Shown: positions 1 to 64,000 of the stretch, in pieces | Layout: every line of letters begins with the position of its first letter | How positions within the stretch are numbered: the first letter of the stretch is position 1 | Origin: an uncultured Candidatus Saccharibacteria bacterium | Lineage (GTDB): Bacteria; Patescibacteriota; Saccharimonadia; CAILAD01; GCA-016700035 | Assembly: GCA_964454845.1 (NCBI GenBank) | Contig: CAYVVS010000002.1 | Span: 1,465 to 65,464, forward strand | Length of the DNA: 64,000 nt | Reading direction: 5' to 3' | Translations under genes and position numbers: made by a program | The notes under the pieces: generated by a model | The model's database searches: none | The model's input: only the letters and a program-made list of their open reading frames with translations | What the model was told of the DNA's origin: nothing

Positions 1-879
1 GTTTTCATTAGTCAAAACACCCCACATCACGAGGCCAGCAGTCAAAGCTGCAGCCACAAACATCAAGCCAGTTGCGAGACGGTATTTTTTTGGCACAGCA
101 AGCAAAGTTACCAAAGCTGTTGTGACCCCAAAGCCTATCAAAGCGCTGCGCGAGAAGGTTGTAATACCAGCAATTACAAATAGACTCACCAATATTGCGC
201 CTACATAGCGAATTTTTCTTGAACGAGCCTTCACTGAAAGCGCCAAAGATAGTCCAAATGGAATAATTAGATAAGTACCTAGTTGATTTGGACCACCCAA
301 AGTAGAAAAAGAACGACCGAATGGAAAATCTGGATGCACACCTTGAAACGGTAGAATTGTCGACTGTCCATAGCCAAGGTTCGCCAAAAATGACGTCGGC
401 ACAAGCAAAAACTGTAAAATCGCCAACGCCGCTACCACACAAGCTGAAGCCAAAACGACCCGTGCCAGCCGTCGTTCTGAAATGTTACGCGCAAACGGTT
501 GAACCGCTAAGAATAACACTAGTGGCACCGCAGTTGTTTTAACACCAACGAAAAACGCCATACCATAATTTGCATTCAACATATTTGCAAGCAGCCCGGC
601 CAAGACGATAAGCCCAACTAAAACTATCGCCGGCTGTCGAAGTGCCTCACGCCAGCCATTACGAAAAAGATACGGCAAACTCACAGCCAAAGCTAATCCC
701 ACTATGAGCAAAATGAGTACCTCTTTCCAGATAGCGATTAACTCGCGCTGGCCAGTAATCGTGCCAATCCAGATGGTAAAAAACGCGTGAAACGGCACCA
801 GGGCCAGCAAAACCAACGTTAATACCCCACCAAGACGCTTGAGATTTTCAGAATGTACGTGCTGAAAAATTTTGTGCAT
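1..879 (-). CDS. Polytopic membrane protein, O-antigen ligase/polymerase-like; C-terminus lies beyond the window start
   Basis: Own translation of the minus strand from ATG 879-877 (MHKIFQHVHSENLKRLGGVLTLVLLALVPFHAFFTIWIG...) stays open through base 1, so it is missing from the supplied track (no stop in window). It has many hydrophobic spans. The TFSRSALIG segment resembles the conserved loop of O-antigen ligase (Wzy_C) proteins. Family call tentative. Confidence 0.5.
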   Translation of the reverse strand, partial: MHKIFQHVHSENLKRLGGVLTLVLLALVPFHAFFTIWIGTITGQRELIAIWKEVLILLIVGLALAVSLPYLFRNGWREALRQPAIVLVGLIVLAGLLANMLNANYGMAFFVGVKTTAVPLVLFLAVQPFARNISERRLARVVLASACVVAALAILQFLLVPTSFLANLGYGQSTILPFQGVHPDFPFGRSFSTLGGPNQLGTYLIIPFGLSLALSVKARSRKIRYVGAILVSLFVIAGITTFSRSALIGFGVTTALVTLLAVPKKYRLATGLMFVAAALTAGLVMWGVLTNEN

Positions 880-881
880 TG

Positions 882-1889
882 CTATCGATTCGAAATTACA
901 CTGCGAATATAATCATCCAAATTCTCTAGGGCAATCCCTGTGCCGCGAGCCACACAGAGCATCGGTTCATCGGCGACATAGGCCGGTACACCGGTCACTT
1001 TTGTCATCATTTTATCGATATTGCGCAACTTAGAGCCGCCGCCAGTCATAACCATTCCGCGATCAATAATGTCACTCGAAAGCTCAGGCGGAGTTTGTTC
1101 TAGCACGGATTTCACAGCCCCAATAATACCCTCCAGCTCATCGCCCATCGCTTGCGTTACTTCATCAGAGTCTAATTTGATAGTCTTTGGCAAACCGGCA
1201 ATCATATCGCGGCCACGAATCTGCATGGTCAGCGGCACCTCGAGGGGTAGAGCCGAGCCGATTTCTTTTTTAATATCTTCAGCGGTCTGGTCGCCAATAA
1301 TCAAACCATATTTACGGCGAATATAGTCAGCAATCGCCATGTCTAGTTTATTACCGCCAATACGGATTGAGTTTTGCGCAACGATTCCACCTAATGAAAG
1401 AATTGCTACCTCGGTAGTACCTCCACCAATATCTACAATAAGATTTCCTGCTGGTGCGGCGATTGGCACCCCTGCCCCAATAGCCGCCGCGACTGGTTCA
1501 CGAATAATATGGGCTTTTTTAGCACCAGCCGCTAAAGCCGCATCAATAACAGCGCGGCGCTCGGTTGAAGTTACTCCAGCTGGCACCGAAATCATCAGCT
1601 CAGGGCGACTTAAGCGAATCGTGCCCGAAACTCGGTCAATAAAGTGCTTCAACATTGCTTGAGTAATGCGATAATCGGCTATCACCCCGTCGCGCAATGG
1701 TCGACTGGCTGTAATTACATCAGGTGTGCGGCCCAACATCTCTTTGGCTTCATTACCGATAGCAACGATTCGATTGTCATCAACGGATACTGCCACCACG
1801 CTCGGCTCATTAGCAACAATGCCTTTCTTAGGTACGTACACTAAGGTGTTGGCTGTACCAAGATCAATGGCAATTCGGCGTTTAATCAT
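882..1889 (-). CDS. mreB: MreB-like actin-family rod-shape protein (paralog 1, outside the mreBCD cluster)
   Basis: Track ORF 882..1934 trimmed to ATG 1889 (MIKRRIAIDLGTANTLVYV...), which gives a canonical MreB N-terminus. DLGTANT, DIGGGTTEV and MTGGGSKLRNID actin-fold nucleotide-binding motifs are present. Confidence 0.85.
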   Translation of the reverse strand: MIKRRIAIDLGTANTLVYVPKKGIVANEPSVVAVSVDDNRIVAIGNEAKEMLGRTPDVITASRPLRDGVIADYRITQAMLKHFIDRVSGTIRLSRPELMISVPAGVTSTERRAVIDAALAAGAKKAHIIREPVAAAIGAGVPIAAPAGNLIVDIGGGTTEVAILSLGGIVAQNSIRIGGNKLDMAIADYIRRKYGLIIGDQTAEDIKKEIGSALPLEVPLTMQIRGRDMIAGLPKTIKLDSDEVTQAMGDELEGIIGAVKSVLEQTPPELSSDIIDRGMVMTGGGSKLRNIDKMMTKVTGVPAYVADEPMLCVARGTGIALENLDDYIRSVISNR

Positions 1890-1985
1890 AGTTACCATTG
1901 TATAGAAAAACATCGCTTCACTCCAGATAGCCAAAAACGGCTTGTTAGTTCACCTTTTCTGCTATAATTTAGGCCACTGAGGCAC

Positions 1986-3455
1986 ATGTCCACACATCCT
2001 ATGAAGATTTCAAAAAAAACCCGTGATATTCTCGCATATTTAATTGGAGGTACCGTAGTTGTTGCCGGTACCCTTTTACTTGTAGCTATCGCAAATGGCT
2101 GGCAGTACAACGTTTTTACTGGTGAGATTACTGAGACTGGACTGATTCTTATGGGCAGCGAGCCAAATGGCGCCACAATAACCCTGAATGATAAAGTTCT
2201 ACGACAAAAAACCAATTTTCGATACTCCTCTGCACCGATTGGCGAATACACTATCCGCTACGAAAAAGACCAATTCCGCCCCTGGACGAGCATAACTTCT
2301 GTTCAGGCTGGCCAAGTCACATTCTCAGATCATGCCTGGCTCATCCCAAATGATATTCCGCAAAGAAATCGCTACGAAAACTTACAGGTATCGCAAGCCT
2401 ACCAAACAGAAGATCGCAAACGTTTTATCTTGGTTGATAGCACACAGCCCAGTGCACCTGCGCTCTATACGTCAACTGATCTCAGGCGCCCACCAGTAGT
2501 ACTACTCACAAATAGCCAGCTTTCTGCGGCAGCTGGAGGTCCGGTCACACAGCTAGACAGCCTACAGTTTTCTGATGATGCTAGTCAGATTCTATTTCGG
2601 GTCAACACCCAAAGCGGCAGTGTCGCGTGGCTGACTGCCGGCGCGACGCCAGCTGGTCAACCAACAATCACTAATCTCACACAGACCCTCTTATTTAACC
2701 CAACTTGGATTAGCTGGGTGCCGCGAGGTAATAACGAAATTTCCTACACCGAGAAAGGCATTCTTCGTCGCGCGCAAATCCGCGAAAAAAACATCTCAGA
2801 AGCTTTGGCCGAAGGTGTTATCTCCGCCCGTTGGTCAGAAGAATGGCTCGTATTTGTAAGTTCCCAAACAACCGCCAGCCAGCCAGCCACGACCACTCAA
2901 AAGCTCTTTATCCGACCAATCGATGCAAGTACTAATAACGAAATCGCCACGCTGCCGCTCAATGGCCAGTCGTTTGACACCCGATACATTCGAGCGCTGG
3001 ACCGCGACTATATTGCCCTGCTCAACAAAGACACAAAAATTCTCACCCTCTACACAGGGATCTTGCGTAATCCAAGCAACCGCACCGCAAGTGCCATTGG
3101 CCGAAATGTAAGTGCCATAACTGTTAGCCCGAATAATCGATTCCTCACACACAATGCGAGCGACCAAATGGTAACGCTCGACCTTGAACGTTTTAGGCGT
3201 TATCGAGCTAACACCTCGCTAGAGGGGCTTACCGACTGGGCCTGGATGAATGACCAGCACCTCGCACTTAAGCTAGGAACCAACCTTAAGCTCGTCGACT
3301 ACGATGGCCAAAACAGTGAACTCATTGCGGACTCGCTCATACCAAGTTCGCCAATTTTATTCTCAGAGAACAAAACATTACTCAATATCACCACACTAGA
3401 CACAAAATTACTCTTTACTCAGTCGTATATTGATCCCGAAAAATTTACTGAATAA
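1986..3455 (+). CDS. Membrane-anchored PEGA-domain-like extracytoplasmic protein
   Basis: Track ORF. An N-terminal TM anchor (ILAYLIGGTVVVAGTLLLVAIA) is followed by a PEGA-like segment (GSEPNGATITLNDKVLRQKTNF...YTIRYEKDQFRPW) and a long Ser/Thr/Asn-rich region. The start could also be ATG 2001 (MKISKK). Confidence 0.6.
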   Translation: MSTHPMKISKKTRDILAYLIGGTVVVAGTLLLVAIANGWQYNVFTGEITETGLILMGSEPNGATITLNDKVLRQKTNFRYSSAPIGEYTIRYEKDQFRPWTSITSVQAGQVTFSDHAWLIPNDIPQRNRYENLQVSQAYQTEDRKRFILVDSTQPSAPALYTSTDLRRPPVVLLTNSQLSAAAGGPVTQLDSLQFSDDASQILFRVNTQSGSVAWLTAGATPAGQPTITNLTQTLLFNPTWISWVPRGNNEISYTEKGILRRAQIREKNISEALAEGVISARWSEEWLVFVSSQTTASQPATTTQKLFIRPIDASTNNEIATLPLNGQSFDTRYIRALDRDYIALLNKDTKILTLYTGILRNPSNRTASAIGRNVSAITVSPNNRFLTHNASDQMVTLDLERFRRYRANTSLEGLTDWAWMNDQHLALKLGTNLKLVDYDGQNSELIADSLIPSSPILFSENKTLLNITTLDTKLLFTQSYIDPEKFTE

Positions 3456-3486
3456 AAGAACGCCTTCTGCAAAAGAAGACGTTCTT

Positions 3487-3573
3487 TGGTGCCAGAGGTG
3501 GGAGTCGAACCCACACGCGGTTTCCCGCACACGATTTTGAGTCGTGCGTGTCTGCCAGTTCCACCACTCTGGC
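3487..3573 (-). tRNA. tRNA-Leu (anticodon CAA), long variable arm, CCA encoded
   Basis: Reverse complement reads GCCAGAG-TG-GTGGAACTGGCAGACAC-GCACGA CT CAA AA TCGTGT-GCGGGAAACCGCGT-GTGGGTTCGACTCCCAC-CTCTGGC-ACCA. It has a 7-bp acceptor stem, a CAA anticodon in a 7-nt loop, a type II variable arm and a GGTTCGA T-loop. Confidence 0.9.
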
Positions 3574-3619
3574 CTATATCTGTTAGTACGGGTGCGGATG
3601 TATTATAATACGATAGACC

Positions 3620-4909
3620 ATGTCTACACCATACCCTAACGACAAAAAAGACGAATTGGCGGATGCAGCCAAGCAGCACGGAACACTGAAATTTAGTGAT
3701 CTCTCCAACTCTACCCCGGCGCCAAAGCCAATGAGTTTTGCAGAAGCCCCCACTACACCCGTTCCACCAGATCTGCCAGCTAGTGAACCAGTAGCCACTC
3801 AGGCCAAACCTGATATACCGGTATTTCGCAATCCTCAAGGCAGCGCCCATAAAGTCGATTTAGCTGAAATTGGCGCACCAGTCGACGCTCCCCAGCCAGT
3901 GCTCCAGAAAGCACCAGCTGCACTCCCACAAATTCGCTTCAATCTTTCACCTAACTTTGACACCTTTACAGCGCATGGCTTGCAGATAGAAAAAGAAAAA
4001 ACCAAAGCCACCACACTACTCGGTAAAATTGCCCTCAAATTAAAACTGGCCTCGATATTCTCCAGTAAAAATCTCCGCTACGCCGGTGTAGGTCTAGTTT
4101 CATTTGCAGTGTTTATGTTTGTTTTTAACTTCGGCACCATCGGTGTGCAACTCTGCTACCAAACAAAAATTGATGCCATCTGTAATGTCTTCGGCGCCAC
4201 CCCACCACAAACCGCAACCGCTCCTGTTACCACGCCAACCGTTTCACCCGTTGCCTCTACGAATGCCGCCCAACCAGTCGATTCACCAGATGTAATCATT
4301 ATTCCTAAGCTCAACGTCAACGCACCAATTATTTTTGAGCCATCGATTGCCGAAGATTCTATCCAAAATGCACTCCGCAACGGTGTCGTACACTATGCCG
4401 GCACAGCTCTACCAGGAGAGCCAAGCAATACAGTTATTGTAGGCCACTCTTCAAACGACTGGTGGGAGCCGGGTAATTACAAATTCGTCTTCGCACTTCT
4501 CGAAAAACTAGAACCAGGCGATCAAATTCAGGTGAATTACCAGAAAAAGCGCTATGTCTATCAGGTTGCCGGCAAGAAAATTGTCACCCCTACCGAAATC
4601 TCTGTCCTACAGCCCACTACCGACCCCATTCTCACCCTTATCACTTGTACTCCTCCGGGAACTAGCTGGAAACGACTCATTGTCACCGCCAATCAAATTG
4701 AGCCTTCCCCCACTCGTCCCGAACAACAACCCCAAATTGCTGCTGCCGATAATACTAATGATGCCGCACTGCCCGGAAACGCCCCTTCATTCTTTGACCA
4801 AATCCTACGGTTTATTGGTATGGGAGGTGATAAACCCGCTGGAAGCACAACTCCTACGCCCAGCCCCTCGCAATCACCAGCACGCAACTACCTTCCTGAA
4901 GCCGTTTAG
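3620..4909 (+). CDS. Sortase-family transpeptidase with long Pro/Ala-rich N-terminal region
   Basis: TLITCTP (TLxTC catalytic Cys), IVGHSSN (catalytic His region) and a downstream conserved Arg (KRLIVTA). One TM (YAGVGLVSFAVFMFVFNFGTIGV). Confidence 0.8.
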   Translation: MSTPYPNDKKDELADAAKQHGTLKFSDLSNSTPAPKPMSFAEAPTTPVPPDLPASEPVATQAKPDIPVFRNPQGSAHKVDLAEIGAPVDAPQPVLQKAPAALPQIRFNLSPNFDTFTAHGLQIEKEKTKATTLLGKIALKLKLASIFSSKNLRYAGVGLVSFAVFMFVFNFGTIGVQLCYQTKIDAICNVFGATPPQTATAPVTTPTVSPVASTNAAQPVDSPDVIIIPKLNVNAPIIFEPSIAEDSIQNALRNGVVHYAGTALPGEPSNTVIVGHSSNDWWEPGNYKFVFALLEKLEPGDQIQVNYQKKRYVYQVAGKKIVTPTEISVLQPTTDPILTLITCTPPGTSWKRLIVTANQIEPSPTRPEQQPQIAAADNTNDAALPGNAPSFFDQILRFIGMGGDKPAGSTTPTPSPSQSPARNYLPEAV

Positions 4910-5736
4910 GACAGCGACCGCTTAATCTGCGCAGGCCATAAGCCTGCATCACCCACAGTATTTTCACCGATACTACTAAAAAGATAATGGAATACCTTCA
5001 GTCGCTCCTTCAATTCTACTCCGCGAGAACGAGCAAAGACCGTAACCGGCAAAAGAGCTAATAGCAAATTTCGAGCCTGTTTTTGTGATCCGTGCAATGG
5101 GGTATGTATTAATGTATCGCTTGAAGGAACGTAACTATACAGGTTCACCGCATCATATAACATTACAAAATCTTGTTGAAGGTGAAGATTGCGTAAAAAC
5201 TCTGCTACTCCAAAAATTCCTCGCGCCTTAATGATTTTTTGCCCCCGAGCTCGCTGCATCTTCTCGGCGTGATCTGTGCTAACTAGCCATATAATGTGGG
5301 CATTCTCTTGAATACCCGAATCAATACTCCACAGTGAAAGAGCTTCATCTGTTAGTATTACCGGCACTGCAATATTAGGCAATAAGCGGGCATACATTAC
5401 CTGTTCAGCGCTCGTAAGCTGCATATTTGGCCCGACAACCACCAAACCAGCACTATCGATTAACTGCCAAGCCGTGAGCTCACGCTGTTTGCGCGTATTG
5501 CCATCCATTGATGCTTGAGGAATACTCCCCGGCAAAAAGCGCTCAACGCCAGCCGGCACAACTAATGAGACCGGCAAATGAAGAGCCTGCCAAACACCAA
5601 AAAGCTGTGATATATCCGCAAATCCACGCGGACTACCACCACATAGCGCTATACTTGTGCGCGTTGCCGGACCGAGCGCCAGTGCAAATAGAGCCGAATC
5701 ATCTTCAAGTTTGTTTGTCTGCAATATATGCGGCAT
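4906..5736 (-). CDS. Degenerate carbohydrate-kinase / NAD(P)HX-dehydratase-like protein (YjeF C-terminal-like)
   Basis: Weak motif resemblance only (IALCGGSPRGFADIS; VVVGPNMQL where GPGLG is expected). The C-terminal GxGDxL-type motif is not evident. Confidence 0.35.
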   Translation of the reverse strand: MPHILQTNKLEDDSALFALALGPATRTSIALCGGSPRGFADISQLFGVWQALHLPVSLVVPAGVERFLPGSIPQASMDGNTRKQRELTAWQLIDSAGLVVVGPNMQLTSAEQVMYARLLPNIAVPVILTDEALSLWSIDSGIQENAHIIWLVSTDHAEKMQRARGQKIIKARGIFGVAEFLRNLHLQQDFVMLYDAVNLYSYVPSSDTLIHTPLHGSQKQARNLLLALLPVTVFARSRGVELKERLKVFHYLFSSIGENTVGDAGLWPAQIKRSLS

Positions 5737-5756
5737 ATCCCTCCTGCTAGTAAGTA

Positions 5757-6176
5757 TTAGACGAGAGCGTCAACAGCACGCAAATATGCACGCAAAACAT
5801 CGCCTTCACAAATAGTGGCAAACTCTAGACGTGCACTAGTTGTCATCAAGCTCATGTGACTTTGCATATAAGCGTCAAAATACATTTCGGCTTCGCTGTC
5901 ATCTGTTAGGCCAAGGTCTTTCCGTATCTTTTCAAGAAAAGCCGTATAAGAAACCGCATCTCCCTTTGGAACTGGTCGATGCAGACCAAAGCGATTACCA
6001 AGTCGACGACGAGTCATGCCTGGCAGAAGCTGCTGAGCGAAGTCACGCGTATCTGTACCAAAAAGCTCGAGCACGTGTCGATCGAGGACCTTCATGGCGT
6101 GAGCAGCAGTGTTCTCAGTAGCTACATTAGCATGTTGTTTTAATAGAATTGTGGCGTAATCGTGATACATAATCAC
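5757..6176 (-). CDS. Hypothetical protein (139 aa)
   Basis: Track ORF in a tightly packed co-directional run. No motif recognised. Confidence 0.5.
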   Translation of the reverse strand: MIMYHDYATILLKQHANVATENTAAHAMKVLDRHVLELFGTDTRDFAQQLLPGMTRRRLGNRFGLHRPVPKGDAVSYTAFLEKIRKDLGLTDDSEAEMYFDAYMQSHMSLMTTSARLEFATICEGDVLRAYLRAVDALV

Positions 6177-6204
6177 GAACTATACCATATTTATAATTTT
6201 TTGT

Positions 6205-6432
6205 CTAGTCTTTTTTGTCGGTGTCTTCAGTATTGGCGCTTGCTTGAATCTCTTTTACTCGTAACTGCGCCACCTCTAACTGACCTTTAAGCTTCGCAAC
6301 TAGCTCGCTACCACGCTCAAATGAACGTAATGCCTCTTCTAAATCTACACCATCACTCTCTAGCGACTGAGTAATTCCCTCAAGCTCAGCGAGATCCTCA
6401 CGAAAACTCGAGACTGGTTTGGGTTTCGTCAT
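6205..6432 (-). CDS. xseB: Exodeoxyribonuclease VII small subunit
   Basis: 75 aa. FREDLAELEGITQSLESDGVDLEEALRSFERGSELVAKLKGQLEVAQLRVKEI fits the XseB helical hairpin. It lies directly downstream of xseA and overlaps it. Confidence 0.8.
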   Translation of the reverse strand: MTKPKPVSSFREDLAELEGITQSLESDGVDLEEALRSFERGSELVAKLKGQLEVAQLRVKEIQASANTEDTDKKD

Positions 6433-7621
6433 CCATATCCTCCTTTCCTCGAAGCACCACTTCTAAAGTGCCTTTATGTAATTGTAACAGAATCGGAACA
6501 TTCGGCAGTACTTCCGCTGGCGCATGCAAAACTTTGGCACCCTGCCGTACAATTGCGTAACCACGGGCCAAAATACGCTCTGGATTCACACCCGCAAGCG
6601 TTCTCTGCGCCAAAGCCAAACGATATCCCAAGGCATCCAAGCACCTATCGAGCGACCGCCGCATGCGCTCTTCAGCTCGTTCAATTTTATCGGCCAGCTG
6701 CGCAATCAATCTTGACTGCTGGTGGCCAAACATTGTTATAACTCTCTCTACGCGCTCAAAATACTGCCGCATACCAGCAGCACTACGTTCGGTCAATCGG
6801 TCAATATGACTCATCACCTCCCGTTTATCCGGCAAAAGTCGTCGAGCTGCGTCGGTAGGTGTCGATGCGCGCACATCAGCTGCCAATTCGGCCAAGCTGA
6901 CATCATCCTCATGACCAATCCCGACGATGACCGGAATATGGCTGGCGTATACAGCCCTTACGACGTCTTCATGGTGAAAGGTCTGCAAGTCTTCCGCACT
7001 GCCGCCACCGCGAATCAAGACGATTGCTTCCAAGTCGGGCCGTTCGTCGTTGAACTGTCGTAGCGCCCGAACAACATCAGTTGGCGCCTGCATCCCTTGG
7101 ACGTGCACATGAATATGCTCAATCTCCGTTAATGGCCAACGATCTTGAGCGATGGTTATAAAATCATTGTAAGCAGCAGCATCGCGACTTGTGATAAGTC
7201 CAATTTTCTGGGGGTATTCTGGTAAATTTCGCTTACGCGCAACATCAAACAACCCTTCTTTCTCAAATTGCGCCTTTAAAAGTTCATATGCCCGCATAAC
7301 TTCGCCCTCACCAGCCAGCTCAACCTCTTTCACGGTGAGAGAAAACTTGCCCCACTTTGTAAGATTCGGCGTGGCGGCAACTCGAACCAACATCCCATCT
7401 TCTAATACGGTTTTAAGCTGGTACTTTGTCATAAAGCAGCTAATTGTTGTCTCGCTGTCTTTTATATCAAAGAACACCCACTTGCCCTGATTGATACGAA
7501 AACCCGAAATTTCACCCTCTACAACTACTAAGGGATAGGCGTAGCTCAGAGTTTGATTAACAAATTCGCGTAGCTCGGTTACCGAAAGAACTTCTTCAGA
7601 CACTCGTCTTTCCCTCTTCAT
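6398..7621 (-). CDS. xseA: Exodeoxyribonuclease VII large subunit
   Basis: N-terminal OB-fold region (LSVTELREFVNQTL...VVVEGEISGF), LIRGGGSAEDL motif and a C-terminal coiled coil. Confidence 0.9.
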   Translation of the reverse strand: MKRERRVSEEVLSVTELREFVNQTLSYAYPLVVVEGEISGFRINQGKWVFFDIKDSETTISCFMTKYQLKTVLEDGMLVRVAATPNLTKWGKFSLTVKEVELAGEGEVMRAYELLKAQFEKEGLFDVARKRNLPEYPQKIGLITSRDAAAYNDFITIAQDRWPLTEIEHIHVHVQGMQAPTDVVRALRQFNDERPDLEAIVLIRGGGSAEDLQTFHHEDVVRAVYASHIPVIVGIGHEDDVSLAELAADVRASTPTDAARRLLPDKREVMSHIDRLTERSAAGMRQYFERVERVITMFGHQQSRLIAQLADKIERAEERMRRSLDRCLDALGYRLALAQRTLAGVNPERILARGYAIVRQGAKVLHAPAEVLPNVPILLQLHKGTLEVVLRGKEDMDDETQTSLEFS

Positions 7622-8612
7622 CCAAAACCTGCCGCTTGTAAAACCACAGGCCCACCGGAATAAACAGCCAGAGTGCCATTAAACGATATATAGTTGTCAC
7701 CGAAAACGCCAGACCAAACGGTACGCCCAGTGCAACTTCGACCGCCACCATCGTAGCCTCATACATACCTACTCCAGATGTGAAAAATGACAAAGTCGAC
7801 ATCAAAAGCGCAAAAATATAGGCCGCACCAACCATGCCTGGATTCACCACCTGCCCGAAAGCCAAAAACACGATAAAAATACTCAAAATCTCAAACAAGA
7901 TACACATCAATGCATCACTCAATGGCCGCAAAGCTCGCCGTGGATCCTTGGCAAACAGCTCGATTAAGGTACGGTACCCATCCACAAACTGAGTAGTCTG
8001 GCGCTCACCAATCTTGCCTTTGCGTAATAACTTGAGGACCCAGTTGATCGGCCTTGTAGCGTAAAAGAGCACCCTCTCAAACAAGCGCGGATTCAGTGTC
8101 ATGGCGATAACACAGAGGGCCACAAATAATAAAAGACTTACGACAATCAGGATCAAACGATAACTCACCTGGATAATCGATTGCGAGAAAAACAGTACCA
8201 AAAAGCTTATCGCCAAAACCACTACCAAGCTCAAAAACGTTGCAATATACCAAAAAAACTGTGCAATAAATGACTGCTTCTGTGAAATCTTTGACCTAAA
8301 AATCTGAGCAAAATATGCCGCTCCGGAAACACCACCTGTAGGCACAACCGTGTTCACAAAATTCATACTCACCACCCCCTCAAACAAACGCCAAAACGGG
8401 ATACGCTTCTTGTACAGCCCACTAAAAAAGTGGTCGTAAAAACGTGTGCTAGCCCAGTAGTAACCAAACCGAACCGGCAATACCAAAAGTAGCACCCAAA
8501 TATTCAGTTCTTTCATAAGTGAAATAAATTGCTGGAGCTGCCCGGCATTGCGCAAAAATAGCAGCCCCAAGAGTACCAACGCCACGAAAAACGCAAAATG
8601 ACGTAACTTCAT
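7596..8612 (-). CDS. Polytopic membrane protein, flippase-like / LPG-synthase TM-domain-like (UPF0104)
   Basis: 338 aa, about 8 hydrophobic spans. Family call is based on overall look only. Confidence 0.45.
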   Translation of the reverse strand: MKLRHFAFFVALVLLGLLFLRNAGQLQQFISLMKELNIWVLLLVLPVRFGYYWASTRFYDHFFSGLYKKRIPFWRLFEGVVSMNFVNTVVPTGGVSGAAYFAQIFRSKISQKQSFIAQFFWYIATFLSLVVVLAISFLVLFFSQSIIQVSYRLILIVVSLLLFVALCVIAMTLNPRLFERVLFYATRPINWVLKLLRKGKIGERQTTQFVDGYRTLIELFAKDPRRALRPLSDALMCILFEILSIFIVFLAFGQVVNPGMVGAAYIFALLMSTLSFFTSGVGMYEATMVAVEVALGVPFGLAFSVTTIYRLMALWLFIPVGLWFYKRQVLDEEGKTSV

Positions 8613-8670
8613 ACCTCTATACTACGGGGTTTGGCCCATTTTTGCGACTGCAGCCAGCTTCAGTAATGCT

Positions 8671-9831
8671 ATGATGGACTACATGAAATGGTTTGCATTA
8701 TTAGGGCGTGAGAAAGCAGTCGTCCGTGCCGAACTAGTTAGCGTAACATCACCAGATGCAATAACGTTTGTTGACTCTATCGCAATCGGCACTACGACAC
8801 CACCAAAATGGGATAGCCTTGGATGCACTGTGAGAGCTGGCACCATCGTAGCTGAAGCCGCCAGTAAAACAGAGCTCATCACCGCGCTCGTTTCATCACT
8901 TCCAGCTCCTCTGCAAAGTGGTAAGGTAAGCCTCGGACTTTCAAGCCCTTCGCTCTCCCCACGAGACATAAAGAGTTTTGGTAAATCTTTAAAAGAAGAA
9001 TATGCCACCAAGAAGAGTAAAAGACCTCGCATTGTGTTCCCTCAAAGTGGAACCTTCTTAAATGCCGGCCACCTACAAGGAAGCCGCCTGCTTACTCCGT
9101 CGAACAATGAAATAGCCATCATCCATCACGACGGTGTCTGGCTCGCTGGAGTAACCAATTGGCAGCAAGACATCCAGTCCTACACTAAGCGAGATCGAGA
9201 ACGCCCAGCCCGCGATGCTCGGGTTGGAATGCTCCCCCCAAAACTTGCTCAAAGCATGCTCAACCTAGCGAACGTCACTCCGGAGAGCCACGTACATGAC
9301 CCTTTCTGCGGTACTGGCGTTATCTTAACCGAAGCACTTCTGAAAGGGGCAAATATATCTGGCAGCGATGCTTCGCCCGACATGATTCGGGCAGCGCAGG
9401 AGAACGTCGGCTGGATGCAAGATCAGATTAACGAACAAAAAAAGCCAATTGAAATCTTCCAGGCAGATGCCCAAACCGTCCAACTCCCTTCGCAGACAAC
9501 CCATATTGTAAGCGAAGGGTACCTGGGTAACCCAGATCTGCAAGATGTCACCGAAAAACGACTGCAACAAGAAGCGAATAACCTTTTGCCGCTCTATCGT
9601 AGCTTTTTTGCAAACATATCACGTTTTCCTGAACCGCTTACCATCGTGTTTGCTCTACCGGTTTGGTTTTCTTCAAGCTCCCAACAACCGATCTACCTAC
9701 CAATCCTTGACGATTTACCAGATATGGGGTATACTGTTGAACAGTTTGCGCCAGATTTAGCTTCAACGCTCATTTATCGACGACCACATCAAACCGTCGG
9801 GCGCGCAATTATCAAGCTTAGGAAAGGATAG
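8671..9831 (+). CDS. SAM-dependent RNA/DNA methyltransferase (UPF0020/Trm11-RlmL-like)
   Basis: [15 protein letters not shown] (SAM motif I), [10 protein letters not shown], and a C-terminal substrate region. The N-terminal domain is unassigned. Confidence 0.6.
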
Positions 9832-9841
9832 ATCAAACAGT

Positions 9842-10126
9842 ATGTCAAAGACTAAAGCCGGCGGCTCTACTAAAAACGGTCGCGATTCACGTTCAAAACG
9901 CCTCGGCGTTAAGCTTTTTGGCGGCCAAGAAGTTACTACGGGTGACATCATTGTGCGTCAGCGTGGCAATAAGTACGAAGCTGGAGAAAACACCTTCCTT
10001 GGCAAGGACTACACCATTCATGCCGCTACAGAAGGTCAAGTGAGCTTCCGTCAAACCCGTAAAACGCTATTTTCTGGTGCTAAACGACGCAAAACTGTCG
10101 TTTTTGTGACTCCAACCGAAGCATAA
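9842..10126 (+). CDS. rpmA: 50S ribosomal protein L27
   Basis: [48 protein letters not shown] is a canonical L27 N-terminus. Confidence 0.95.
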
Positions 10127-10132
10127 ACCCAT

Positions 10133-10173
10133 GCATACTAAAAAAGCCCCTTCATGGGGCTTTTTTAGTATGC
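10133..10173. terminator. Bidirectional intrinsic terminator between convergent rpmA and the response-regulator gene
   Basis: Perfect inverted repeat gcatactaaaaaagcccc / ggggcttttttagtatgc (18-bp arms, 5-nt central spacer ttcat) with A/T runs on both sides. Confidence 0.8.
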
Positions 10174-10178
10174 AGTCC

Positions 10179-10610
10179 TTACGTAGTAGGCTTCTGATCT
10201 GTAGATGGCGCCGAAGAATCAGCTCCTTTTACCATACCAAGATGCTTGCGCACAATATGCACCACATCTGCCATCGCCACCTGACTTTTTACTAGATAGT
10301 CATCGACACCAAGCGCCTTAGCTTTGGCGATATCTTTATCGCTAGAAAGCGCAGACATCATAATAATTTTGGCATGCTGGGTTTGTGGCGTATTGCGTAA
10401 AATATCAAGCACATCAAAACCTGATACGCGAGGCATCATAACGTCTAACAGGATCAAGTCGGGCTTTGACTCAACCACTCGAGCTAATGCATTTTCGCCA
10501 TTCTCTGCCCAAGCCGTATTAAAGCCCTCGGCTTCAAAACGAGCCCGATATACGCTCGCGAGCTCAGCATCATCTTCTACGAGTAAAATGGTTGGTGTCT
10601 TATCTGTCAT
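10179..10610 (-). CDS. Stand-alone response-regulator receiver (REC) domain protein
   Basis: ILLVEDDAELA...DLILLDVMMPRVSGFDVL...YLVKS fits a CheY-like fold. No output domain, and no histidine kinase in the window. Confidence 0.85.
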   Translation of the reverse strand: MTDKTPTILLVEDDAELASVYRARFEAEGFNTAWAENGENALARVVESKPDLILLDVMMPRVSGFDVLDILRNTPQTQHAKIIMMSALSSDKDIAKAKALGVDDYLVKSQVAMADVVHIVRKHLGMVKGADSSAPSTDQKPTT

Positions 10611-10614
10611 ACTG

Positions 10615-12270
10615 CTAGACTTTCCTCCTCTGTATAGTTGTTACGTCTATTGTAGACTTCTCGGTCTCGGAATGCAAAAGCCGGGAGGCAGCAGCTACAA
10701 AGCCATCGAACAGCGGATTTGGCATCATTGGGCGCGAGGTAAACTCAGGATGAAACTGACTTGCGATGAAAAAGGAGTGATCGGGGTATTCGATCATCTC
10801 AACTAAATTTCCATCTGGTGAAAGCCCCGAGAACACCATCCCAGTAGTCTCCAAGCGCTCACGATAGTGATTATTAACTTCATAACGATGGCGATGCCGT
10901 TCATGAATTAAGTCTTTGCCGTACAAAGCATGCGCCAAAGAGCCTTCTTTAATTGCTGTTGGATAATCGCCAAGCCGCATTGAGCCGCCTAGTCGTACAC
11001 CTTGTTGATCTTCCATTAAGCTCACCACGTGATGCTCGGTATCTCGATCGAATTCGAGCGAGTGTGCAGTCTCTATGTCAGCCAGATTACGAGCCGCCTC
11101 AATAACAGCAATTTGTAAGCCGAGGCAAATACCTAGATATGGCACATTGTTTTCGCGAGCATATTGAGCAGCAACAATCTTGCCAGCTACACCGCGCTCA
11201 CCAAAGCCCCCTGGCACTAAAATACCATCCAGCCCCTCGAGTGGCTTCACTGTATTGACCAGCTTCTCGGCATCAACCCAAACAACCCTAATAGCTCGTC
11301 CGTGCTTCCAGCCAGCCGCTTTGAGCGCTTCAACAACCGACATATAGGTATCTTCGTGATCTAAATACTTAGCGACGATACCAATACTCACTTCAGGCTT
11401 CTTGGAACTCACAACCTTTGCCAATTCATACCAGTCACTTAACTGCGGCTCGGCAACACGCAAGCCTAGCCGTTCAACAATGTAATTGCCAATACCTGAC
11501 TCCTCCATGCGTAGTGGCACTTCATACACACTTTTTAGTGTTGGCAGACCAACAATCGCTTCTTTATCAACATCACAATACATGGAAAGCTTTTCAAATA
11601 CCGAGGCCTTTAATTCGTGATCAGTGCGCACAGCCAAAATATCTGGCTGAATTCCAGCCTCCCGCAAGTCACGTACAGAATTCTGAGCTGGCTTGGTCTT
11701 AATCTCTTTACTGGCGGCAAGATATGGCAAAAAAACTACATGAGTGTAGAGGACATTATCGGCGCCTACACGGCGCTTAAATTGGCGAAGCGACTCAATC
11801 ACGGCTAGCGACTCATAATCACCAATAGTCCCTCCAACTTCACATAGTAGTACGTCAAAACCACGAGCTGCCTCAATAATGCGACGCTGATATTCGTCTG
11901 TAATATGTGGAATTACTTGGACTGTTTTCCCTAAAAATACCCCATCGCGCTCATCGGCGAACACTTTTGCGTACACTTGTCCGCTCATAACAGAACTACT
12001 TCGAGTCAAGTTAATATCGATAAAACGCTCATAGTGTCCAAGATCCAAATCAGTCTCACCACCATCTGCAGTGACAAAAACTTCTCCGTGTTCTGCTGGG
12101 TTCAATGTTCCGGCGTCAAAATTAAAATACGGGTCCATTTTTTGAATGTTGACCCGTAATCCTCTGGCTTTTAAAATGGCGCCGATTGACGCCGCTGTGA
12201 TTCCTTTACCGGAGCCTGAAACAACGCCTCCGGTTACAAAAATATATTTTGGTGTTTTTACCACGTTCAC
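10615..12270 (-). CDS. pyrG: CTP synthase
   Basis: GTG start preceded by GGAGGGGA. N-terminal synthetase P-loop-like GGVVSGSGKGI. Glutamine amidotransferase GICLGLQ (Cys) and HRHRYE motifs. Confidence 0.95.
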   Translation of the reverse strand: MNVVKTPKYIFVTGGVVSGSGKGITAASIGAILKARGLRVNIQKMDPYFNFDAGTLNPAEHGEVFVTADGGETDLDLGHYERFIDINLTRSSSVMSGQVYAKVFADERDGVFLGKTVQVIPHITDEYQRRIIEAARGFDVLLCEVGGTIGDYESLAVIESLRQFKRRVGADNVLYTHVVFLPYLAASKEIKTKPAQNSVRDLREAGIQPDILAVRTDHELKASVFEKLSMYCDVDKEAIVGLPTLKSVYEVPLRMEESGIGNYIVERLGLRVAEPQLSDWYELAKVVSSKKPEVSIGIVAKYLDHEDTYMSVVEALKAAGWKHGRAIRVVWVDAEKLVNTVKPLEGLDGILVPGGFGERGVAGKIVAAQYARENNVPYLGICLGLQIAVIEAARNLADIETAHSLEFDRDTEHHVVSLMEDQQGVRLGGSMRLGDYPTAIKEGSLAHALYGKDLIHERHRHRYEVNNHYRERLETTGMVFSGLSPDGNLVEMIEYPDHSFFIASQFHPEFTSRPMMPNPLFDGFVAAASRLLHSETEKSTIDVTTIQRRKV

Positions 12271-12319
12271 TCCCCTCCGTTTTTTCTAGTGTAGCTGGCG
12301 CGCCAGCTAAGCACAAGGG

Positions 12320-13516
12320 TTATTGACGGACGACTTCAAGAGCTTTTTCAAGTTGTGGATCTCGGCCAGCATTGGAGTCTTCAGTAGTATAACCAACCTC
12401 AACATCTGGCTTAATGCCCTCCTTTGAAATATTCACGCCCTTTGGGGTAAACCAGCCAGCGACCGTTACTTTCAACTGAGCACCATTTGAAAGCTGCTTA
12501 ACCTCCTGCACGCTGCCTTTTCCGTAGGTCTTCTCACCAACCAAAATTGCGCGGCCGTTATCCTTCAGAGCGCCGGCCGTGATCTCAGAAGCCGATGCAG
12601 ATCCCTCATTAATCAGTATCACAAGCTTTGCGTTCGTTAAGTTACCACCCGGATTTGCCACCAGCTGCTTTGATTCCATATGGCGGCCACGCTCTTCTAC
12701 CACTACACCGTCAGCCAAAAACTCAGATGAAACTGTTACTGCACTGTTTAAGTAGCCACCCGGATTATCACGTAAATCCAGTATAATCTTACTGACACCC
12801 TGTTTTGCCAAATCGGCTGCGGCGTTACGAATAGCCGTATCGGTATCATCCCCAAAACGACGCACGCGAATGTAACCCACACCTCCATCTTTTACTTCAT
12901 ACTTGACGCTTGAAACCTGAATTTGATCGCGAGTAATTGCCAACTCTTTTGGCTCTTCACCCTCTCGCACAACCGTCAGCTTTACTTCAGTACCTTTTTC
13001 GCCACGAATTTTCTTCACCGCCTCGTCAAGTGTTAACTCGCTCGTGCTCTGTCCGTCTATTGTTGCAATAACATCACCCGCGCGAATACCAGCCTTCGCA
13101 GCCGGAGTTTCATCAATTGGTGCAATAACCGTCAATCGATCATTTTTAAGACCAACCTCAACGCCAATTCCCGAAAGTTGGCCAGCTAAATCGTTAGAGA
13201 GCTCCTCTGCTTCGCTCGCGTTGAGGTAAACCGTATATGGATCGCCAAGGCTCGCAACATAACCACGTAGCGCCCCTTCGGCCTGCTTCTCGTCATTCAG
13301 GTCGCCATTGAAGCTCGACTCAAGAATAGACTGGATTTCACGAAACTGCTCAGAAGTAGCAGCCGCTGTATTGGTTCGCGTGACAACTGCCTTGTAGCCA
13401 AATATACCAATTACACCGCCAATAAGCACTAAAGCTGCAACCCAGCCAGCTAACTGCAGTCTTGTTAAACTTACACCAGGTTTTACAACCGGTGATTGTG
13501 TATCTTTTTCACCCAT
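12320..13516 (-). CDS. Carboxy-terminal processing peptidase (S41) with PDZ domain
   Basis: N-terminal TM, PDZ region (GIGVEVG...AGIRAGDVI), GSASASEI (catalytic Ser) and TYGKGSVQ (Lys). Confidence 0.9.
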   Translation of the reverse strand: MGEKDTQSPVVKPGVSLTRLQLAGWVAALVLIGGVIGIFGYKAVVTRTNTAAATSEQFREIQSILESSFNGDLNDEKQAEGALRGYVASLGDPYTVYLNASEAEELSNDLAGQLSGIGVEVGLKNDRLTVIAPIDETPAAKAGIRAGDVIATIDGQSTSELTLDEAVKKIRGEKGTEVKLTVVREGEEPKELAITRDQIQVSSVKYEVKDGGVGYIRVRRFGDDTDTAIRNAAADLAKQGVSKIILDLRDNPGGYLNSAVTVSSEFLADGVVVEERGRHMESKQLVANPGGNLTNAKLVILINEGSASASEITAGALKDNGRAILVGEKTYGKGSVQEVKQLSNGAQLKVTVAGWFTPKGVNISKEGIKPDVEVGYTTEDSNAGRDPQLEKALEVVRQ

Positions 13517-13558
13517 GCTTTTTTCTATTGTACAGATCCAATTCGGAATCTGCTAGGG

Positions 13559-14686
13559 CTAATGGATAAACACCAGCGAATTCACGGGCCAAACAGATTG
13601 AGAATACCGACCACCCCAATCGGCGTTAAATTCCGAAACCAGCACTTGTGTACCGTTCGAGACGATCCCTTCAACAATCATGACGTGACCATACTCTCCA
13701 ACTGGATAGACAGCCGCCGCACCCACTTCTGGCGTAGTATCGACACGCATGCCAAACTTCCCAGCCCAATCTGGCCACTGCTTAGCATTCGCTGGTCCCA
13801 AGAAACCCCAAGCAGGAAGCGGCCGACCGATGCTCGCACGCTTCCAGGCAGCGTAACTAGTGCACTGACGATAATAGAAGCCCCATGGATCAACACCGCG
13901 GCTTGGAAAAGGCTCCACAGCCGCCCATGGATAGTCGGTCGTCATAGTAAAATCGCGGCCTAGGCTTTGTGCTGCAATTGCTGCCGCCTGCTGAGCCCTT
14001 AACGTCTGTAGACGCATCGTGTCTACCTCTACCAGCGCTCGGTAAGCTGCCTCATCACCACGAGTTTTAGCCAGAAGCTCGGCCTGTTCAGCCTCTTTGG
14101 CGACAATTGCTTTCTCCTCTAGCCCTTCTTGCTCTTCTTTAATGCGCAGCTGTCGAGAAAATTCTTCTAGCTGTTTTTTAGCATTTTTTATGCTATCCAC
14201 ATTGTCCATAATCTTATTGCGCAGAGCATCGTAATATTCCTGTCTTCCAACAAAGTCCGACAAATTCTCACTAGAGGCAAACACTTCCATTGGGGTGACA
14301 TCTCCTTGCTTGTAGGCGGCGGCAATGTTCTGACGCAATAGCTCCGTGCTTTTTTTCAGGTCGGCTTCGGTATTTTTACGGTCAAGTTTTGTTTGCTCAA
14401 TGCGTAAGCGAGTAAGCTCAAGGTTTGATCGAGCAGCCGATAACTCCGCCTGAATAGCTGTTAATCGATTTTGCAAGGTGTCGCCTTCAGCTTGCTTTTG
14501 GTTGACGACCGCTTGGTTGTCCTGAATCTGCTTTGTTACAGCATCAATGAGCGGCTGTAGGTCATCGGCATGCGCCGGGCGAGCCTGATACCACACCGAC
14601 GCTGAGACTACAAAAACAAACAGAAAAAGCCCAGCGAATGTGATTCGAAAAGCCCTTCCTGTTGTTTTTTTGTTTTTGATAGCCAT
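13559..14686 (-). CDS. PcsB-like secreted coiled-coil peptidoglycan hydrolase with C-terminal CHAP domain (copy 1)
   Basis: Signal/TM segment and about 200 aa of coiled coil. CHAP Cys (YYRQCTSYAAWK) and His (GHVMIVEG). Confidence 0.8.
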   Translation of the reverse strand: MAIKNKKTTGRAFRITFAGLFLFVFVVSASVWYQARPAHADDLQPLIDAVTKQIQDNQAVVNQKQAEGDTLQNRLTAIQAELSAARSNLELTRLRIEQTKLDRKNTEADLKKSTELLRQNIAAAYKQGDVTPMEVFASSENLSDFVGRQEYYDALRNKIMDNVDSIKNAKKQLEEFSRQLRIKEEQEGLEEKAIVAKEAEQAELLAKTRGDEAAYRALVEVDTMRLQTLRAQQAAAIAAQSLGRDFTMTTDYPWAAVEPFPSRGVDPWGFYYRQCTSYAAWKRASIGRPLPAWGFLGPANAKQWPDWAGKFGMRVDTTPEVGAAAVYPVGEYGHVMIVEGIVSNGTQVLVSEFNADWGGRYSQSVWPVNSLVFIH

Positions 14687-14707
14687 TTTTTTAGAGATTA
14701 CTAGTAA

Positions 14708-15847
14708 CTATTTGATAAACCGAGCGTTCCCCAATTGACTCGTCGGTATGGTGCGTACAGAGTAGCCACCACGCGGGCTGTAGTTATACTCACTTACAGT
14801 AATCGAGTTGCCGTTATTTGACTCTACGATTGCCACGTGCCCCCATGGGCCATCTGGCCAAGCTACAATATCGCCGTAAGCTGGGGTTACATTAGCGCTG
14901 CCACGAGGCCACCACTGATTAGCATTCCCCCAATAACGAGGCACCATGCGCCCAATGCTGGCGCGCTTCCAGGCGGCGTAGCTTACACATTCTCGGTTAT
15001 AATATCCATAATCATCAACCAAACTATCCTGTGCAGCCTTACACCAAACATCCGGATAGCCACCACCGCACTGACCGCCAGACCTAAAACTTCCACCAGC
15101 TGCAGCATTGCGACGAATCTCTTCAGCGCGAGCTGCAAATACAGCTGCGAGCTGTGATTCATTCTGCTTGACAATGCCCTGATAAGCAGCTTCTTCTCCC
15201 CGCGTCTGAGTTAAGAGTGCCTGCTGTTCAGACCGCTTAGCGGCGATATTAGCTACTTGAGCTTTCTCATCTGCAGCTTTTTCGGTTAAAGTAACCTTCT
15301 TCTGCTCGAGCTCGGCCTTCAAGCGATTAATTTCAGAAATATTAGACTCGATCTTATCTTTCAAATCGTCCATATATTGCTGCTTACCAACAAAATCAGA
15401 GAGGTTTTCACTTGAAGCCAAAACTTCAATCGGTGTAACGTCACGATCTTTGTACATGGTCTTGAGATTTTGCTTGAGGTTATCTACCTGCTTAGTAAGC
15501 TCAGCATTCTGACGATCCAGCTCTTCGGTGGTCTTTGTAATTTCGGTACGGGTCAGATTGAGAGCGCTCTGGGCAGCTGAAATTTCGGCATTCAGTGCCG
15601 CAACTTTAGCTTGCAAGGTGTCACCTTCGGCTCGTTTTTGATTCGCAGAATTTTTATTCTGATTAATCTGATTACGCAACGCGTTAATTTGCGCATCATA
15701 ATCAACCGCAAAAGCCTTTGGCGCCAACACGCCAAGCACACCAATAACCGCTAGAACAACCAGTATTCTAGTGAGTCGTTGGTGTTTTTTTGTAGTATTT
15801 TGGTGTCGAATCAAGATCATCACCCTCCTTTTTGCTTCTACCCCCAT
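14708..15847 (-). CDS. PcsB-like secreted coiled-coil peptidoglycan hydrolase with C-terminal CHAP domain (copy 2)
   Basis: Same architecture as the neighbour, with shared blocks (VLASSENLSDFVGKQQY vs VFASSENLSDFVGRQEY). CHAP Cys (NRECVSYAAWK) and His (GHVAIVES). The start may be an internal Met. Confidence 0.8.
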   Translation of the reverse strand: MGVEAKRRVMILIRHQNTTKKHQRLTRILVVLAVIGVLGVLAPKAFAVDYDAQINALRNQINQNKNSANQKRAEGDTLQAKVAALNAEISAAQSALNLTRTEITKTTEELDRQNAELTKQVDNLKQNLKTMYKDRDVTPIEVLASSENLSDFVGKQQYMDDLKDKIESNISEINRLKAELEQKKVTLTEKAADEKAQVANIAAKRSEQQALLTQTRGEEAAYQGIVKQNESQLAAVFAARAEEIRRNAAAGGSFRSGGQCGGGYPDVWCKAAQDSLVDDYGYYNRECVSYAAWKRASIGRMVPRYWGNANQWWPRGSANVTPAYGDIVAWPDGPWGHVAIVESNNGNSITVSEYNYSPRGGYSVRTIPTSQLGNARFIK

Positions 15848-15895
15848 ATGTATTTCGAAGCAGTAAGCATTACCGTTAGTCTATCACAGAATGCG

Positions 15896-16807
15896 CTAAA
15901 GCTTCAAATGGCGCGAGATTGCAAGAAAGCTCGAAAGTGTGCCAATAACAATTCCCAAAGTATACATCGCCAGTGTCACCAAAAAGATCCGATCAGTAAC
16001 AAAAGTTACTACATCGCTGGCATTAAAATAGCTCGTGAAGAGCGGCCTCGCAACGTTGATAAGCGGAAGAGTAATTGCCATCGCCACAGTTGCACCGATA
16101 ATGCCATACATCGCCCCCTCAATAAGAAACGGACCTCGAATATACCAGTTGGTTGCTCCCACTAGTTTCATAATCTCGATTTCTTCGCGACGGGTGAAGA
16201 TTGCCATACGGATAGTATTAAAGATAATCATCAGACTAATCAGCAAGAAAGCTACAGAAATTACCGTACCCACCTTTGAAACGCCACTAGAAATCGAAAC
16301 GATGCGGTCAACTACCTTACGCCGAACGTCACTATCATCGTTACTGGTACTGGCCACAATTACTGCCGCACTATCGGCTTTAATCTGGCTATTGAGTGCG
16401 TCAAGATTCTCGAGCGTTTCGGTACGCACCTCTAATGATGCGGGTAGCGGATTACCGATCTCTGTTGCAGTTTTTGCGAGCTGTTCGCCATCTTTTGAGC
16501 TGGTGCGCAGTCGCTCCAAAGCGTCAGTCTTAGATACATAACGCACCTCCGCTACATTCTCGAGCGTCTGAATATTGGCCTGCAGCTGCTTAACCTGGTC
16601 TGGTGTAGCTTCGTCTTTCAAGAATACCGTGAGGTCAATTTTTTCTCGTACTGCCGCCAGCTGATTCTGCAAGAAAAGCGCAGAGAAGGCAAAAAAGGCC
16701 ACAATCACCAAGGTAACCACCATAATTGCGGTAGCCGCTATCGAAAGCCATGCGTTCCGGAACAAGTTCCGAAAACCAGTCTTAAACATGCGCCACAGCG
16801 TAATCAT
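15896..16807 (-). CDS. ftsX: Cell-division ABC transporter permease-like protein FtsX
   Basis: 4-TM FtsX topology with a large extracellular loop after TM1. Directly downstream of ftsE. Confidence 0.9.
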   Translation of the reverse strand: MITLWRMFKTGFRNLFRNAWLSIAATAIMVVTLVIVAFFAFSALFLQNQLAAVREKIDLTVFLKDEATPDQVKQLQANIQTLENVAEVRYVSKTDALERLRTSSKDGEQLAKTATEIGNPLPASLEVRTETLENLDALNSQIKADSAAVIVASTSNDDSDVRRKVVDRIVSISSGVSKVGTVISVAFLLISLMIIFNTIRMAIFTRREEIEIMKLVGATNWYIRGPFLIEGAMYGIIGATVAMAITLPLINVARPLFTSYFNASDVVTFVTDRIFLVTLAMYTLGIVIGTLSSFLAISRHLKL

Positions 16808-16835
16808 TATTGTTTCACCCTCCTAATCCAATCCG

Positions 16836-17528
16836 TTATAGAACGTAACGTCCTACTTTTTCATCTTTCAAAATACGTCCATTCTGGATCGTAATCACAC
16901 GACGCTTTAGGGCATTCACTATTTCCTTATTATGAGTCGTAAGTAATACCGTGGTACCAAATTTGTTGATCTTTAAAAGCAATTCAATAATGTCCCAAGA
17001 GTTTTTGGGGTCCAAGTTGCCGGTCGGCTCATCGGCGATTAAGATCTTAGGGTTTCGTACCAAGGCCCTGGCAATGGCTACGCGCTGCTTCTCGCCGCCT
17101 GATATTTCTTTAGGATAATTGTTAGCTTTCTCGGCCAAACCTACGAGCTGCAAAATTTTTGGTACCGCGCGCTTAATTTCTGAAGTGCGCACACCGCTGG
17201 CCTCGAGGGCAAAAGCAACATTCTCATAAACCGTCAGATTAGGTAGTAACTTAAAGTCCTGAAATACCACCCCAATACGTCGGCGCAAGTGTGGAATACT
17301 CGTCTTCCCAATCGTATCGTAATCTATCGAACCAACAATAATTTTTCCGCTTGTCGGAACTTCTTCTTTAATAAGTAGTCGAATTAGCGTTGACTTACCT
17401 GCACCCGATGAACCTACTACTGTTACAAACTCTTTTGGCTGTATATGTAAACTGACGCCCGACAAAGCGACCGTCTTATTTGGATACATCACTGAAACTC
17501 GATCAAGTAAAATCACGTATGCACTCAT
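16836..17528 (-). CDS. ftsE: Cell-division ATP-binding protein FtsE
   Basis: Track ORF 16836..17921 trimmed to ATG 17528 (MSAYVILLDRVSV...). Walker A GSSGAGKST, signature ISGGEKQR, Walker B ILIADEPTGNLD. The longer ORF would overlap murA. Confidence 0.9.
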   Translation of the reverse strand: MSAYVILLDRVSVMYPNKTVALSGVSLHIQPKEFVTVVGSSGAGKSTLIRLLIKEEVPTSGKIIVGSIDYDTIGKTSIPHLRRRIGVVFQDFKLLPNLTVYENVAFALEASGVRTSEIKRAVPKILQLVGLAEKANNYPKEISGGEKQRVAIARALVRNPKILIADEPTGNLDPKNSWDIIELLLKINKFGTTVLLTTHNKEIVNALKRRVITIQNGRILKDEKVGRYVL

Positions 17529-17595
17529 CTTAACATATGCGCTTGAGCTTGTGCACGACTGCAAGTGGCAAAAAAAGCCTGCTACAATAAGCAGT

Positions 17596-18849
17596 ATGAC
17601 GAAACTTGCCATCACCGGCCCCACCCGTTTACAGGGAGAATGGTTTACTGCCGGCTCAAAAAATGCCGTCCTACCAATGCTAGCAGGCTGCCTTTTAACG
17701 AAAGAAAAAGTAACACTTGAAAATGTACCTCGCATCTCAGATGTTGATGTAATGCTAGAAATCTTGACCTCACTCGGCGCGAAAATCTGGCGTGAAGGAC
17801 ATACCGTTACAGTTGAGGCAGACAATCTGACCACTGCGACTATTCCCGACGAACTCACGGCTAAAATGCGAGCTTCCGTACTTATTTTGGGAGCGGCAGT
17901 CGGGCGCCTAGGCAGCATCACTGCCGCTCAACCTGGCGGCGACATTATTGGTGCAAGGCCCCTTGCTTCTCACCTCAAGGCGTTTCAAGCTATGGGCCTA
18001 TCTGTGGTGCGCGAACAAGGGCACATTACAGTATCTGGTAAACCTCAGGGCGGGCGAGTTGTGCTGGGCGAACTTACCGTTACCGGCGCAGAAAACGCGA
18101 TTATGGCTGCCGTACTTGCCACTGGCACAACCGAGCTCCGTATGGTTGCGCTCGAGCCCCACGTGATAGACCTCTGCTTACTCTTACAACAAATGGGTGC
18201 GCGCATCGAAGGGATAGGCACTCACAACCTAACTATTCATGGCGTTGAAACACTAAATGGAACGCTTTTTCGAGTACCTCCAGATCAGCTAGAAAGTGGC
18301 ACTATTGCGATTGCTGCGGCGGCCTCACGCGGCGATGTAATTATTCACGATTTTATCCGCGACGAACACGATGTACTCCTTACATTATTTGATCAAATCG
18401 GTGTGCAATATCAACTACCCAACGCAAAAACAATACATATTCTGCCTGGTGGCGACTATCAGGCGGTAAATGTACGCACTCAACCCTATCCAAACTTCCC
18501 CAGCGACTTACAAGCACCTCTAGCTGTTTTACTTACGCAGTGCGCTGGCACCTCAGAAATTTTTGAAACTCTTTATGAAGGCCGCCTGCAATACCTATTT
18601 GAACTGCAGCGCATGGGTGCAGCCGTAGCCATTCGCGACACACACACTGGTCTAATTACCGGCCCGACACCACTTGCTGGAGCCGATCTCGTCAGTTTCG
18701 ACATCCGCGCTGGCGCCACTATCCTCATTGCCGCCCTGATCGCGCAAGGTAAGACCATAATCGACCGCATCGAACATATTGACCGCGGCTATGAACGGAT
18801 CGAAGAGCGCTTGCAAGCTCTCGGCGCCCAACTCCAACGCATTAACTAA
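17596..18849 (+). CDS. murA: UDP-N-acetylglucosamine 1-carboxyvinyltransferase
   Basis: Trimmed to ATG 17596 (MTKLAITGPTRLQGEW...). GSKNAVLPMLAG and further EPSP-synthase-fold MurA blocks are present. Confidence 0.95.
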   Translation: MTKLAITGPTRLQGEWFTAGSKNAVLPMLAGCLLTKEKVTLENVPRISDVDVMLEILTSLGAKIWREGHTVTVEADNLTTATIPDELTAKMRASVLILGAAVGRLGSITAAQPGGDIIGARPLASHLKAFQAMGLSVVREQGHITVSGKPQGGRVVLGELTVTGAENAIMAAVLATGTTELRMVALEPHVIDLCLLLQQMGARIEGIGTHNLTIHGVETLNGTLFRVPPDQLESGTIAIAAAASRGDVIIHDFIRDEHDVLLTLFDQIGVQYQLPNAKTIHILPGGDYQAVNVRTQPYPNFPSDLQAPLAVLLTQCAGTSEIFETLYEGRLQYLFELQRMGAAVAIRDTHTGLITGPTPLAGADLVSFDIRAGATILIAALIAQGKTIIDRIEHIDRGYERIEERLQALGAQLQRIN

Positions 18850-19940
18850 TCTTTCTGTTCGTCAGATAAATTCTGCGTCAAATAAGCTTCGATAAATGGT
18901 TCAATTTCACCGCCTAAAACCGCATCCGTATCACTAGTTTCATAATCCGTACGATGATCCTTCACTTTTTTATAAGGGTGTAATACATAGCTGCGAATTT
19001 GCTGACCCCAGTCGGCTGACTGAACTTTCCCTCGCAGCTCAGCCACAGAATCTAGATGCTGTTCGCGCGCCAGCTCAGCAAGTTTAGCCGCCAAAATTGA
19101 CATGGCTTTATTCTTGTTCTTTAGTTGAGAGCGCTCATTCTGAATAGATACCACAATTCCTGTTGGAATGTGCGTAATGCGTACCGCCGAATCAGTCGTG
19201 TTTACGCTCTGACCACCATGTCCACCAGCGCGAAAAACGTCGATGCGCAAATCTTTTTCATCCAGTTCTATCTGCTCCATCGGGATTTCTGGAATCACAT
19301 CAACCAGCGCGAAACTTGTTTGGCGCAAACTATCACTATTAAAAGGAGAAAGTCGAACTAGCCGGTGTACACCCTTTTCACTTTTCAGCTTCCCAAACGC
19401 AAATGGCCCTTCAATTTCTAGGGTGGCGGATTTTATGCCAGCTTCTTCGCCTCGAGAAATATCAACTAGCTTAGCAGTTAACTCAAGTTTTTCTGCGGCT
19501 CGAGTGTACATCGTGAGTAACATCTCCGCCCAATCTTGCGCGTCTGTGCCACCAGCACCAGCCGAAATTTGTACAATTGCCGTATTCTTATCGTAGTCAC
19601 CGGCGAGTTTTACGGTAATCATCATCTGACGCACCGACTCTTCGATACTTGCAGTAGACTCCTCCATTGCATCCAACAAAGACTCGTCGGACATCTGCGC
19701 CAGCTCCAGCATGGTCTTAATCGACTCCTCCATGGTTTGCCAGCTCTCAATAAATTTACGCAGCAATGCAGCTTCTTGGCTCACTTTTTGAGCCTCGCCT
19801 TGATCAGACCAAAAATCAGGCGCATTCATTCGAGCCTCAAGCTCATTTAACACCTTTTGCTCGCTCTCAAGATGCAGCTGCTCTATCGCACCCTGCACTT
19901 CCGCGAGTAATTTTGTCAGTCGATCAATAATTGGTTTCAT
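18846..19940 (-). CDS. prfB: Peptide chain release factor 2 (single uninterrupted frame)
   Basis: Trimmed to ATG 19940 (MKPIIDRL...). SPF tripeptide (RLSPFNS) and GGQ ([16 protein letters not shown]). No in-frame TGA/frameshift site. Confidence 0.95.
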   Translation of the reverse strand: MKPIIDRLTKLLAEVQGAIEQLHLESEQKVLNELEARMNAPDFWSDQGEAQKVSQEAALLRKFIESWQTMEESIKTMLELAQMSDESLLDAMEESTASIEESVRQMMITVKLAGDYDKNTAIVQISAGAGGTDAQDWAEMLLTMYTRAAEKLELTAKLVDISRGEEAGIKSATLEIEGPFAFGKLKSEKGVHRLVRLSPFNSDSLRQTSFALVDVIPEIPMEQIELDEKDLRIDVFRAGGHGGQSVNTTDSAVRITHIPTGIVVSIQNERSQLKNKNKAMSILAAKLAELAREQHLDSVAELRGKVQSADWGQQIRSYVLHPYKKVKDHRTDYETSDTDAVLGGEIEPFIEAYLTQNLSDEQKD

Positions 19941-19983
19941 ATCGGTAGTATTATACCTGTTTCTAGCTCCATATAAACCAAAA

Positions 19984-20014
19984 CTCCCCAACGAGACGAA
20001 TCTCGTGTGGGGAG
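19984..20014 (-). terminator. Intrinsic terminator downstream of the LPXTG gene
   Basis: Minus strand reads ctccccacacgagattcgtctcgttggggag followed by ttttggttt. Confidence 0.6.
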
Positions 20015-20043
20015 CTTGGCGTATACCTACAAACCGCAGGCTA

Positions 20044-21216
20044 TTACTTTACAACGTTTTTCAACGCAGCGCTCAAACCTTTACGGCTCTTTCGGTAGAA
20101 ATAACCAGCGTAGGTGAGACCACCGGTTCCCAACAGACCAGCAACACCAGTCTCGACACCTGTCTGAGGCAGGGTTGGCTGCTCAGGAGTTACCGGAGTG
20201 GTAGGAGTTGGAGTTACAGGAGGAGTGGTTGGGGTAGGGGTTGGCTTACCTGCAACAGTGACGTTTGTCTTTGCTGCATTAAAGTACTCGCCCATGCCCT
20301 CTGGCTTTACAATACCAACGTTTTTGAATGTATAGTTACCTGGCTTAAGATTTGAGTCAATCTTTGCCTGGAACCATACAAAACCGTTGCTACCTGGGGT
20401 GTAATTTCCGACGTTAACGCCACCTTTGGTGATGTTATCGGAGTTTATCTTCGTACCAGTTGGGTTCGATGCATTTTTAATCATCGTAGTACCCGGTACA
20501 TAGGTAACGTTAGCTGGCATGTTATCAGCAATGATAACGTTGTTGAGCGTAGTATTACCTTCGTTTTTGTAGGTAATCAGGTACTCAAGGGTATCACCAG
20601 CCTTGGCAGTGTTTTCAGTTTTCCACTCTTTTTCGCCAAGTACACGTACTTGCTTAGTGATAGAAACTGCAGGAGTTTTTACACGGGCAAGAACTGTAAC
20701 ATTGGCTTCATAGTTGAAGCATGGCTTAGCGTTCTCAAGAACAATTCCTGTTCCAACAACTTGGTCACTGATTTTTTCAGTTACCCAGTTAGGCTGCTCG
20801 TTGGTACCCTTGTTGTGGCGCCACTGAGCGGAACCTGGAATGTATTCTAGACGGCTCTGATCCAGAGCGAGGTTGACGTTTGCAGTGTCAGTAACGGTAT
20901 TCGCGTTATCAGCACTAATGGTTCCCTTTACAGTCTGAGCTTTGCCAGGCTGAGTTGGGAGGTCGATTTTAACTTTTAGATTGTTTGCAACTTTATTAGA
21001 GTTAGCTTCCTCTTTGTTGTGGTACCAGATTTGTACTTTTACCACTTCGTCGGTTTTTGCGTTGGTAGATTTGGTATAGGTGGTTGCACCAGCAGTTTGG
21101 TTAGCAACTGCAGTACGACCTTCTATGGCAACCTGACCAGCTGCACCAGCTACGGCAGGAACAGCTACAAGAGCAGCTGCAGCGAGCACGTAACGGAGCT
21201 TAGCTAAAAACTTCAT
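20044..21216 (-). CDS. Cell-wall-anchored surface protein (LPXTG-type sorting signal, DUF11-like repeat region)
   Basis: Trimmed to ATG 21216 (MKFLAKLRYVLAAAALVAVPAVAGA signal peptide) with AAGGGAGAA SD. C-terminus: PT-rich linker, LPQTG, a hydrophobic stretch and a basic tail (YFYRKSRKG). Confidence 0.8.
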   Translation of the reverse strand: MKFLAKLRYVLAAAALVAVPAVAGAAGQVAIEGRTAVANQTAGATTYTKSTNAKTDEVVKVQIWYHNKEEANSNKVANNLKVKIDLPTQPGKAQTVKGTISADNANTVTDTANVNLALDQSRLEYIPGSAQWRHNKGTNEQPNWVTEKISDQVVGTGIVLENAKPCFNYEANVTVLARVKTPAVSITKQVRVLGEKEWKTENTAKAGDTLEYLITYKNEGNTTLNNVIIADNMPANVTYVPGTTMIKNASNPTGTKINSDNITKGGVNVGNYTPGSNGFVWFQAKIDSNLKPGNYTFKNVGIVKPEGMGEYFNAAKTNVTVAGKPTPTPTTPPVTPTPTTPVTPEQPTLPQTGVETGVAGLLGTGGLTYAGYFYRKSRKGLSAALKNVVK

Positions 21217-21366
21217 ATAGTTCTCCCTTCTCATCGCTATAACGCGAGGAAAAAGCTTATGGTTATTCTATAATTTCTTTCAATCGTCAAGAACGTTTGC
21301 TTCTGTTAGGAAACGATATTCGCGTTGTTAAGTAACTCTTTCACACCTGTTGTGAATGACTTAAGT

Positions 21367-21395
21367 ATTCTATCAGATTTATAGTAGTTTGTCAA
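21367..21395 (-). promoter_or_regulatory. Predicted sigma70-type promoter for the LPXTG gene (about 145-nt leader)
   Basis: Minus strand TTGACA-17 nt-TAGAAT with a TG at the extended -10 position (ctgaTAGAAT). Confidence 0.5.
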
Positions 21396-21442
21396 TGGTT
21401 TTGCTTATGCTTTTTATACTGGCTTGACTCAATAAAAGGATG

Positions 21443-21472
21443 AGCCCCAGAGCGCCGAAGCGCCCTGGGGCT
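21443..21472 (-). terminator. Intrinsic terminator of island gene A
   Basis: 13-nt arms agccccagagcgc / gcgccctggggct (one mismatch). The loop reads UUCG on the transcribed strand and is followed there by a T-rich tract (ccttttatt). Confidence 0.7.
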
Positions 21473-21509
21473 TAGATGAACCTGAACATCCGATGGAGCT
21501 CAGATCCGG

Positions 21510-22592
21510 TTACGGAGCCGTGACGGCTCCGCTGTTGGTCTGGTCACCGACGTTCGTGTCCATGTCGGGGTTTGAAGCCCCGGCACTTCCACCGGTGGTG
21601 GTGCCAGACGGACCGTCCGTCGCGCCCGAAGGCGTGGTGACACCTGATCCAGTACCAGTTCCGGGGGTGCCGAACGGAGTGGCTCGGTAGGGATCGGCGC
21701 CGTTCCGAGTTGCTTCCGCGTCTCGGTTCTGCTGGTTGGTCACCGCCTCGGCGTTACCGGGAGTGTAGCCCGGCGTAGCAGCCTGCGGGTTGGAGCCAAC
21801 GGGATCCATGTCCGGACCGGAGTCCGGGGTGCCGCAGTAGAGACCGGTCTGACCCGCGCACTTGCCCGAAGGCGTCGTGGTTGGGGTTGTGTGCCGACCA
21901 GACTTACCTGGTGTCACCGGCCGCGAGGGCTGGTTCGACGCAGGCGGAGCACCCTTGCCGGGCACGCTCGGTGGGAAGTTCTGCTCCACGGGCTGGTAGC
22001 CACAGTTGAGCTTGAACTGCTTCACGGTCCCATCGGGGAACGTGAAGCGGATCACCTTGAACGGCGCGGCTTCAACCGGGACCTGGTAGATCTCGGGGAT
22101 GGTTCTCCCCTTGTCCTCCATGTCCATGGTCTGGTACGCACCGCTCATCTCGACGATCTCCACCTTGATGGCCTCGTTGAGGCGCGCCTGGAAGCGCATC
22201 TCGCTGAGAGCCCAAGCATCCGGGTTCGACATGAGGTCGACGGTCTTCTGCACTCGGGTCGGCGCATCCGAGAACTCGTTGAAGAGGTACTCGGAGTCAC
22301 CCACGAGGAGCGCGGCGTCAGAGCAGCGTCGCGAGGCGAAGTCCGCCTGCGTTGCTGCCACATTGGCCGGATCCTCCGGAGCGGCGGGGCCGAACTGGTT
22401 CCCCTCCGTGAAACGGGAGAAGAAGATCTGGTTCGTGCCACACGCAGCCGGAGTGGTTGAGGCGGTCGGATCGGCACCCGCATCGGGCGGGCCGACGATC
22501 ACCTTGATGACCGGGAAGATCAGCAGCAACAGCGCAGCAGCGCCGATGATGCCGAAGAAGAACCTCTGCTGAGCAGAGTTGGGAGCGCTCAT
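21510..22592 (-). CDS. Island gene A: N-terminally anchored, Cys-containing exoprotein with Pro/Thr/Gly-rich tail (360 aa), function unknown
   Basis: GGAGG 6 nt upstream of the ATG. TM anchor FFFGIIGAAALLLLIFPVIKVIV, five Cys in the ectodomain, low-complexity C-terminus. High GC3. Confidence 0.7.
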   Translation of the reverse strand: MSAPNSAQQRFFFGIIGAAALLLLIFPVIKVIVGPPDAGADPTASTTPAACGTNQIFFSRFTEGNQFGPAAPEDPANVAATQADFASRRCSDAALLVGDSEYLFNEFSDAPTRVQKTVDLMSNPDAWALSEMRFQARLNEAIKVEIVEMSGAYQTMDMEDKGRTIPEIYQVPVEAAPFKVIRFTFPDGTVKQFKLNCGYQPVEQNFPPSVPGKGAPPASNQPSRPVTPGKSGRHTTPTTTPSGKCAGQTGLYCGTPDSGPDMDPVGSNPQAATPGYTPGNAEAVTNQQNRDAEATRNGADPYRATPFGTPGTGTGSGVTTPSGATDGPSGTTTGGSAGASNPDMDTNVGDQTNSGAVTAP

Positions 22593-22725
22593 CGCGCACC
22601 TCCTTGTGGGTCGGTGTCGCGAATGCGACTCTTGATGGATGTTCAGGTTCTGGTTCTGACATCAAGGACGCACTACTGTTTTACCAGCTATGGGTACTTA
22701 AGGCCAGAATAAAACCAAAATGTGT

Positions 22726-22753
22726 CTTCCTGGGGCCCGAAGGCCCCAGGAAG
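22726..22753 (-). terminator. Intrinsic terminator of island gene B
   Basis: Perfect 12-bp stem cttcctggggcc / ggccccaggaag. UUCG loop on the transcribed strand, followed by acacattttggttttatt. Confidence 0.7.
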
Positions 22754-22760
22754 CAAGGGG

Positions 22761-23537
22761 TCAGTTCGCCGAAGCGGTGGCTGCAGCAGCAGCCTGCGTG
22801 GTCGAGAACTGGCTCCCAGAGAGAGGGAGTGATGGGGGTGTGGTCCCCACAGCCTGCAGCGGCTGGTCGGCCGGAGGCGGAGGCGGCGTGACAGCAGCGA
22901 CCGGCTGGTCGGCCGGGGGCTGCGGTGCCACCACCACGTTTCCACTCGCCGAGGCGGAGGAACGCGTGATGATGCTGCGCCCGTTGCCAGGCAGGCAGGT
23001 CAGCACGATGGCAACGATGGCACCGATGAGCACCGCCCAGAACCATTGGTTCTGCGTGGTGAACCGATCGCCTCGCACCCACTCCACTCCTTCGATGAAG
23101 AAGTAGACGACGAGCGCGGTGATGACCCCACCGATGAGGGGGATCCAGCCGTTGGCTGCCTCCAACCGCGCGATCGCGGTGGCGTGAGCGTTCGAGTGGA
23201 CCTGCAGCCCTTCGATGCGACTGCCCAGACCGAGAACGTTGTTCTCGACGGTTCCGAGCCGCTGGCTGAACTGCTGGAGTTCCCCCCTGAAGCCGGAGAC
23301 CAGGCCCCTGACGTCTTCACGTTCGCGATTGAGCTCCTCGAGCTCTTCACGCACCATGCCCTTGAACCACTCACTGGTGGCGGCATCGAGCTGGACCTTA
23401 CGGTCCTGGACGGCAGCGTCGAGACGCTGCAGGTTGTCCTCCGCCTCCTTGAGGCGACGGGTGATGCGCTGCATCTCGGCACTGCGAGCCGCAGCGTTGG
23501 TCACCGACATCTGTCGGTCTCGTGCTGTTCTGTTCAT
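22761..23537 (-). CDS. Island gene B: coiled-coil protein with two TM helices and Pro-rich tail (258 aa), function unknown
   Basis: GGGAGGGG SD just upstream of the ATG. About 125 aa heptad-like N-terminus, TMs WIPLIGGVITALVVYFFIEGV and WFWAVLIGAIVAIVLTCLPG, and a repeated PPADQP(V/L) tail. Confidence 0.7.
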   Translation of the reverse strand: MNRTARDRQMSVTNAAARSAEMQRITRRLKEAEDNLQRLDAAVQDRKVQLDAATSEWFKGMVREELEELNREREDVRGLVSGFRGELQQFSQRLGTVENNVLGLGSRIEGLQVHSNAHATAIARLEAANGWIPLIGGVITALVVYFFIEGVEWVRGDRFTTQNQWFWAVLIGAIVAIVLTCLPGNGRSIITRSSASASGNVVVAPQPPADQPVAAVTPPPPPADQPLQAVGTTPPSLPLSGSQFSTTQAAAAATASAN

Positions 23538-23603
23538 ATCCCCTCCCGGGGTGTGTTGTGCCGGGGTTTTTCAACACCCGGGTTGAGGTACGAATACCGT
23601 TGC

Positions 23604-23632
23604 ATAATAGCATAAAATGCATAATTTTGCAA
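23604..23632 (-). promoter_or_regulatory. Predicted promoter of island gene B inside an AT-rich spacer
   Basis: Minus strand TTGCAA-17 nt-TATTAT. The spacer line 23581-23640 is 19/60 G+C. Confidence 0.45.
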
Positions 23633-23685
23633 TAGTTTTATGTAAAGTCAATATGCTTATGCCAAAGAAAGTTAACAAAAAAATA

Positions 23686-23712
23686 GGGCGACCTGGTGTA
23701 CCCAGGTCGCCC
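23686..23712 (-). terminator. Intrinsic terminator of island gene C
   Basis: Perfect 11-bp stem gggcgacctgg / ccaggtcgccc with a 5-nt loop. On the transcribed strand it is followed by tattttttt. Confidence 0.75.
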
Positions 23713-23721
23713 AGATGAGCA

Positions 23722-25296
23722 TCAAGCAGCGCTGTGCTGCCCGTATTCCAGAAGGAGACGTCGATCCGCCTCCTCACGCTGCTCTTGAGGAGTCCGATAT
23801 GCCCAGTGCTCAACCGGGTCATCATCTTCGGCAACCCGCTGCATCATGGCGACAACTACCTCTTCTGGCAAGTTCGCCAGAATGGACTCGTCCGACTTCC
23901 GCTTACCGCGACTCGCGTCACGATCTGCACTGTCAGCTGGTCCATCCGCCTGAGGCTGCTGAGCGTCCGACTCTTCGACTGGATCGCTGGACTGCCGCCC
24001 TGCAGCTGGAGCCTTCGGCGAGGGGCGCATGGCCGCTCGGCCACCACCCCGCACCACATGGCGCTCCGGCTCGGGAGCATCACTGCTGCTGACGGTACGA
24101 CGACCCTCACTCGTCCGGACCACAGGAACCGGCTGAGTAGGAGGTCCTTCGAGCTCCTTCGGAACACCGCTGTTTGCAACACCCGTCTCGGGCTCGCTTG
24201 CAGCCGTGTCATCCGTAGTACTGCTCGCCGGCTCCTCGGATGCGGGTCGAGGCGGAAGCCCCGGTACCGCTGTGCGCTTGGCACTCCGTGGGTGACGGCG
24301 AGAACTTGAGCTCTGCTGACGTCGGTAGTGAGTCTCCGAAGGCCAGGTGAAGTCCTCCAGGTTCTCCTGGATGGTTTCCTTGCCCTCGAAAACTCGCAGG
24401 GTGGACCGAACCGCAATCCGGTAGTACCACACCAGCTCCCGCAAATCGGGATTGGCTGCGATCTCATCCCTGGTGGGCGAGACAGGTACGTCCTGCCCCT
24501 CCTCACGAGGAAGCTGGAACAGGCGCTTTTCGGCCTCTTCAGGCGACTGATTCAGTGCCTGATACAGAGCGTAGCCCTGCTCGTAGACCGCGAGAGCAAG
24601 CGCCCAGACTGCAGCATCGGCTTCGTCGCGCGTGCCGCTTTGGCGAGCTGCGACAGAGGCTTCGAGCAACGGTCGCAGAGCCTCGCGATAGGAGTCGAGC
24701 TGACGCTCTCCATCCACGGGAGGTGTCGGTGCGGCCGAAGCAGCTTCGGGCTCCGGAGCCGGAGGTGTCTCGCCGGTATCGACTGGGGCACCGTCGGGTG
24801 CCGAAGCACTCGGAGAGTCCTGATCGAAGGGCAGCGAGCCAGCGCCATCAGCGTCGTCCGGCTCGGGCTGTTCACCAATGAACCGGTCGACGGCGGAGGC
24901 AAGCGTGTTCGGAACGAACTGGTTGCCGTTGTGAATGGCTTGCCTCTCCTCGCCCTCTTCGAGATCCTCGTTGAGGATCTCCTGCAAGAGCTCGAGAGCT
25001 GACGCCTCATCCAGCGACGGATCGGCCTCCATCAACCTTGCGGTCAGATGGGAAGCCCGAAGCTGAATCCTGCGAGGCGCAGGTGCTGCAGCCGCCTCGT
25101 CGGCGGCGTCATCTGCGGGATCTGCGAGATGTTCTTCGTCGGCCACGATGGCCTCCTGTTCTCCGGCAACACCGGGGTTGGGGCCATCATCGGCCGGGGT
25201 TGTACCACCACACGTGGCGGCGACTTCATCTGGATCGAGCTGGGAGAATTCATCCAGGCTCATTCCGGACCTGCCTTCACTCATGCTGTACCTCAT
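23722..25296 (-). CDS. Island gene C: acidic, largely low-complexity protein (524 aa; no TM, no recognised motif)
   Basis: Longest frame of several overlapping high-GC frames. It is co-directional with its neighbours and bracketed by the promoter and terminator above. The start may be the fifth codon (ATG 25284, GAGG upstream). TGA stop. Confidence 0.6.
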   Translation of the reverse strand: MRYSMSEGRSGMSLDEFSQLDPDEVAATCGGTTPADDGPNPGVAGEQEAIVADEEHLADPADDAADEAAAAPAPRRIQLRASHLTARLMEADPSLDEASALELLQEILNEDLEEGEERQAIHNGNQFVPNTLASAVDRFIGEQPEPDDADGAGSLPFDQDSPSASAPDGAPVDTGETPPAPEPEAASAAPTPPVDGERQLDSYREALRPLLEASVAARQSGTRDEADAAVWALALAVYEQGYALYQALNQSPEEAEKRLFQLPREEGQDVPVSPTRDEIAANPDLRELVWYYRIAVRSTLRVFEGKETIQENLEDFTWPSETHYRRQQSSSSRRHPRSAKRTAVPGLPPRPASEEPASSTTDDTAASEPETGVANSGVPKELEGPPTQPVPVVRTSEGRRTVSSSDAPEPERHVVRGGGRAAMRPSPKAPAAGRQSSDPVEESDAQQPQADGPADSADRDASRGKRKSDESILANLPEEVVVAMMQRVAEDDDPVEHWAYRTPQEQREEADRRLLLEYGQHSAA

Positions 25297-25344
25297 CTGC
25301 TGTGTCGGTTTCGGAATAAATTGTCAGGTGCAAAAAACACAAAA

Positions 25345-25373
25345 ACCATACCACAAATTTGCAATATGGTCAA
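25345..25373 (-). promoter_or_regulatory. Predicted promoter of island gene C
   Basis: Minus strand TTGACC-17 nt-TATGGT in the AT-rich 25300-25390 spacer. Confidence 0.45.
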
Positions 25374-25389
25374 TGTTTATTGGTTACGT

Positions 25390-25728
25390 TTAATGCTGGC
25401 TGGCGGCTTCTTCTCGTACTTTTGCAAGCACGGCCTGCTGATCGGCGACGAGCTGATCTCCAACTTCTTGGGCGGTAGAAGCTATCAATTCATCATAATT
25501 AGGCACGAGCTGTCGCAAGCGGCCATCAACCTGATCTCCGCCAGCATCAATTAGCCGTTCGAGCTCATTCATCTGTTCTTCAGTGATCTGATCCGACACC
25601 TTACTTAGAACACGCGTCATCGTTAGGTCGGCAAGCTGCTCGGCAAGCTGCTGTTTTTGTTCATCTGTTGCCGAAGCCATGCCAAGTCGGGTGAAAATAT
25701 CTGGCTGATTAGGTTGTGCTGTATCCAT
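25390..25728 (-). CDS. Small acidic helical protein (112 aa), function unknown
   Basis: Track ORF with backbone-like composition, directly downstream of the 999-aa gene. No TM. Confidence 0.6.
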   Translation of the reverse strand: MDTAQPNQPDIFTRLGMASATDEQKQQLAEQLADLTMTRVLSKVSDQITEEQMNELERLIDAGGDQVDGRLRQLVPNYDELIASTAQEVGDQLVADQQAVLAKVREEAASQH

Positions 25729-25748
25729 AAATTACTCCTTATGCTTAC

Positions 25749-28748
25749 CTACGCCGGGGGTACGGGTATATTAAAGTTAGTTAGAATTTGCTCAGTGGGC
25801 ATGCCATTCCGCACCTGCATCGCGATAGCTGGCAATACTTTAGCTATCTCCTCATTGCCTGGATTCACTGACGCTACACCAATAATGTCATTTAGCTGAC
25901 GTAATTGATTAACGCCCATCCCCTGTGAAGCCCGATTATACGCCTCATCCAATAGCTTCTGCTTAACTTGTTCTGCAGCCACCGCTCCTGGATTAGCCTC
26001 AGCAAACCGCCCAAGCTCCTGCCAGTTTTTAGGAGCATCAGAACTGGTACGCATGATGCCAGTAAACCTATCCCTCAGTGGATCGTATGGCTTATCCACA
26101 CCTGGATCTTTCGTCGGACCGTTAAAGAAGTGCTTCAGAACAAATGGTGCCGCTGCAGCTGCCACGCCAACCACCGCTGCCCCTCGCTTAGCGCGCTTGT
26201 TCGATTTTGCATCACTATTTACACGGTCCAGTTGATTCTTAAGGAGTAAATCTGCCACCGTAGCTGAAGATTCTGGGTTACCAGCTAGGGCCCCTCGCAG
26301 CACTCGATCACTATACAAGGTGCCGGCATTGGCCTCGAGAAACGCTGCAATCTCCTGCTCGGTCATATTTTCAGCGCCAAGCCCCTCTGCGTTGCCTGAA
26401 ATGTATTCCATATCACGCTCCGCCTTCAGTTGCGTACTAGCCGACTGGGCATTCCAAGTCTCAGTGCGACCACGTAGATCGGCTTTATTCGCTCGACGAT
26501 TATGGAGCATATTCACGCCAGCTTCAGTCGCCATAAATCCACCAGTACCACGCATCACCGCACCAGCACCCGCTACCATTGCGCTACCTACACCGGCGCC
26601 AACGCCGGTCATCGCAATTGCAGCACCCGTTATACCAAGAGCCGCACCAACTGCCAACCTGGTTCGACGACCATTCTTAGAGCGCCAGAAAGTACGGAAC
26701 TTTTCAGATTTTGTACCAACCTTGAGTGCGCACTGTGCAGCTTCAACCTTTGAGCGGGTTTGCGCCATCTCAACAATCATCTCAACCTCAACGCGACGCG
26801 TAACCTCTTCTACGCCTTGACGCAAGCTCTCTAGCTGCTCATCGCACTTCTGGATGGCTTCGCGCGCCTCTAGGAGTCGCGCCTTACGTCGATCAATACG
26901 CGATTGGCGCAATGCAGCCGGCAGTTCAGTATCAGCCTCCAATCGAGCGATTGCCTGGTCTTGAGCTGTCATTTTCTGCTGCATGTCTGTCTTATAGGTG
27001 TTAATGTCATTTTCTACGCCACGATAATCTGCCAGTACAGCGGCCCAATTATCGGTATATTGTGTGTAAGCCAACTCTAGGCTCGCATTTGCTTGCTCTA
27101 GAGCTGCTTGATCACGCTTTGTTCGGCCAAAGAATTTTTCCCGCTGTTCTTTTGCCTGGGCTACCGCCTGAATCTGGGCATCAACGTTTAAGCGTGCGCC
27201 CTCGGCCAAGGCAAGAATTTCGCTAGGCTGCGGCACTCTCGGGACACCATCTACATAACCTTCGCTTTCATACGGCTCGCCATCCTCTGGGGAATTCCTG
27301 CCGCCTTCGCCATCATTCTGAAGTTTTTCAATGCGCGAAATACTATCTTCATTAATTGCAAACTCAGTGCCGCTCTCTAAGTTCAGAAGTCGCAACCGAG
27401 CTGGGTCTTCACCAACTTTTTGAATAACCATATGCGGAGCTTTGTCGCCATCCGCTTCAGTATAAGTGACCATTTCACCATTCTTGAATGTGACACCACC
27501 AATTTCAAACTGGTAATCGTTCTCGATTGATTCTTGTCGCTCAACGCGCGTCATCGGCTGAAGCTGGGCTTCCCCAGATTGCGCAGGATGTGGGGAAGGC
27601 GCCTGGTCAAAATTTGTTTGCGTAGTAGATACTGGCTCTGCCTGGTCAGCACGAGGCTGACTGCCGCTCGCTTCAGTAGCAAGCGGGCTCGCGGGAGCAC
27701 CATAAAACGCTTCTGTATCATTCTCGGCAAGTATTTGCTTTAAATCATCGCCAAGTTCATGGCCAAATTTATCATTTATTGCTTGATCGCTGATTTGTTC
27801 TGGCTGTGCTGGCATTGCGCCGCTCCTGTTTTGTTCGTCCTGACTATCATAACCGGTTTGATTATCTGCTGGCAAGTCAGCGCGTTGAGTTTCTCGAGCC
27901 CAGCCATCTGGTGGCAGGCTGCGCTCATACTCCTCATCTTTATCGTAATCATTACTGTCAAAATATCGGGCCTCTCGGATACGCCTGGAATCCTCGGCCT
28001 CCTGGGCTTGTCTTCTTTGACGCGCATTACGCTGGGGTTGCCGCTTACCAGCACCCTGCTTTTCTTGCTTATCACTCGATGCATCCTTCAGGCTTCCGTC
28101 TGAGTTATAGCGATCGTAAAATTCTGACCAAATTGCCTTCGTAACTGGCCGCATACCGGCTTTCACTTCACGCGCAAGTTCATCCAGCAAAATATCAGCA
28201 GGCTTCGCACCTCCACCCAATGAATCGCCATGTCGGCGGTTCACGCGCGTCTGCACTCCATCCCAGCCTTTAATTTTACGCAATTCTCGCATTATCTCGT
28301 TCAAGGGACGGCCAGTATATCTGTAGGGATCATTCGTACGTGAGTGCTCCGTGCGGTCGGCTTGCGGTGTATCATCAATGAGTACAGGATTATCAAGTTT
28401 GGTCGTGAAATTCTCCATAGCTTGCTGAATTTCGACACGCTCACTCTGCAGGGATGCGAGGTGGCTCGAGACACGTTCCGATTCCTCGGAATCACCAGAT
28501 TCACCCAGCGAGGCCAGCTTACTCTCAGCTTGAGCAATTGCTCGCTCTACTTGTGGTAACTGTGCTGCCACGGCCCCAAATGTCGGCGCTTTACGCGTAT
28601 CCGCAGGGGTAAGCTCTACTTCAGCGTCATCGGTATGCGCCTGTGATAACTCACTAGCTAATTCAGCGCCTCGAGACCCTGAATCTCCAAACTGATTTGG
28701 ATCTAGCTCGTCAAAGCCACGCATAACATCATGTGATTTATCACCCAT
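25749..28748 (-). CDS. Giant (999 aa) protein: acidic disordered N-terminal half, long coiled coil, Gly/Ala-rich TM segments; function unknown
   Basis: Single long ORF. TM-like LAVGAALGITGAAIAMTGVGAGVGSAMVAGAGAV and AAVVGVAAAAAPFVL. Sampled composition is intermediate (34/60 and 33/60 G+C at 26521 and 27961). Confidence 0.7.
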   Translation of the reverse strand: MGDKSHDVMRGFDELDPNQFGDSGSRGAELASELSQAHTDDAEVELTPADTRKAPTFGAVAAQLPQVERAIAQAESKLASLGESGDSEESERVSSHLASLQSERVEIQQAMENFTTKLDNPVLIDDTPQADRTEHSRTNDPYRYTGRPLNEIMRELRKIKGWDGVQTRVNRRHGDSLGGGAKPADILLDELAREVKAGMRPVTKAIWSEFYDRYNSDGSLKDASSDKQEKQGAGKRQPQRNARQRRQAQEAEDSRRIREARYFDSNDYDKDEEYERSLPPDGWARETQRADLPADNQTGYDSQDEQNRSGAMPAQPEQISDQAINDKFGHELGDDLKQILAENDTEAFYGAPASPLATEASGSQPRADQAEPVSTTQTNFDQAPSPHPAQSGEAQLQPMTRVERQESIENDYQFEIGGVTFKNGEMVTYTEADGDKAPHMVIQKVGEDPARLRLLNLESGTEFAINEDSISRIEKLQNDGEGGRNSPEDGEPYESEGYVDGVPRVPQPSEILALAEGARLNVDAQIQAVAQAKEQREKFFGRTKRDQAALEQANASLELAYTQYTDNWAAVLADYRGVENDINTYKTDMQQKMTAQDQAIARLEADTELPAALRQSRIDRRKARLLEAREAIQKCDEQLESLRQGVEEVTRRVEVEMIVEMAQTRSKVEAAQCALKVGTKSEKFRTFWRSKNGRRTRLAVGAALGITGAAIAMTGVGAGVGSAMVAGAGAVMRGTGGFMATEAGVNMLHNRRANKADLRGRTETWNAQSASTQLKAERDMEYISGNAEGLGAENMTEQEIAAFLEANAGTLYSDRVLRGALAGNPESSATVADLLLKNQLDRVNSDAKSNKRAKRGAAVVGVAAAAAPFVLKHFFNGPTKDPGVDKPYDPLRDRFTGIMRTSSDAPKNWQELGRFAEANPGAVAAEQVKQKLLDEAYNRASQGMGVNQLRQLNDIIGVASVNPGNEEIAKVLPAIAMQVRNGMPTEQILTNFNIPVPPA

Positions 28749-28763
28749 TGCTCTTATGATAAC

Positions 28764-28792
28764 AAAAAAGCCCCTGGGTGAGGGGCTTTTTT
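28764..28792 (-). terminator. Intrinsic terminator after secA
   Basis: aaaaaagcccct-gggtg-aggggctttttt hairpin with A and T runs on both sides, 5 nt after the secA stop. Confidence 0.8.
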
Positions 28793-28796
28793 GAGA

Positions 28797-31409
28797 TTAC
28801 CGACGCTTCTTCTTCTTTTTTACCTTCTTCTTTGGAGTAGCAGTAGTCCTGCGAATAGGGCCAGACTCCCGACCAGATCGTTCCGCATCCTTGAGTGCTT
28901 TTTGCCTAACCGGCTGCGCGGACTCGGTTGGACCGGATGTAACTGCCTTTTTAGCCGCCTGGGTAATTTCAGTTTCAATCGCTTCTTCTTCGGGCTTATT
29001 GGTGATATCTACCCGAACCTTAAACAGCGTGTGAACAATTTCAGAATCAATCCGACGAGTCAGTATGCCAAACATACGATATGCCTCAGCCTTGTATTCC
29101 ACAAGTGGATCACGCTGACCGTAGCCACGGAGACCAATACCATCACGCAAGTGATCCATTGCCTCTAGATGTTCAAGCCAAGCCGTATCAATCGTCTTGA
29201 GACTTACCAGACGCTCAATCACCATCACACCCTCGTCACCAAACTCCATCTCGCGAGAACGATACATATCTTTAGTGATCTTCATAAATTCATCCACTAA
29301 GGCCTCTTTATCTCGACGCTCAACAGACTTTTCCCAGTCTTTTGGCAGGGGGACAATATCTCGAACGGCCTCGGCCAGCTTCTCTATATCTAGAATTTCC
29401 GTCTGTGTATCCGTATGAGCTTCGATAAGTGCATGGAACTCCGATTCAAAAATTGGCAGTAAGTCTTCCTTGAGAGAGTCTTGCTTTAAGACCCGGCGAC
29501 GGCGAGCATAGATAATTTCGCGGTGCTGGTTCATCACATCATCGTAATCAACCAAGTGCTTACGTGTATCAAAGTTGTGTCCTTCCACCTTTTTCTGGGC
29601 GGATTCAAGCGAGCGGGACACCATACGATTTTCAATTGGCGTATCTTCTGGAAGTCCCAGCGCATCCATCATTGACGAAAGCTTATCACTTCCAAAAATG
29701 CGCATAAGATCATCTTCTAGCGATACATAAAATTGACTCGAGCCAGCATCACCCTGACGACCAGCACGACCACGCAACTGGTTATCGATTCGTCGCGATT
29801 CATGCCGCTCGGTACCAATTACATGTAAGCCGCCCAGCTCATTTACACCTTCACCGAGTACAATGTCAGTACCACGGCCAGCAATGTTAGTGGCAAGCGT
29901 TACAGCGCCACGCTGACCAGCGGCCGACACAATTTCTGCTTCGGCCTCATTATTTTTCGCATTCAATACTCGGTGCGGTACACCAGCTTTTGTCAGCATG
30001 CGGCTCAACAATTCGTTCTTTTCAATCGAAACCGTACCCAAAAGAACCGGTTGACCCTGCTCATGGCGCTCCTTCACCTCATCGGCTACGGCACTAAACT
30101 TAGCCGGCAGCGTCTTGTAAATTCTATCGGGTAAGTCCTGACGCACCATTGGCCTATGAGTAGGAATAGTTGTCACTTCTAGCTTATAGATTTTGCCAAA
30201 TTCTTCGGCTTCAGTCGCCGCCGTACCCGTCATACCAGCTAGCTTGCCATACAGACGGAAAAGATTCTGGAAAGAAATTGTTGCCAGCGTTTGACTTTCC
30301 TGCTGGATAGTTACCCCCTCCTTTGCCTCGATGGCCTGATGCAGCCCTTCGCTATAACGACGTCCGGGGAGCAAACGACCGGTGAACTCATCAACAATGA
30401 CAATTTCACCATCTGGCGTAACAACATAGTCCTTATCTTTTTGGAAGATAGCCTCAGCCTTGAGGGCGGACTCTATATGATGCACATCTTCAATGCGACC
30501 AGCTTCGTATACATTATCAACACCCAAAGCCTTTTCGATTTTAGCAATACCCTCATCAGTAAGACTTACCGCACGTTGCTTTTCGTCTAGTGTATAGTGT
30601 TCATCACGAATCAACGTTTTGGCGATTTTAGCAAACATGTAGTAGCGATCGGTCGATTTTGCATTGGCTTGCGAGATTATAAGCGGTGTTCTAGCCTCAT
30701 CGATTAAAATTGAGTCAACTTCGTCCACAATGGCAAAGTGCAATCCACGTTGCGCCATCTGATCGAGATGCTGCACCATATTATCGCGCAAATAGTCGAA
30801 GCCTAGCTCATTATTTGTAGCGTAGGTAATATCAGCAGCGTAAGCATCCTTACGGCTTACCGGCCTAAGATGGCGTAGACGCTCATCAGAGTGTGATTCA
30901 TCTGCGTACTCTGGGTCATACACAAAACTTGAATCATGCATAATCACTGCTGTAGTAAGACCAAGAAAATGATAGATTTGCCCCATCCAACCAGCACCAA
31001 TACGGGCCAAGTAATCATTTACCGTAACGAGATGTGCGCCTTCACCCTCGAGGGCATTTAAATAGAGTGGCAACGTGGCGACCAATGTTTTTCCTTCACC
31101 GGTTTTCATTTCAGCAATCTTACCTTCGTGCAGTACGATGCCACCAATGAGCTGGACATCAAAGTGACGTTGCCCAATAACACGCTTGCTGGCCTCACGC
31201 GCCACGGCAAAGGCTCGCTCTAAAATATCATCGAGCTTCTTGCCATCTTTCAGTTGCTTACGGAATGCATCGGTTTGGGCGCGAAGTTCTTTATCGGAGA
31301 GCTTCTGAATTTCCGCTTCTAATGAATTTATACGCTCCACACGAGTACGCGCCTTTTTAATTTCGCGCGCATTAGGATCACCAAAGAGTGTTTTTAAATT
31401 AATCGCCAT
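28797..31409 (-). CDS. secA: Preprotein translocase ATPase SecA
   Basis: [20 protein letters not shown]-terminus, MKTGEGKT Walker [20 protein letters not shown]. Lys-rich C-terminal tail without the Cys zinc motif. Confidence 0.97.
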
Positions 31410-31468
31410 AACTAACCTTCCTATTGTACCACTTGCAACCTGTGAACCCCCTTAAAAACATATGAAGA

Positions 31469-31822
31469 TTAGGCCGTTTCGACCGAAGTATTCCGCTTAA
31501 GAGTAAAACGCTTAGGAGTATGCTTTTCTTTATACTTACGAATCTGATCCTTCAGCTTAGCTTCCAATATATCAACGGCGCTGTGTGGATTCATGGTGGC
31601 GGTTTCAGCGTGCAAGTCTGGTCCCTGCACCTCAATATGTGCCGAAGCTACATAGCGTTTATCCGGAGACGCCGCCTCATCTCGATGTAACTCTATACGC
31701 ACACCAACTGGACGGTGCGCACGCGGGAAATACCGATCAAGCTTGGCTATTTTGCGCTCTATATAGTTTGTCAGCTCGCGATCAACCTCTAACTTACGCG
31801 CCGAGACAGTATATTTCATCAT
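31469..31822 (-). CDS. hpf: Ribosome hibernation promoting factor / RaiA family
   Basis: MKYTVSARKLEVDRELTNYIERKIAKLDRYF... is a typical short HPF. Confidence 0.85.
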   Translation of the reverse strand: MMKYTVSARKLEVDRELTNYIERKIAKLDRYFPRAHRPVGVRIELHRDEAASPDKRYVASAHIEVQGPDLHAETATMNPHSAVDILEAKLKDQIRKYKEKHTPKRFTLKRNTSVETA

Positions 31823-33045
31823 AGATATTCCTCCCCATAATATTTCGCTAATGCCGCCGGCAAACGTACTTGCCCATCTTCAGTTTGGTGATTCTCTAAA
31901 ATGGCGATAAGCGTCCGGCTCGATGTTACGGCCGTGCCGTTGAGTGTGTGCGGATGTGCGAGAGTACCGTCAGACGTCCGATAACGGATATTCAGTCGAC
32001 GCGCTTGATAAGCGGTGCAGTCACTACAGCTCGTAAGCTCTCGATAACTGCCATCAACCGGACTCCAGTACTCTACATCGTATTTCTTGTAGGCTGGTGC
32101 CGAAAGATCGCCATCAGCAATACGTATGACGTGATAGGGTATCTCTAGCTGTTCGCAAATCGACTCTTCAATAGCCAGTATTTCTTCGAGTAACGCCTCA
32201 CTTTTATCTGGCTGCGCATATATATACATCTCCAGCTTCTCAAACTGGTGCACCCGGTACAAACCCTTTGAGAACTTACCGTAGGCACCAGCCTCAAGCC
32301 GGTAGCATGGCGAAGATGCCGCGAGCAATATTGGCTTTTCAACATCGATAACTTCATCCATCGCAAAACCAGTCAAAGGCAATTCGGCAGTGGCTATCAT
32401 ATTAAGATCTTCTCCCTCGGCCTTATAAATCTGCCTCTCTTCACCCCGAGGCAAAAACCCTGTGCCTGCAGCAACCCGAGAGTTTACCATGTTTGGCACG
32501 TACAAAAACTCAAAGCCGCGTCGACGTAACTCTGCTTTCGCAAGTGCCTGCACGGCGTCCCACAAACGTACACCGCGATCACGCAGGTAGTAAAAGCGGC
32601 TACCGGCCACTTTAGCACCGGCCTCAAAATCTATAAAATTGAGCGTCTCATTAAGCCCCAAATGATCTTTTGGCTCAAAACCAAATTCTGGCTTAGTGCC
32701 GCCAACTCGCACTTCCTCACTGGCATCCTCTCCACCTTCGGGCGTACCCTCCGCAATCAGATTAGGAATATCCTCAAGCAATCGCTGCCACTCTGCCTCA
32801 ACATATTTAAGCTCTTCTTCATGCCGGGCCAACTCTTGCTTGTCTTTTTGCAGTTGCGCTAGTTGCTCCTCACTGGGTTTGCCAGCAAGCTTCAACTTGG
32901 AGCGAGCAACTTCAACCAATGGAATAAGCTCTGAGCGGCGCATATCGAGCTTCAACCATCGATCAAGATCCACCGACATATTGCGGCGAACAATTGAAGC
33001 ACGCACTTCATCGGTATTCTCTCGAATATATGCTGGGGTTAACAT
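31819..33045 (-). CDS. serS: Seryl-tRNA synthetase
   Basis: N-terminal coiled-coil arm, then a class II core (FRVHQFEKLE, TLNGTAVTSSRTLIAILEN). Confidence 0.95.
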   Translation of the reverse strand: MLTPAYIRENTDEVRASIVRRNMSVDLDRWLKLDMRRSELIPLVEVARSKLKLAGKPSEEQLAQLQKDKQELARHEEELKYVEAEWQRLLEDIPNLIAEGTPEGGEDASEEVRVGGTKPEFGFEPKDHLGLNETLNFIDFEAGAKVAGSRFYYLRDRGVRLWDAVQALAKAELRRRGFEFLYVPNMVNSRVAAGTGFLPRGEERQIYKAEGEDLNMIATAELPLTGFAMDEVIDVEKPILLAASSPCYRLEAGAYGKFSKGLYRVHQFEKLEMYIYAQPDKSEALLEEILAIEESICEQLEIPYHVIRIADGDLSAPAYKKYDVEYWSPVDGSYRELTSCSDCTAYQARRLNIRYRTSDGTLAHPHTLNGTAVTSSRTLIAILENHQTEDGQVRLPAALAKYYGEEYL

Positions 33046-33063
33046 ACCTTTATTATATCATCC

Positions 33064-34620
33064 TCACAGAACAGCCTTGAGGCGCTCAAGCACAAAGTCA
33101 CGTTCTAAACTTGCCAAAAATGGGCCCAGCTTTGGACCTGCCGTCTTACCAATCAGCAACTCATAAAGCACCTTAAACGCGTCCTTTGGCTGCAGCCCCA
33201 CAGTTTGAGCCGTAGAAAAAATAACCGCCTGCAAACTTTCGCCGTCCCAAGCAACCTCTTGCAAATGCTGCTGCAGTGAATCTAGAAATGATTGCTGAAG
33301 AGTTTCAAATTGGAGACTAGGAACTTCATCTAAAACAGAAAATTTTAAGGCTTCTGGAGCAAACCGTTCTAGCCAGGCCGCTACATACGTAAGCTCACGC
33401 TGGATCACGCTGGCATCTTCTCGCACAGCTTGAGCATGCCCAGTTTTCGTGAGTAATTCCAAAACTCGCTCACTATCACCGCGCGCAGTTTGATAAACCG
33501 TTGCCAAATGGGTAAACGGTACGGTCGACACCGTCGCGTGTTCCTGATCAAGCACAGACACCGCCCAAGCGTCCTTAAATGGAGTGGTTTCGCCGCTGCG
33601 TACAGCCGCTTCTGTAGCTGCGTATTCATCAATTAGCTGCCCCATGCCAATGCCGGGATCAAAAGCTAAAACTTTCTGTGGCAAACTCTTAAATACAAAA
33701 TAACGCAATATATCGGGCGGTATTACCTCTAAGGCATCAGCAATTGTAACTAAGTTTCCAAGTGACGAACTCATTTTTTGGTTATCGCCCTTGAGGTTGA
33801 TCGGATTAAATGGTACTGCGATTGGTGGCTCGGCATCAAAAATTTCCCGCACAATTGCAGCGCCCGTTTCGTAGCTTCCTCCTTTAGTAGCGTGTTCTTT
33901 ACCGAATCCTTCAACATCAACACCCAAGATTGCCCAACGAGCTGGCCAATCTACGCGCCAATCTAGCTTTACTTCACCCGCACGCACATCTGCCTGATGT
34001 ACAACTCCATCGGCAGCACGATATTCAACCGTGTAGGTATTCGCATCAAATCCCAAATACTCAGCCGTTCTTAGGCTTTTGGTGGTTGCGTCCAAGATCT
34101 GAACAGGCTGCCAGTCAGCCGGCACATCACGCTGTGAGACTTTTGCTAAGATGCGGGCAATTTCGTCGCGTCGCGTTAAAGCAGTAATGATCGCATCGGC
34201 AAAAACCCCCCGTTGATATTCCTGATGCGACCGCCAGATCTCCATGGGAATTTCCAGCTTTTTTGCAGCTGCTGCGTACTCGGAAAAATAATAATCAGCA
34301 TAACTACGTCCGCTTTCATCCGGGGCTGGGACTAGATACACTGGCTTACCAACTTCGGCCTCAAATTTTTCCGGTAAATATGGATAGCGCTTACGCAGTA
34401 CATCTGAGTCATCAACGTTATGAATGTGAAGCGCCTCTCGACCACGCACTTCTAGCCCGCGACGTACAGCTTCTGCGGTCAAAATCTCGCGAGCATGCCC
34501 AACATGATACGGGCCTGACGGCGTAATACCCGAAGCCACCAAAATCCTTCCACCCTGCTTGCGGGTTTCAATTTCATCTAACAGCGCGTTGAGCCAATAT
34601 TTTGATGCATGTTCAGTCAT
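33064..34620 (-). CDS. lysK: Lysyl-tRNA synthetase, class I type
   Basis: HIGH motif as PSGPYHVGHAREI and KMSKS motif as NQKMSSSLGN. Length and layout match class I LysRS, not the class II LysS. Confidence 0.85.
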   Translation of the reverse strand: MTEHASKYWLNALLDEIETRKQGGRILVASGITPSGPYHVGHAREILTAEAVRRGLEVRGREALHIHNVDDSDVLRKRYPYLPEKFEAEVGKPVYLVPAPDESGRSYADYYFSEYAAAAKKLEIPMEIWRSHQEYQRGVFADAIITALTRRDEIARILAKVSQRDVPADWQPVQILDATTKSLRTAEYLGFDANTYTVEYRAADGVVHQADVRAGEVKLDWRVDWPARWAILGVDVEGFGKEHATKGGSYETGAAIVREIFDAEPPIAVPFNPINLKGDNQKMSSSLGNLVTIADALEVIPPDILRYFVFKSLPQKVLAFDPGIGMGQLIDEYAATEAAVRSGETTPFKDAWAVSVLDQEHATVSTVPFTHLATVYQTARGDSERVLELLTKTGHAQAVREDASVIQRELTYVAAWLERFAPEALKFSVLDEVPSLQFETLQQSFLDSLQQHLQEVAWDGESLQAVIFSTAQTVGLQPKDAFKVLYELLIGKTAGPKLGPFLASLERDFVLERLKAVL

Positions 34621-34660
34621 ATACTTTACCTATTTTACCAGTTTTTTATGCCTTCATAAG

Positions 34661-34684
34661 AAAAACCACCTGACTACGAGGTGG
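34661..34684 (-). terminator. Probable intrinsic terminator after greA
   Basis: Minus strand ccacct-cgtagtc-aggtgg followed by ttttt. Confidence 0.5.
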
Positions 34685-34712
34685 CTTTCAAATGATGCTT
34701 CGGCTGCTTGTG

Positions 34713-35174
34713 TTAGCTAATCTTATTGATCTTGTACACTATCACGCCGGCCGGAACTTCAATTTCCACCTCGTCGCCGGGTTTTTTGCCAATCAGTGCC
34801 TTGCCGATTGGGCTCTCATTGGAGATCTTGCCAGTTGCTGGATCAGCTTCAGTCGAGCCAACAATCTCGAACTCTTGTGTGCCACCTTCGAGTTCAACAT
34901 GAACAGTCGAGCCAACATCTACTTTATCTGCACTGCCTTTTTCAATAGCTACTACATTCTTGAGGATATTTTCAATCTCGGCAATACGCCCCTCAATAAA
35001 TGCCTGGCGCTCTTTGGCGTCATCCCAGCTAGCATTTTCAGAAAGGTCGCCAAATTCCTTAGCTTCTTTTAAAGCTGCAGCAATTTTTTTGCGCTGTACA
35101 TTCACCAAATCATCGAGCTCTGCGCGTAATTTCTCGATTCCTTCACTGGTAACATAGATTGCTTTCTTATTCAT
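34713..35174 (-). CDS. greA: Transcription elongation factor GreA
   Basis: Trimmed to ATG 35174 (MNKKAIYVTSEGIEKLRAEL...) with AAGGAG SD. EFGDLSENASWDDAK acidic-tip motif. Confidence 0.9.
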   Translation of the reverse strand: MNKKAIYVTSEGIEKLRAELDDLVNVQRKKIAAALKEAKEFGDLSENASWDDAKERQAFIEGRIAEIENILKNVVAIEKGSADKVDVGSTVHVELEGGTQEFEIVGSTEADPATGKISNESPIGKALIGKKPGDEVEIEVPAGVIVYKINKIS

Positions 35175-35216
35175 AATAACTCCTTGCACCCTCCTAGTAG
35201 TGGAAACATTTCTAAG

Positions 35217-35242
35217 AAAAAAAGGCCTCAATCCTGAGCCTT
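35217..35242 (-). terminator. Hairpin plus U-run between the PBP2 stop and the greA start (operon terminator or greA leader attenuator)
   Basis: Minus strand aaggctca-ggat-tgaggcctt followed by tttttc. It lies downstream of a TTGACG-18-AATAAT promoter-like site (35313-35284). Confidence 0.5.
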
Positions 35243-35329
35243 GCCAGACGTGCTCCACCAGGTTTTAATCCTTGTCGGAACGTATTATTGCACGGCATAT
35301 CTTAGCTCGTCAAGCGATTTTTTTAGAAA

Positions 35330-37264
35330 CTATTTCTTACCTTCTGTGAAATACCATTTAAGAGAGTCTCGCACTACTGGTAACGCAAACTCCGCTCCTT
35401 CTCCAGAATTTTCAACAAGTGCCACAATAACGATTTCAGGATTTTCATACGGAGCATAGGCCTCAAACCAAGCGTGCGGTTTGGTGCGCCGGTTTTTACC
35501 GTCAAAGCCCTCCGAGCTTGTCTCGGCCGTTCCAGTCTTACCAGCTACCGCTACTGGTACCTCACGATTCGTTGAGCAACAGCCAGTTCCAGATGTAATC
35601 ACATCACGCATGCCTTTTTGTACCATACTTAAATACTCGGGCTTAATAAAATCAGAACGGACCTTCTGCGGACTCACCGAGCGCACAGTTTTTCCATTCT
35701 CGTCCACCACTTCTTTGACTAAATATGGCTTATACAGCGTGCCGCCATTTGCAATAGAAGACAGAGCTGTTGCCAGCTGCAAGGGGCTAGCCATAAAATT
35801 CCCCTGGCCAATGGAGATGTTATACGTGTCACCCACGTACCAATCTTCACCTGTATTTTTCTTTTTCGTCTCTGGAGTCGGCAAAAATCCAGCTGTTTCG
35901 TCACCAATATCTAGCCCAGTCTTTGAACCAAAGCCAAACTTTTTGTAATAATCCAGCAATTTAGCCGCACCAAGACCCTTAAAGTTTTGATAGCCGCCGC
36001 CAACCATGTAGTAAAACACGTCCGAACTCATCGCTAACGCTTTATAAACATCTACCATGCCCAAGCCTTCCGGCTTCCAACTAGAAAACTCGTACACAAT
36101 CGAGGGGTCGTATTGATTAGGTACCAGAAGTTCGCCGTCATCTTTAATAACAGTTGAGGCATTGATAATGTTTTCCTGAAAGGCGGCCGCGGAAACAAAC
36201 GGCTTAATTACCGAACCAATGGGATAAGTGCCGCCCGAAACTTTATTGAATAATGGTCGGTTAGGGTCATTTAGGAGGCTCTGATACGTGTCCTGCTTAA
36301 TACCCCGCGCAAATAAGTTGTTGTCATAGCTCGGATAATTTACAGCCGCCAGGATTTGCCCATTACGGGGGTCTATGGCAACCGCGGCGCCTCGACCGGA
36401 TCCGGCAGCGGTGGCCTCGCGAGCCAAGGCTTCACTCATGGCTTTTTGCAAACCAAAATTCACTGTCAACTTCAACGAGTTACCTGCCGTAGGATCTTTT
36501 GCGGCAAGTACCTTAATCGGCTTTCCAGTAGCATCTACTTCGGACTGCTCGGCACCAGCTTCACCGCGTAAATCCTTCTCGTAGGCGCGCTCAATGCCAA
36601 CCTTGCCGATATAGTCGGTTGGTCGATATTCCTTTTCTATCTTCAAATCATCGGACGAAACACGTCCCGTGTAGCCCAAAAAGTGCGCAAGCTGCCCGCC
36701 ATCCAAATACTCTCTAATTGGGTTGGTGTCCAAATCAACGCCGGGAAGTTCATTCTTTTGCTCCTCAACCACCAAGGCAATTTCGCGCGGAACGCTCTCC
36801 TGAATCAACGTTGGCAACGGAGAAGCTGGGCCGTCTTTTTCGACTTTTTGTTTAATCTCTTCGGCGGTTTGCCCCGTAATTTTGCTCAGCCTCTCATACA
36901 CCTGTTGTCGCTCGTCAGTCTTTTTGGGCATCCGAGCCGCTATCGCGATCAAATCAAAGTTGGCCACATTACGAGCTAAAAGCTCACCACGACTATCGTA
37001 AATTGCTCCACGTGGTGCCCTAATAACGTTTTGTCGAATTCGATTACCGTCGGCCAAAGACTGATTACGCGCGCCCTGAACCACCTGCAGGTTAAACAGC
37101 TGCCCCAAAAGGACCGCACTAACAATGCCGGCTACAACGACAAACCACTTCAGATGGCTAAAGCCCATTTCGGATCCCGAACGGTTCTCACCACTACCAG
37201 GAAGAATCGCTACCGACCAAGCTTCACTATCGGTAACTTTCTGTTCCTTACGAGATATTTTCAT
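35330..37264 (-). CDS. mrdA: Penicillin-binding protein 2 (elongasome transpeptidase)
   Basis: N-terminal TM, SxxK as GSVIKP, KTG as AGKTGTAE. Sits in the mreBCD-pbp2 order. Confidence 0.9.
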   Translation of the reverse strand: MKISRKEQKVTDSEAWSVAILPGSGENRSGSEMGFSHLKWFVVVAGIVSAVLLGQLFNLQVVQGARNQSLADGNRIRQNVIRAPRGAIYDSRGELLARNVANFDLIAIAARMPKKTDERQQVYERLSKITGQTAEEIKQKVEKDGPASPLPTLIQESVPREIALVVEEQKNELPGVDLDTNPIREYLDGGQLAHFLGYTGRVSSDDLKIEKEYRPTDYIGKVGIERAYEKDLRGEAGAEQSEVDATGKPIKVLAAKDPTAGNSLKLTVNFGLQKAMSEALAREATAAGSGRGAAVAIDPRNGQILAAVNYPSYDNNLFARGIKQDTYQSLLNDPNRPLFNKVSGGTYPIGSVIKPFVSAAAFQENIINASTVIKDDGELLVPNQYDPSIVYEFSSWKPEGLGMVDVYKALAMSSDVFYYMVGGGYQNFKGLGAAKLLDYYKKFGFGSKTGLDIGDETAGFLPTPETKKKNTGEDWYVGDTYNISIGQGNFMASPLQLATALSSIANGGTLYKPYLVKEVVDENGKTVRSVSPQKVRSDFIKPEYLSMVQKGMRDVITSGTGCCSTNREVPVAVAGKTGTAETSSEGFDGKNRRTKPHAWFEAYAPYENPEIVIVALVENSGEGAEFALPVVRDSLKWYFTEGKK

Positions 37265-37329
37265 ATCTCGTCCAGCGCTGTGATTCCCAAAAATTGATCG
37301 CGCGATGATATACCCCTCTTATGTAACGT

Positions 37330-37824
37330 TTACTGTGGCAAACGGTAATGTGGGTGAGTTTGTTGCCGCCTATCACTCAAGCCCACAATCAGCAGCAGAA
37401 TACTACTATTATACAATAACTCCACGGCAATTCGAACAATTGCGCTGCCAATTTGTGTAGTTAAAATCTCGGTCGGCAATGTTGCATAGAGAACGATGTT
37501 AAAAATTATCGTAGCACTAACAATAAGGGCCAACTTGAAAGACCATTTATTTGCATCTCGCCCATCTCTAAACACCAACCTCGAAGCTAGCATCACCAAG
37601 AATAGGCCCAGTAGTATCAGACCGGTAGGCAACACACTCCCCACCTCCAAAATTACACCCATCATCACAATAAGTAGTGTCATCGAAATATATTCCAGTT
37701 TGGGCGCGTACCAAACTACGAAAATCAGCGCCAGATTTGGGATTACCCAGCTAGAACCCGCCGCGTGTAACCCAACCTGCAACAAACTAATTAAGACTGC
37801 CAGAATAGCAATGCGCGGCTTCAA
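37330..37824 (-). CDS. mreD: Rod shape-determining protein MreD
   Basis: 164-aa, 5-TM protein immediately after mreC. Confidence 0.7.
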   Translation of the reverse strand: MKPRIAILAVLISLLQVGLHAAGSSWVIPNLALIFVVWYAPKLEYISMTLLIVMMGVILEVGSVLPTGLILLGLFLVMLASRLVFRDGRDANKWSFKLALIVSATIIFNIVLYATLPTEILTTQIGSAIVRIAVELLYNSSILLLIVGLSDRRQQTHPHYRLPQ

Positions 37825-37828
37825 GCCA

Positions 37829-38632
37829 CTACCCCTTCACCACAAACACAAGCTCCAGGCGCTGAGAATCGACGAGCGGTTTTACATTTGCAGCCTGGAA
37901 TATTTCATTATCACTTCTATCTATTGACTCAATCGTTCCGACCGGTAAACCTTTGGGAATACGATCACTTCCAGCGCTCATGACGTACTCGCCAACATCA
38001 ATCACTTCATTCTGAGCAATTTGCTCCATCCTCAGTCCGCTCCCAAGCTGGCCACGCACAATTCCTTTGGCTCTACCATTTTGTGTCATCGCCAGAATGC
38101 GAAACTCTGGATCGCTTACTAAAAAGACATCGCTCGATTTATCATGTACGCGCTCAATCTTGCCGATAATCGCGCCCGAGCTCACCACCGCCATGCCCGC
38201 TTCTACTCCGTCCGACTTCCCCACATCAATCGTAATGTTGCGCCGAACATTATCTGCGCTATAAGCTACAACTCTCGCGCCAACCAGGTCAAGTTTTTGC
38301 TCGTCAGAGAAATTTAGCTGCGCCCGCAACAACGCATTCTCTTTTTCCAGCTCTTTTAATTTTACAAGCTCAGCCTCTTTTTCACTTACCCGTCGCTGCA
38401 AATCAATGTTTTCTTGGCTCAGTCGCGAGAGTGAGCCAAGGGTTGCGATGCTATTTCCGGTCCAGCGCCCAACACCTGCAAAAGTGCTGGTGATAGGCTG
38501 AGTAAGTGCATCAATAACTATGCGAAACGGACGCCACAAACCAAGCAACTGAAACAGGAGCACACCCGAAATAATGACGAGCGAGACGATAATGGCTATT
38601 CGTGAGCGAGAATACGGTTTAGAGCGCTGCAT
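37829..38632 (-). CDS. mreC: Rod shape-determining protein MreC
   Basis: N-terminal TM, coiled coil (ENIDLQRRVSEKEAELVKLKELEKENALLRAQL) and a beta-barrel C-terminal half. Confidence 0.85.
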   Translation of the reverse strand: MQRSKPYSRSRIAIIVSLVIISGVLLFQLLGLWRPFRIVIDALTQPITSTFAGVGRWTGNSIATLGSLSRLSQENIDLQRRVSEKEAELVKLKELEKENALLRAQLNFSDEQKLDLVGARVVAYSADNVRRNITIDVGKSDGVEAGMAVVSSGAIIGKIERVHDKSSDVFLVSDPEFRILAMTQNGRAKGIVRGQLGSGLRMEQIAQNEVIDVGEYVMSAGSDRIPKGLPVGTIESIDRSDNEIFQAANVKPLVDSQRLELVFVVKG

Positions 38633-38649
38633 ATACTTTAAAGTCTACC

Positions 38650-39720
38650 CTAGCGCGGAGTTTTTTCGTACTGCGTTGAAACTAAAACGTCTTTTAAGGT
38701 ATCAATATCTTCAAGTACAGCACCAGTTCCACGAGCAACTGCCGTTAAAGGGTCTTCTACGATCACGACCGGCATTTTAGTTTGTTGCGTCAAGAGCTCA
38801 TCAAGACCGCGTAGGAGCGCACCGCCTCCAGCGAGATGAATTCCGCGGTCCATAATGTCGGCAATCAGTTCTGGCGGCGTTTCTTCGATCGTGTCTTTTA
38901 CTGCGTTCACGATGGCCCGGACCGACTTCGAGAGCGCCGTACGGACTTGATCGGAGTTAATAATTACTTCCTTTGGCAAGCCAGTTACAATATCGCGGCC
39001 GCGTATGGGTGCCTCCAGCACATGCTCCAGCTCACAGGCCGAACCAACTGAAAGCTTAATAGCTTCGGCCGTACGCTCTCCAACCTGCAGGTTAAATTCC
39101 TCCTTAGCAAAGGCAATAATATCCTCGGTAAGCTCATCACCGGCAATCCTTATCGAACGTGAGGCAACAATGCCTCCAAGCGAAATAACCGCCACCTCGC
39201 TGGTGCCACCACCAATATCAACAATCATCGAGCCTGCAGCATCGTTAATTGGCAGCTCTGCGCCTACTGCTGCTGCCATCGGCTCCTCAATAAGATAGGC
39301 CGAACGCGCGCCTGCATTAGTTGCCGCATCCTCTACAGCTCGCTTCTCCACTTCAGTCACACCAGATGGAATGCCGATTACGACACGAGGACGCGGAATC
39401 AGCGCAAAGTGCGCCTTGTGTACTTTATCAATAAAGTATTTAAGCATCTGTTCGGTCACTTCAAAATCCGAGACTACACCATCAACGAGTGGTCGTGAGG
39501 CTACGATATTTGCTGGCGTCTTCCCAACCATGCGCTTAGCCTCATCGCCAATGGCCAAAATCTGCCGGGTCTTGTTGTTGATTGCCACCACACTTGGTTC
39601 ATCAATAATAATGCCCTTACCGCGCAGGTACACCAAAGTATTGGCCGTCCCTAAATCGATGCCAATATCGTGAGACAGCCGCCCGATAAATTCTGGTAGA
39701 CGGACTCTTGGAAATTTCAT
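38650..39720 (-). CDS. mreB: Rod shape-determining protein MreB (paralog 2, in the mreBCD-pbp2 cluster)
   Basis: DIGIDLGTANTLVYL, DIGGGTSEVAVISL, LAGGGALLRGLD. Confidence 0.95.
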   Translation of the reverse strand: MKFPRVRLPEFIGRLSHDIGIDLGTANTLVYLRGKGIIIDEPSVVAINNKTRQILAIGDEAKRMVGKTPANIVASRPLVDGVVSDFEVTEQMLKYFIDKVHKAHFALIPRPRVVIGIPSGVTEVEKRAVEDAATNAGARSAYLIEEPMAAAVGAELPINDAAGSMIVDIGGGTSEVAVISLGGIVASRSIRIAGDELTEDIIAFAKEEFNLQVGERTAEAIKLSVGSACELEHVLEAPIRGRDIVTGLPKEVIINSDQVRTALSKSVRAIVNAVKDTIEETPPELIADIMDRGIHLAGGGALLRGLDELLTQQTKMPVVIVEDPLTAVARGTGAVLEDIDTLKDVLVSTQYEKTPR

Positions 39721-39783
39721 TACCTTTAGTTTATCAGGAGTGACTACCTGGTACTAGGGCAATCTCTCACTAATCTACGTATA

Positions 39784-40524
39784 TTAGCTTTGACTCAAAA
39801 GCCAGAACGCGACCAAATTATTTAAAAAGTGCACCAGCATGCCTGGATAGATGCTCCCGGATCGAACATAGAGCCAACTGAGCAAGCAACCCAGTATGAA
39901 TGTGTAAATACCAACGTTTACCTGACCATGCAGCACCGCAAACGCCAAAGAAGACACTATTGCCGCCAACCACACCGGCCACCGCTTGGCGAGCCCTGCG
40001 AACAATACCCCTCGAAATAATAGTTCTTCAATTATCGGAGCAATCACAACAGCACTCACAGCCGTCAGCCAATACCCCCAGCCACTCCGTCCAAACTCAA
40101 AGACGGCTTGCTGCTCCTCAGTATCAACTGCCGGCAATAGCGCATTCACTAAGGCAAAAATGCCAATAATTATCACGATCTGCGCAAAATATAGGCCAAA
40201 GGCTACTAGATACCATTTATCACTCGCACGTCTTAAGCCAAGCCCCAGTTTGCCCGCTTGACGCTTGCGCACCAGCCACAAAAGTACACCAATTTCTATC
40301 GTCAAGGTTAGTGCGTACTGTATTGCGAGCGCAGTAGGGCTTTCTGCTAGTATAACTTGCATCCATCCAGGCAGAATGCCAAAACTCCCCCAAAACGAGA
40401 TTGTTATGTACGCCAGCATTGGCAACAGCAGCGGAAGAAATAGTGCAGCAGCTGCATCTTTGGGTCCGAACGGGACTGTTTTACGCCAAGCAACGAGCTG
40501 AGACGAAGCCATATGTAGCCGCAT
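39784..40524 (-). CDS. CPBP-family intramembrane glutamic endopeptidase (CAAX protease-like)
   Basis: IIEELLFRGVLF, FAVLHG and HFLNNLVAF motifs in a polytopic protein. Confidence 0.8.
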   Translation of the reverse strand: MRLHMASSQLVAWRKTVPFGPKDAAAALFLPLLLPMLAYITISFWGSFGILPGWMQVILAESPTALAIQYALTLTIEIGVLLWLVRKRQAGKLGLGLRRASDKWYLVAFGLYFAQIVIIIGIFALVNALLPAVDTEEQQAVFEFGRSGWGYWLTAVSAVVIAPIIEELLFRGVLFAGLAKRWPVWLAAIVSSLAFAVLHGQVNVGIYTFILGCLLSWLYVRSGSIYPGMLVHFLNNLVAFWLLSQS

Positions 40525-40533
40525 TATCGCCTC

Positions 40534-41613
40534 TTAAAAAAATCTCGTTACGTCAGAAATCGCGATAATAATACCAAAGGCGATGAGCGCCACAAACCCT
40601 GCTAGATGCACCCATCCTTCTTGCTTTTCGCTAATCGGCAGGCCAATACGACGAAGTACTAAGAGAAATAGGCGGCCGCCATCTAGGGCTGGTAGCGGCA
40701 AGGCATTAATCACCGCCAGTGAGAGAGAAATGGAGGCAATAAGTACTAGTACATAGTCAAAGCCAAACTTCATCACCTGCCCAAACACCGCTGTTACGCC
40801 AACTGGCCCGGTAACCGTTTCGGCCACTGTAAAGCGCGAAACGAGCGTCCAAATCGCCCCCAAAAACGCCCCGATAGTCGCCACAAGGGACTGCCACATT
40901 AGACCAATAGCCGCAAAAGGCGCAGCGTACCAAGCGTATTTCTCCTTGGTTTGCGGCAGCGCAACAACCCCTAACACACCTTTTTCAGGATCAGCGCCAA
41001 GTGTGACTTCGCGGGTTTTCTCTTCTCCGCCCTGAGTAAATACCACCGTTGCCTTCTGACCCTTAATTTCACCTGTGTAGGCCTTTAACTCCGACTCATT
41101 TGCGAACCTTTTGCCATTCAGCGACACCAAGGTGTCGCCAGTACTCAACCCAGCAGCCTCAGCGGCAGAACCCTCTCCAACCTGAAAAACCACCAGTTTT
41201 GGTGCTTCGGCCTGTATCGGTTGCACAAATCCAACACTCGGCATCTTAAACGGAAAAATCTGTGGAATACCCGTGGCGGCCAGCCATACAAATATCACGT
41301 AAGCGATCAGGGCATTCATGGCAACCCCAGCCATCAGTACCTTGGTTTTTACCCAAAGAGACTTCGAGGCAAAACTCTTTGGCCCCTTCGATTCGTTATC
41401 TTCACCTTCAAGGCGAACAAATCCACCCAACGGTAAAAGGTTAATAGTATAGAGCGTGTCACCTTTTTTCTTACCCCAGAGCTTGGGCGGAAAACCAATA
41501 CCGAATTCATACACGCGGATACCATTGCGACGCGCCACAATAAAGTGGCCCCATTCGTGCGCAATGACCAGCGCCGAAAAAATGAAGAGTACAAGAATAA
41601 TAATCAGTATCAT
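40534..41613 (-). CDS. rseP: RIP (site-2) zinc metalloprotease RseP
   Basis: HEWGHFIVAR (HExxH in TM1), a PDZ segment and NALPLPALDGGRL. Confidence 0.9.
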   Translation of the reverse strand: MILIIILVLFIFSALVIAHEWGHFIVARRNGIRVYEFGIGFPPKLWGKKKGDTLYTINLLPLGGFVRLEGEDNESKGPKSFASKSLWVKTKVLMAGVAMNALIAYVIFVWLAATGIPQIFPFKMPSVGFVQPIQAEAPKLVVFQVGEGSAAEAAGLSTGDTLVSLNGKRFANESELKAYTGEIKGQKATVVFTQGGEEKTREVTLGADPEKGVLGVVALPQTKEKYAWYAAPFAAIGLMWQSLVATIGAFLGAIWTLVSRFTVAETVTGPVGVTAVFGQVMKFGFDYVLVLIASISLSLAVINALPLPALDGGRLFLLVLRRIGLPISEKQEGWVHLAGFVALIAFGIIIAISDVTRFF

Positions 41614-41662
41614 TACCCTCTAGTATAGACGATTTTTGCTGAGAATAGGCTGTAGTTTTGCG

Positions 41663-42220
41663 TTAAACCGTAAGCACTTCTTGCTTTTTGGTTTCAAAAA
41701 GCTGCTGAGCCTTACCTTGATATTCTTTGATCATCTCATCAAGGGTTTTTTCGGTCTTAAAGTACTCATCTTCGGGCATCGAGCCATCTTCTTTACCAGA
41801 CTTGGCTTTCTTGAGTCCATCATGACGAGCATTGCGCAACGTTACGCTAGCGGCTTCCAGCTTTTCCGAAAGCCCCTTTACCAGCATCTGGCGGCGCTCC
41901 TCGGTCATAGCTGGAATTTGCATGCGCACCATATTGCCATCAGTAGCAGGGGAGAGGCCCAATGAAGAATCATCGCGAATTGCCTTCTCGACAGATGTGA
42001 CCAGCGACTGATCCCAAACCTGCACCTGAAGTGTACGGGCGTCTGGAGTAGAAATAGTGCCTACTTGCTTCATGGTCATTTCCTGTCCGTACGCATCTAC
42101 TTTAATGCCTTCAATAAGACTAGGATTAGCGCGTCCGGCCTGCACGCCTTCCAGCTCAGTTTGAAAATATTCTAAGCCTCGCTTCATCGCATCTTCGGTA
42201 TTCTTCAAAATTTCTTGCAT
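41663..42220 (-). CDS. frr: Ribosome recycling factor
   Basis: 185 aa with typical Frr blocks (RANPSLIEGIKVDAYG, MTEERRQMLVK). Confidence 0.95.
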   Translation of the reverse strand: MQEILKNTEDAMKRGLEYFQTELEGVQAGRANPSLIEGIKVDAYGQEMTMKQVGTISTPDARTLQVQVWDQSLVTSVEKAIRDDSSLGLSPATDGNMVRMQIPAMTEERRQMLVKGLSEKLEAASVTLRNARHDGLKKAKSGKEDGSMPEDEYFKTEKTLDEMIKEYQGKAQQLFETKKQEVLTV

Positions 42221-42256
42221 GAGCCAATTATACCAGGTTTGTATCAGTAAAAAAGA

Positions 42257-42278
42257 GCTGAGACCTTAGCGTCTCAGC
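42257..42278 (-). terminator. Intrinsic terminator after the 216-aa gene
   Basis: gctgagac-cttagc-gtctcagc. On the minus strand it is followed by tctttttt. Confidence 0.65.
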
Positions 42279-42283
42279 CAAAG

Positions 42284-42934
42284 TTAATCCAGGAAACCCT
42301 TTTCTTTTAAAAGGGCCTCCGGATCTTCAATGCCCGGCTCAAAAAGTAAGGCAAACGCAAAGCCAATAGCCTCATCGGCAGGCATAGCCCTAAGGTCTTC
42401 ACAATCCTCGTCGGACAACACTCCTTCACAAGCGGCCACCAATCGATCTACAACCGGGTCTTGCAGCTCAGCCACTTCCGGCGCAAGCTCGGCATCTAAT
42501 GCTTGCTGCAGCTCGCTCGCCACCTCTTCAAAGCCCATACCAAAGGCGTACTCTATCGCATCTCGCAAGTCGTCAAGATAGGCCTCATTTCGCCCAGCTT
42601 GTTTGCGCACAAGAGCCATACGAATATCAAGACCAATTTGAGCCTTGGCGTACGCCTCACCCGTGCCGCGGTTAACCAGAGCCTCGGCCTCGCGTCGATA
42701 GTTACTCGCAAGCTCCTGCCAATCTGTCTCACCGCTGCGCATAGCAAGAAGCCACTCCTCACGAAGCTGCGCTACAGAAGGAGTCTCTTGAAAACCAAGA
42801 CCTGCTGGCAAGGATTCAATATCCACTAAGCCCTCAGGCTCCAACGACCGTGCAATTTCTACAAGATCTTCAGTGACGGGAAACTCAACCTCTCTATCCG
42901 GTAGACCCCTATTCTCATCTGATTTTTCAGGCAT
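42284..42934 (-). CDS. Acidic hypothetical protein (216 aa)
   Basis: Track ORF between tsf and frr. No motif recognised. Confidence 0.55.
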   Translation of the reverse strand: MPEKSDENRGLPDREVEFPVTEDLVEIARSLEPEGLVDIESLPAGLGFQETPSVAQLREEWLLAMRSGETDWQELASNYRREAEALVNRGTGEAYAKAQIGLDIRMALVRKQAGRNEAYLDDLRDAIEYAFGMGFEEVASELQQALDAELAPEVAELQDPVVDRLVAACEGVLSDEDCEDLRAMPADEAIGFAFALLFEPGIEDPEALLKEKGFLD

Positions 42935-42957
42935 ACGTACAGTATACCGTCAAAACT

Positions 42958-42989
42958 AAAAATAGCCCCTTATCTCTGGGGCTATTTTT
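42958..42989. terminator. Intrinsic terminator after tsf
   Basis: aaaaatagcccc-ttatctct-ggggctattttt, symmetric A/T runs. Confidence 0.75.
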
Positions 42990-43005
42990 AGCGATAGGGT
43001 ACTAT

Positions 43006-43602
43006 CTAAGCGCCAAGTTCTAAACGCACAAAGCGTCGCACTACAATATTTTCGCCCAGCTTACCAATGGCAGCTTTCACCAAATCTTCAATGGTTTGCT
43101 TATCGTCTTTGTAGTATGGCTGCTCCAAAAGACAAATCCCGGCCATCCACTTGTCGAGCTTACCTTCAACGATTTTTGTAGCGTGCTCGGCTGGCTTGCC
43201 AGACTCCTTCACTTCTTCTTCAAAAAAAGCTTTTTCCTTCGCAACCACTTCTGCTGGAACGTCTTCACGGCGCACAAACTGCGGGTTCATCGCGGCGATA
43301 TGTAGAGAAAGCTCTTCTACTAGCTCCTGAAAATCATCAGTTTTCACAACAAAATCTGTTTCACAGTTCACTTCAACTAGTACGCCAATGCGGCCGCCAT
43401 GCACGTAGCTTCCAATCGTACCGGCACCAGTACCGCGATCGGCTTTTTTTTCGGCGCTCGCCAAGCCCTTCAAGCGCAAAATTTCCTGGGCCTTATCGAT
43501 GTCTCCGTTAGATTCCTGAAGAGCTTCTTTGGCCTTCATCATGCCGGCACCAGTCATTTGGCGTAGCTTCTGAATATCCTCGATAGATACGGTCACGGTC
43601 AT
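43006..43602 (-). CDS. tsf: Elongation factor Ts (short form)
   Basis: Trimmed to ATG 43602 (MTVTVSIEDIQKLRQMTGAGMMKAKEAL...). The longer track ORF would overlap rpsB. Confidence 0.9.
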   Translation of the reverse strand: MTVTVSIEDIQKLRQMTGAGMMKAKEALQESNGDIDKAQEILRLKGLASAEKKADRGTGAGTIGSYVHGGRIGVLVEVNCETDFVVKTDDFQELVEELSLHIAAMNPQFVRREDVPAEVVAKEKAFFEEEVKESGKPAEHATKIVEGKLDKWMAGICLLEQPYYKDDKQTIEDLVKAAIGKLGENIVVRRFVRLELGA

Positions 43603-43603
43603 C

Positions 43604-44362
43604 TTACTTCTCCTCTTCGTCTTGCTTGGTTTTTGCGTCATACTCAGCCTTACCCTCGGCAGCAGCGCGGGCAATACGTCCAGCCACAAGCTGGATTGAG
43701 CGGATTGCGTCATCATTTGCAGGAATAATGTAGTCAACCGATTCTGGGTTGGCATTTGTATCAGCCATCGCAATTACTGGAATCTTTAGGGTCTTAGCTT
43801 CTTTAATAGCGGTTTCTTCACGCATTACATCAACTACAAAGATTGCACCAGGAGTACCTTCAAGCTCTTTAACGCCGAGAAATACCTTAGTAAGCTTCTC
43901 AATTTCATTATCAATCAAGAGACGCTCTTTTTTGGTCATGCGCTCTAGGCTCCCGTCTTCACGCGCAGATTCAAGCTTCTTCAGGTGGCGAATTCGCTTC
44001 GAGATAGTCTCCCAGTTGGTCATCATGCCGCCGAGCCAGCGGTGCGTAACGTAAGGCATATCAGCGCTTTTAGCAGCTTCGGTAACAATCGCCTTAGCCT
44101 GACGCTTGGTTGCAACAAACAATACAGCCTTGCCTTGTGCAGTCAGCTGACGAACAAACTTCTCGGCTTCTTCTAAAAGATCTTCGGTTTGAATGAGGTC
44201 AATAATATGAACTCCGCCGCGAGCACCATGAATGTATTGAGCCATTTTAGGGTGCCAACGCTCGGTGCGATGACCAAAGTGGGCGCCAGACTGTAAAAGC
44301 TCTTTTACGGCGGCAGTTTTATCTGGTTTTGCTGCGGTTGCAGCAGTCTTCTTAGTAGGCAT
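43604..44362 (-). CDS. rpsB: 30S ribosomal protein S2
   Basis: LLQSGAHFGHRTERWHPKM..., typical S2, directly upstream of tsf. Confidence 0.95.
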   Translation of the reverse strand: MPTKKTAATAAKPDKTAAVKELLQSGAHFGHRTERWHPKMAQYIHGARGGVHIIDLIQTEDLLEEAEKFVRQLTAQGKAVLFVATKRQAKAIVTEAAKSADMPYVTHRWLGGMMTNWETISKRIRHLKKLESAREDGSLERMTKKERLLIDNEIEKLTKVFLGVKELEGTPGAIFVVDVMREETAIKEAKTLKIPVIAMADTNANPESVDYIIPANDDAIRSIQLVAGRIARAAAEGKAEYDAKTKQDEEEK

Positions 44363-44497
44363 ACTTCCTTCTTTCGTAGGCAGCTTCGTCCCGAGCGGGA
44401 GGAAGATGAATGGCTATACGTAAGCTCATTCGTGAAGCTGCTGTAACATTAATAACTTAGCCCGCTTACTTTACCTGATTTCCAGATAAGAGTCAAG

Positions 44498-44953
44498 CTA
44501 GCGTAAGAGGTCCTCTTGCTGCTGTGGTGTGAGGCTATCCTGAGGCTGAAGTGCGTCCGAGGCCGAATTATCAGATCCATCAACTCCAGAACCATTTTGT
44601 ACCGGAGCACCACCAGATTGCAGCTGCTCCGGATTCGCCAAACCTTCCAATGGGATAGCAGATGTTGGCCGTGGGGTTTCACTAGGATTCGGTGGAGCAC
44701 TTAGGGCACTCCAGATGGCGATAATGGCCGCGATTACAATAATTCCACCTAACGCAATCAGGATAATTGCTCGCCAATCCGTCCGTTTTTCAGGTTGAGA
44801 TAGCGTTTCTTCAGGTTCAAACACGTCGGCTTCAACTGCCTCAATTACCTCTTCCTGTGTCTCCTGCGCAACCACAACTTTTTTTTGCTGACGTTTCTGG
44901 GCTTTTTTCTGAGAATTACGCCGTTTTTTCGCTTTCGCCATCTGTAAAACCAC
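44498..44953 (-). CDS. Hypothetical single-TM protein with Lys/Arg/Gln-rich N-terminus
   Basis: MAKAKKRRNSQKKAQKRQQKK..., TM AIILIALGGIIVIAAIIAIW. The start may be ATG 44941. Confidence 0.5.
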   Translation of the reverse strand: MVLQMAKAKKRRNSQKKAQKRQQKKVVVAQETQEEVIEAVEADVFEPEETLSQPEKRTDWRAIILIALGGIIVIAAIIAIWSALSAPPNPSETPRPTSAIPLEGLANPEQLQSGGAPVQNGSGVDGSDNSASDALQPQDSLTPQQQEDLLR

Positions 44954-45006
44954 CTTCTCTATCTGTTACTCCCCCTAGTATACCGAAAAAATGACCAAAA
45001 AAAGCC

Positions 45007-45035
45007 TTGACAAACCGCTTGTGATTTAGTAATAT
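45007..45035 (+). promoter_or_regulatory. Strong predicted sigma70-type promoter upstream of the Rpf-like gene
   Basis: TTGACA-17 nt-TAATAT. It leaves a leader of about 110-160 nt. Confidence 0.6.
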
Positions 45036-45152
45036 AGGCGACGTTCCTAGAACAACGCGACTCACCCACTCGGTAGAGTCGTATTTAGTTCCAGGAGGCT
45101 TGACGCCCCTAAAACGTACGATGTTGTCCCGTTCGGCACCATACGTACAGGT

Positions 45153-45761
45153 GTGAAGCGGAGGGTGGAGAGGAGTAGTTCTTCTCGGGTTTCCGAGAGA
45201 CCTATGAGTATCTACACACATATCATGACGTCTATCGTCTTGGTATTCGCTCAGGTGGCATCATATGCTGTGCAACTTCCCGCCACCGCCCAGCTCACGC
45301 AAACTGCGCAAGCTGGCAGCACAAGCACCCACACAATCCAACTCACCACTAACTCGTATCAGCCCCTCGTGGTTGCATCGGTTACACCAAGCTTCGACGA
45401 AGCTGTTGTAAGCCCGTTGCGTGCCGCGCAGGCTGCTGAAGAGGCGAGCAAGAAGGCTCAAGAAAAGGCTAAAACGGTAGTCCGTAAGGTTACCCAAAAG
45501 GCTGCTCCACTCGTTATCGGTGGATCTGACGCCTTCGCTAAGCTCCGCTTCTGTGAGGCTGGTGGTGACTACGCTAAAAACACTGGTAACGGCTACTACG
45601 GTGCCTACCAGTACAACATTGGTACTTGGGCAAACTTTGGTGGTTTCGCGCGGCCTGACCTCGCTCCACCAGAGGTTCAAGATGCCAAGGCTCGCGAGAC
45701 TCAAGCCCGTCGTGGCTGGAATCCATGGCCATCATGTGCCCGTAAGCTTGGCTTGATGTAA
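45153..45761 (+). CDS. Rpf-like (resuscitation-promoting-factor type) secreted transglycosylase
   Basis: C-terminal LRFCEAGGDYAKNTGNGYYGAYQYNIGTWANFGG matches the Rpf lysozyme-like core (catalytic Glu in the CE motif). N-terminal signal-like region. The start is GTG 45153 or ATG 45204. Confidence 0.75.
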   Translation: MKRRVERSSSSRVSERPMSIYTHIMTSIVLVFAQVASYAVQLPATAQLTQTAQAGSTSTHTIQLTTNSYQPLVVASVTPSFDEAVVSPLRAAQAAEEASKKAQEKAKTVVRKVTQKAAPLVIGGSDAFAKLRFCEAGGDYAKNTGNGYYGAYQYNIGTWANFGGFARPDLAPPEVQDAKARETQARRGWNPWPSCARKLGLM

Positions 45762-45788
45762 ATCAGCCGTGCCTGAAAGGTCATAAGC

Positions 45789-45818
45789 AAAACCCCCGTT
45801 CGTAAGAGCGGGGGTTTT
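45789..45818. terminator. Bidirectional intrinsic terminator between the Rpf-like gene and the HExxH gene
   Basis: aaaacccccg...cgggggtttt (10-bp arms). Confidence 0.75.
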
Positions 45819-45824
45819 GCGATT

Positions 45825-47018
45825 TTATTCTGCCGCAGGAGCCCCTACTGCAGCTTTTTCGGGGAAATATTTGGCATACAGTGCATCCACAACGATTTGC
45901 TGAAACTGTATCGCGCTCGCAGTGTCGGTATCTCTAATATCACGCAATCTCTTATACAAACCCGGTTCTAAGGCATTGAGCTTTTGAGCAATCTGTCGAA
46001 GCCCTTCCACATTACTTCGCGACAAAATGAATGCATCAAATAATGTTGGATCATCTTCAACTAAAAAAGACAACGCTTGAGCAAGGAACGCGTAATTATG
46101 AACACCGATATCTTCCCCCCTCAAAGTTCCTCGCTCACCTTCATTATCAAGCAACCGCCTATCAATATAGCCGACCCTACCGCTTATTCGTGATTGTTTA
46201 AGATGCTTAATGATATTTTTTAACCCAAGTGGGGGTGCCCCCTCTATGTTAATGGTTACACTACCCCCTTCTATAGATATAACTAATGCATCTCCAAACG
46301 CCCCCGCTTCAGGGGTACCATACCTCGGTCCTATACCTGGATCATAATCAGATTCTGTGTAATACCTTTGAGCCATATGTTCGCAGAACGCTTCTTCAAG
46401 CGCATTGCCATGGGCGCTTTCTATAGCATTACCAATTCTCACAGTATCCTGCACCATGTAATCATGATCTATCGAAAAATAATTTTGATATGCGCTACTA
46501 CTATGAGCCAATTCATGCACAACAAGGCCTTGTAGCTGGGTATGATAGTCTTTTTCACGCCCAGACTTTACACGATCATCCGGCGCATCGAGTTTGATTA
46601 CTACTGCATCTGCACGGCTGTCGTATCTTCCTTGAATTTTACCTTCCAGATCGGCATATTTACCGTCAAATTCCTCCAAAAAGTAAACGGGCTTAGTATT
46701 AAGCCCAAACCGATGGATGAATGAAAGTGCTTCATCTATATTTGGTCGCTCAACCCTCTGTACTCTTTCTTTTCTTTCATAAGATATTCGTCTAAATTCC
46801 GCATTCGACAACAATGCTTTTTTCGCTTTTTCAACGTATTCAGCAGAATGAGGGGCTTGGGGAGAATATGCATACCCTTTGTGGTCGACAACTTCACGCC
46901 CCTTAACTTGAGCCTCATCTGGAATAGTGCTGCCTTGATGAACGAGACTGGATAAATCCGGAACTGAAGGCTTAAATTCTTGATCGGGGTGCAAGCTGCT
47001 ATTTTCAGGACTAGACAT
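45825..47018 (-). CDS. HExxH-motif protein (putative zinc metallopeptidase) with N-terminal module shared with the upstream gene
   Basis: VVHELAHSS. N-terminus MSSPENSSLHPDQEFKPSVPDLSS is homologous to the 47068-47979 product. No signal peptide or TM. Confidence 0.6.
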   Translation of the reverse strand: MSSPENSSLHPDQEFKPSVPDLSSLVHQGSTIPDEAQVKGREVVDHKGYAYSPQAPHSAEYVEKAKKALLSNAEFRRISYERKERVQRVERPNIDEALSFIHRFGLNTKPVYFLEEFDGKYADLEGKIQGRYDSRADAVVIKLDAPDDRVKSGREKDYHTQLQGLVVHELAHSSSAYQNYFSIDHDYMVQDTVRIGNAIESAHGNALEEAFCEHMAQRYYTESDYDPGIGPRYGTPEAGAFGDALVISIEGGSVTINIEGAPPLGLKNIIKHLKQSRISGRVGYIDRRLLDNEGERGTLRGEDIGVHNYAFLAQALSFLVEDDPTLFDAFILSRSNVEGLRQIAQKLNALEPGLYKRLRDIRDTDTASAIQFQQIVVDALYAKYFPEKAAVGAPAAE

Positions 47019-47067
47019 ATTGTTTTTGCGTATTTAGATTGAATGCATAATATTGACTTTTCAGCTT

Positions 47068-47979
47068 CTATTCGCCACCGCGCCGCATGTCATTACCAAT
47101 CACATCTCCTGTGATAACAGTATTTCGTATCTCGACTTTTTTGTGGTTACCGGCAGATGTAGTTTTTACTGATCCGGTATCTATATCTACCCCTGCTTTG
47201 TCGGCATCCATGATTGCCTGATTGCGATAAGCCTCCTCATTAGCATAATAGTGAGCTGCGGCCTCGGCATTAGCTGACTCATCCCCATCAGTAACTCTGT
47301 CTCTCAATTCTTGAGCCACTTGCCCAGCTATATTCCCTTCTAAATTTGGAGAAATGAATACTCCGCCAGTTTTTTCTGGAACTTGGCGTGTATCACCCTG
47401 AGAAGACGATAGTTCCTGATTAGTATATGGCGGGTAGTTCACATCAACCCCTGCGCGTCGAGCGTCATTTACCGCCTGGTTTTTGTAAGCTTCTTCATTC
47501 TCTCTAAAATGTTCTCCAGCAACGAAGTCTACAGCCTGCACTGCTCGTCCCTGCCGACTAGCTTCCTCTTCAGCTGCTTGTTGCTGTTCTGACCACTTAT
47601 TTCCCCTTGCTTCTAGGATTTTTAAAGCTTGAGTAAGTGCAAACTTATCTCCTAGATTATCCGGATCAGTTGCCTCAAGGTCCTCCAATGCAAGCCTCAG
47701 TTCTTCTACGGCGACTTGCGTATCCTTCCTACTCTCCCGGCTTTCTTTCGCATCCTCTTGAGCCTGTTCAACATAACGAGAATGCTCGGTGTGCCTATCT
47801 CGTAAATGATCCGCTACTCGACCTTCGTCATTATTCTCAAAATGAGTCGCCACACCTCTATCTGGATTACCGGTACCGACGGTTTGATATTCACCTAGAT
47901 TCGGCGTGAGATCTGGTACTGACGGCTTAAAGCCCCGATCACTTCCCTCAGAATGTTCTGGATTATGTGGGTCTGACAT
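47068..47979 (-). CDS. Repeat-containing protein sharing the FKPSVPDL N-terminal module
   Basis: Trimmed to ATG 47979 (MSDPHNPEHSEGSDRGFKPSVPDLTP...). Two copies of an H-x3-NEEAY(K/R)NQA-x2-DA-x2-AGVD repeat. Confidence 0.6.
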   Translation of the reverse strand: MSDPHNPEHSEGSDRGFKPSVPDLTPNLGEYQTVGTGNPDRGVATHFENNDEGRVADHLRDRHTEHSRYVEQAQEDAKESRESRKDTQVAVEELRLALEDLEATDPDNLGDKFALTQALKILEARGNKWSEQQQAAEEEASRQGRAVQAVDFVAGEHFRENEEAYKNQAVNDARRAGVDVNYPPYTNQELSSSQGDTRQVPEKTGGVFISPNLEGNIAGQVAQELRDRVTDGDESANAEAAAHYYANEEAYRNQAIMDADKAGVDIDTGSVKTTSAGNHKKVEIRNTVITGDVIGNDMRRGGE

Positions 47980-48043
47980 TATTTTCCTTTTTTTTAAACT
48001 CGTTATGCTTAAGATATCATCTTCTCGAGACACTCACAAATAT

Positions 48044-48487
48044 CTAGCCCTCTACTCCAATACTTTTTTCATGCAAAAGTGTTGGTAATAAACCAATTGC
48101 CTGTTCATGTGTAAGCGTATGCCCCGCCAGCAATTCCAAGCCTGCGACGACACCTATCTTTGTGCCATCAAGTACCAATTTCTTTACACCGGTGCGACAA
48201 TCGGTAAAATTCACCTCCTGCCACTCACAGCTAAGAAACTGGCAAGAGAGAAACTCGGAGCCACTAAAATCTACCTTATCGAAAATGCAATTACGGAAAA
48301 CGACATGTTTAAACTTACTCGCTCGCCAATTTACCGCTGAAAATTTGCAATCAACATATTCCGAATCCGTCACATGGGTCTCATACATCTGCACGGCAGC
48401 ATAGCGACAATCCACAATTTTTTGCTGAATCCAGCCGGTCCGTACAAATTTTTCATCTATAAACTGCTTACCGCGGGTAGTCTTCAT
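48044..48487 (-). CDS. Pentapeptide-repeat protein
   Basis: Ten consecutive pentads with an F/W centre: CKFSA VNWRA SKFKH VVFRN CIFDK VDFSG SEFLS CQFLS CEWQE VNFTD. Confidence 0.8.
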   Translation of the reverse strand: MKTTRGKQFIDEKFVRTGWIQQKIVDCRYAAVQMYETHVTDSEYVDCKFSAVNWRASKFKHVVFRNCIFDKVDFSGSEFLSCQFLSCEWQEVNFTDCRTGVKKLVLDGTKIGVVAGLELLAGHTLTHEQAIGLLPTLLHEKSIGVEG

Positions 48488-48531
48488 ACGTCCATTATAC
48501 TAGATGATAGATAGACAGGATTTACGCCTCC

Positions 48532-48560
48532 TTGACCCATGCCGTTAAACCTGGTAAGAT
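48532..48560 (+). promoter_or_regulatory. Predicted promoter of rpmE, only 9 nt from the start codon (leaderless-type)
   Basis: TTGACC-17 nt-TAAGAT with TG at the extended -10 position. ATG at 48570, no SD. Confidence 0.5.
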
Positions 48561-48569
48561 ACTGGGGTT

Positions 48570-48941
48570 ATGAAAGCCAATATCCATCCAGATTGGGTCG
48601 AAACCAAGGTTACCTGCCTCGGTTGCGACACTACTTTTACCAGCCACTCCACCGTGCCAGAAATCACTGTAGAAATCTGCTCGAACTGCCATCCGTTCTA
48701 TACCGGCAAGCAGAAGCTTGTGGACACTGCTGGTCGTGTTGATCGCTTTGAAGCCTTGCGCAAGAAGAGCGGCGCGTTAAAGCAGACCGCAAAACCAAAG
48801 AAGACCGCTAAAAAGGTCGAGAAGGTTGCGGAAGCCCCTAAGGACGCAAAAGCTGCCTTAAAAGAAATTAAGGCCGAGCTTAAGGACCATACTGTAGATC
48901 AAGCAGCAGCAAAGCCTGAAGCTAAAACCGAAAGCGAATAA
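48570..48941 (+). CDS. rpmE: 50S ribosomal protein L31 with Lys/Ala-rich C-terminal extension
   Basis: [49 protein letters not shown] (CxxC...CxxC type), followed by about 55 extra K/A/E-rich residues. Confidence 0.9.
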
Positions 48942-48958
48942 CTCGCTCAAGCACCATG

Positions 48959-48985
48959 AAAGACGCCCTATAGCTGGGCGTCTTT
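48959..48985 (+). terminator. Intrinsic terminator after rpmE
   Basis: aaagacgccc-tatagct-gggcgtcttt followed by ctgctg. Confidence 0.6.
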
Positions 48986-49017
48986 CTGCTGTAAAATAGG
49001 AAATAGTTAAAAAAGCC

Positions 49018-50079
49018 ATGATTGATCAAGCCTCTATCGACAAACTCAAAAACCGCCTCGACGAACTCGAGGTAGAACTCTCGCGCCCAGAAATCTATGC
49101 CAGCCCCAAAGCTGCTGGTTTGGTACACGAACAGCGCGACTTGCAAACCAGACTCGAACTATTTGAAGATGTGCAGAAAACCGAGACCGATCTAGAAGAT
49201 GCCAAAGCCCTGGCGAACGACGCTGAAATGGGCGAATTGGCGCGCGCTGAGATTCCAGAGCTCGAATCCAAACTAGAAGGCCTGCAAGATAAGGTACGTG
49301 CCGCGCTCGTACCAACTGATCCGAACGATAATAAAACTGCCATCATTGAAATTCGCGCCGGGGCCGGCGGCGACGAAAGCTCACTCTTTGCTGGCGAGCT
49401 AGCCCGTATGTATGCCCGATTCGCTGAAGCTCACGGCCTAAAACTTACTATGCTCTCAGAAAGCCCCAATGAAGTAGGCGGGTATAAAGAAGTAATTATC
49501 GAAGCCTCTGGGCCAGAAGCCTATGGTCAACTTAAATATGAATCTGGAGTCCACCGTGTGCAGCGTGTTCCAGCTACCGAAAGCCAGGGCCGTACCCATA
49601 CCTCCACCGTCACAGTGGCAGTTTTGCCAGAAGCCGAGGAAACTGAGCTGGAGATTGCCGATAACGAAGTCCGTATCGATGTGTATCGCTCATCTGGCAA
49701 TGGTGGCCAGAGTGTGAATACTACTGATTCGGCCGTACGCCTTACTCACTTGCCGACGGGCATTGTGGTAACCTGTCAGGATGAAAAGAGCCAGATCAAA
49801 AACCGCGCGAAGGCTATGAACGTCTTACGCTCTCGCCTGCTCGCTATGGAAGAAGAAAAACGCCGTAAAGAACTTGGCGATGCTCGTTTGAGTCAAATTG
49901 GCACCGGAGATCGCTCTGAAAAAATCCGCACCTATAACTTCCCTCAAGATCGAATCACCGACCACCGTATTGGTTTTACCACTCATGGGCTCACTCGCTT
50001 TATGGATGGTGGACTTGATGAGCACCATGAAGCCCTGAAACAAGCTGATATCGACCAAGCCCTCGCCGAGCAAGCATGA
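49018..50079 (+). CDS. prfA: Peptide chain release factor 1
   Basis: PAT tripeptide ([10 protein letters not shown]) and GGQ ([16 protein letters not shown]). The TGA stop overlaps the prmC ATG (ATGA). Confidence 0.95.
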
Positions 50080-50888
50080 TACTTCGTGACTTCCTCACAA
50101 ACGCTATCGCCACGCTAAAAACTGCGGGTATAGAAGGTGCTCAAACCGATGCCGAAGTAATTCTGGCACACACACTAGAAAAAGACCGAGCTTGGCTTTT
50201 AGCACATGACGGAACCGAGTTAAGTACCGAGCAGCTAAAACAAGCGCAACAACTTGTGCAAAAACGCGCCGAGCGCATCCCGATGAGCTACGTTTTGGGC
50301 ATGCGAGAATTTGCTGGACTGGAGTTCAAAATAGACGACCGTGCGTTAACGCCACGCGTTGAAACCGAAACGATTGTTGTCGAAGTTTCCAAGCGTGCCC
50401 AGAAAGACGCTCGCGTACTCGACATAGGCACCGGTTCTGGCGCCATGGCAATTGCGCTCAAGCATTTGCGACCCGACCTGCACGTTACGGCCAGCGAAGT
50501 GAGCTCCGAAGCTCTCGAGCTAGCTCGCGAAAATGCAGAAGCTCTTCTCGGCAACGACACAAAAGTCGAATTCGTCAAATCTGACCTTTTTGAGAACATT
50601 GACGGCAAGTTCGACATTATTGTTGCGAATCTGCCATACGTCACTCGCACCATGGAACTAATGCCCGAAGTCCAAAACGAGCCAGATGTGGCGTTGTTTG
50701 GCGGCGCCGACGACGGCCTAGATTTGTACCGAAAATTCTTCACCGAGCTCCCAAACTACATTGCTGCCAATGCGCAAATCTGGACCGAATCTGACCCCTG
50801 GCAGCAAAACGAGATCATTAAACTCGCTCATGACTGTGGTCTCACAAAAATTTTTCAAGATTATTTCATCCTCGGCCTCGAGAAATAA
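50076..50888 (+). CDS. prmC: Release-factor glutamine N5-methyltransferase
   Basis: [15 protein letters not shown] (SAM motif) and IVANLPYV (NPPY-type motif). Translationally coupled to prfA. Confidence 0.9.
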
Positions 50889-50900
50889 TCACTGCAACTA

Positions 50901-50929
50901 TTGACTTTTCTTAATACTTATGCTATTAT
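50901..50929 (+). promoter_or_regulatory. Predicted promoter of island-2 unit 1
   Basis: TTGACT-17 nt-TATTAT immediately after the prmC stop. Confidence 0.55.
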
Positions 50930-51137
50930 AATCAGCATAATCTTTTTTAAAAGATTAGTACCTTCTAAACACTTCCTTATTTCCTTCCTCTTGATGCCTT
51001 TTAAGAAATCGGGCTCGAGACAACCGTAAGTACCCCCGTTTAGTTACTCTTACTGTTTGGATCCCGATTTTTAGCTATGGATCGAGGAAGGGAGATGCAG
51101 CACCCTTGGCAAATCGCCAAAGCTGCAGGAGTACACC

Positions 51138-51377
51138 ATGAAGCTTCTCAAGAGCCTGTTCGGCGATCGAGATGATTGCGCCGCAATGGCATGCATCACG
51201 ATGGTCTACTTGCCCTTCGCAGTCATGTTCACCTACGGCTCCGTCCGTTTCGAGATGCAGTTCATCGGCCACCCGCTGATCAGCTGGATTCTCATCGCCC
51301 ACTGTGTCATCGTCTATTGCTTCGGCATGGTCTCTGGCGCTCGTTGGCTTGCACTACAGCTCATCTACTCACCGTAA
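51138..51377 (+). CDS. Island-2 small membrane protein (79 aa, two TM)
   Basis: AGGAG 6 nt upstream. TMs AAMACITMVYLPFAVMFTYGSV and LISWILIAHCVIVYCFGMVSGA. High GC3. Confidence 0.55.
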   Translation: MKLLKSLFGDRDDCAAMACITMVYLPFAVMFTYGSVRFEMQFIGHPLISWILIAHCVIVYCFGMVSGARWLALQLIYSP

Positions 51378-51390
51378 GGAGGTGATACAC

Positions 51391-51588
51391 ATGCCGAGAA
51401 ATCGGTACCGTCGACGACGACAGCTCAGCAGGGTCCTCCTGCCTGTCGCAGTCGGCCTGCTAGCGGCCTGCGCACTGGTCTTCGTCCTCGCCATCGAGGG
51501 TGTCCCCGTGCCAGAACCGGTGCTGTTTACGGCTTTCGCGATCTTCGTCGTGATTGCGCTCACAGCAACAGCCGCTTCGGTGGTCTAG
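51391..51588 (+). CDS. Island-2 small membrane protein (65 aa, Arg-rich N-terminus, two TM)
   Basis: AAGGAGG 8 nt upstream; this SD overlaps the stop codon of the preceding ORF (ccgTAAGGAGGtg). MPRNRYRRRRQLSRVLLPVAVGLLAACALVFVLAI... Confidence 0.55.
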   Translation: MPRNRYRRRRQLSRVLLPVAVGLLAACALVFVLAIEGVPVPEPVLFTAFAIFVVIALTATAASVV

Positions 51589-51778
51589 CATTCACCTCTC
51601 CCCCGGAGGTAAAATCGATTGCAAAATCGAAGTGTCGCAAGACGCGAGGGAGGCGCTTTAGCAGTCAGCGATAAGTACACAATCTCGATACCGAGATCGC
51701 GGTACAACTGCTCTTACAAGCACCCGTTTTCCTAACTTTAGGATTTATATGGGTGCTTTTCCTTGTCTAGGAAATATA

Positions 51779-51807
51779 TTGACTTTATTGTTATATTATT
51801 GTAATAT
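51779..51807 (+). promoter_or_regulatory. Predicted promoter of island-2 unit 2
   Basis: TTGACT-17 nt-TAATAT in a spacer of about 27% G+C. Confidence 0.55.
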
Positions 51808-51841
51808 ATTTTTACCGTACCTTCGAACGAAAGATTCTCAC

Positions 51842-52303
51842 ATGCTCACCATCAAGCAGAGACTTCTGCTCATGCTTGCCCTATTGGTCTTCTCCGTCTC
51901 CCTCATGGGGTCGGCAGTGACCTTCGAACTGGCTCGAGAGACTCAATCGAGAGCGACCATCAACACCGTGTACATCCTCGACGTATTCGGTGGTGCTTCC
52001 GGAGTCCTGATCGCAGCCTACATCGCGCTGCGAGGTTTCTGCAGTGAGCCCCTCCTCCCAGAGTTCCCTCTCTGGATGAAGCTCTGCGCCTACTACGCAG
52101 TCTGCATGGTTGCAGCTGGAACGCTGAGCTTCGTATTCACAGGCGACACATGGCAACAACGAGTTGCCATGCAAGAGCTCGAACAGACCAGTAACTACAC
52201 GGCAATCAATGCGATGATGGTCGTCATCGGCCTCGCCAACTTCGGTTGCCTGTGGCTCATCGACCGGCACGATGCCAAGAGCGATCACAGCCTCAAGTCC
52301 TGA
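51842..52303 (+). CDS. Island-2 four-TM membrane protein (153 aa), function unknown
   Basis: Track ORF 51749..52303 trimmed to ATG 51842 (MLTIKQRLLLMLALLVFSVSLMG...), where GC-rich coding composition begins. Four hydrophobic spans. Confidence 0.6.
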   Translation: MLTIKQRLLLMLALLVFSVSLMGSAVTFELARETQSRATINTVYILDVFGGASGVLIAAYIALRGFCSEPLLPEFPLWMKLCAYYAVCMVAAGTLSFVFTGDTWQQRVAMQELEQTSNYTAINAMMVVIGLANFGCLWLIDRHDAKSDHSLKS

Positions 52304-52358
52304 TACGCGAGCTGCGCACGGTAAGCCAACAAGGCCCAAAAAGTACCGTGCAAACCAA

Positions 52359-52388
52359 CACCCACCCGAACATTAGTTCGGGTGGGTG
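52359..52388. terminator. Intrinsic terminator between island 2 and convergent htrA
   Basis: Perfect 13-bp stem cacccacccgaac / gttcgggtgggtg, 4-nt loop, followed by ctcttcttttt. Confidence 0.8.
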
Positions 52389-52407
52389 CTCTTCTTTTTA
52401 GATGATG

Positions 52408-53622
52408 TTATTCGGTAGCTTGCGGCGTCTCTTCAAGCTTCACATCTACAGTCTGCTCTTTGCCGTCGCGCCAATACGTTACCTTTACCGTATCACCAGG
52501 GCTAAAGCCTACTACCACGCTCTGCAGTGGGTTATCGCGGGTAATCTCTTTATCGTTAATCTTGGTAATAATATCTCCATCTTTCAGGCCTGCCTTTGCA
52601 GCGGGAGATCCAGAAATTACCGCAATTGTTTGCTCATCCCCACGCAACAGCGCACCCTGCTTTACTGGCAAATTGTTGCGCTCAGCAAAGCTATCAGTGA
52701 GCATCACGTAGCGCACACCAATGTATGGACGCACAATCACTCCGCGAGCCTTTACTGAATCCAGCGCACCCTTTACCTGGTTAATCGGAATTGCAAAACC
52801 AATGTTTTGCGCATTCTCACCACTTGCGACAGCCGTATTAATACCAATAATTTGACCGTCGATATTTAATAGCGGTCCGCCCGAGTTCCCTGGGTTAATG
52901 GCTGCATCGGTCTGAAACAAGTTGGTAAGTGTCTCGGTGTTGCCCTGCCCATCAGATGCCTGTACCGGGCGTTGCTTGCCAGAAATTACACCAGTTGTAA
53001 CCGTATTGCTGTACTCACCCAAGGCATTACCAATGGCGATTGCGCGCTGTCCCACTTCCACCTTATCTGAATCGCCAAGCTCGGCGGCCGGAAGCCCACT
53101 GGCCTCTACTTTTACGAAGGCGATATCGTTTGATGAATCAAGTGCCAAAATTTTACCTTCAAACTGTTTGCCATCGGTATTCGTCACCGTGACCGTACTA
53201 GCACCTTGCACCACATGCTTATTCGTAAGAATAAGGCCATCAGCACTTACAATCACCCCCGTACCCGCACCTTGTTGCTGCTGAGCTCCAAAGAAGCTCT
53301 GCACAGTGGTTGAGGTATTAATTGAAACGACACTTGGTCCAACCTTTTTGACTAAATCAATGGTTGCTGAGTTTTCCTGCAATGTTACTTGCTTAGATTG
53401 TTCGATAGCACTTTGCTGCCCGGCCGGCATGAAGCGTACAAAGAGCGCTGCCCCCAACACACCCGCAACAAATGCTAGTAGTACGGTTATTCCCCAACCT
53501 GGTCCTCCACTCGACTTGGCTGCGGGTTTTTTTGTAGCGCCAAAATTAATCGGTGGCGCCGATGATACACTGCTCACATTACTCGTTTTTTCTTTTTTGA
53601 CTGGTTTCGATTCTTCTTGCAT
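52408..53622 (-). CDS. htrA: HtrA/DegP-family serine protease with PDZ domain
   Basis: N-terminal TM. TNKHVV (His), DIAFVKV (Asp), GNSGGPLLN (Ser). C-terminal PDZ. Confidence 0.9.
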   Translation of the reverse strand: MQEESKPVKKEKTSNVSSVSSAPPINFGATKKPAAKSSGGPGWGITVLLAFVAGVLGAALFVRFMPAGQQSAIEQSKQVTLQENSATIDLVKKVGPSVVSINTSTTVQSFFGAQQQQGAGTGVIVSADGLILTNKHVVQGASTVTVTNTDGKQFEGKILALDSSNDIAFVKVEASGLPAAELGDSDKVEVGQRAIAIGNALGEYSNTVTTGVISGKQRPVQASDGQGNTETLTNLFQTDAAINPGNSGGPLLNIDGQIIGINTAVASGENAQNIGFAIPINQVKGALDSVKARGVIVRPYIGVRYVMLTDSFAERNNLPVKQGALLRGDEQTIAVISGSPAAKAGLKDGDIITKINDKEITRDNPLQSVVVGFSPGDTVKVTYWRDGKEQTVDVKLEETPQATE

Positions 53623-53679
53623 TCACGCCTCCGTATCTATATATGCCATCACAAACTGAGAGTCAGCTTAAAGCTTGAA

Positions 53680-54459
53680 CTACATGCCAGTCATAACGAG
53701 CAGCACTATGAGTAAAAACGCACATATCATACCATATTCAACTACCAGCTTTTTGGAAAGTTTACGTTGCGAATGAAGTAAGAGCATACTGCCCCACGCA
53801 TACGCAATAACCGCCAAAAATAGCGCCGTGCGCGAAACCACCAAGAGCGTAGACGGAAGCGTGTAAAACACCAGAGCCACGCTGCCCAGTAACAACATCT
53901 CGACTGCAATCAGCGACCACACTGCCGCCAAGAATGAATTATGATACCCCACGCGCTCCAGCCAATAATGCACAATTATATAGTTAACAACCCAAGCTAA
54001 GATAATTGCGACAAATCCGGCTGTAACATCTTGGTTGAGCAGGAGCACCCAGGTAGTATTTACCAGCAATAGCACGATTGCTGTAAAACCGGTTTGCGCA
54101 TGCGCCGCTTGAGTCCTGAACTGCATGAGCAAATAGCGAATTTGCAAAAGGAATACGACGATAAGGAACGTTGCCTGCTGCCAAAGCGGCACATCGTACA
54201 CCAGTTGCAAGAGACCGATGTAGAGCTGACCAAACAACACGAGAATTACCGGCTCTAGTGAACGCGTAAACACAATACGAGCCGAGCGCTGCACTAAAAG
54301 GCGCGCAACCGTACTAATTGTAACGGCTACGGCGGCTACGGCCGCAAGCCACGCCCAAACACCACCCAGCATAGTAAGGGCCAGTGCTACCGATAGGCCC
54401 AAAATATGCGCGATCAATATGCGCTGCGAAGGTGTGAGAAATTTCCCCCTACGAGCCAC
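53680..54459 (-). CDS. Polytopic membrane protein (259 aa), function unknown
   Basis: About 8 hydrophobic spans. No motif recognised. Confidence 0.55.
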   Translation of the reverse strand: MARRGKFLTPSQRILIAHILGLSVALALTMLGGVWAWLAAVAAVAVTISTVARLLVQRSARIVFTRSLEPVILVLFGQLYIGLLQLVYDVPLWQQATFLIVVFLLQIRYLLMQFRTQAAHAQTGFTAIVLLLVNTTWVLLLNQDVTAGFVAIILAWVVNYIIVHYWLERVGYHNSFLAAVWSLIAVEMLLLGSVALVFYTLPSTLLVVSRTALFLAVIAYAWGSMLLLHSQRKLSKKLVVEYGMICAFLLIVLLVMTGM

Positions 54460-54461
54460 GA

Positions 54462-55838
54462 CTAATTTCCTGCCTGATTTTTCATATCATTTCCTACTAC
54501 TAGTGTAATGCCTGAACCACGCGAAGTATCCTCTTTTGCCGTAAGTTTATAGCGAGCCTCCAAATAACGCCGCGTATATTTTGCCTTACCGACAGTACCA
54601 TCAATCAACTCTGATGTTGCTTGCGGCGTAGCTTTCTGGACTTCTACAACCGTATAACGATAGCCTTTGAGCTTATCAGCAATGGCCCCCGAGATATTAG
54701 CTTGCGACGATGCGTTCACGATAGTTACAGGAATATTTTCTTCCACAATATGGCGATCAAAAAATAGACTATGAGCAAAATCTTGAATTGGCCCGAATTT
54801 CCCATCACCACCCACAGGAATCACAACGCTCGCTCCGGCAATATTAGCGGTTTGTACTAACTTTTCTTCTTCTGCATCAACCACCTTAGATCGTACCTTG
54901 CTGGTATCGACATCCTTGAGTATCTCAGCCAGACGAGTAAGCTCTTCGGTTGAGAGATCGGTGCGAACATGCGAGCCAATCGTGTCAATCATGCCGGCCA
55001 ATTTGGCTGGATTTGTCAGCGTAGACAACTGAAGGGCCTTTGTACGCATCGCCATAAGCACCTCTTGTTGGCGGCTGGCTCGACCAAAATCGTTACCACA
55101 GTTTCCCTTGCGACAGCGAGCATATTTTAGCGCCGTTGCACCATTCATCGTTTGCGTGCCTGCTTTAATCGAGAAGCCACAGGCTCGACGTTCATCTTTT
55201 TCGCACGGGTATTCAGAGTCGGAGAGCGGTGTCGCCACATCAATAGATACTCCGCCCAAAACGTCTACAGCTTTTTTAAAACCAGTAAAATCGACCCTCA
55301 CATAATTATGAATAGGTATATCTAAAACGTTCCCGGCCACTTCTTTAGCAAGGTTTGGCCCCTCGCCGGCTTTTTGCATCTCGCCAAAAGCGTGAGCAGC
55401 GTTAATTTTGTTTTTTCCGTTCTTCGGAATTGGCACATAGAGATCCCGCGGCAGCGACAACATTGCCACATCTTTTGTCTCTGGATCGATACTCGCGACT
55501 ATCATGGTGTCAGCCAGCGTCGAACCGGCATGACCTGCGTCGCCAACTCCCAGCAGTAAAATATTTACCCGACCCTCGGCCTCAGTCTTAGAATCGAATT
55601 CAGTATCTTTCTTTGTGAGCACCTCGGTAGACACGCCAGTGTGGCGCTGTACGACAGATTTATACGCGTACAGGCTTTTAGCTAGCAATATGGCCGGAAC
55701 CATCAGGACAGCTAGCACAACAATGGCAGTAATTATTTTTGAACGACGAGAAAAACGACGCTTGCGAAAAGACGTGTACGATCCGCTCTGAGCTGCCGGG
55801 TGATTATCTGGATTTTCAGGGCGTCTCTTACGTAGCAT
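54462..55838 (-). CDS. LytR-CpsA-Psr (LCP) family cell-wall polymer ligase
   Basis: N-terminal TM, then VNILLLGVGDAGHAGSTLADTMIVASIDPETKDVAMLSLPRDLYV, the typical LCP core. Confidence 0.9.
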   Translation of the reverse strand: MLRKRRPENPDNHPAAQSGSYTSFRKRRFSRRSKIITAIVVLAVLMVPAILLAKSLYAYKSVVQRHTGVSTEVLTKKDTEFDSKTEAEGRVNILLLGVGDAGHAGSTLADTMIVASIDPETKDVAMLSLPRDLYVPIPKNGKNKINAAHAFGEMQKAGEGPNLAKEVAGNVLDIPIHNYVRVDFTGFKKAVDVLGGVSIDVATPLSDSEYPCEKDERRACGFSIKAGTQTMNGATALKYARCRKGNCGNDFGRASRQQEVLMAMRTKALQLSTLTNPAKLAGMIDTIGSHVRTDLSTEELTRLAEILKDVDTSKVRSKVVDAEEEKLVQTANIAGASVVIPVGGDGKFGPIQDFAHSLFFDRHIVEENIPVTIVNASSQANISGAIADKLKGYRYTVVEVQKATPQATSELIDGTVGKAKYTRRYLEARYKLTAKEDTSRGSGITLVVGNDMKNQAGN

Positions 55839-55916
55839 AAGGATAGTATATAGGAGGCACGTAGCTTTTGAAATGTACAGTGCAGGAACGAGCAGACTCA
55901 GTTATACTGGATATGT

Positions 55917-56789
55917 ATGGCAAGCCAAGAACAACCAAACGGAGCGCCGGCTTCAAATCCTCAGCAGGTCGGTGGGGCCGTTCCCCCTACGACAAACCCT
56001 AATGAAGTGCCAATTAGTCAGCTCTCTAAACCAACGCCCCTTTCTGAGGGTGTGGCTAGCACACCGCAAGCTACCATCATACCGCCACCCGCTCCAGCGC
56101 ACGCACAAGCCGAGGGAAATCCCACCCCGGGATTCCCCCCAGAAGAACCTTCTGCTGGTGACAGCCAAGACGACACCGAGCCAGAAAAGCCCATGTGGCG
56201 GCGAATTGTTAATTTTCTCATTTCTTGGGTACTCATCCCGGCCGGGCTCGTTTTTATCGTACACAATTTTATCTTTCAAGCTTGGTATGTCGATGGCCAG
56301 TCTATGGAACCTTCCTTCCAAAACGGTAACTACCTAATTGTTTCGAAGTTTGATGTGAGCTGGAAAAAGCTTACTGGACAATCGACGAATTTAGACATTC
56401 AACGAGGCGACGTTGTAATCTTTAATCCGCCAGATTTTCCGACCGACATTTACTTCATTAAACGGGCCATTGGACTGCCGGGAGAACGCGTGGTGGTAAA
56501 AAATGGTACCGTAACCATCTTTAATAATCAAAACCCAACCGGAGTAACATTGTCCGAGGCCTACGTTGGCGGCATTGCGCTTGAAGGCGACGTCGACGTC
56601 ACAGTTGATAAGGGCGAGATATTCGTACTCGGCGATAATCGCAACCCACAGGCAAGCCAGGACTCACGCTATTTTGGTCCTATTCCAATGAATCGCATGA
56701 TTGGAACAGCCGCATTGAGACTCCTGCCGGTTTACGAATTCGGTCAGATTGCTCACCCACAGTACAACCTTTCCGCAGCTACTCAATAA
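55917..56789 (+). CDS. lepB: Signal peptidase I
   Basis: GQSMEPSF (Ser), IKRAIGLPGE (Lys), GDNRNPQASQDSRYFGPIP. Pro-rich N-terminal extension. Confidence 0.9.
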   Translation: MASQEQPNGAPASNPQQVGGAVPPTTNPNEVPISQLSKPTPLSEGVASTPQATIIPPPAPAHAQAEGNPTPGFPPEEPSAGDSQDDTEPEKPMWRRIVNFLISWVLIPAGLVFIVHNFIFQAWYVDGQSMEPSFQNGNYLIVSKFDVSWKKLTGQSTNLDIQRGDVVIFNPPDFPTDIYFIKRAIGLPGERVVVKNGTVTIFNNQNPTGVTLSEAYVGGIALEGDVDVTVDKGEIFVLGDNRNPQASQDSRYFGPIPMNRMIGTAALRLLPVYEFGQIAHPQYNLSAATQ

Positions 56790-56800
56790 GTACTCTATTA

Positions 56801-57709
56801 CTAAACGAGTGTTTCGCCAGTAATCTCTTCGTATATTCGGGCGAGCTCTTCCTGCGAGAAAAAACGCACCACAAGCCGACCGCCCTGAGCGTTGTTTAAC
56901 ACTTCTACCTTGGTTCCAAGCTGCTTGCCAATGCCATCAATAACCGAGCGGTAATCTGAATTTTTCTTTTCAACCCGCTTTGAAACAAGTTCTTTATCTT
57001 GCTTCCAGTTACGCGCAATCTCTTCTGTCTGACGAACTGTCATGTCACTTTCCGTAATCATACCAAGCATCTTAAGCTGATCTTTGGGGTCTTCAATTGT
57101 CAGAATGGAGCGAGCTTGGCCCTCGAGTATTTTGCCTTCTTGCAAGGCTTTTTTGGCTTCATATGGCAATTTAAGGAGTCGGAGGATATTCCGAACTGTT
57201 GGCGCAGCTTTACCGACACGCTTGGCAATTGCCTCGGTTGTCAGGTTGAACTGATCAATAAGTTTTTGATAGGCCACAGCGAGCTCAAGTGGCGACAACT
57301 CAGCTCGTTGTATATTCTCAATCACTGCTACCTCAAGCTGTTGTTGCTCATCAAAGCTCCGCAGAATAACCGGTACAGTTTTCTTACCCGCAAGCTTAGA
57401 AGCACGCAAGCGTCGCTCACCCGCAATCAGCTGAAAACGATCACCTTGCCTAGTGACAACCAGCGGCTGCACGACACCGTGCTGCTTGATGGAGGCGGCC
57501 AGATCAGCAAGATCTTCATCGCCAAACTCTTTGCGTGGCTGGAATGGATTAGGATCAACTAAATCAACCGAAATTTTATGTACGGCATCTTCACTCTCTA
57601 AATGAAGAGTTTTCGACACCTCTTTACTGGCAAATTCATCAACCTCTGTTGGGATTAGGGCATCTAGGCCACGACCCAATCGACTTGGCTTTGAAGCTTT
57701 AGCTGACAC
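56801..57709 (-). CDS. parB: Chromosome partitioning protein ParB
   Basis: Trimmed to GTG 57709 (VSAKASKPSRLGRGLDALIP...). LIAGERRLRAS arginine patch and an HTH region. Confidence 0.9.
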   Translation of the reverse strand: MSAKASKPSRLGRGLDALIPTEVDEFASKEVSKTLHLESEDAVHKISVDLVDPNPFQPRKEFGDEDLADLAASIKQHGVVQPLVVTRQGDRFQLIAGERRLRASKLAGKKTVPVILRSFDEQQQLEVAVIENIQRAELSPLELAVAYQKLIDQFNLTTEAIAKRVGKAAPTVRNILRLLKLPYEAKKALQEGKILEGQARSILTIEDPKDQLKMLGMITESDMTVRQTEEIARNWKQDKELVSKRVEKKNSDYRSVIDGIGKQLGTKVEVLNNAQGGRLVVRFFSQEELARIYEEITGETLV

Positions 57710-58454
57710 GTGAGAGTACCTCCTTTGCAAGAGCCTTATACGCTCTAGCCCCCTTACTGAACCGATCATAATCTACTATTGCTTTGGCATGACTAGGTGC
57801 CTCGGCCAAGCGAACATTCCGCGGTATTACTGTCGAGCATACCATATCTGGAAAATGCTGCTCCACTTCTTGCGCCACCGCCTGCGAAAGCGAAGTCCGG
57901 GCCGTGTGCATTGTCAGCACTACTCCAACCAGCTCTAAATCCGGGTTAAGCGCCTGCTTAACGCGCTGTACTGTTGCCAGTAGTTGCCCGAGTCCCTCCA
58001 GCGCATAATATTCGGCCTGCACCGGAATGAGGAGACGATTAGCAGCCGTAAGGCCGTTTACGGTCAGTAAGCCGAGCGACGGCGGGCAATCAATCAGAAC
58101 AATATCATAAGGTGCATTCGCGAGCGCCAGCTTAAGCCGTGACTCGCGCTGATCAATCTTGGTAAGCTCCACTTCCGCCGCCGCCAAAACAGCACTAGCA
58201 GGGATAATTGACAGGTTCTTGTAATGCGTCTTATGCGTAACGCTAGCAAGCGGCACACCTTCAACCAATACGTCGTAGAGCGAATGCTGTAAGCGCTGCT
58301 TATCGATGCCTAGACCCGAGCTGGCATTCCCTTGCGGATCCAGATCAACAATCAACACTCGCTTACCGGCCTTAGCTATATATGCACCAAGATTAACCGT
58401 AGTGGTCGTTTTGCCAACACCACCTTTTTGGTTTGCAACCGCAATAATCACCAC
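57699..58454 (-). CDS. parA: Chromosome partitioning ATPase ParA/Soj
   Basis: Deviant Walker A NQKGGVGKTTT, and DCPPSLG. Confidence 0.95.
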   Translation of the reverse strand: MVIIAVANQKGGVGKTTTTVNLGAYIAKAGKRVLIVDLDPQGNASSGLGIDKQRLQHSLYDVLVEGVPLASVTHKTHYKNLSIIPASAVLAAAEVELTKIDQRESRLKLALANAPYDIVLIDCPPSLGLLTVNGLTAANRLLIPVQAEYYALEGLGQLLATVQRVKQALNPDLELVGVVLTMHTARTSLSQAVAQEVEQHFPDMVCSTVIPRNVRLAEAPSHAKAIVDYDRFSKGARAYKALAKEVLSRVS

Positions 58455-58540
58455 GTTAATTTGTCTCCACCCTCGCTATACTTCATTACAGCTTATTATA
58501 GCAAGAAACTACCCCATCTTAAGCATTTCTAGGTCAACTA

Positions 58541-58569
58541 TTTACATTTCGCTGCAAACCTGATAGAAT
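58541..58569 (+). promoter_or_regulatory. Predicted promoter of rplU
   Basis: TTTACA-17 nt-TAGAAT with an extended -10 TG (ctgaTAGAAT). Confidence 0.55.
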
Positions 58570-58599
58570 ACTACATTGTTGTCCTAAACGAGAAAGAAT

Positions 58600-58905
58600 A
58601 TGTTAGCAGTAATTCAAGCCGGAAATCACCAATACCTCGTCGAAAAGGGTCAGACTATCGAGACTGAACTCTTGGGCGAAGAAAAAAGCGTCACTTTTGA
58701 GCCGCTTTTGGTAGTTGATGGCGACAATGTAAAGGTTGGCACGCCTCATGTTGCCGGTGCAAAAGTAGTTGCCTCTGTGCGTGCTGCAGACAAACAGTCT
58801 GATAAAGTTCTCGTACTGAAGTATAAGGCCAAGAAGCGCCAAAAAACTATGCATGGCCACCGTCAGCATAAAACCGTGCTGGTAATTGACTCAATTACAG
58901 CCTAA
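58600..58905 (+). CDS. rplU: 50S ribosomal protein L21
   Basis: MLAVIQAGNHQYLVEKGQTI...KYKAKKRQKTMHGHRQHKT, canonical L21. Confidence 0.95.
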   Translation: MLAVIQAGNHQYLVEKGQTIETELLGEEKSVTFEPLLVVDGDNVKVGTPHVAGAKVVASVRAADKQSDKVLVLKYKAKKRQKTMHGHRQHKTVLVIDSITA

Positions 58906-58924
58906 CAATCTGGCATGTGCTGGT

Positions 58925-58950
58925 AAAAACACCCCGTCTGGGGTGTTTTT
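58925..58950. terminator. Intrinsic terminator after rplU
   Basis: aaaaacacccc-gtct-ggggtgttttt. Confidence 0.8.
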
Positions 58951-58952
58951 GT

Positions 58953-60335
58953 TTACTTACAATCGCTTGGTGGCTGGGTGCCAGTAAAGACTGCTTTCAT
59001 CCAATTAATCGTGTCGTTATAACTCCGTGTCATAGTAGTGTAATGGGTGGCATCAGCATAACGCTTATACGTCACTATATTGCCCAGCTGGCACAAACGA
59101 GTAACGGCATCCTGAGACTGAGCGGGCAGCACTACATTATCGAGATCACCGTGAAAAATTGCCTTTTTACTGGCTGTTTTCGTGTCGGCAGTCAGATTCT
59201 CTTGCATGCGCTGATCAAACACTTTGGAAACCGATGCAACCGAGCCAGTTTTCATCGCAGCAATAAACTGTGGCGTATACACTCGATTAATATCTTTGTT
59301 GCCCCAATAGGTAATGTTGGTATCAATACAATTCTTAGAAATATCATTCGCCAGATTACTAGAAAATGGCGGCATGAGGATCCTATCAACCGGGTAGCTT
59401 TCTTTATACCAATCGGTATAGCTGTAGAGTACATATGGCCCAAACCACAATAGGTTAGCCCCTTGCGTCGTGTCGGTAAGTGTACGCCGCACGTCCGTTA
59501 CCGGCCCAAAACCAATAACGCCTTGAATTTTAATTTCTGGTGCATACGTAGCAGCAATCTCATCGGCCCAATAAGCAGCATGACCACCCTGGGAATACCC
59601 GCCCACAATTACCTGCTCGGTGGCTATGCGGTCTTTCGTGAGCGGTAAATTACCAAGCGCCCGCACGGAGTCAAGCACCGCCCTGCCCTCCAAAGCACCA
59701 ACCATATAATGATGCATGCGAGTCTGGTCACGCATACCTTCGTAGTCGGTAATCACCGTAGCATACCCTTGGGCCGCATAAGATGCCATGTGGCTTGGAT
59801 AGTTCCCCCAGGCTCGCTTAGAAGACTGTTCCACCGAAGCCGCACACTGATCGTCTATGCCAGTAGTCCCGGGAGCGAATGCAAACACCGGCAGACCTTC
59901 CGTTGCGCCAGTGGAAGGCATAAATACCCGCGCATATACCTGTACGGTCTGGCCATTCGTGTCAGTCATAGTGTACCTAAAGGTTTGTGTTTTTACAGCA
60001 GTTGCAGGCCCCGTGTAGCCCTTATTTGTTTGGCGTATTAGCTGCAGTGTCTGCTCTGATGTGTAACTTACCACCTCCCCTTGTTCAGTCACTTTGCCGG
60101 CAGAAATTTCTGTCTTTTTATTGGGCGCTTTATTTTGTGTTGTAGTCGATTGTCGATGAACTACTTGAGTACCACTCAACAGTAGCCAGGCTATACCGAG
60201 TGCCAGAATAATGAGTACATACACCAACCAGCGATGAGCTTTACGAGGCCTTGGTTTATCACGCCTTGGAGCCGACTTACTGGGAGCCTCATAGCCTCGT
60301 AAGTACACATTCCGCTTCGGCAAGAATTTCTTCAT
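58953..60335 (-). CDS. Secreted alpha/beta hydrolase, secretory-lipase (LIP)-like
   Basis: N-terminal TM/signal, nucleophile elbow GYSQGGHAA, and an overall LIP-like layout (YEGMRD..., ALEGRAVLDSVRA). Substrate unknown. Confidence 0.65.
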   Translation of the reverse strand: MKKFLPKRNVYLRGYEAPSKSAPRRDKPRPRKAHRWLVYVLIILALGIAWLLLSGTQVVHRQSTTTQNKAPNKKTEISAGKVTEQGEVVSYTSEQTLQLIRQTNKGYTGPATAVKTQTFRYTMTDTNGQTVQVYARVFMPSTGATEGLPVFAFAPGTTGIDDQCAASVEQSSKRAWGNYPSHMASYAAQGYATVITDYEGMRDQTRMHHYMVGALEGRAVLDSVRALGNLPLTKDRIATEQVIVGGYSQGGHAAYWADEIAATYAPEIKIQGVIGFGPVTDVRRTLTDTTQGANLLWFGPYVLYSYTDWYKESYPVDRILMPPFSSNLANDISKNCIDTNITYWGNKDINRVYTPQFIAAMKTGSVASVSKVFDQRMQENLTADTKTASKKAIFHGDLDNVVLPAQSQDAVTRLCQLGNIVTYKRYADATHYTTMTRSYNDTINWMKAVFTGTQPPSDCK

Positions 60336-60337
60336 AG

Positions 60338-60850
60338 CTACAATACATGCTCCATTATCACCATATCCACTCCCCCAACCAGTCCAGCAACATGCCGTAA
60401 GGGCACAAAGCCATACTTTGCGTAAAACCCTTCTTTGTCATATGTAACCAGCTCCAATGCTGTCATATTTCGCAGACGACACTGCTCAACAGCTGCCCGC
60501 AAGAGCCTCTCTCCAGCTCCAATACCTCGAAAGTCTGGATCCACATACATCCAAAAAATATACGCCCTATCTAACTGAAAACGCAGTAGGCAATAGCCGA
60601 TGTCTTGTGCGTCATGCGCTAAAAGCAAAAAGTGAGCCTTAGGAGAAACGTGTGCCTTAAACAGTCTCAGTAAGTTATGCTGACGACGTAATTTTGCCCG
60701 GTATTCATCCGGAAAATACGTAAACGAATCATCGACCGACTGGATAAACAACTGATGCATCGGGGTGATATCCCGAAAACCCATTTTGCGCACAGTAAGC
60801 GACTCCTCCAAAGTAGCTCCTGCGGGAGCTAACTGAGCAACCCTCGGCAC
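60338..60850 (-). CDS. GNAT-family N-acetyltransferase
   Basis: VDPDFRGIGAGERLLRAAVEQC (acetyl-CoA motif A). Confidence 0.8.
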   Translation of the reverse strand: MPRVAQLAPAGATLEESLTVRKMGFRDITPMHQLFIQSVDDSFTYFPDEYRAKLRRQHNLLRLFKAHVSPKAHFLLLAHDAQDIGYCLLRFQLDRAYIFWMYVDPDFRGIGAGERLLRAAVEQCRLRNMTALELVTYDKEGFYAKYGFVPLRHVAGLVGGVDMVIMEHVL

Positions 60851-60851
60851 G

Positions 60852-61451
60852 CTACCCTACCACTACTTTATTGCGCCCCGTATCTTTCGCCTTATACAAA
60901 GCATCATCCGCCGCCTTGAGCGTCTGGTGAATATTGCGTACGGGAGTGAGCTCAGCCACCCCAAGACTCGCAGTTACCTTCAAAGACTGTTCGCCGACCA
61001 GAAATTCATGCTCCTCAATCATCAGGCGTAAATCTTCGGCTATTCGCTCAGCATGCTCGGTAGTAGCCCCAGGTAAGCCAACTACGATTTCTTCACCCCC
61101 ATATCGACCAACAATATCAAGTTGCCGCACCCGACCACGCAGCAAATCTGCTGTCTGCCGCAGCACCTCATCACCAGCATCGTGTCCGTAGGTATCGTTC
61201 ACCTTTTTAAAATGATCAATATCAAGAAAAATTATCGTGAGTGATTTAATAATCACCGACCGCCGCTTATCTGGATGCTTGTACTGATACATCACTTCAC
61301 TAGCGATAGCCTCCAGATACTCCATGAGACCGCGACGATTAAATATCTGCGTGAGCTCATCGGTAACTAGACGTTGATGCAGCTCACGAACTTGAGCTTG
61401 CAGTGCCGCGATACGCTCTTTATATACTTTTATATCATCGGCTTGCGACAT
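60852..61451 (-). CDS. GGDEF-domain diguanylate cyclase with short N-terminal coiled coil
   Basis: DIDHFKKVNDTYGHDAGDEVL and RYGGEEIVV (a GGEEI variant of GG[D/E]EF). Confidence 0.8.
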   Translation of the reverse strand: MSQADDIKVYKERIAALQAQVRELHQRLVTDELTQIFNRRGLMEYLEAIASEVMYQYKHPDKRRSVIIKSLTIIFLDIDHFKKVNDTYGHDAGDEVLRQTADLLRGRVRQLDIVGRYGGEEIVVGLPGATTEHAERIAEDLRLMIEEHEFLVGEQSLKVTASLGVAELTPVRNIHQTLKAADDALYKAKDTGRNKVVVG

Positions 61452-61458
61452 AGCTCGG

Positions 61459-62382
61459 TTATTCCTGACTTGCTAAATAATGTTCAACCTCTAAGGCGGC
61501 CCTACAACCATCTCCCGCAGCAGTGATTGCCTGACGATAACGTTTATCGGCTACATCACCAGCCGCAAAAATACCCTCAACATTCGTAAAAACAACATCT
61601 CTAGCCGCAACGTAGCCTTTTTCATCCAGATCAATCATCCCCTTCAAGAATCCTGTTGCTGGAATATGTCCTATCGCCACAAAAAGCCCTTCGCAATCTA
61701 ACTCTTGTTTTTCGTCAGTCTGCAGGTTGGTAATCTCGACGCCAGACACCATATGCTCGCCAAATACATCAGTCACGGCACTATTCCAGATAAAATCTAT
61801 CTTGGGATGCTGCTTTGCGCGTTCTTGCATAATCTTGCTAGCCCGAAGAGTATCCCGCCGATGAACAACCGTCACTCTATCGGCAAACTTTGTAAGCGTC
61901 AGGGCCTCTTCCATAGCAGTATCGCCGCCGCCAACTACTACCACGCGCTTACCTTGAAAGAAATAGCCATCACAAGTAGCACAAGCCGATATACCCTTAG
62001 CCATAAGTCGAGTTTCGTTCTTCAAGCCAAGCCAGCGTGCCTGGGCACCAGTAGCAATAATAATTGTCTTTGCCTGCACCTTTTCTCCACCCCGCGTGTA
62101 GACGACATGAGGCTTACCTGGCTCAATCTTGTCTATAAACTCACTCACCATCTCAACATCAAAACGCTCGGCCTGAGCTTTCATCTCCTCCATAAGTTCT
62201 GGACCCATAATACCGTCTCTAAAACCAGGAAAATTCTCGACTTCGCTAGTTAACAGCAGTTGTCCACCAGGAACATCCCCCGCATAAATTGCCGTCGAGA
62301 GAGATGCACGTGCAGTATAAATTGCAGCCGTATACGCCGCTGGACCACTGCCAATAATTAAGACATCAAAAACTTTGCTCAT
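61459..62382 (-). CDS. trxB: Thioredoxin-disulfide reductase
   Basis: Trimmed to ATG 62382 (MSKVFDVLIIGSGPAAYTAAIY...). CATCDG redox centre. Confidence 0.95.
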   Translation of the reverse strand: MSKVFDVLIIGSGPAAYTAAIYTARASLSTAIYAGDVPGGQLLLTSEVENFPGFRDGIMGPELMEEMKAQAERFDVEMVSEFIDKIEPGKPHVVYTRGGEKVQAKTIIIATGAQARWLGLKNETRLMAKGISACATCDGYFFQGKRVVVVGGGDTAMEEALTLTKFADRVTVVHRRDTLRASKIMQERAKQHPKIDFIWNSAVTDVFGEHMVSGVEITNLQTDEKQELDCEGLFVAIGHIPATGFLKGMIDLDEKGYVAARDVVFTNVEGIFAAGDVADKRYRQAITAAGDGCRAALEVEHYLASQE

Positions 62383-62427
62383 AACAACCATTATACGTGA
62401 GATGCAGTACGCTCGGCTAGACGCCAA

Positions 62428-62982
62428 TTAAGAAGAAGTGTCGCCATTACAGGTATTCGGCGACCACAAACCTTTTTGCTGCTCCCTAGCTGCCTGTTCG
62501 GCAGCCCGAAAATCTGCCTGATACGTATAGGGGTTACCCTGATAGGTATATTCGTGGGCATATCCTTCAGCAACAAGCTGCTGATTCACAAACAAGCCAT
62601 CCTCACGACGGACATACGCCAAAACTCGATCATACCTATCCCGCTCACCTTGGGTGGTATCGATCTCCAAGCGTACTCGTTTACCCTCGAGCAGCTGATG
62701 CGTGTAGCTGCTAGCCTCTTTACCAAAGCATTGCACCGGCTTGCGCGGATCTTTAGTTTCGGGTGTATCTATGCCAATAAACCGCACTTTTTCAACAATC
62801 CCATTTCGATCAACGCTAATTGTGTCACCATCAAAAACCTCTATAACTCGAAGACTATCTCCTGTAGACAATGAGGAACCGGGATCTTTTTCGGGAAAAG
62901 CCCGCACAATTACCGCAGCTAACAGTAAGGTAATACCAACATAGCCAAGCTTCATGAGTTTACGACGCGAAACTTTTCTCAC
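62428..62982 (-). CDS. Membrane-anchored/secreted thermonuclease (staphylococcal nuclease fold)
   Basis: VFDGDTISV, FIGIDTPET, RDRYDRVLAYV. N-terminal hydrophobic anchor. Confidence 0.85.
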   Translation of the reverse strand: MRKVSRRKLMKLGYVGITLLLAAVIVRAFPEKDPGSSLSTGDSLRVIEVFDGDTISVDRNGIVEKVRFIGIDTPETKDPRKPVQCFGKEASSYTHQLLEGKRVRLEIDTTQGERDRYDRVLAYVRREDGLFVNQQLVAEGYAHEYTYQGNPYTYQADFRAAEQAAREQQKGLWSPNTCNGDTSS

Positions 62983-64000
62983 ACTGACTCGTCTTTCAGG
63001 CGGCGTTTGGTCTCGCGGTGACGTGCAACCGAAAGGATGATGCCCAGGATCAAGAAATTCATCAGCATGCTCGTACCTCCAGCAGAAATAAGCGGCAATG
63101 GGATGCCGGTGACCGGCATAATACCCATATTCATGCCTATATTAATTAATACATGAAACAACAGCATGCTGGCTGTGCCAATACAGATAAAGCTACCAAA
63201 CCGATCAATTGATTCGGTACTTAATATGTAAATGCGCACAATAAGAATGACAAACAGCATAATTGCCAAAGCAGCCCCCAAGAACCCGAGCTTCTCCGCT
63301 AATACCGCAAAGATAAAGTCAGTGTGCTGAGATGGCAAAAAGTTCAATTGACTTTGGCTCCCCGATGACAGTCCACGGCCAGTCCAACCACCACTTCCAA
63401 CGGCAATTATGGCTTGGGTAACATTGTAGCCCGTACCCAGTCGATCGGCCTGAGGGTTAAGCAATACATTAATACGATTCTGTTGGTATGGTGCCAGCAC
63501 ACTGTAAAAAATTGGCAACATCACCACGCCAGCTGCCGCACCAGCCGCCAAATAACGCTTTTTTACCCGTGAAGCTAGCGTCATACTGAGCCAGATTACG
63601 AACAAGACTAATCCCGTTCCAAGGTCGGGCTGAATTACCACCAACATCATCGGCACAATCATGATTGCTAGTGAATAAAACAAGTAACGCAGCTGATGAC
63701 TACGCGTGTAAACCTTTGAGTAAAACGCCGCCAACACGAGAATCAGAGCTAGTTTTGCAAACTCCGAAGGCTGGAACTGAAAGAAGCCAATACTAATCCA
63801 TCGTTGAGCCCCCAGGGCAGAAAACCCAATAAAATCCACAGCAGCCAAACTGAGTACCATTAGAACATACAAAACAGCTGCATAACTCTTAAATAAGCGG
63901 TAATCGATACGGGCCACAATAATACAGGCAATCACCCCTACGCCCGCATACAAAAACTGTCGAGATGCGTCAATTTCACTACGTACTTCGCCAGCCTTAA
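62979..64000 (-). CDS. rodA: SEDS-family peptidoglycan polymerase RodA/FtsW; N-terminus lies beyond the window end
   Basis: The frame stays open upstream of the track start (…KAGEVRSEIDASRQFLYAGVG…) to base 64000. Polytopic, with HTDFIFAVLAEKLGF and GIPLPLISAGGTSM SEDS motifs. Confidence 0.85.
   Translation of the reverse strand, partial: KAGEVRSEIDASRQFLYAGVGVIACIIVARIDYRLFKSYAAVLYVLMVLSLAAVDFIGFSALGAQRWISIGFFQFQPSEFAKLALILVLAAFYSKVYTRSHQLRYLFYSLAIMIVPMMLVVIQPDLGTGLVLFVIWLSMTLASRVKKRYLAAGAAAGVVMLPIFYSVLAPYQQNRINVLLNPQADRLGTGYNVTQAIIAVGSGGWTGRGLSSGSQSQLNFLPSQHTDFIFAVLAEKLGFLGAALAIMLFVILIVRIYILSTESIDRFGSFICIGTASMLLFHVLINIGMNMGIMPVTGIPLPLISAGGTSMLMNFLILGIILSVARHRETKRRLKDESV

Follow-up and report, generated by a model that had tools for sequence, protein, structure and literature searches.

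A precedent for one element of the locus analysed here is the hbs mRNA of B. subtilis, in which a 14-bp interaction joining the 5' UTR to the 3' UTR shields the leader from RNase Y (PMC5737220). A pairing that resembles it is predicted around gene A, the last of three consecutive G+C-rich genes, C, B and A (the trio), found in the window, which is the whole 64-kb stretch of DNA that was analysed (Table 1). A sequence-only reading had taken the trio for moron-like cassettes, a view weighed here as that of foreign promoter-gene-terminator modules acquired horizontally by a phage or prophage backbone. On balance, we lean towards another view, that the trio is a long-resident, separately terminated, lineage-specific conserved block with selection acting on its transcripts. 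The promoter-bearing terminator hairpin, the putative end-pairing of gene A and the excess fold stability of C, B and A are new.

Table 1. Positions of genes and predicted signals at the trio (window numbering; hairpin energies are those calculated for the window)
Feature	Position	Strand	Description
Upstream DUF5663 gene	25390-25728		precedes gene C
Gene C promoter (predicted)	25344-25373	-	-35 TTGACC 25368-25373; 17-nt spacer; -10 TATGGT 25345-25350
Hairpin and U-run	25344-25371	-	holds gene C -35 and -10 in its two arms
Leader motif GCACCTGACAA	25321-25331	-	about 14 nt past gene C -10
Gene C	23722-25284	-	520 aa; GC3 0.63; ORF extends to 25296
Gene C terminator (predicted)	23676-23712	-	11-bp G/C stem at 23686-23712; 5-nt loop; UAUUUUUUUG tail; -24.6 kcal/mol
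Gene B promoter region (predicted)	23604-23663	-	GGCATAAGC box; TTGACT 23646-23651; TTGCAA 23627-23632; 17-nt spacer; TGC-TATTAT 23604-23609
Gene B	22761-23537	-	258 aa; GC3 0.78; SD GGGAGGGG 23540-23547
Hairpin after gene B	22726-22753	-	12-bp stem; cUUCGg loop; ACACAUUUUGG tail; U-run displaced 5 nt; -25.8 kcal/mol
T-rich block TTTTGGTTTTATTCTGG	22704-22720	-	conserved across lineages; 5' of gene A
Helix 5' arm GAACCUGAACAUCC	22637-22650	-	5' UTR; followed by small hairpin 22616-22629, then SD
Gene A	21510-22592	-	360 aa; GC3 0.78; SD GGAGG 22599-22603
Helix 3' arm GGAUGUUCAGGUUC	21478-21491	-	between gene A stop codon and terminator
Gene A terminator hairpin (predicted)	21443-21472	-	13-bp stem; GC-UUCG-GC loop; CAUCCUUUUAUU tail; -28.2 kcal/mol

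Genomic Setting of the Trio

A Pfam search of the window revealed SecA, RF2, SerRS, ABC/FtsE and DUF5663; the flanking genes (secA, prfB, serS and ftsEX) are a cellular set, and homologues and loci are labelled Candidatus Saccharibacteria. Comparison of the window with 50,697 phage records gave no match, and comparison with plasmids gave a single 77-nt match within secA. We conclude that the window is a piece of a cellular Saccharibacteria (TM7, Patescibacteria) chromosome, and not of a phage. The locus is ordered SecA, a 999-aa protein plus DUF5663, C, B, A, an LPQTG sortase substrate (DUF11/CLIPPER) and RF2. The lineage set comprised every related lineage found (12; at least twelve diverged lineages), and this whole gene order, with C-B-A between secA and prfB, was identical in all 12 lineages examined.

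The gene A protein, whose family comprises 125 clusters, is anchored by an N-terminal TM segment; residues 50-205 form a globular helix-plus-sheet domain, and a Cys-X7-Cys motif and a conserved tail rich in Gly, Thr and Pro are also present. The protein matched no PDB fold and nothing in PHROG or IMG/VR. By eye, a coiled coil was recognised at the N terminus of the gene B protein, together with two TM helices and a tail rich in Pro, and only weak XhlA/hemolysin-like matches were obtained (Pfam E 9e-4, below the cut-off; phrog_1193, E 4e-6). The gene C protein is acidic and largely disordered, with three helical domains, and had no match among Pfam, NCBIfam, PHROG or PDB folds. It is presumed to be cytoplasmic, as neither a TM segment nor a signal peptide was noticed. 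Its likelier start is at 25284, with a GAGGT sequence at 25290-25294 and in agreement with database homologue P0030.

The moron reading draws on the deviant composition and sharp boundaries of the genes, on a terminator for each gene and promoters at C and B, and on the "hemolysin" (XhlA-like) phage PHROG that gene B weakly matches. It is contradicted on two defining features. The flanks provide no phage context, and neither the phage records nor PHROG (A and C) or IMG/VR (gene A) returned a match. Since all 12 related lineages carry the trio at one and the same site, it is also not extra DNA relative to them, and no integrase or mobility genes, adjacent tRNA or flanking direct repeats were found at the island. 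We regard the moron explanation as highly improbable.

Composition and Codon Usage

The G+C content of genes A, B and C is 0.65, 0.65 and 0.63, respectively, versus about 0.48 in the backbone, and their GC3 (the G+C fraction at the third codon position) exceeds the backbone value of about 0.44. The previously noted contrast between G+C-rich ORFs and AT-rich spacers is borne out: spacers inside the island have a G+C content of 0.37-0.54, with 19 G+C out of 60 at 23581-23640. Across all lineages, GC3 was 0.68-0.87 for A and B, 0.51-0.70 for C, and 0.37-0.66 for neighbouring genes. Between lineages, the four-fold sites of SecA and RF2 have reached saturation, with an identity of 0.26-0.37 versus 0.24-0.27 expected, and those of A and B approach saturation in distant lineages. 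GC3 is high despite saturation of synonymous sites in the flanking genes; the G+C-rich coding sequence of the trio is therefore a maintained state and not the scar of a recent import. The earlier proposal that the genes arrived as modules is not supported on this point, nor by the lack of mobility genes, adjacent tRNA and direct repeats at the island.

In A and B, C-ending and G-ending codons are both enriched. The bias correlates with that of C and three other window genes (r = 0.74-0.76), and with that of ribosomal-protein genes and the sortase-substrate gene at r = 0.14 only; it is not the native translational optimum. An ancient transfer from a high-G+C donor, e.g., an actinobacterial host of the epibiont, to the ancestor of the present clade, with donor-like composition retained, would fit the codon usage of A and B, which resembles the pattern of a high-G+C genome (100% use of TTC, ATC and AAG, and no NTA codons), as well as the weak U-tails of the terminators, a type common in Actinobacteria. 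The same codon style is seen in other window genes, among them one for an Rpf-like transglycosylase, whose domain is typically actinobacterial, and one with a weak Rv2743c-like match. However, GCT (30%) and GGT (31-39%) are still frequent, which would be unusual in a 65-70% G+C genome. Among 5.8 billion proteins, homologues were found only in the syntenic Saccharibacteria set (16, 13 and 10 matches), and the gene A family has a remoter member whose GC3 is 0.29 in a genome of 45% G+C, which speaks against a donor of high G+C for A. Synonymous sites are saturated between lineages while GC3 is still 0.7-0.85 in every one, so that retention of donor composition would need an active force anyway. 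A donor origin is thus unlikely.

Lineage L021 is nearer to the window than L019 when the sortase-substrate gene, A or B is compared, but RF2 does not follow this pattern, which shows recombination in the locus and inheritance that is not purely vertical. If the locus is a hotspot at which variable surface genes recombine and GC-biased gene conversion raises GC3, this would also account for a mosaic suggestive of allele exchange, seen in the identities between the window and L013 (41% for the B protein, about 70% for A and C) and in a gene B promoter and leader that are nearly identical in four lineages. Against this, the G+C shift ends at gene boundaries, leaving the island spacers at 37-54%, and the sortase-substrate gene, whose four-fold identity of 0.72 is the strongest sign of recent exchange, keeps an ordinary GC3 of 0.37-0.58. 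Reported effects of GC-biased gene conversion in bacteria are far below +0.3 in GC3, and conversion does not predict RNA structure in excess of synonymous shuffles (see below). We therefore consider this explanation very unlikely.

Predicted Promoters and Terminators

The three terminator hairpins proposed in the sequence-only reading are all present and fold stably (-24.6 to -28.2 kcal/mol; shuffle z-scores -4.2 to -5.7). They rank among the six strongest in the window, the backbone of which contains about eight further strong intergenic terminator hairpins. Two of the three loops, those of A and B, are indeed UUCG closed by C-G. Each of the 12 lineages has hairpins 3' of C, B and A whose offsets are conserved and whose stem sequences are unrelated, with energies of -19 to -32 kcal/mol; the loop of the one after B is UUCG in seven of the 12. 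A T-rich tail (7-9 T in the next 10 nt) follows the equivalent of the C terminator in 10 of the 11 lineages listed. The U-tract directly abuts the stem only at the C hairpin; at A and B, 4-6 nt separate the stem from the U-run, and these two hairpins may terminate weakly or serve only to stabilise the 3' end.

The -35/-10 pairs assigned earlier to genes C and B, and the SDs of B and A, were likewise found (Table 1). Promoter-like sequences in the window are not above chance (18, versus 14.8 +/- 3.7 in shuffles), so support for the two promoters comes from conservation. For gene C, an alignment of 11 lineages shows no variation at TTGAC or at the T, A and final T of the -10, and the spacing is 17 nt in 10 of 11 lineages, L009 being misaligned. 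Both elements lie within a hairpin that probably terminates the upstream DUF5663 gene, and whose arms show covariation, with 78% of cells paired and double changes at 6 pairs. The G, A and CCT of the leader motif are shared by 90% or more of the 11 lineages in the alignment. The gene B promoter block is conserved in eight lineages; at most 2 of its 82 nt differ among W, L012, L013 and L021, the B proteins of which are 41-83% identical. The predicted C and B promoters are of the sigma-70 type (extended -10) and, as had been suggested, AT-rich in the style of the backbone. Each is located just past the preceding hairpin, which would insulate it from read-in transcription. We infer the transcription start sites, 3' ends, half-lives and expression levels at the trio.

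A scan of the 168-nt spacer before gene A (22593-22760) found no canonical sigma-70-like -35/-10 pair, and the sequence-only reading had named none there either. The claim of autonomous cassettes thus holds in that each gene is separately terminated and that C and B look separately promoted, but the autonomy of A is at most putative. It is possible, though doubtful, that B and A are co-transcribed, with the B hairpin acting as a partial terminator or attenuator and A having no promoter of its own. Such an arrangement of "two and a half" cassettes is compatible with the conserved-block explanation. Besides the lack of a -35/-10 pair, it would fit the tail of the B hairpin, where all 12 lineages show a displaced U-run, and the complementary arms that bracket gene A. 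Flanking complementary sequences of this kind, as in rRNA processing stalks, bracket RNAs excised from longer transcripts. On the other hand, the B hairpins are strong (-22 to -28 kcal/mol across lineages), and a conserved TGGT(A/T)TTAT(TCT) after the hairpin fits an extended -10 in several lineages. The T-rich block at this place belongs either to the B hairpin, as its displaced U-tract, or to gene A, as a -10-like element.

Complementarity between the Ends of Gene A

The two 14-nt arms flanking gene A (repeat I14) are 100% complementary and would pair its 5' UTR with its 3' UTR. Gene A alone of 42 window genes has flank complementarity of more than 8 nt. In an alignment of the arms (A3) that was anchored by hand and excluded L005 and L020, which do not align, 86% of cells were paired and five pairs showed double changes; the covariation score was reached by 0 of 500 shuffles, and slid controls paired at 23-43%. 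Full-length MFE folds contained the helix in 11 of 12 lineages. In a control, such folds often joined the two ends of arbitrary transcripts as well, so this result alone is weak, and the case for the helix is based on the perfect 14-mer and its covariation.

The repeat could instead be a DNA site, marking either the two ends of a segment that can invert or the boundary of a cassette: the perfect inverted repeats enclose the SD, ORF and stop codon of A exactly, and recombinase sites would likewise be expected to show covarying copies. However, all seven single-side changes produce G-U pairs on the sense strand, 12 of 12 independent assemblies share one orientation, and none of the genes checked near the island, a part of the window ORFs, was recognised as recombinase-like. 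Both arms also lie between the preceding hairpin and the A terminator, so that a single transcript would hold both. We consider a DNA site extremely improbable.

Excess Structure of the Coding Regions

Compared with synonymous-codon shuffles, folds of the window genes gave z-scores of -3.0 (A), -4.4 (B) and -5.7 (C), versus a median of -0.14 for 32 other window genes, only two of which reach -3. In the 11 other lineages, median z-scores were -5.6 (C), -5.7 (B) and -5.6 (A), and those of control genes were -0.9 (RF2), -0.4 (DUF5663) and -1.0 (SecA). C, B and A were more stable than their shuffles in 12 of 12 lineages, and the excess persisted under 40-codon block shuffles. Thus, the coding regions of the trio hold more structure than expected from the codons they use. 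The shuffle test reveals this excess and is silent on its purpose.

If the trio is a long-resident conserved block, it would have been inserted long ago into an ancestral hpf-secA-prfB-ftsEX neighbourhood and then inherited vertically, A encoding a putative membrane-anchored protein, B a putative coiled-coil membrane protein and C an acidic, partly disordered one. Selection may act on the transcripts themselves, and the outcome could be compact, nuclease-resistant, long-lived monocistronic mRNAs, with dosage set for each gene. The gene A helix would act in the manner of the hbs UTR interaction. Gene A could be transcribed from its own promoter, or by transcription that partly reads through the weak-tailed B hairpin, with end-pairing or processing to follow.

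The sortase-substrate gene is also over-structured (z about -4.5). Because its GC3 is ordinary, structure and G+C enrichment are separable.

A G+C-rich gene trio at a fixed site in a cellular chromosome

The G+C content is about 48% across the window, except at 21.4-25.3 kb, where it is 55-64%. This island is formed by three genes, arranged in the order C, B, A, whose coordinates are listed in the table with those of the other features discussed. The likelier start of gene C is at 25284, since a GAGGT Shine-Dalgarno sequence is present there and a database homologue uses the same start. At 0.63-0.65 G+C, against ca. 0.48 in the backbone, the trio has the deviant composition expected of a phage moron, so that part of an earlier, sequence-only reading is borne out. 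The G+C fraction at third codon positions (GC3) is 0.34-0.53 in 27 other window genes, and the island spacers are at 0.37-0.54 G+C (19 of 60 nt at 23581-23640). Plus-strand GC skew changes sign at 20001-23000 (+0.07 to +0.09, versus ca. -0.13 elsewhere), a segment spanning the genes for CLIPPER (the DUF11 protein downstream of A), A, and B, because the third positions of their coding strands are C-rich.

Coordinates of the genes, hairpins, and leader and trailer elements considered, in window positions
Feature	Position	Strand	Description
Gene A	21510-22592	minus	360 aa, G+C 0.65, GC3 0.78
Gene B	22761-23537	minus	258 aa, G+C 0.65, GC3 0.78
Gene C	23722-25296	minus	520 aa from start 25284, G+C 0.63, GC3 0.63
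DUF11/CLIPPER gene	20044-21234		signal peptide, PT-rich linker, LPQTG sortase signal
DUF11 gene leader	21235-21509		275 nt, two promoter-like sites, conserved blocks
Hairpin after A	21443-21472	minus	13 bp, -28.2 kcal/mol, UUCG loop closed by C-G
Hairpin after B	22726-22753	minus	12 bp, -25.8 kcal/mol, UUCG loop closed by C-G
Hairpin after C	23686-23712	minus	11 bp, -24.6 kcal/mol
Hairpin at C promoter	25344-25371	minus	hairpin and U-run, candidate DUF5663 terminator
T-rich block upstream of A	22704-22720		conserved
5' arm, gene A leader	22637-22650		GAACCUGAACAUCC, 44 nt before start codon
3' arm, gene A trailer	21478-21491		GGAUGUUCAGGUUC, between stop codon and terminator
C leader motif	25321-25331		GCACCTGACAA
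B leader motif	23582-23593		TCGTACCTCAAC
A leader motif	22637-22650		G(A/T)ACCTGAACA, coincides with 5' arm
A/B-style gene	45153-45761		Rpf-like transglycosylase; looks secreted or membrane-anchored
A/B-style genes	51304-51588 and 51749-52303		small proteins, look membrane-embedded
Hairpins after A/B-style genes	45787-45820 and 52357-52390		follow 45153-45761 and 51749-52303
Strongest window hairpin	10132-10174		19-bp stem, -31 kcal/mol, A-tract/U-tract on both sides, just past L27 gene

The ORFs in and around the island encode, in order, seryl-tRNA synthetase, SecA, a 999-aa protein, a DUF5663 protein, C, B, A, DUF11/CLIPPER, peptide-chain release factor 2 (RF2), and an FtsE-like ABC ATPase; ribosomal proteins L21, L27, and L31, EF-Ts, and PrmC are encoded at a greater distance. 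The backbone is a cellular chromosome and not a phage. Megablast of the 20 kb around the island (15-35 kb) returned zero matches in 50,697 phage records, and the sole match among plasmids was a 77-nt piece of secA. No viral contig scanned encoded a relative of gene A. On these searches, phage or plasmid origin is rejected. Neither A, C, nor their neighbours matched a PHROG family; B alone did so, weakly (hemolysin/XhlA-like, E 4e-6), a match that probably reflects its coiled-coil-plus-transmembrane make-up.

Homologues of A, B, and C were found in 16, 13, and 10 cases, respectively. Every named one is from Saccharibacteria (one of the 16 gene A homologues is named 'Candidatus Saccharibacteria bacterium'), and three species-representative genomes, all of uncultured Saccharibacteria, carry gene A. 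Exact look-ups of the window's own proteins gave nothing on record. All homologue-bearing contigs that were fetched show the same synteny. The locus was collected from eleven further lineages (L001, L005, L007, L009, L011, L012, L013, L018, L019, L020, and L021); the genome scan and the metagenome scan for related loci yielded only three loci each. The order large (999-aa) protein, DUF5663, C, B, A, DUF11 protein is common to the collected lineages, with the exception of L011, where DUF5663 precedes the large protein, and of L012 and L013, where no genes other than C, B, and A were located. Each of the 12 related lineages has C, B, and A in that order at this site. Wherever the locus reaches far enough, RF2 comes after the DUF11 protein (nine lineages) and SecA lies ahead of the block (five lineages). 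We therefore conclude that the trio is a fixed part of this clade's chromosome, between secA and prfB. These two genes are often adjacent in other bacteria. An assembly chimera is ruled out by the same arrangement in 12 independent assemblies. Of the genes checked, none was recognised as an integrase; the only tRNA gene lies 18 kb from the island, which is not flanked by direct repeats.

Judged from the proteins, the block looks like an envelope or surface module. A has an N-terminal transmembrane helix, a confidently modelled helix-plus-sheet domain (residues 50-205, pLDDT 76-92) with no fold match in the PDB, a Cys-X7-Cys motif, and a conserved Gly/Thr/Pro-rich tail. B, read by eye, consists of a coiled coil, two transmembrane helices, and then a tail rich in proline. 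The acidic C protein comprises three helical domains with disordered stretches between them and had no PDB match. The DUF11 protein is a sortase substrate and is more conserved than SecA (85% versus 78% amino-acid identity between the window and L001); its gene combines reduced synonymous divergence with native-optimal codon bias and excess mRNA structure.

Promoters and leaders of the trio

The sequence-only reading had described each G+C-rich ORF as an autonomous cassette with its own promoter. Overall, promoter-like matches are not above chance in the region (18 found versus 14.8 +/- 3.7 expected). The sites for C and B were found and are conserved, in an 11-lineage alignment and in eight lineages, respectively, and by sequence and conservation this part of the claim is supported; it does not extend to gene A, for which a scan revealed no promoter-like site in the 168-nt upstream spacer. 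Aligned over 11 lineages, the C promoter has an invariant TTGAC and, in its -10 element, an invariant T, A, and final T; the spacing is 17 nt, and the -10 element is usually preceded by a TG. The B promoter region (GGCATAAG, TTGAC, TTGCAA, 17 nt, TGCTAT(T/A)(A/G)T) is conserved in eight lineages, and four lineages with B proteins of just 41-83% identity differ from one another at no more than 2 of its 82 nt. Immediately past the B hairpin, upstream of gene A, lies a conserved T-rich block that is either a -10 element or the displaced U-tract of that hairpin. By sequence, then, two cassettes appear well supported (C and B); for A a hairpin terminator is predicted, and the scan gave no promoter.

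The C promoter lies within a hairpin followed by a U-run, with the -35 element in the 5' arm and the -10 element in the 3' arm. The arms co-vary in relatives (GACCATACC/GGTATGGTC versus GACTTTACC/GGTAAAGTC), but three positions of the -10 element (T, A, and final T) stay fixed; 78% of cells are paired and six pairs show double changes, versus 35-45% pairing in slid controls. The hairpin is terminator-like and probably serves the DUF5663 gene: transcripts derived from that gene would include the whole hairpin and terminate there, and transcripts from the C promoter would lack the 5' arm.

Comparison of the window with L012, L013, L021, and L019 revealed a mosaic locus, with B proteins 41-83% identical and the B promoter and leader almost identical. 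In CLIPPER, A, and B the window is more similar to L021 than to L019, which is not the case in RF2. The pattern suggests allele exchange by recombination within the clade. In L007, RF2 is flanked on both sides by a ca. 39-nt G+C-rich palindrome, GGCCAGGCCUUGGUGCCAAGGCCUGGCC (around 12700-12796 and 13880-13965), apparently a palindromic element repeated in that genome.

Early in the leaders of C, B, and A are related motifs, candidates for an anti-SD-like element, a site for a protein, or one for processing. The DUF11 gene leader contains a palindrome, CACACCAGGTGTG, conserved in relatives (about 21320-21345), and, in most lineages, the block ATAACCATAAGC ca. 30 nt ahead of the start codon. The window shows no enrichment of the motif CCATAAGC.

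Hairpins following genes C, B, and A

The three hairpins expected to close the cassettes proved real and strong. Their z-scores relative to dinucleotide shuffles are -4.2 to -5.7, and all are within the six strongest of the 64-kb window; about eight more strong ones lie between genes of the backbone. In each of the 12 lineages, C, B, and A all have a hairpin of -19 to -32 kcal/mol behind them, with conserved offsets (+7 to +31, +7 to +37, and +26 to +53, respectively) but stems of unrelated sequence; a structure kept at an orthologous position while its sequence changes is what is expected of an intrinsic terminator. The UUCG loop is kept in 7 of 12 lineages in the B hairpin and in 3 of 12 in the A hairpin. 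The hairpins resemble intrinsic (Rho-independent) terminators, including the cUUCGg-capped type, in their G/C-rich 11-13 bp stems with tetraloops and in their position 7-53 nt past the stop codons, ahead of the next promoter. They differ in that the C hairpin alone has a canonical U-tract, UAUUUUUUUG, directly after the stem, with T-rich tails in most lineages, whereas the U-runs after the strong B and A stems are displaced by 4-6 nt. U-tail-poor 'I-shaped' terminators have been described in Actinobacteria. Backbone terminators in the window are mostly of the bidirectional A-tract/stem/U-tract type, and the strongest window hairpin, just past the L27 gene, is one of them. No credible Rfam match was found in 19500-26500.

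Phage morons of the HK97/HK022 type possess a promoter and a terminator of their own and differ in G+C content from the genes around them (Cumby et al. 2012, PMC3594210). The trio is similar in its deviant G+C, in the hairpins after all three genes, and in the promoters and terminators that sequence and conservation indicate for C and B. It differs in that it lies outside any phage or prophage and is flanked by secA, prfB, serS, and ftsEX, is not extra DNA relative to relatives, which have it at the same chromosomal site in all 12 lineages, and does not evidently spread between genomes of different kinds; moreover, the scan gave no promoter for gene A. Given the cellular flanks, the absence of phage matches, and the shared site, the proposal that the genes are morons that arrived as modules fails.

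High GC3 is maintained rather than imported

In every lineage, GC3 is 0.68-0.87 in A and B and 0.51-0.70 in C, versus 0.37-0.66 in the genes on either side. Compared between the window and most lineages, SecA and RF2 have four-fold sites that are saturated or nearly so (identity 0.26-0.37 versus 0.24-0.27 expected from composition), and in distant lineages A and B approach saturation as well (0.25-0.45 versus about 0.3). Since GC3 remained unchanged after this turnover of synonymous sites, the composition of the trio is a stationary state held by some force and no relic of recent transfer. A profile search with the A family recovered 125 clusters of relatives, for which a cluster look-up gave no names; a distant member has a GC3 of 0.29 in a genome of 45% G+C, which argues that A is native to low-G+C bacteria and turned G+C-rich in this clade. 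In the amelioration model of Lawrence and Ochman, acquired islands of atypical composition reportedly decay toward the host value with time. The trio resembles such islands in the abrupt deviation of GC3 and GC skew, limited to a few adjacent genes. Unlike them, it shows no patchy distribution, no mobility genes among those checked, and no border tRNA or direct repeats; no donor lineage emerged from the homologues found, and its deviation is undecayed though synonymous sites have turned over. Genes of atypical G+C that come with a promoter and a terminator of their own are routinely taken for foreign DNA; this rule is wrong here, where deviant composition is a conserved, maintained trait of native genes whose synonymous sites are fully turned over between lineages. 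Programs that call islands and morons from composition may mislabel genes of this kind when run on Patescibacteria genomes.

Codon-optimised, highly expressed genes include those of ribosomal proteins and S-layer genes with long-lived mRNAs. The trio shares with them strong codon bias, strong Shine-Dalgarno sequences, structured leaders, and strong terminators. However, the native bias, as seen in the DUF11 gene and in the ribosomal-protein and EF-Ts genes (r = 0.50 between the two sets), prefers GCT, GGT, CGT, and ACT/ACC and avoids G-ending codons, whereas A and B raise C- and G-ending codons alike (TTC 26/26, ATC 23/23, AAG 13/13, with GCG, CCG, GTG, and GAG also up), including the G-ending ones that the ribosomal-protein and sortase-substrate genes avoid. 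The A/B bias correlates poorly with the ribosomal-protein/EF-Ts genes and with the sortase-substrate gene (r = 0.14 in both cases), and ordinary translational selection is therefore rejected as the cause of the high GC3. The A/B bias does correlate with that of C and of three other window genes (r = 0.74-0.76; A/B-style genes in the table). The hairpins after two of the latter are two of the window's strongest terminators, and two of the three genes have excess mRNA structure (z -3.2 and -2.8).

GC-biased gene conversion does not obviously explain the composition either, because the G+C shift halts at gene boundaries and the DUF11 gene, which bears the clearest sign of recent between-lineage exchange, has low GC3. 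As to dual coding, long antisense ORFs exist, but four-fold sites are near saturation, and an added antisense-coding constraint is therefore rejected.

Excess mRNA structure in the coding regions

Folding of each coding region was compared with that of within-gene permutations of synonymous codons. In the window, z is -3.0 for A, -4.4 for B, and -5.7 for C, with a mean stability gain of 2.7-4.9 kcal/mol per 100-nt window; the median for 32 other window genes is -0.14, and only two of them reach -3. In the eleven other lineages, median z-scores are -5.6 for C, -5.7 for B, -5.6 for A, and -4.5 for the DUF11 gene, versus -0.9 for RF2, -0.4 for DUF5663, and -1.0 for SecA. The excess persists when codons are shuffled inside 40-codon blocks. 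We therefore conclude that transcripts of the block are selected for local structure beyond that given by composition. We infer that this selection is also the reason for the high GC3; the DUF11 gene has the structure without G+C enrichment, and the two can thus be uncoupled.

On the best-supported view, the locus consists of native, insulated transcription units that form a conserved set, with selection for mRNAs that are rich in G+C, strongly structured, and capped by hairpins. The purpose of such a design may be mRNA longevity or dosage control. If the RNA-level explanation is true, the locus is a concrete, testable case of mRNA-structure selection shaping gene-specific base composition, and the uncharacterised Saccharibacteria-specific envelope proteins, which adjoin a very conserved sortase substrate, would be candidates for a role in the epibiotic lifestyle.

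Predicted pairing of the gene A leader and trailer

The leader and the trailer of gene A share a perfect complementarity of 14 nt; none of 41 other window genes has leader/trailer complementarity longer than 8 nt. When ten lineages are aligned on the arms, 86% of cells pair and five pairs have changes on both sides, with compensatory examples such as U-A to C-G, A-U to U-A, and U-A via U-G to C-G. This covariation was reached by none of 500 shuffles, and slid controls pair at 23-43%. Each of the seven single-side changes gives a G-U pair when read on the sense strand, and this points to an RNA helix rather than a DNA site. Full-length minimum free energy (MFE) folds hold the helix in 11 of 12 lineages, a weak result by itself, since such folds often close the ends of arbitrary control transcripts; for the same reason, MFE-based counts of long-range pairs are a poor test. 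In most lineages, the 5' arm is separated from the Shine-Dalgarno sequence by a small hairpin whose sequence varies.

The closest precedent by analogy would be the Bacillus subtilis hbs mRNA, in which a 14-bp 5'/3'-UTR interaction restricts cutting of the leader by RNase Y (Braun, Durand and Condon 2017, PMC5737220). Both cases have a 14-bp leader/trailer complementarity, one short mRNA (putatively monocistronic for gene A), a strong Shine-Dalgarno sequence, and a structured leader; the gene, phylum, and arm sequences are unrelated, and the helix described here is predicted from complementarity and covariation. The gene A mRNA would then be closed by pairing of its UTRs and, if so, would be the second covariation-supported bacterial 5'/3'-UTR pairing, hbs being the first.

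It is conceivable, though we think it rather unlikely, that RNA-level selection acts in one Saccharibacteria clade on a few envelope-associated genes (C, B, A, and others, e.g. 45153-45761 and 51304-52303), whose G+C-rich, over-structured mRNAs, capped by hyperstable hairpins and, for A, end-paired, would constitute a dedicated long-lived-mRNA design in an epibiont unable to make its own nucleotides. Intragenomic GC3 heterogeneity would then stem from mRNA-structure selection and not from transfer, expression-linked codon choice, or gene conversion.

A conserved 5'/3' pairing of B and C was considered and rejected. In L011, the most distant syntenic lineage, C and B show perfect leader/trailer complementarity, of 14 nt (5245-5352 / 6556-6600) and 10 nt (6850-6891 / 7813-7850), respectively, in sequences that differ from those of gene A and lack conservation in the other lineages. 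Within the gene A coding region, a 6-bp hairpin, CUCUGC-UCA-GCAGAG, is located 14-28 nt past the start codon (22564-22578, minus strand).

Follow-up and report, generated by a model that had tools for sequence, protein, structure and literature searches.

Within the 64-kb window, i.e., the whole stretch of DNA analysed here, the genes for a protein with NEEAY repeats and for a zincin-like HExxH protein form a fast-evolving accessory pair downstream of a gene for a pentapeptide-repeat protein (PRP). The slot occupied by these genes varies in content among the ultra-small genomes of a narrow patescibacterial clade, with related family members from Saccharimonadaceae. We tentatively propose that the pair consists of a peptidase and a helical partner that would be co-targeted by a shared docking peptide, with export as a putative step, and we give this reading a probability of about 0.4.

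Patescibacteria account for much of bacterial diversity and have other bacteria as their hosts; hardly anything is known of the proteins that they direct at these hosts, and no substrate of their widespread T4SS is known. The locus described here gives three handles on these organisms: a sizeable metallopeptidase-like family for which neither Pfam nor NCBIfam holds a model, a helical partner module with a genetic link to a single clade of these zincins, and a short selectable N-terminal peptide, common to both proteins, that can be fused to reporters. It also leads to the correction of an attractive reading of this DNA, as the pentapeptide-repeat gene appears to be a conserved neighbour of rpmE and not an immunity gene.

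A variable slot next to rpmE

The three genes of the slot lie on the minus strand in the same direction, as stated in a preliminary description of this DNA, and the ORF reading of the window places gaps of 61 and 49 nt between them. They encode the PRP (147 aa; 48044..48487), the NEEAY protein (303 aa; 47068..47982; homologues P0020-P0030) and the zincin-like HExxH protein (397 aa; 45825..47018), the latter belonging to an uncharacterised family recognised by profile search and an AF2 model. For the middle gene, the ATG at 47982 given in that description matches all orthologues, and the GTG at 48033, taken as the start by the ORF lister, was rejected because the orthologues agree on the ATG. 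No terminator-like sites were seen between the three genes. A strong GC-rich hairpin (45787..45820, strand-neutral; 15-pair stem, 9 GC pairs) follows the zincin gene, the last of the three, and is probably a bidirectional terminator; beyond it lies a convergent gene for an Rpf-like transglycosylase, and no immunity-like gene was seen on this side. The slot is thus flanked by rpmE on one side and by the transglycosylase gene on the other. Searches of Rfam with the region and of PADLOC with all three proteins gave no match, and literature searches found no description of these protein families.

Among the relatives examined, the window included, the slot occurs in five states: PRP alone, PRP with a NEEAY protein of 200 aa, NEEAY alone, NEEAY and HExxH without PRP, and all three genes together. 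The PRP is the sole slot gene in loci L008-L015, and it is also the only one in the nearest relatives as judged by flank identity (transglycosylase 97%). The PRP is lacking in L002, which has NEEAY alone, and in L001, which has NEEAY and HExxH. The genetic linkage of the three genes in relatives was therefore not found, and the effector/immunity reading of the preliminary description fails because the PRP and the other genes are unlinked there. We conclude that the PRP is the usual resident of the slot, independent of the two downstream genes.

The evolutionary rates also set the pair apart. Between the window and L001, dN reached 0.32 for the NEEAY gene and 0.34 for the HExxH gene, against 0.017-0.13 for six flanking genes, i.e., the two genes evolve ~3-20 times faster than their housekeeping neighbours, which fits a role in interaction or conflict. 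The PRP evolves like these neighbours: relatives whose NEEAY proteins retain only 46-50% identity in the central region still have a PRP with 90-95% identity. Its 90%-identity cluster contains 27 members.

The identification of the first gene product as a PRP is supported by Pfam, where Pentapeptide_4 (PF13599) matched residues 38-104 with 60.9 bits (cut-off 38; E = 1.3e-16), and where PF13576 (30.7 bits; threshold 27) and PF00805 (20.9 bits; threshold 20.2) were also above their gathering thresholds. By direct reading, the central hydrophobic positions keep a 5-residue period between F14 and F94, with C/V/T/S at the i-2 positions over residues 27 to 97; ~15 pentads were counted in this way, and not the ten given previously. 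PHROGs matches were to repeat families of unknown function. The sequence pattern of a pentapeptide-repeat beta-helix is shared with the gyrase protectors Qnr, MfpA, McbG and AlbG, but these are longer (~180-220 aa) and, unlike in their setting, the PRP adjoins rpmE whatever else fills the slot, without linked toxin or antibiotic genes. Against the NCBIfam models, it scored 27.8 bits for Qnr (cut-off 240), 28.5 for MfpA (cut-off 360) and 27.6-30.9 for QnrB/D/E (cut-offs 425-480).

These data bear on the proposal that the two downstream genes encode a polymorphic pair of effectors or toxins, both led by one trafficking module at the N-terminus, with the PRP as their Qnr/MfpA-like protective partner. 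One operon is probable for the three genes, an enzyme-type HExxH body is present, both genes of the pair are fast-evolving, and two unrelated bodies have an N-terminal peptide in common, all of which would agree with this proposal. However, the presence of the PRP does not depend on that of the other two genes, it is conserved in a housekeeping-like manner while the putative effectors diverge, and with only 147 aa and 28-31 bits it remains far below the Qnr/MfpA cut-offs of 240-480. The protective role was thus not borne out, and we infer that the PRP would not act as an immunity protein for the NEEAY protein and the zincin. Polymorphic toxin systems do resemble this locus in combining a common N-terminal element on different C-terminal bodies with a variable locus. 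Here, in contrast, the element is a peptide of 25 residues and not a domain, and it occurs on just two C-terminal types in full-length searches of 5.8 billion proteins. Moreover, one of the two "payloads" is a predicted coiled coil instead of an enzyme, no known toxin domain is present, and neither a downstream immunity gene nor a PADLOC match was found. We regard this explanation as very unlikely.

The NEEAY protein and the zincin-like family

The NEEAY(K/R)NQA repeats reported earlier are present as two copies in the 303-aa protein. The N-terminal tail of this protein is disordered but strongly conserved. A long antiparallel hairpin of helices follows, with the first NEEAY copy at its end; after a linker come another hairpin module, which is small and contains the second NEEAY copy, and a disordered tail. 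In the AF2 model, residues 1-47 are disordered and helices span residues 51-104, 109-175, 217-230 and 234-261. The model matched only generic coiled-coil hairpins in the PDB, and the PHROGs match of the protein was insignificant; its body is predicted to be a coiled coil and not an enzyme. Among the species representatives, the family was found only once (L025, on the same contig as L005), and the related-locus search did not find it in metagenome contigs or viral contigs. A Kyte-Doolittle scan gave maximum 19-residue means of 1.21, 0.47 and 1.39 for the three proteins, none of them TM-like, and no TM or signal-like segments were seen in any of the three, in agreement with the earlier statement on TM segments.

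The HExxH motif of the third gene product, also noted earlier, is HELAH at residues 168-172 of the 397-aa protein (46503..46517; H168, E169 and H172). The model of this protein has a zincin-like fold, with conserved metal-binding and catalytic residues. Residues H168, H172, E208 and E209 are invariant in 71 aligned sequences, in which E169, R341 and Y355 are conserved at >= 90%. The E208-E209 pair (ALEEAF; 46392..46397), which sits in helix 205-222 of the confident AF2 model (pLDDT 79.9, pTM 0.82; residues 1-54 disordered), is a candidate for the third zinc ligand. The profile search yielded 334 representatives at E <= 0.001, which puts the family at a size of at least 334 clusters at 50% identity, and HExxH was found in 149 of the 153 family representatives. 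One apparent member, P0123 (3021 aa, 13 stretches), was rejected as a repeat artefact without HExxH. Both sequence and model point to the HExxH protein being a member of an undescribed zincin-like, metallopeptidase-like family, and its motifs suggest that it may be catalytically active as a peptidase.

No Pfam or NCBIfam model reached its threshold with this protein. Foldseek gave no significant match in the PDB (none better than E = 0.5), a profile search of the PDB gave none even at E <= 10, and the PHROGs search found nothing. The best fold matches, all non-significant, were to the gluzincins collagenase G, ERAP1, anthrax lethal factor and IrrE, and sub-threshold Pfam matches to SprT-like, M1, M91 and M48 recurred across family members. 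With the gluzincins (MA clan: M1, M9 collagenase G, M34 anthrax lethal factor; also M78 ImmA/IrrE), the zincin shares the HExxH helix, an invariant Glu-Glu in a helix 36 residues after HExxH and, in the model, a mixed beta-sheet ahead of the active-site helix; its LEE[AG]F motif is similar to NEGFA, a motif of the M1 family. A strongly conserved helical segment at the C-terminus, GLRxxAxKLNxxxPGLYxxLRD, in which R334 is invariant, sets the family apart from the gluzincins, as does a disordered N-terminal extension.

Most members of the zincin family are solitary genes in unrelated housekeeping contexts, and one adjoins T4SS pilin and TrbL genes. The two named members come from a Saccharimonadaceae genome and from a Nocardia giant protein, and the other contexts examined were mostly patescibacterial-looking. 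The related-locus search found nothing of the 400-aa zincin clade in genome contigs and metagenome contigs.

The two downstream genes are coupled, and the second NEEAY module travels with the zincin gene; this association of module and zincin in one cassette is drawn from three loci only. This module (~residues 201-303; 47071..47382) is homologous to a stand-alone 129-aa protein in L023 (BLASTP 34/89 identities, E = 1e-13), where its gene lies directly upstream of the zincin gene, with 16 nt between the two. The window and L001 have the module fused to the 200-aa protein. The 200/208-aa forms of the NEEAY protein have neither a second module nor a zincin neighbour, and in the relatives compared the module is missing wherever the zincin is missing.

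A short N-terminal peptide common to both proteins

The two proteins had been described as sharing their N-terminal ~90 residues. Residues 1-25 of the NEEAY protein and the zincin (coded at 47908..47982 and 46944..47018, respectively, on the minus strand) align with 14/25 identities (E = 2e-6), and residues ~26-105 gave no alignment even at E <= 100, so that the shared part amounts to ~25 residues only. The second anchor quoted for the longer match (HSAEYVEKAKKA / HSRYVEQAQEDAKE) is not conserved in orthologues. The divergence that was said to follow the shared N-terminus was confirmed, unrelated bodies standing behind one peptide. Within this peptide, the octamer FKPSVPDL (coded at 47908-47931 and 46953-46976) is identical in both proteins. 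The DNA match of 19/24 positions reported for it also holds, and all 5 differences are synonymous, with 0 non-synonymous ones. On neither side of the motif does the DNA of the two genes show similarity. Given the purely synonymous differences and the unrelated flanks, neither a recent duplication nor an RNA-level element was accepted as the cause of the 19/24 match.

Residues F17, K18, S20, V21, D23 and L24 are invariant in 10 members of the NEEAY family. The zincin orthologue of L001 has FRSSVPDL in place of FKPSVPDL, and the shared peptide is kept in the L001 pair, whose whole proteins are only 57-61% identical to those of the window, with dS saturated. We conclude that the shared peptide has been kept at the protein level while the codons diverged. 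The full-length searches gave 11 and 4 hits with no third C-terminus type, and no further copies of the peptide were found in the 64-kb window or the other loci compared. What had been described as a trafficking module with variable payloads is, accordingly, a 25-residue peptide that these full-length searches place on two gene families only.

The shared N-terminus might also be a functionless by-product of local recombination, if insertion or fusion of the cassette left a copy of one gene's 5' end on the gene next to it. The zincin indeed bears the peptide only in the two lineages where its gene adjoins an FKPSVPDL-bearing gene, the same two in which the second NEEAY module is fused, and distant zincin homologues lack it. 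However, the eight identical residues are coded with synonymous differences alone, the motif survives in L001 despite the low protein identity and saturated dS of that pair, and the DNA similarity does not extend beyond the motif on either side; we therefore consider recombination without function very unlikely. The distant 400-aa zincin homologues have a different N-terminus, so that the family in general does not need the peptide. The idea that the entire 400-aa clade inherited one N-terminus from its ancestor was rejected; MAFFT paired HLRP... with FKPS..., and BLASTP found no similarity.

The peptide is disordered in both AF2 models, and such protease-accessible tails would also suit an intracellular regulatory protease module with ImmA/IrrE-like logic. 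The zincin would then cleave, or be restrained by, the NEEAY protein, and FKPSVPDL would be a cleavage, autoprocessing or degron site and not a targeting signal. The absence of signal peptides and TM segments, the lack of a secretion apparatus nearby, the mostly solitary, housekeeping contexts of the family members and a weak fold resemblance of the zincin to IrrE-N-like domains (BFVD probability 0.92, E = 0.19; PDB 3dte E = 6.8; not significant) are consistent with such a module. On the other hand, these fold matches do not reach significance, no DNA-binding or repressor-like partner was seen, and the very high dN and patchy presence in near relatives would be unusual for a core regulatory circuit. 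We consider this explanation rather unlikely, with a chance that is still appreciable.

Putative targeting and comparable layouts

For the co-targeted pair that we favour, we hypothesize that both proteins would be brought to one partner by the shared disordered peptide, acting as a docking motif, and that the NEEAY hairpin may be the cognate adaptor, chaperone or regulator of the zincin. The most likely partner would be the step at which a Sec-independent route for export or targeting recognises its proteins, and via such a route the NEEAY protein and the zincin would be candidate factors in epibiont-host interaction. In a bolder form, FKPSVPDL-type peptides would be the signal for Sec-independent patescibacterial export, e.g., through a repurposed monoderm-type T4SS, and the coiled-coil protein and the zincin the first sequence-definable substrates or effectors on the host; we give this form a slim chance. 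The family member beside T4SS pilin and TrbL genes and the missing TM and signal-like segments would speak for such a route. Against it, known T4SS signals are usually C-terminal, other family members lie in housekeeping contexts and, in the 64-kb window, no dedicated secretion apparatus was seen beyond SecA, signal peptidase and sortase.

A T7SS apparatus was not seen within the window either, and we know of none in Patescibacteria. Different from Esx/T7SS, the pair shows no WXG or LXG motif by eye, and YxxxE after helix 2 of the NEEAY protein is not conserved in P0025-P0028. Instead of the 110-180-aa N-terminal helical bundle of Esx/T7SS effectors, the zincin has 54 disordered residues and one helix. 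Esx effectors adjoin small helical-hairpin targeting factors (PMC13622651). As in Esx/T7SS loci with such factors (WXG100-like, Lap), a small hairpin gene lies here directly 5' of the enzyme gene, which is an analogy of layout only. Also as in those systems, neither protein has a Sec signal, and the genes are fast-evolving and patchy in their distribution.

Three co-directional genes in a variable slot

Three co-directional genes are present, as the preliminary description had it, all on the minus strand. The first (48487-48044) encodes a pentapeptide-repeat protein (PRP) of 147 aa, the second (47982-47068) the NEEAY protein, 303 aa long and named here for its two NEEAY(K/R)NQA motifs, and the third (47018-45825) the zincin, 397 aa long and containing HELAH. 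The ORF listing puts the NEEAY gene start at GTG 48033; the start in all orthologues and in the database gene call is the ATG used previously. The intergenic gaps measure 61 nt (PRP/NEEAY) and 49 nt (NEEAY/zincin), with no terminator-like site in either, and a GC-rich hairpin of 15 pairs (45787-45820) lies between the zincin gene and the convergent gene. Housekeeping genes flank the three: rpmE, prfA and prmC on one side, and on the other the genes for an Rpf-like transglycosylase (Pfam PF06737) and a membrane protein of 151 aa, together with rpsB and tsf. The names that databases give to identical or near-identical proteins assign the organism to the Patescibacteria. The tsf ORF as listed (255 aa, TTG start, 43006-43773, minus strand) overlaps rpsB by 170 nt; since EF-Ts of relatives has 196 aa, the true start is an internal Met.

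The slot between rpmE and the transglycosylase gene was located in relatives by exact-protein look-ups and compared by tblastn. The PRP stands alone in L008-L015, which by flank identity are nearest to the window (transglycosylase 97%), and is joined by a 200/208-aa NEEAY protein in L003-L007 and L025. L002, a genome of 916 kb, has just a 200-aa NEEAY protein in the slot; L001 has a NEEAY protein of 302 aa and a 400-aa zincin but no PRP; and the window has all three genes. The slot is variable, and the PRP is independent of the other two genes. Behind the NEEAY gene of L002 (complete genome CP064998.1), ~830 bp (6603-7439) contain only a 64-aa ORF, and tblastn found no zincin or PRP remnant there.

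The pentapeptide-repeat identity of the first gene is solid (Pentapeptide_4, 60.9 bits against a Pfam cut-off of 38), its period-5 register spanning ~15 pentads, and the protein is ordinary. Across the compared relatives its identity is 90-95%, while that of the NEEAY protein's central region falls to 46-50%; when the window is compared with L001, dN reaches 0.32 in the NEEAY protein and 0.34 in the zincin, against 0.017-0.13 in six flanking genes. With the Qnr and MfpA models the PRP reaches 28-31 bits, where the cut-offs are 240-480. Given its independence in the slot, its slow change and these sub-cut-off scores, a role of the PRP in immunity against or protection from its neighbours is unsupported. 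The earlier proposal of an effector pair with the PRP as protective partner is contradicted by both linkage and evolutionary rates, and we consider it highly improbable.

The zincin family and the NEEAY protein

Searches with the HExxH protein, whose HELAH motif was recognized previously, gave only three relatives by word index (5.8 billion proteins) and 334 by profile at E <= 0.001 (1.84 billion cluster representatives), most of them 300-350 aa long. None of ten sampled members matched a Pfam family and none of three scanned matched NCBIfam; the recurrent sub-threshold Pfam matches of 71 members were to zincins only (SprT-like, M1, M91, M48). In the alignment of these 71 sequences, at ~20-25% identity, H168, H172, G196, E208, E209 and R334 are invariant, and E169, Y355 and R341 are at least 90% conserved. 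AF2 gives a confident model (pLDDT 79.9, pTM 0.82) in which residues 1-54 are disordered. Foldseek returned no significant PDB fold match (the best non-significant ones being collagenase G, E = 0.5, ERAP1, anthrax lethal factor and IrrE), BFVD gave a weak IrrE-N-like match, and a PDB profile search gave zero matches. We read the protein as belonging to a new family in the zincin superfamily with its catalytic motif intact, and its sequence suggests peptidase activity.

Most family members lie in ordinary neighbourhoods containing housekeeping genes. One distant member from Saccharimonadaceae, P0045 (L016 1-5613), adjoins five T4SS_pilin genes and a TrbL_3 gene, alone among the contexts examined. 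A complete zincin domain with HEVAH, LEEGFAEYVRGRY and GLREVAARIDAISLGLYRKLRDD also occurs at residues ~3590-3860 of a giant Nocardia sp. protein (P0148, 6408 aa), a multi-domain actinobacterial protein whose sole annotation is a GNAT acetyltransferase. The known hosts of Saccharibacteria are Actinobacteria.

The NEEAY protein, in which both motif copies noted earlier are present, belongs to a family of 11 members (5.8 billion proteins), which is present in a single GTDB species representative. The basic form of ~200 aa has 55 nearly invariant N-terminal residues, a variable central region and the conserved motif HYxxNEEAYKNQAVNDxRRAG. In the AF2 model the N-terminal tail is disordered, and helices 51-104 and 109-175 form a long antiparallel hairpin. 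The 303-aa form continues with a linker and a second hairpin, a small one (217-261) that carries the second motif; fold matches comprised nothing beyond generic coiled-coil hairpins. A further homologue, P0030 (302 aa, 2987-bp contig), differs in module order, with a second-NEEAY-type module N-terminal, an unrelated middle and a first-NEEAY-like module C-terminal, and is without the FKPSVPDL tail. Neither the zincin family nor its NEEAY partner is described in Pfam, NCBIfam, PADLOC, PHROGs, PDB or the searched literature; the kinds they belong to are familiar ones, the zincin fold and the coiled-coil hairpin.

A shared peptide and a coupled gene pair

The ~90 common N-terminal residues originally described shrink to about 25. 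Residues 1-25 of the two proteins share 14/25 identities (BLASTP, E = 2e-6), and the full-length alignment (27/85, E = 3e-4) draws its signal from them; the next ~80 residues do not align, and the second anchor then proposed is not kept in orthologues. Over these 25 residues the match is real. Both proteins have the identical octamer FKPSVPDL at almost equal distances from their starts (residues 15 and 17), and the orthologous pair of one relative carries FRSSVPDL and FKPSVPDL. The reported 19/24 DNA match holds, every difference being synonymous. This purely synonymous divergence contradicts a functionless recombination relic, which we regard as improbable, and selection on the protein level has since maintained the peptide on the zincin. 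In 400-aa homologues at greater distance the N-terminus is unrelated. Only the window and L001 have the peptide on the zincin, which therefore gained or kept it exactly where an FKPSVPDL protein adjoins.

Both the window and L001 have the second NEEAY module as a fusion to the 200-aa protein. L023 instead has a stand-alone 129-aa gene homologous to this module (E = 1e-13), ending 16 nt before the zincin homologue, with the same convergent transglycosylase gene downstream. The module is absent from every locus with a 200/208-aa NEEAY protein and without a zincin gene. Together, the gene pair, the fusions and the joint absence make the second module and the 400-aa zincin clade a two-gene cassette, found in 3/3 loci with upstream DNA available.

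Our favoured reading, at a confidence of 0.4, is that the peptidase would work with a cognate helical partner, the shared disordered docking peptide bringing both to one and the same partner, for which a step in Sec-independent export or targeting is the most plausible candidate. Fast evolution, patchy presence among near relatives and the lack of Sec signals count for it, as does a layout analogous to that of Esx effectors with hairpin targeting factors (PMC13622651). A Kyte-Doolittle scan found no membrane-like segment in the PRP, the NEEAY protein or the zincin, bearing out the earlier statement for the latter two. Against it count the small sample of loci and that no secretion apparatus was found within the 64-kb window. 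Alternatively, the pair could be an intracellular protease-substrate or protease-inhibitor module with the peptide as cleavage site, which we hold to be rather unlikely. On the favoured reading of docking and export, both proteins are testable candidates for epibiont-host factors.

Other features of the window

A GC-rich island (21500-25300; GC 0.58-0.61, window mean 0.49) looks compositionally foreign; its three minus-strand ORFs (360, 258 and 524 aa) are Pro/Ala/Thr-rich, of low complexity and without a Pfam match. A 999-aa ORF directly adjoining secA (25749-28748, minus strand) has zero Pfam matches at E <= 1e-4. Two MreB paralogues occur (882-1934 and 38650-39720, minus strand), the second adjoining mreC and a PBP2-type transpeptidase. 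Two tandem CHAP-domain proteins of 375 and 379 aa (13559-17921, minus strand) are encoded beside ftsX and the gene of an ABC ATPase, probably ftsE, an arrangement like that of the PcsB/FtsEX cell-wall hydrolase, but duplicated.

Follow-up and report, generated by a model that had tools for sequence, protein, structure and literature searches.

A conserved promoter and structured leader RNA precede interchangeable small membrane-protein genes at the prmC-htrA site of Saccharibacteria

Between prmC and htrA in a Saccharibacteria (TM7) genome lies a block of two independent transcription units, which we analysed within a window of 64,000 nucleotides (the whole stretch of DNA under study). Its features, by window position, are as follows.

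50901..50929, + strand: promoter 1, TTGACT, 17 nt, TATTAT, with TG upstream; scored 10/12 in the promoter scan
50936..51137, + strand: leader RNA A, a structured leader of ~200 nt, called from fold, conservation and covariation
50938-50957, + strand: 5'-terminal hairpin of A
~50960-50990, + strand: pyrimidine (CU) boxes of A, anti-SD-like
50983-50990 with 51084-51091, + strand: helix P1 of A, CCUUCCUC/GAGGAAGG
51005-51071, + strand: long, irregular hairpin P2 of A, with a conserved C-rich apical loop
51097-51126, + strand: 3' hairpin of A, directly 5' of the ORF79 SD
51095..51175, + strand: upstream ORF of 26 codons, MQHPWQIAKAAG..., overlapping the ORF79 start codon
51138..51377, + strand: ORF79, 79 aa, two TM segments; HCVxxYCFGM in the second helix, RFE.Q loop
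51391..51588, + strand: ORF65, 65 aa, two TM segments; Arg-rich N-terminus, strong SD AAGGAGGUGA
51586..51711, + strand: 3' structured RNA domain B of 5-6 helices, starting at the ORF65 stop codon
51718..51764, + strand: terminator 1, AAGCACCCGU ... AUGGGUGCUU, then a U-run
51779..51807, + strand: promoter 2, TTGACT, 17 nt, TAATAT, followed by a leader of ~30 nt
51842..52303, + strand: ORF153, a 153-aa, four-TM orphan; motifs PLxPEFPLWMKL and LEQxSN conserved
52359..52398, + strand: terminator 2, a perfect 13-bp hairpin plus T-run, facing the convergent htrA 3' end

Much of this anatomy had been claimed in the original prediction and was recovered here: a promoter scan found both promoters (50901-50929 and 51779-51807), the perfect 13-bp hairpin at 52359-52388 was verified together with its T-run, and the ORFs of 79, 65 and 153 aa were confirmed, hydropathy giving 2, 2 and 4 hydrophobic segments. 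That prediction rightly described small multi-TM proteins, and overlooked the structured RNAs A and B as well as the exchange of unrelated genes in the slot between them. A recount also returned identical values for 42/60 G+C at 51421-51480 and 16/60 at 51781-51840. The label of a high-G+C island suits the ORFs, which are raised to 56-63% G+C, but not the block overall, at 51.4% vs 48.9% for the window. The true compositional anomaly is GC3, not overall G+C: GC3, which the earlier reading had proposed computing, is 0.75 in ORF79, 0.70 in ORF65 and 0.72 in ORF153, against a backbone mean of 0.477 (sd 0.083, range 0.34-0.55) in the 64-kb window, where values above 0.62 are restricted to the ORFs of this block (island 2) and of a second stretch, island 1. 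The promoters and leader A are AT-rich, similar to the backbone. The suggestion that island 1 shares the same construction has a basis, as its ORFs have GC3 of 0.63-0.78 and its middle promoter has the exact strings TATTGACTTT and TATGCTATTAT in common with promoter 1. A repeat scan run on each island individually found no flanking or att-like repeats, in line with the prediction, and the shared promoter strings came from a later comparison. A tRNA/tmRNA search of the island returned none, and a full-text literature search returned no description of the locus or of comparable Saccharibacteria structured RNAs.

The signals that open unit 1 are conserved beyond this genome. The pattern TTGACTTT-N13-17-TANNAT occurs in the 64 kb just at promoters 1 and 2, with 0.14 occurrences expected, and the hexamers of both promoters are kept at equivalent positions in the relatives L009, L060 and L003 (related lineages carry such numbers throughout); the promoter-1 spacer has diverged (68-83% identity) with its hexamers retained. 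Transcription is predicted to start at ~50936, at the head of leader A, which has a folding z-score of -4.7 and is 88-90% identical to its counterparts in L008, L009, L059 and L060 and 84% identical to that in L003. RNAalifold on ten sequences gave 38 pairs in A, 5 of them changed on both sides; in an eight-sequence alignment 7-37 of 500 shuffles attain the observed covariation values, and with a sample limited to 8-10 closely related sequences the support from covariation is modest. Covariance models placed A and B each as a single copy in the window and found no copies in L011 and L012, and a scan of JGI metagenomes for the core of A matched L048 alone, which marks the element as rare. Rfam 15 gave nothing in A or B, whether scanned at gathering thresholds across the 64-kb window or at E<=10 across 50800-52500; chance-level matches to lysM-TM7 (E = 2.5, minus strand) and twister-sister (E = 7, in the terminator) were discarded.

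The 3' strand of helix P1, GAGGAAGG, is also the SD-like sequence of the upstream ORF, whose ATG lies 3 nt downstream. This ATG is retained in the window, L009, L060, L008, L059, L003 and L064 and absent from L063, and in both L059 and L003 the upstream frame closes within the main start codon, stop and ATG sharing the letters ATGA; the upstream ORF may be translated. In L063, the box ACUCCUUAU is exactly complementary to the cargo SD AUAAGGAGU, and one box could pair with either of two partners, the opposite strand of P1 or the SD, each excluding the other.

The slot behind A is occupied by at least five unrelated families of small membrane proteins of 39-141 aa: a 79-aa ORF (window, L008, L009, L060), a 73-aa ORF (L059), a 72-aa ORF (L003), ORFs of 39 and 59 aa (L064), and a 141-aa four-TM relative of ORF153 (L063), this last being the exception among cargo that at 39-79 aa mostly has two TM segments. 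GC3 is high in all the unrelated cargo variants except one, and amounts to 0.65-0.85 in nearly all orthologues and cargo variants despite their divergence. The cargo ORFs are real genes by their dN/dS of 0.2-0.5 and by frames that are intact in 5-6 species, with indels that preserve them; dN/dS is 0.28-0.48 for ORF79 and 0.31-0.84 for ORF65. Their synonymous divergence is low, with pS of 0.15-0.45 for ORF79 and ORF65 vs 0.41-0.80 for the flanks, and with ORF65 itself (0.15-0.32) well under them. Searched among 5.8 billion cluster representatives, ORF79 has relatives in only two other clusters and ORF65 in five clusters, these five all from the same clade and locus. Candidate assignments of ORF65 to PspM/Rv2743c (E = 0.01-0.03) or TraX (E = 4.5e-4) were rejected, and the matches taken as compositional because they fall far under cut-offs and in TM-rich regions.

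In most relatives the cargo is followed by domain B, in which two helices carry GNRA tetraloops and CACCUCUCCCCCGGAGGUAAAAUCG and GCGAGGGAGGCGC do not vary. B has a folding z-score of -4.7 and identities of 89-95% vs L008, L009, L059 and L060 and of 80% vs L003; in its alignment 98% of cells hold a base pair, and both sides have changed in 5 pairs spread over 4 helices, where controls that shifted the partner column by 1-3 positions yielded 0-2 such pairs. The apical loops of the two RNAs are C-rich and conserved (ACCCCCG in P2 of A, UCCCCCG in H1 of B). A coding role was ruled out for A and B alike, as their interspecies indels, including the loop-length differences of B, are not multiples of three. 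A GCGAU/AUCGC helix considered for B was dropped, being broken in L003 and L059, and a competing GUAY/RUAC helix covaries. B is absent from L063 and is thus not obligatory for the function of A. Terminator 1 keeps its stem across all relatives with a variable loop (72-75% identity). The whole unit 1 transcript has a folding z-score of -5.9, and in its minimum free energy folds a CU box of A pairs with GAGGGAGG of B in 5/6 species and box 2 pairs with the ORF65 SD in 2/6.

ORF153, the single gene of unit 2, is likewise confined to few relatives: only 4 clusters among 5.8 billion cluster representatives, and 4 representatives among 1.84 billion proteins in a full HMMER profile search. Its dN/dS of 0.18-0.43 accompanies a pS of 0.52-0.65, about level with the flanking genes (0.41-0.80), and its GC3 has stayed high despite this divergence, which indicates that the composition is maintained and is not a fading signature of import. 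An AF2 model has four long helices at pLDDT 51, too poor for a fold search; a PDB profile search returned nothing, and scanning nine family members singly against Pfam gave scattered, inconsistent matches to TM proteins. Hairpins equivalent to terminator 2 are present in L060 and L003.

The locus occupies the identical prmC-htrA site in ~10 Saccharibacteria lineages, where it takes several modular states: both units, unit 1 only (L008), unit 2 only together with promoter 2 (L011), an ORF-less remnant (L010), and an empty site. The adjacency of prmC and htrA, which the original prediction had suggested checking, is seen in L012, where their stop codons lie ~8 nt apart with nothing between. The block is accessory, dispensable and lineage-restricted. 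An IS remnant adjoins it in the L002-L005 lineage only. Identity in the flanks is 81-86% for prfA, 77-87% for htrA and 73-79% for prmC, and, ranked by identity, A and B stand above these nearby coding sequences; the drop in identity in the promoter-1 spacer and terminator 1 points to constraint on the RNAs and not to a young block of DNA. A is retained and conserved even in the ORF-less lineage, as L010 and L048 differ at 4/249 positions in promoter 1, A and the remaining stub against 25/271 third codon positions of prmC (Fisher p = 1.6e-4), a difference in rate that places A under selection in the absence of cargo. Our best reading is that the strongest conserved function of the locus resides in the RNAs, not the proteins.

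We propose, and give an even chance, that the locus is a native promoter-plus-leader platform, fixed between prmC and htrA, that would gate swappable small membrane proteins through SD masking; each regulatory step is a prediction from the folds and alignments. Near-consensus promoter 1 would drive the ~200-nt structured leader A, whose CU boxes and helix P1 may mask purine-rich ribosome-binding sequences, namely the SDs that serve the upstream ORF and the cargo genes, so that translation of the downstream genes would be gated after transcription, possibly with the upstream ORF coupled to it. The slot behind A would hold interchangeable GC3-rich genes for very small integral membrane proteins, and in most lineages the transcript would close with domain B and then the terminator, B perhaps folding back on the CU boxes of A through the invariant GAGGGAGG. 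Unit 2 would be a separately promoted four-TM orphan gene, and gating may be tight because the proteins are membrane-active. The SD/anti-SD complementarity at the centre of this model is generic purine-pyrimidine pairing, expected from any folding program, and in segments that hardly vary, covariation has no power to test it. Why ORF65 and ORF79 diverge so little at synonymous sites does not follow from the gating model alone.

Leader A resembles the SD-sequestering leaders of riboswitch platforms and RNA thermometers in being a structured, conserved 5' UTR with pyrimidine boxes complementary to SDs, and, as in a cis-regulatory leader, it stands upstream of five cargo types with 5 covarying pairs among 10 sequences. 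It differs from them in belonging to no Rfam family, in having as its core one long irregular hairpin and no junction or pseudoknot aptamer, in being conserved where no ORF follows (L010/L048), and in the second RNA domain at the 3' end of its transcript. Saccharibacteria live as ultra-small epibionts and have reduced genomes; to our knowledge, their regulatory RNAs and small proteins have hardly been explored. At this locus non-coding segments that match no Rfam family surpass neighbouring essential genes in conservation. If the RNAs gate or deliver the cargo, then promoter, leader, cargo and 3' domain, ~0.9 kb together, would offer a compact, genetically tractable way to study how CPR bacteria control genes after transcription and what their small membrane proteins do. 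If the locus is merely an ordinary leader with orphan genes, its interest is local. A further puzzle is the GC3-rich codon usage: in a genome of 48% G+C it has been kept although synonymous divergence is saturating, and it is therefore no simple relic of import.

A more ambitious form of the proposal, which we regard as unlikely but worth stating, is that A and B make up an undescribed two-part RNA device, joined 5' to 3' through the CU boxes and GAGGGAGG and possibly acting in trans through their C-rich loops, with exchanged cargo between them. Were this so, an epibiotic CPR bacterium would have in the device both a dual-function regulatory RNA and a platform for cargo, perhaps tuned to the interaction with its high-G+C actinobacterial host.

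Close to this stands the possibility that unit 1 is chiefly a gene for a dual-function regulatory RNA, with A and B acting in trans, through their C-rich loops and CU boxes, on purine-rich ribosome-binding sites in other mRNAs and the ORFs as passengers. The conservation of A and B beyond any nearby coding sequence, their conserved C-rich apical loops and the replaceable cargo would all suit such a gene, and the persistence of A with its promoter and a terminator under purifying selection in L010/L048 is easier to reconcile with an RNA acting in trans than with a leader that acts in cis alone, although that case depends on 4 vs 25 substitutions. The layout is that of Staphylococcus aureus RNAIII, which encodes hld: a long transcript with structured 5' and 3' domains and C-rich loops, an embedded gene for a small membrane peptide, and RNA parts that outrank the ORF in conservation. 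Unit 1 differs from RNAIII in encoding multi-TM and often several proteins, and shares no sequence or structural homology with it, so that the likeness is one of layout only. We consider a chiefly trans-acting RNA rather unlikely, as no trans target was predicted, obvious cis partners exist for the C-rich loops and CU boxes, purifying selection acts on the cargo ORFs too, and B is lacking in L063.

A module resembling type I toxin-antitoxin systems such as hok/mok or AapA1, in which fold-back and SD sequestration hold the mRNA silent until 3' processing activates it, is an improbable account of unit 1. Several traits are shared with hok/mok/sok and AapA1/IsoA1, including small hydrophobic products, a long structured 5' UTR with a masked SD (predicted here, the SD-like strand being locked in P1), a coupled leader ORF that overlaps or abuts the cargo start (as ATGA in L059 and L003), a predicted long-distance interaction of the conserved 3' domain with the 5' CU boxes in 5/6 species, and a dispensable, patchy locus. 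However, a consensus scan of the island in the window, L009, L060 and L003 revealed no promoter-like site on the minus strand, which leaves no candidate for an antisense antitoxin. Typical type I toxins have a single TM segment and fewer than 60 aa, whereas the proteins here are larger and have 2-4 TM segments, the cargo, at 65-79 aa here and 39-79 aa over most lineages, mostly has two and often comes as 2-3 cistrons, the cargo families are interchangeable to the point that a 141-aa four-TM protein fits the same slot, and the window holds one copy.

The original prediction read the block as a second foreign insertion with phage- or plasmid-type functions, and of this the accessory status and the codon composition foreign to the backbone stand, while the discrete recent insertion does not. 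We judge it improbable that the block is a recent horizontal insertion derived from phage, plasmid or host and carrying exclusion, immunity, holin-like or membrane-toxin genes. Its composition does deviate, with GC3 of 0.70-0.75 against 0.48 in the backbone, a trait common to island 1; its presence is patchy, with an empty site in L012; its unrelated cargos are nearly all GC3-rich, as if drawn from a high-G+C pool, and the known hosts of Saccharibacteria are high-G+C Actinobacteria; and the IS remnant beside the locus in L002-L005 can be counted on the same side. Against a recent arrival, however, the same site, promoters and leader recur in ~10 lineages, ORF153 has a flank-like pS with its GC3 undecayed, and the promoters and A are backbone-like in their AT-richness. 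Divergence elsewhere gives a mixed picture of age: ORF79 and ORF65 are lower in pS than the flanks, and the promoter spacer and terminator of unit 1 have nevertheless diverged. The window holds no integrase among its ORFs, as the prediction had noted for the block, and no mobility genes, att repeats or insertion scars. Nor do the features of integron cassettes apply, since we found no intI, no repeat common to cassette boundaries, and A and B in single copy.

The sensitive homology searches that the prediction had called for were equally unfavourable to a phage or plasmid source. Cargo homologues were confined to the clade, with none outside it among 5.8 billion cluster representatives or among 1.84 billion representatives; no phage or plasmid sequence matched by blastn in 'distant' mode, and pattern scans of viral contigs were likewise negative. 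For the three ORFs and two alternative cargos, no family of Pfam, PHROGs, PADLOC or NCBIfam passed its threshold, the best PHROG match being to a holin family at a non-significant E = 0.077 for one cargo variant, the 72-aa protein of L003. These family scans agree with the earlier observation that the three ORFs carry no enzyme motif and leave them as orphan multi-TM proteins. In its fixed position between core genes, variable presence, atypical composition and orphan products, the locus resembles the genomic islets and hypervariable slots of other genomes; it differs from them in having no integrase, tRNA or att sites, in expression signals that are native and older than the cargo, and in a compositional bias kept across deep synonymous divergence.

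It is highly improbable, finally, that spurious ORFs were called and that nothing but a long structured non-coding RNA, or an assembly chimera, lies behind the raised G+C: the ORFs are short orphans and the full transcript folds well, but their frames are intact and their indels in frame, dN/dS indicates constraint, strong SDs stand at proper spacing, and the hydrophobic segments are conserved. The same arrangement recurs in independent NCBI, ENA, JGI and Logan assemblies, and the locus is therefore no artefact of assembly.

The source genome belongs to the Saccharibacteria (TM7) and has about 49% G+C, and the closest relatives of the window's PrmC are all Saccharibacteria or Patescibacteria MAGs. 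Island 2, between prmC and htrA, is an accessory, compositionally odd group of small membrane-protein genes. The locus that contains them is old, modular and fixed in its site, and two undescribed structured RNAs form its core. The observations behind the original prediction were confirmed and its interpretation was partly supported: both quoted composition lines (42/60 and 16/60 G+C) were reproduced, a promoter scan recovered both promoter-like sites, the unit 2 terminator is a perfect 13-bp hairpin, and the ORFs of 79, 65 and 153 aa are present, with 2, 2 and 4 hydrophobic segments by hydropathy, as the predicted transmembrane counts had it.

49018-50888, plus strand: prfA-prmC, one flank of island 2
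50936-51137: leader A
51095-51175: short upstream ORF overlapping the start of ORF79
51391-51588: ORF65 (correct coordinates)
51586-51711: 3' domain B
52408-53622, minus strand: htrA, the other flank, convergent

In an alignment of relatives, the best-conserved sequence of the prfA-htrA stretch is that of leader A and domain B, both non-coding and both in unit 1, which the first reading of the window overlooked. Identity to four related loci (L008, L009, L059 and L060) is 88-90% for A and 89-95% for B, compared with 81-86% for prfA, 77-87% for htrA, 73-79% for prmC and, inside unit 1, 68-83% for the promoter-1 spacer and 72-75% for terminator 1. Because synonymous sites in the flanks are near saturation (proportion of synonymous differences, pS, 0.41-0.80), neutral non-coding DNA would be expected to be barely alignable. 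A coding role for A or B was rejected, since their interspecies length differences are not multiples of three. Each has a folding z of -4.7 against shuffled controls, each is single-copy in the window, and neither matched an Rfam family, even at E<=10. The predicted fold of A begins with a hairpin at the 5' end and a series of pyrimidine boxes similar to anti-Shine-Dalgarno (anti-SD) sequence, and further has helix P1 (CCUUCCUC/GAGGAAGG), the long and irregular hairpin P2, whose C-rich apical loop is conserved, and a hairpin immediately before the SD of the cargo, the small ORFs downstream of A; that of B comprises five or six helices, two of them capped by GNRA tetraloops. Covariation support draws on about ten sequences: in B, 98% of cells are paired and compensatory changes occur at five pairs in four helices (0-2 in slid controls); in A, RNAalifold (n=10 sequences) returned 38 pairs, 5 with changes on both sides, and the controls for pairing in an eight-sequence alignment were only moderately convincing. 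The A of L063, another related locus, adds compensatory changes from C-G to A-U in P1 and from U-A to C-G in the inner hairpin.

Very few homologues of these proteins exist: ORF153, ORF79 and ORF65 are found in 4, 3 and 6 clusters, respectively, among 5.8 billion cluster representatives, and when 1.84 billion representatives were searched in full with a HMMER profile of ORF153, only four proteins came up. Carriers of the element form a narrow clade, and in all contigs with homologues the locus is flanked by rpmE, prfA and prmC at one end and by htrA, a membrane protein of 259 aa and a member of the LytR family at the other. An assembly artefact is ruled out by the recurrence of island 2 among the related loci. 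What is striking is the conservation pattern together with the swapping of cargo, the gene content between A and B varying by lineage.

Content between prmC and htrA in related loci
L009, L060: both units
L001: B and unit 2, the contig beginning inside ORF65
L008 (and truncated L062), L059: unit 1 only
L011: unit 2 only
L010, L048: promoter 1 and leader joined to the 3'-terminal ~20 nt of domain B, ORFs all deleted
L012: nothing, so that in this relative, at least, prmC directly neighbours htrA, the two stop codons ~8 nt apart

Cargo behind leader A
Window, L008, L009, L060: ORF79 and ORF65
L059: an unrelated 73-aa ORF and ORF65
L064: 39-aa and 59-aa ORFs and ORF65
L002-L007: one unrelated 72-aa ORF
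L063: a divergent 141-aa ORF153-family member directly 3' of A, without B

The cargo is small and hydrophobic, with 2 or 4 hydrophobic segments by hydropathy in the three window ORFs, the 72-aa ORF of L003 and the 73-aa ORF of L059; the L064 and L063 cargos were read as hydrophobic by sequence rather than scored. At L063 1-760 the A-type leader directly drives the ORF153-family protein, with neither an upstream-ORF ATG nor a B domain, an arrangement from which the four-TM family may be an original cargo of the leader.

The frames of ORF79, ORF65 and ORF153 are intact in five to six species, indels are in-frame, and dN/dS is 0.18-0.5 (0.84 for one ORF65 pair), on which grounds we judge the ORFs to be coding and moderately constrained. 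Searches of protein, phage and defence families and of solved structures gave no match for any of them, and the AF2 model of ORF153 is of low confidence (pLDDT 51). Known hosts of Saccharibacteria are Actinobacteria. Matches of ORF65 to the two-TM region at the N-terminus of mycobacterial PspM/Rv2743c (E = 0.01-0.03; 14.5-15.9 bits, cut-offs 27.7 and 80 bits), as well as to TraX (E = 4.5e-4; 20 bits, below the cut-off of 100), stay below threshold and are probably compositional.

The description of island 2 as high in G+C holds for the third codon positions (GC3) of its ORFs, which are clearly raised, but the island as a whole has only 51.4% G+C against 48.9% for the window; the true compositional anomaly is one of third positions. 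GC3 is 0.75, 0.70 and 0.72 for ORF79, ORF65 and ORF153, the backbone has 0.477 ± 0.083 (range 0.34-0.55), and within the 64-kb window only ORFs of islands 1 and 2 exceed 0.62.

21510-25296, minus strand: island 1, three orphan ORFs (360, 258 and 524 aa)

The island 1 ORFs have a GC3 of 0.63-0.78, match no Pfam family above threshold and are set apart by AT-rich spacers in which sites resembling promoters and terminators occur. The proposed likeness of the two islands is borne out in two respects, their common GC3 excess and shared promoter strings: TATTGACTTT and TATGCTATTAT occur exactly in both promoter 1 and an island 1 promoter region (23604-23653), an identity pointing to one type of promoter shared by these accessory units of high GC3.

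In the related genomes cargo GC3 is nearly always 0.70-0.85 (the L059 73-aa ORF, at 0.57, is the exception), while their htrA has 0.39-0.45. The pS of ORF153, 0.52-0.65, is similar to that of the flanks, yet all its orthologues keep a GC3 of 0.67-0.76, which argues that the excess is maintained and is not the decaying signal of an import. ORF65 and ORF79 have a pS of 0.15-0.45, far lower than prfA, prmC and htrA, for which lineages exchanging the genes or a constraint on the RNA within the ORFs could be the cause; the divergence of the promoter spacer and terminator of unit 1 speaks against a simply young block. The idea of a foreign insertion survives as far as the accessory, compositionally odd genes are concerned, but not as a fresh insertion into what is an old locus, and a phage- or plasmid-type origin found no support, as the DNA matched no phage, plasmid or viral contig and the proteins no phage or defence family. 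The window also has neither an integrase nor repeats. An IS remnant adjoins promoter 1 only in the L002-L005 lineage, showing that the prmC-proximal edge can accept insertions.

L003 914-1878 (also in L002, L004 and L005): IS remnant between prmC and promoter 1, with a 199-aa HTH_23 ORF and a 96-aa ORF that we take, by eye, to resemble an integrase-core (rve-type) fragment

The most economical reading, in which we infer the mechanism, is that A would act as a translational gate masking ribosome-binding sites, that B would compete for the same CU boxes of A, and that the platform would serve any small membrane protein occupying the slot. The CU boxes of A are complementary to cargo SDs; in L063 a 9-nt box, ACUCCUUAU, is perfectly complementary to AUAAGGAGU, the SD of the cargo, and extends into the 5' strand of P1. 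In helix P1 the 3' strand, GAGGAAGG, itself resembles an SD and lies 3 nt 5' of the ATG of the upstream ORF, which is retained in seven lineages and in L059 and L003 ends as ATGA on the cargo start. Whole-transcript folds predict pairing of a CU box with GAGGGAGG, an invariant part of B, in 5/6 species; in 2/6 they pair box 2 with the SD of ORF65.

A trans-acting or dual-function RNA reading of A is kept alive by the lineage that has lost its ORFs.

L010 6825-7100 and L048 1573-1810: deletion variant in which A, after GAGGAAAGGACAT, is fused directly to the final ~20 nt of B (CGCGGTACAACTGC)

The junction apparently formed via short GAGAT/GACAT homology; all ORFs are gone, and promoter, A and terminator are retained. 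A comparison of L010 with L048 shows 4/249 positions changed in the segment made up of promoter 1, A and stub, and 25/271 of the third codon positions of prmC (p = 1.6e-4), a low divergence that points to some function of A without cargo. A classical type I toxin-antitoxin reading of unit 1 is weakened, as a promoter scan found no minus-strand promoter in four species.

Two further elements lie nearby.

52313-52351: second hairpin, 5' of the unit 2 terminator (GCACGGUA ... UACCGUGC)
53680-54459, minus strand: 259-aa multi-TM protein, directly downstream of htrA

The 259-aa protein matches no Pfam family and is conserved in position in all related loci, where it adjoins LytR_cpsA_psr and signal peptidase genes, giving the neighbourhood an envelope theme. 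The stem of the second hairpin is also present, by eye, in L009, with a different loop.
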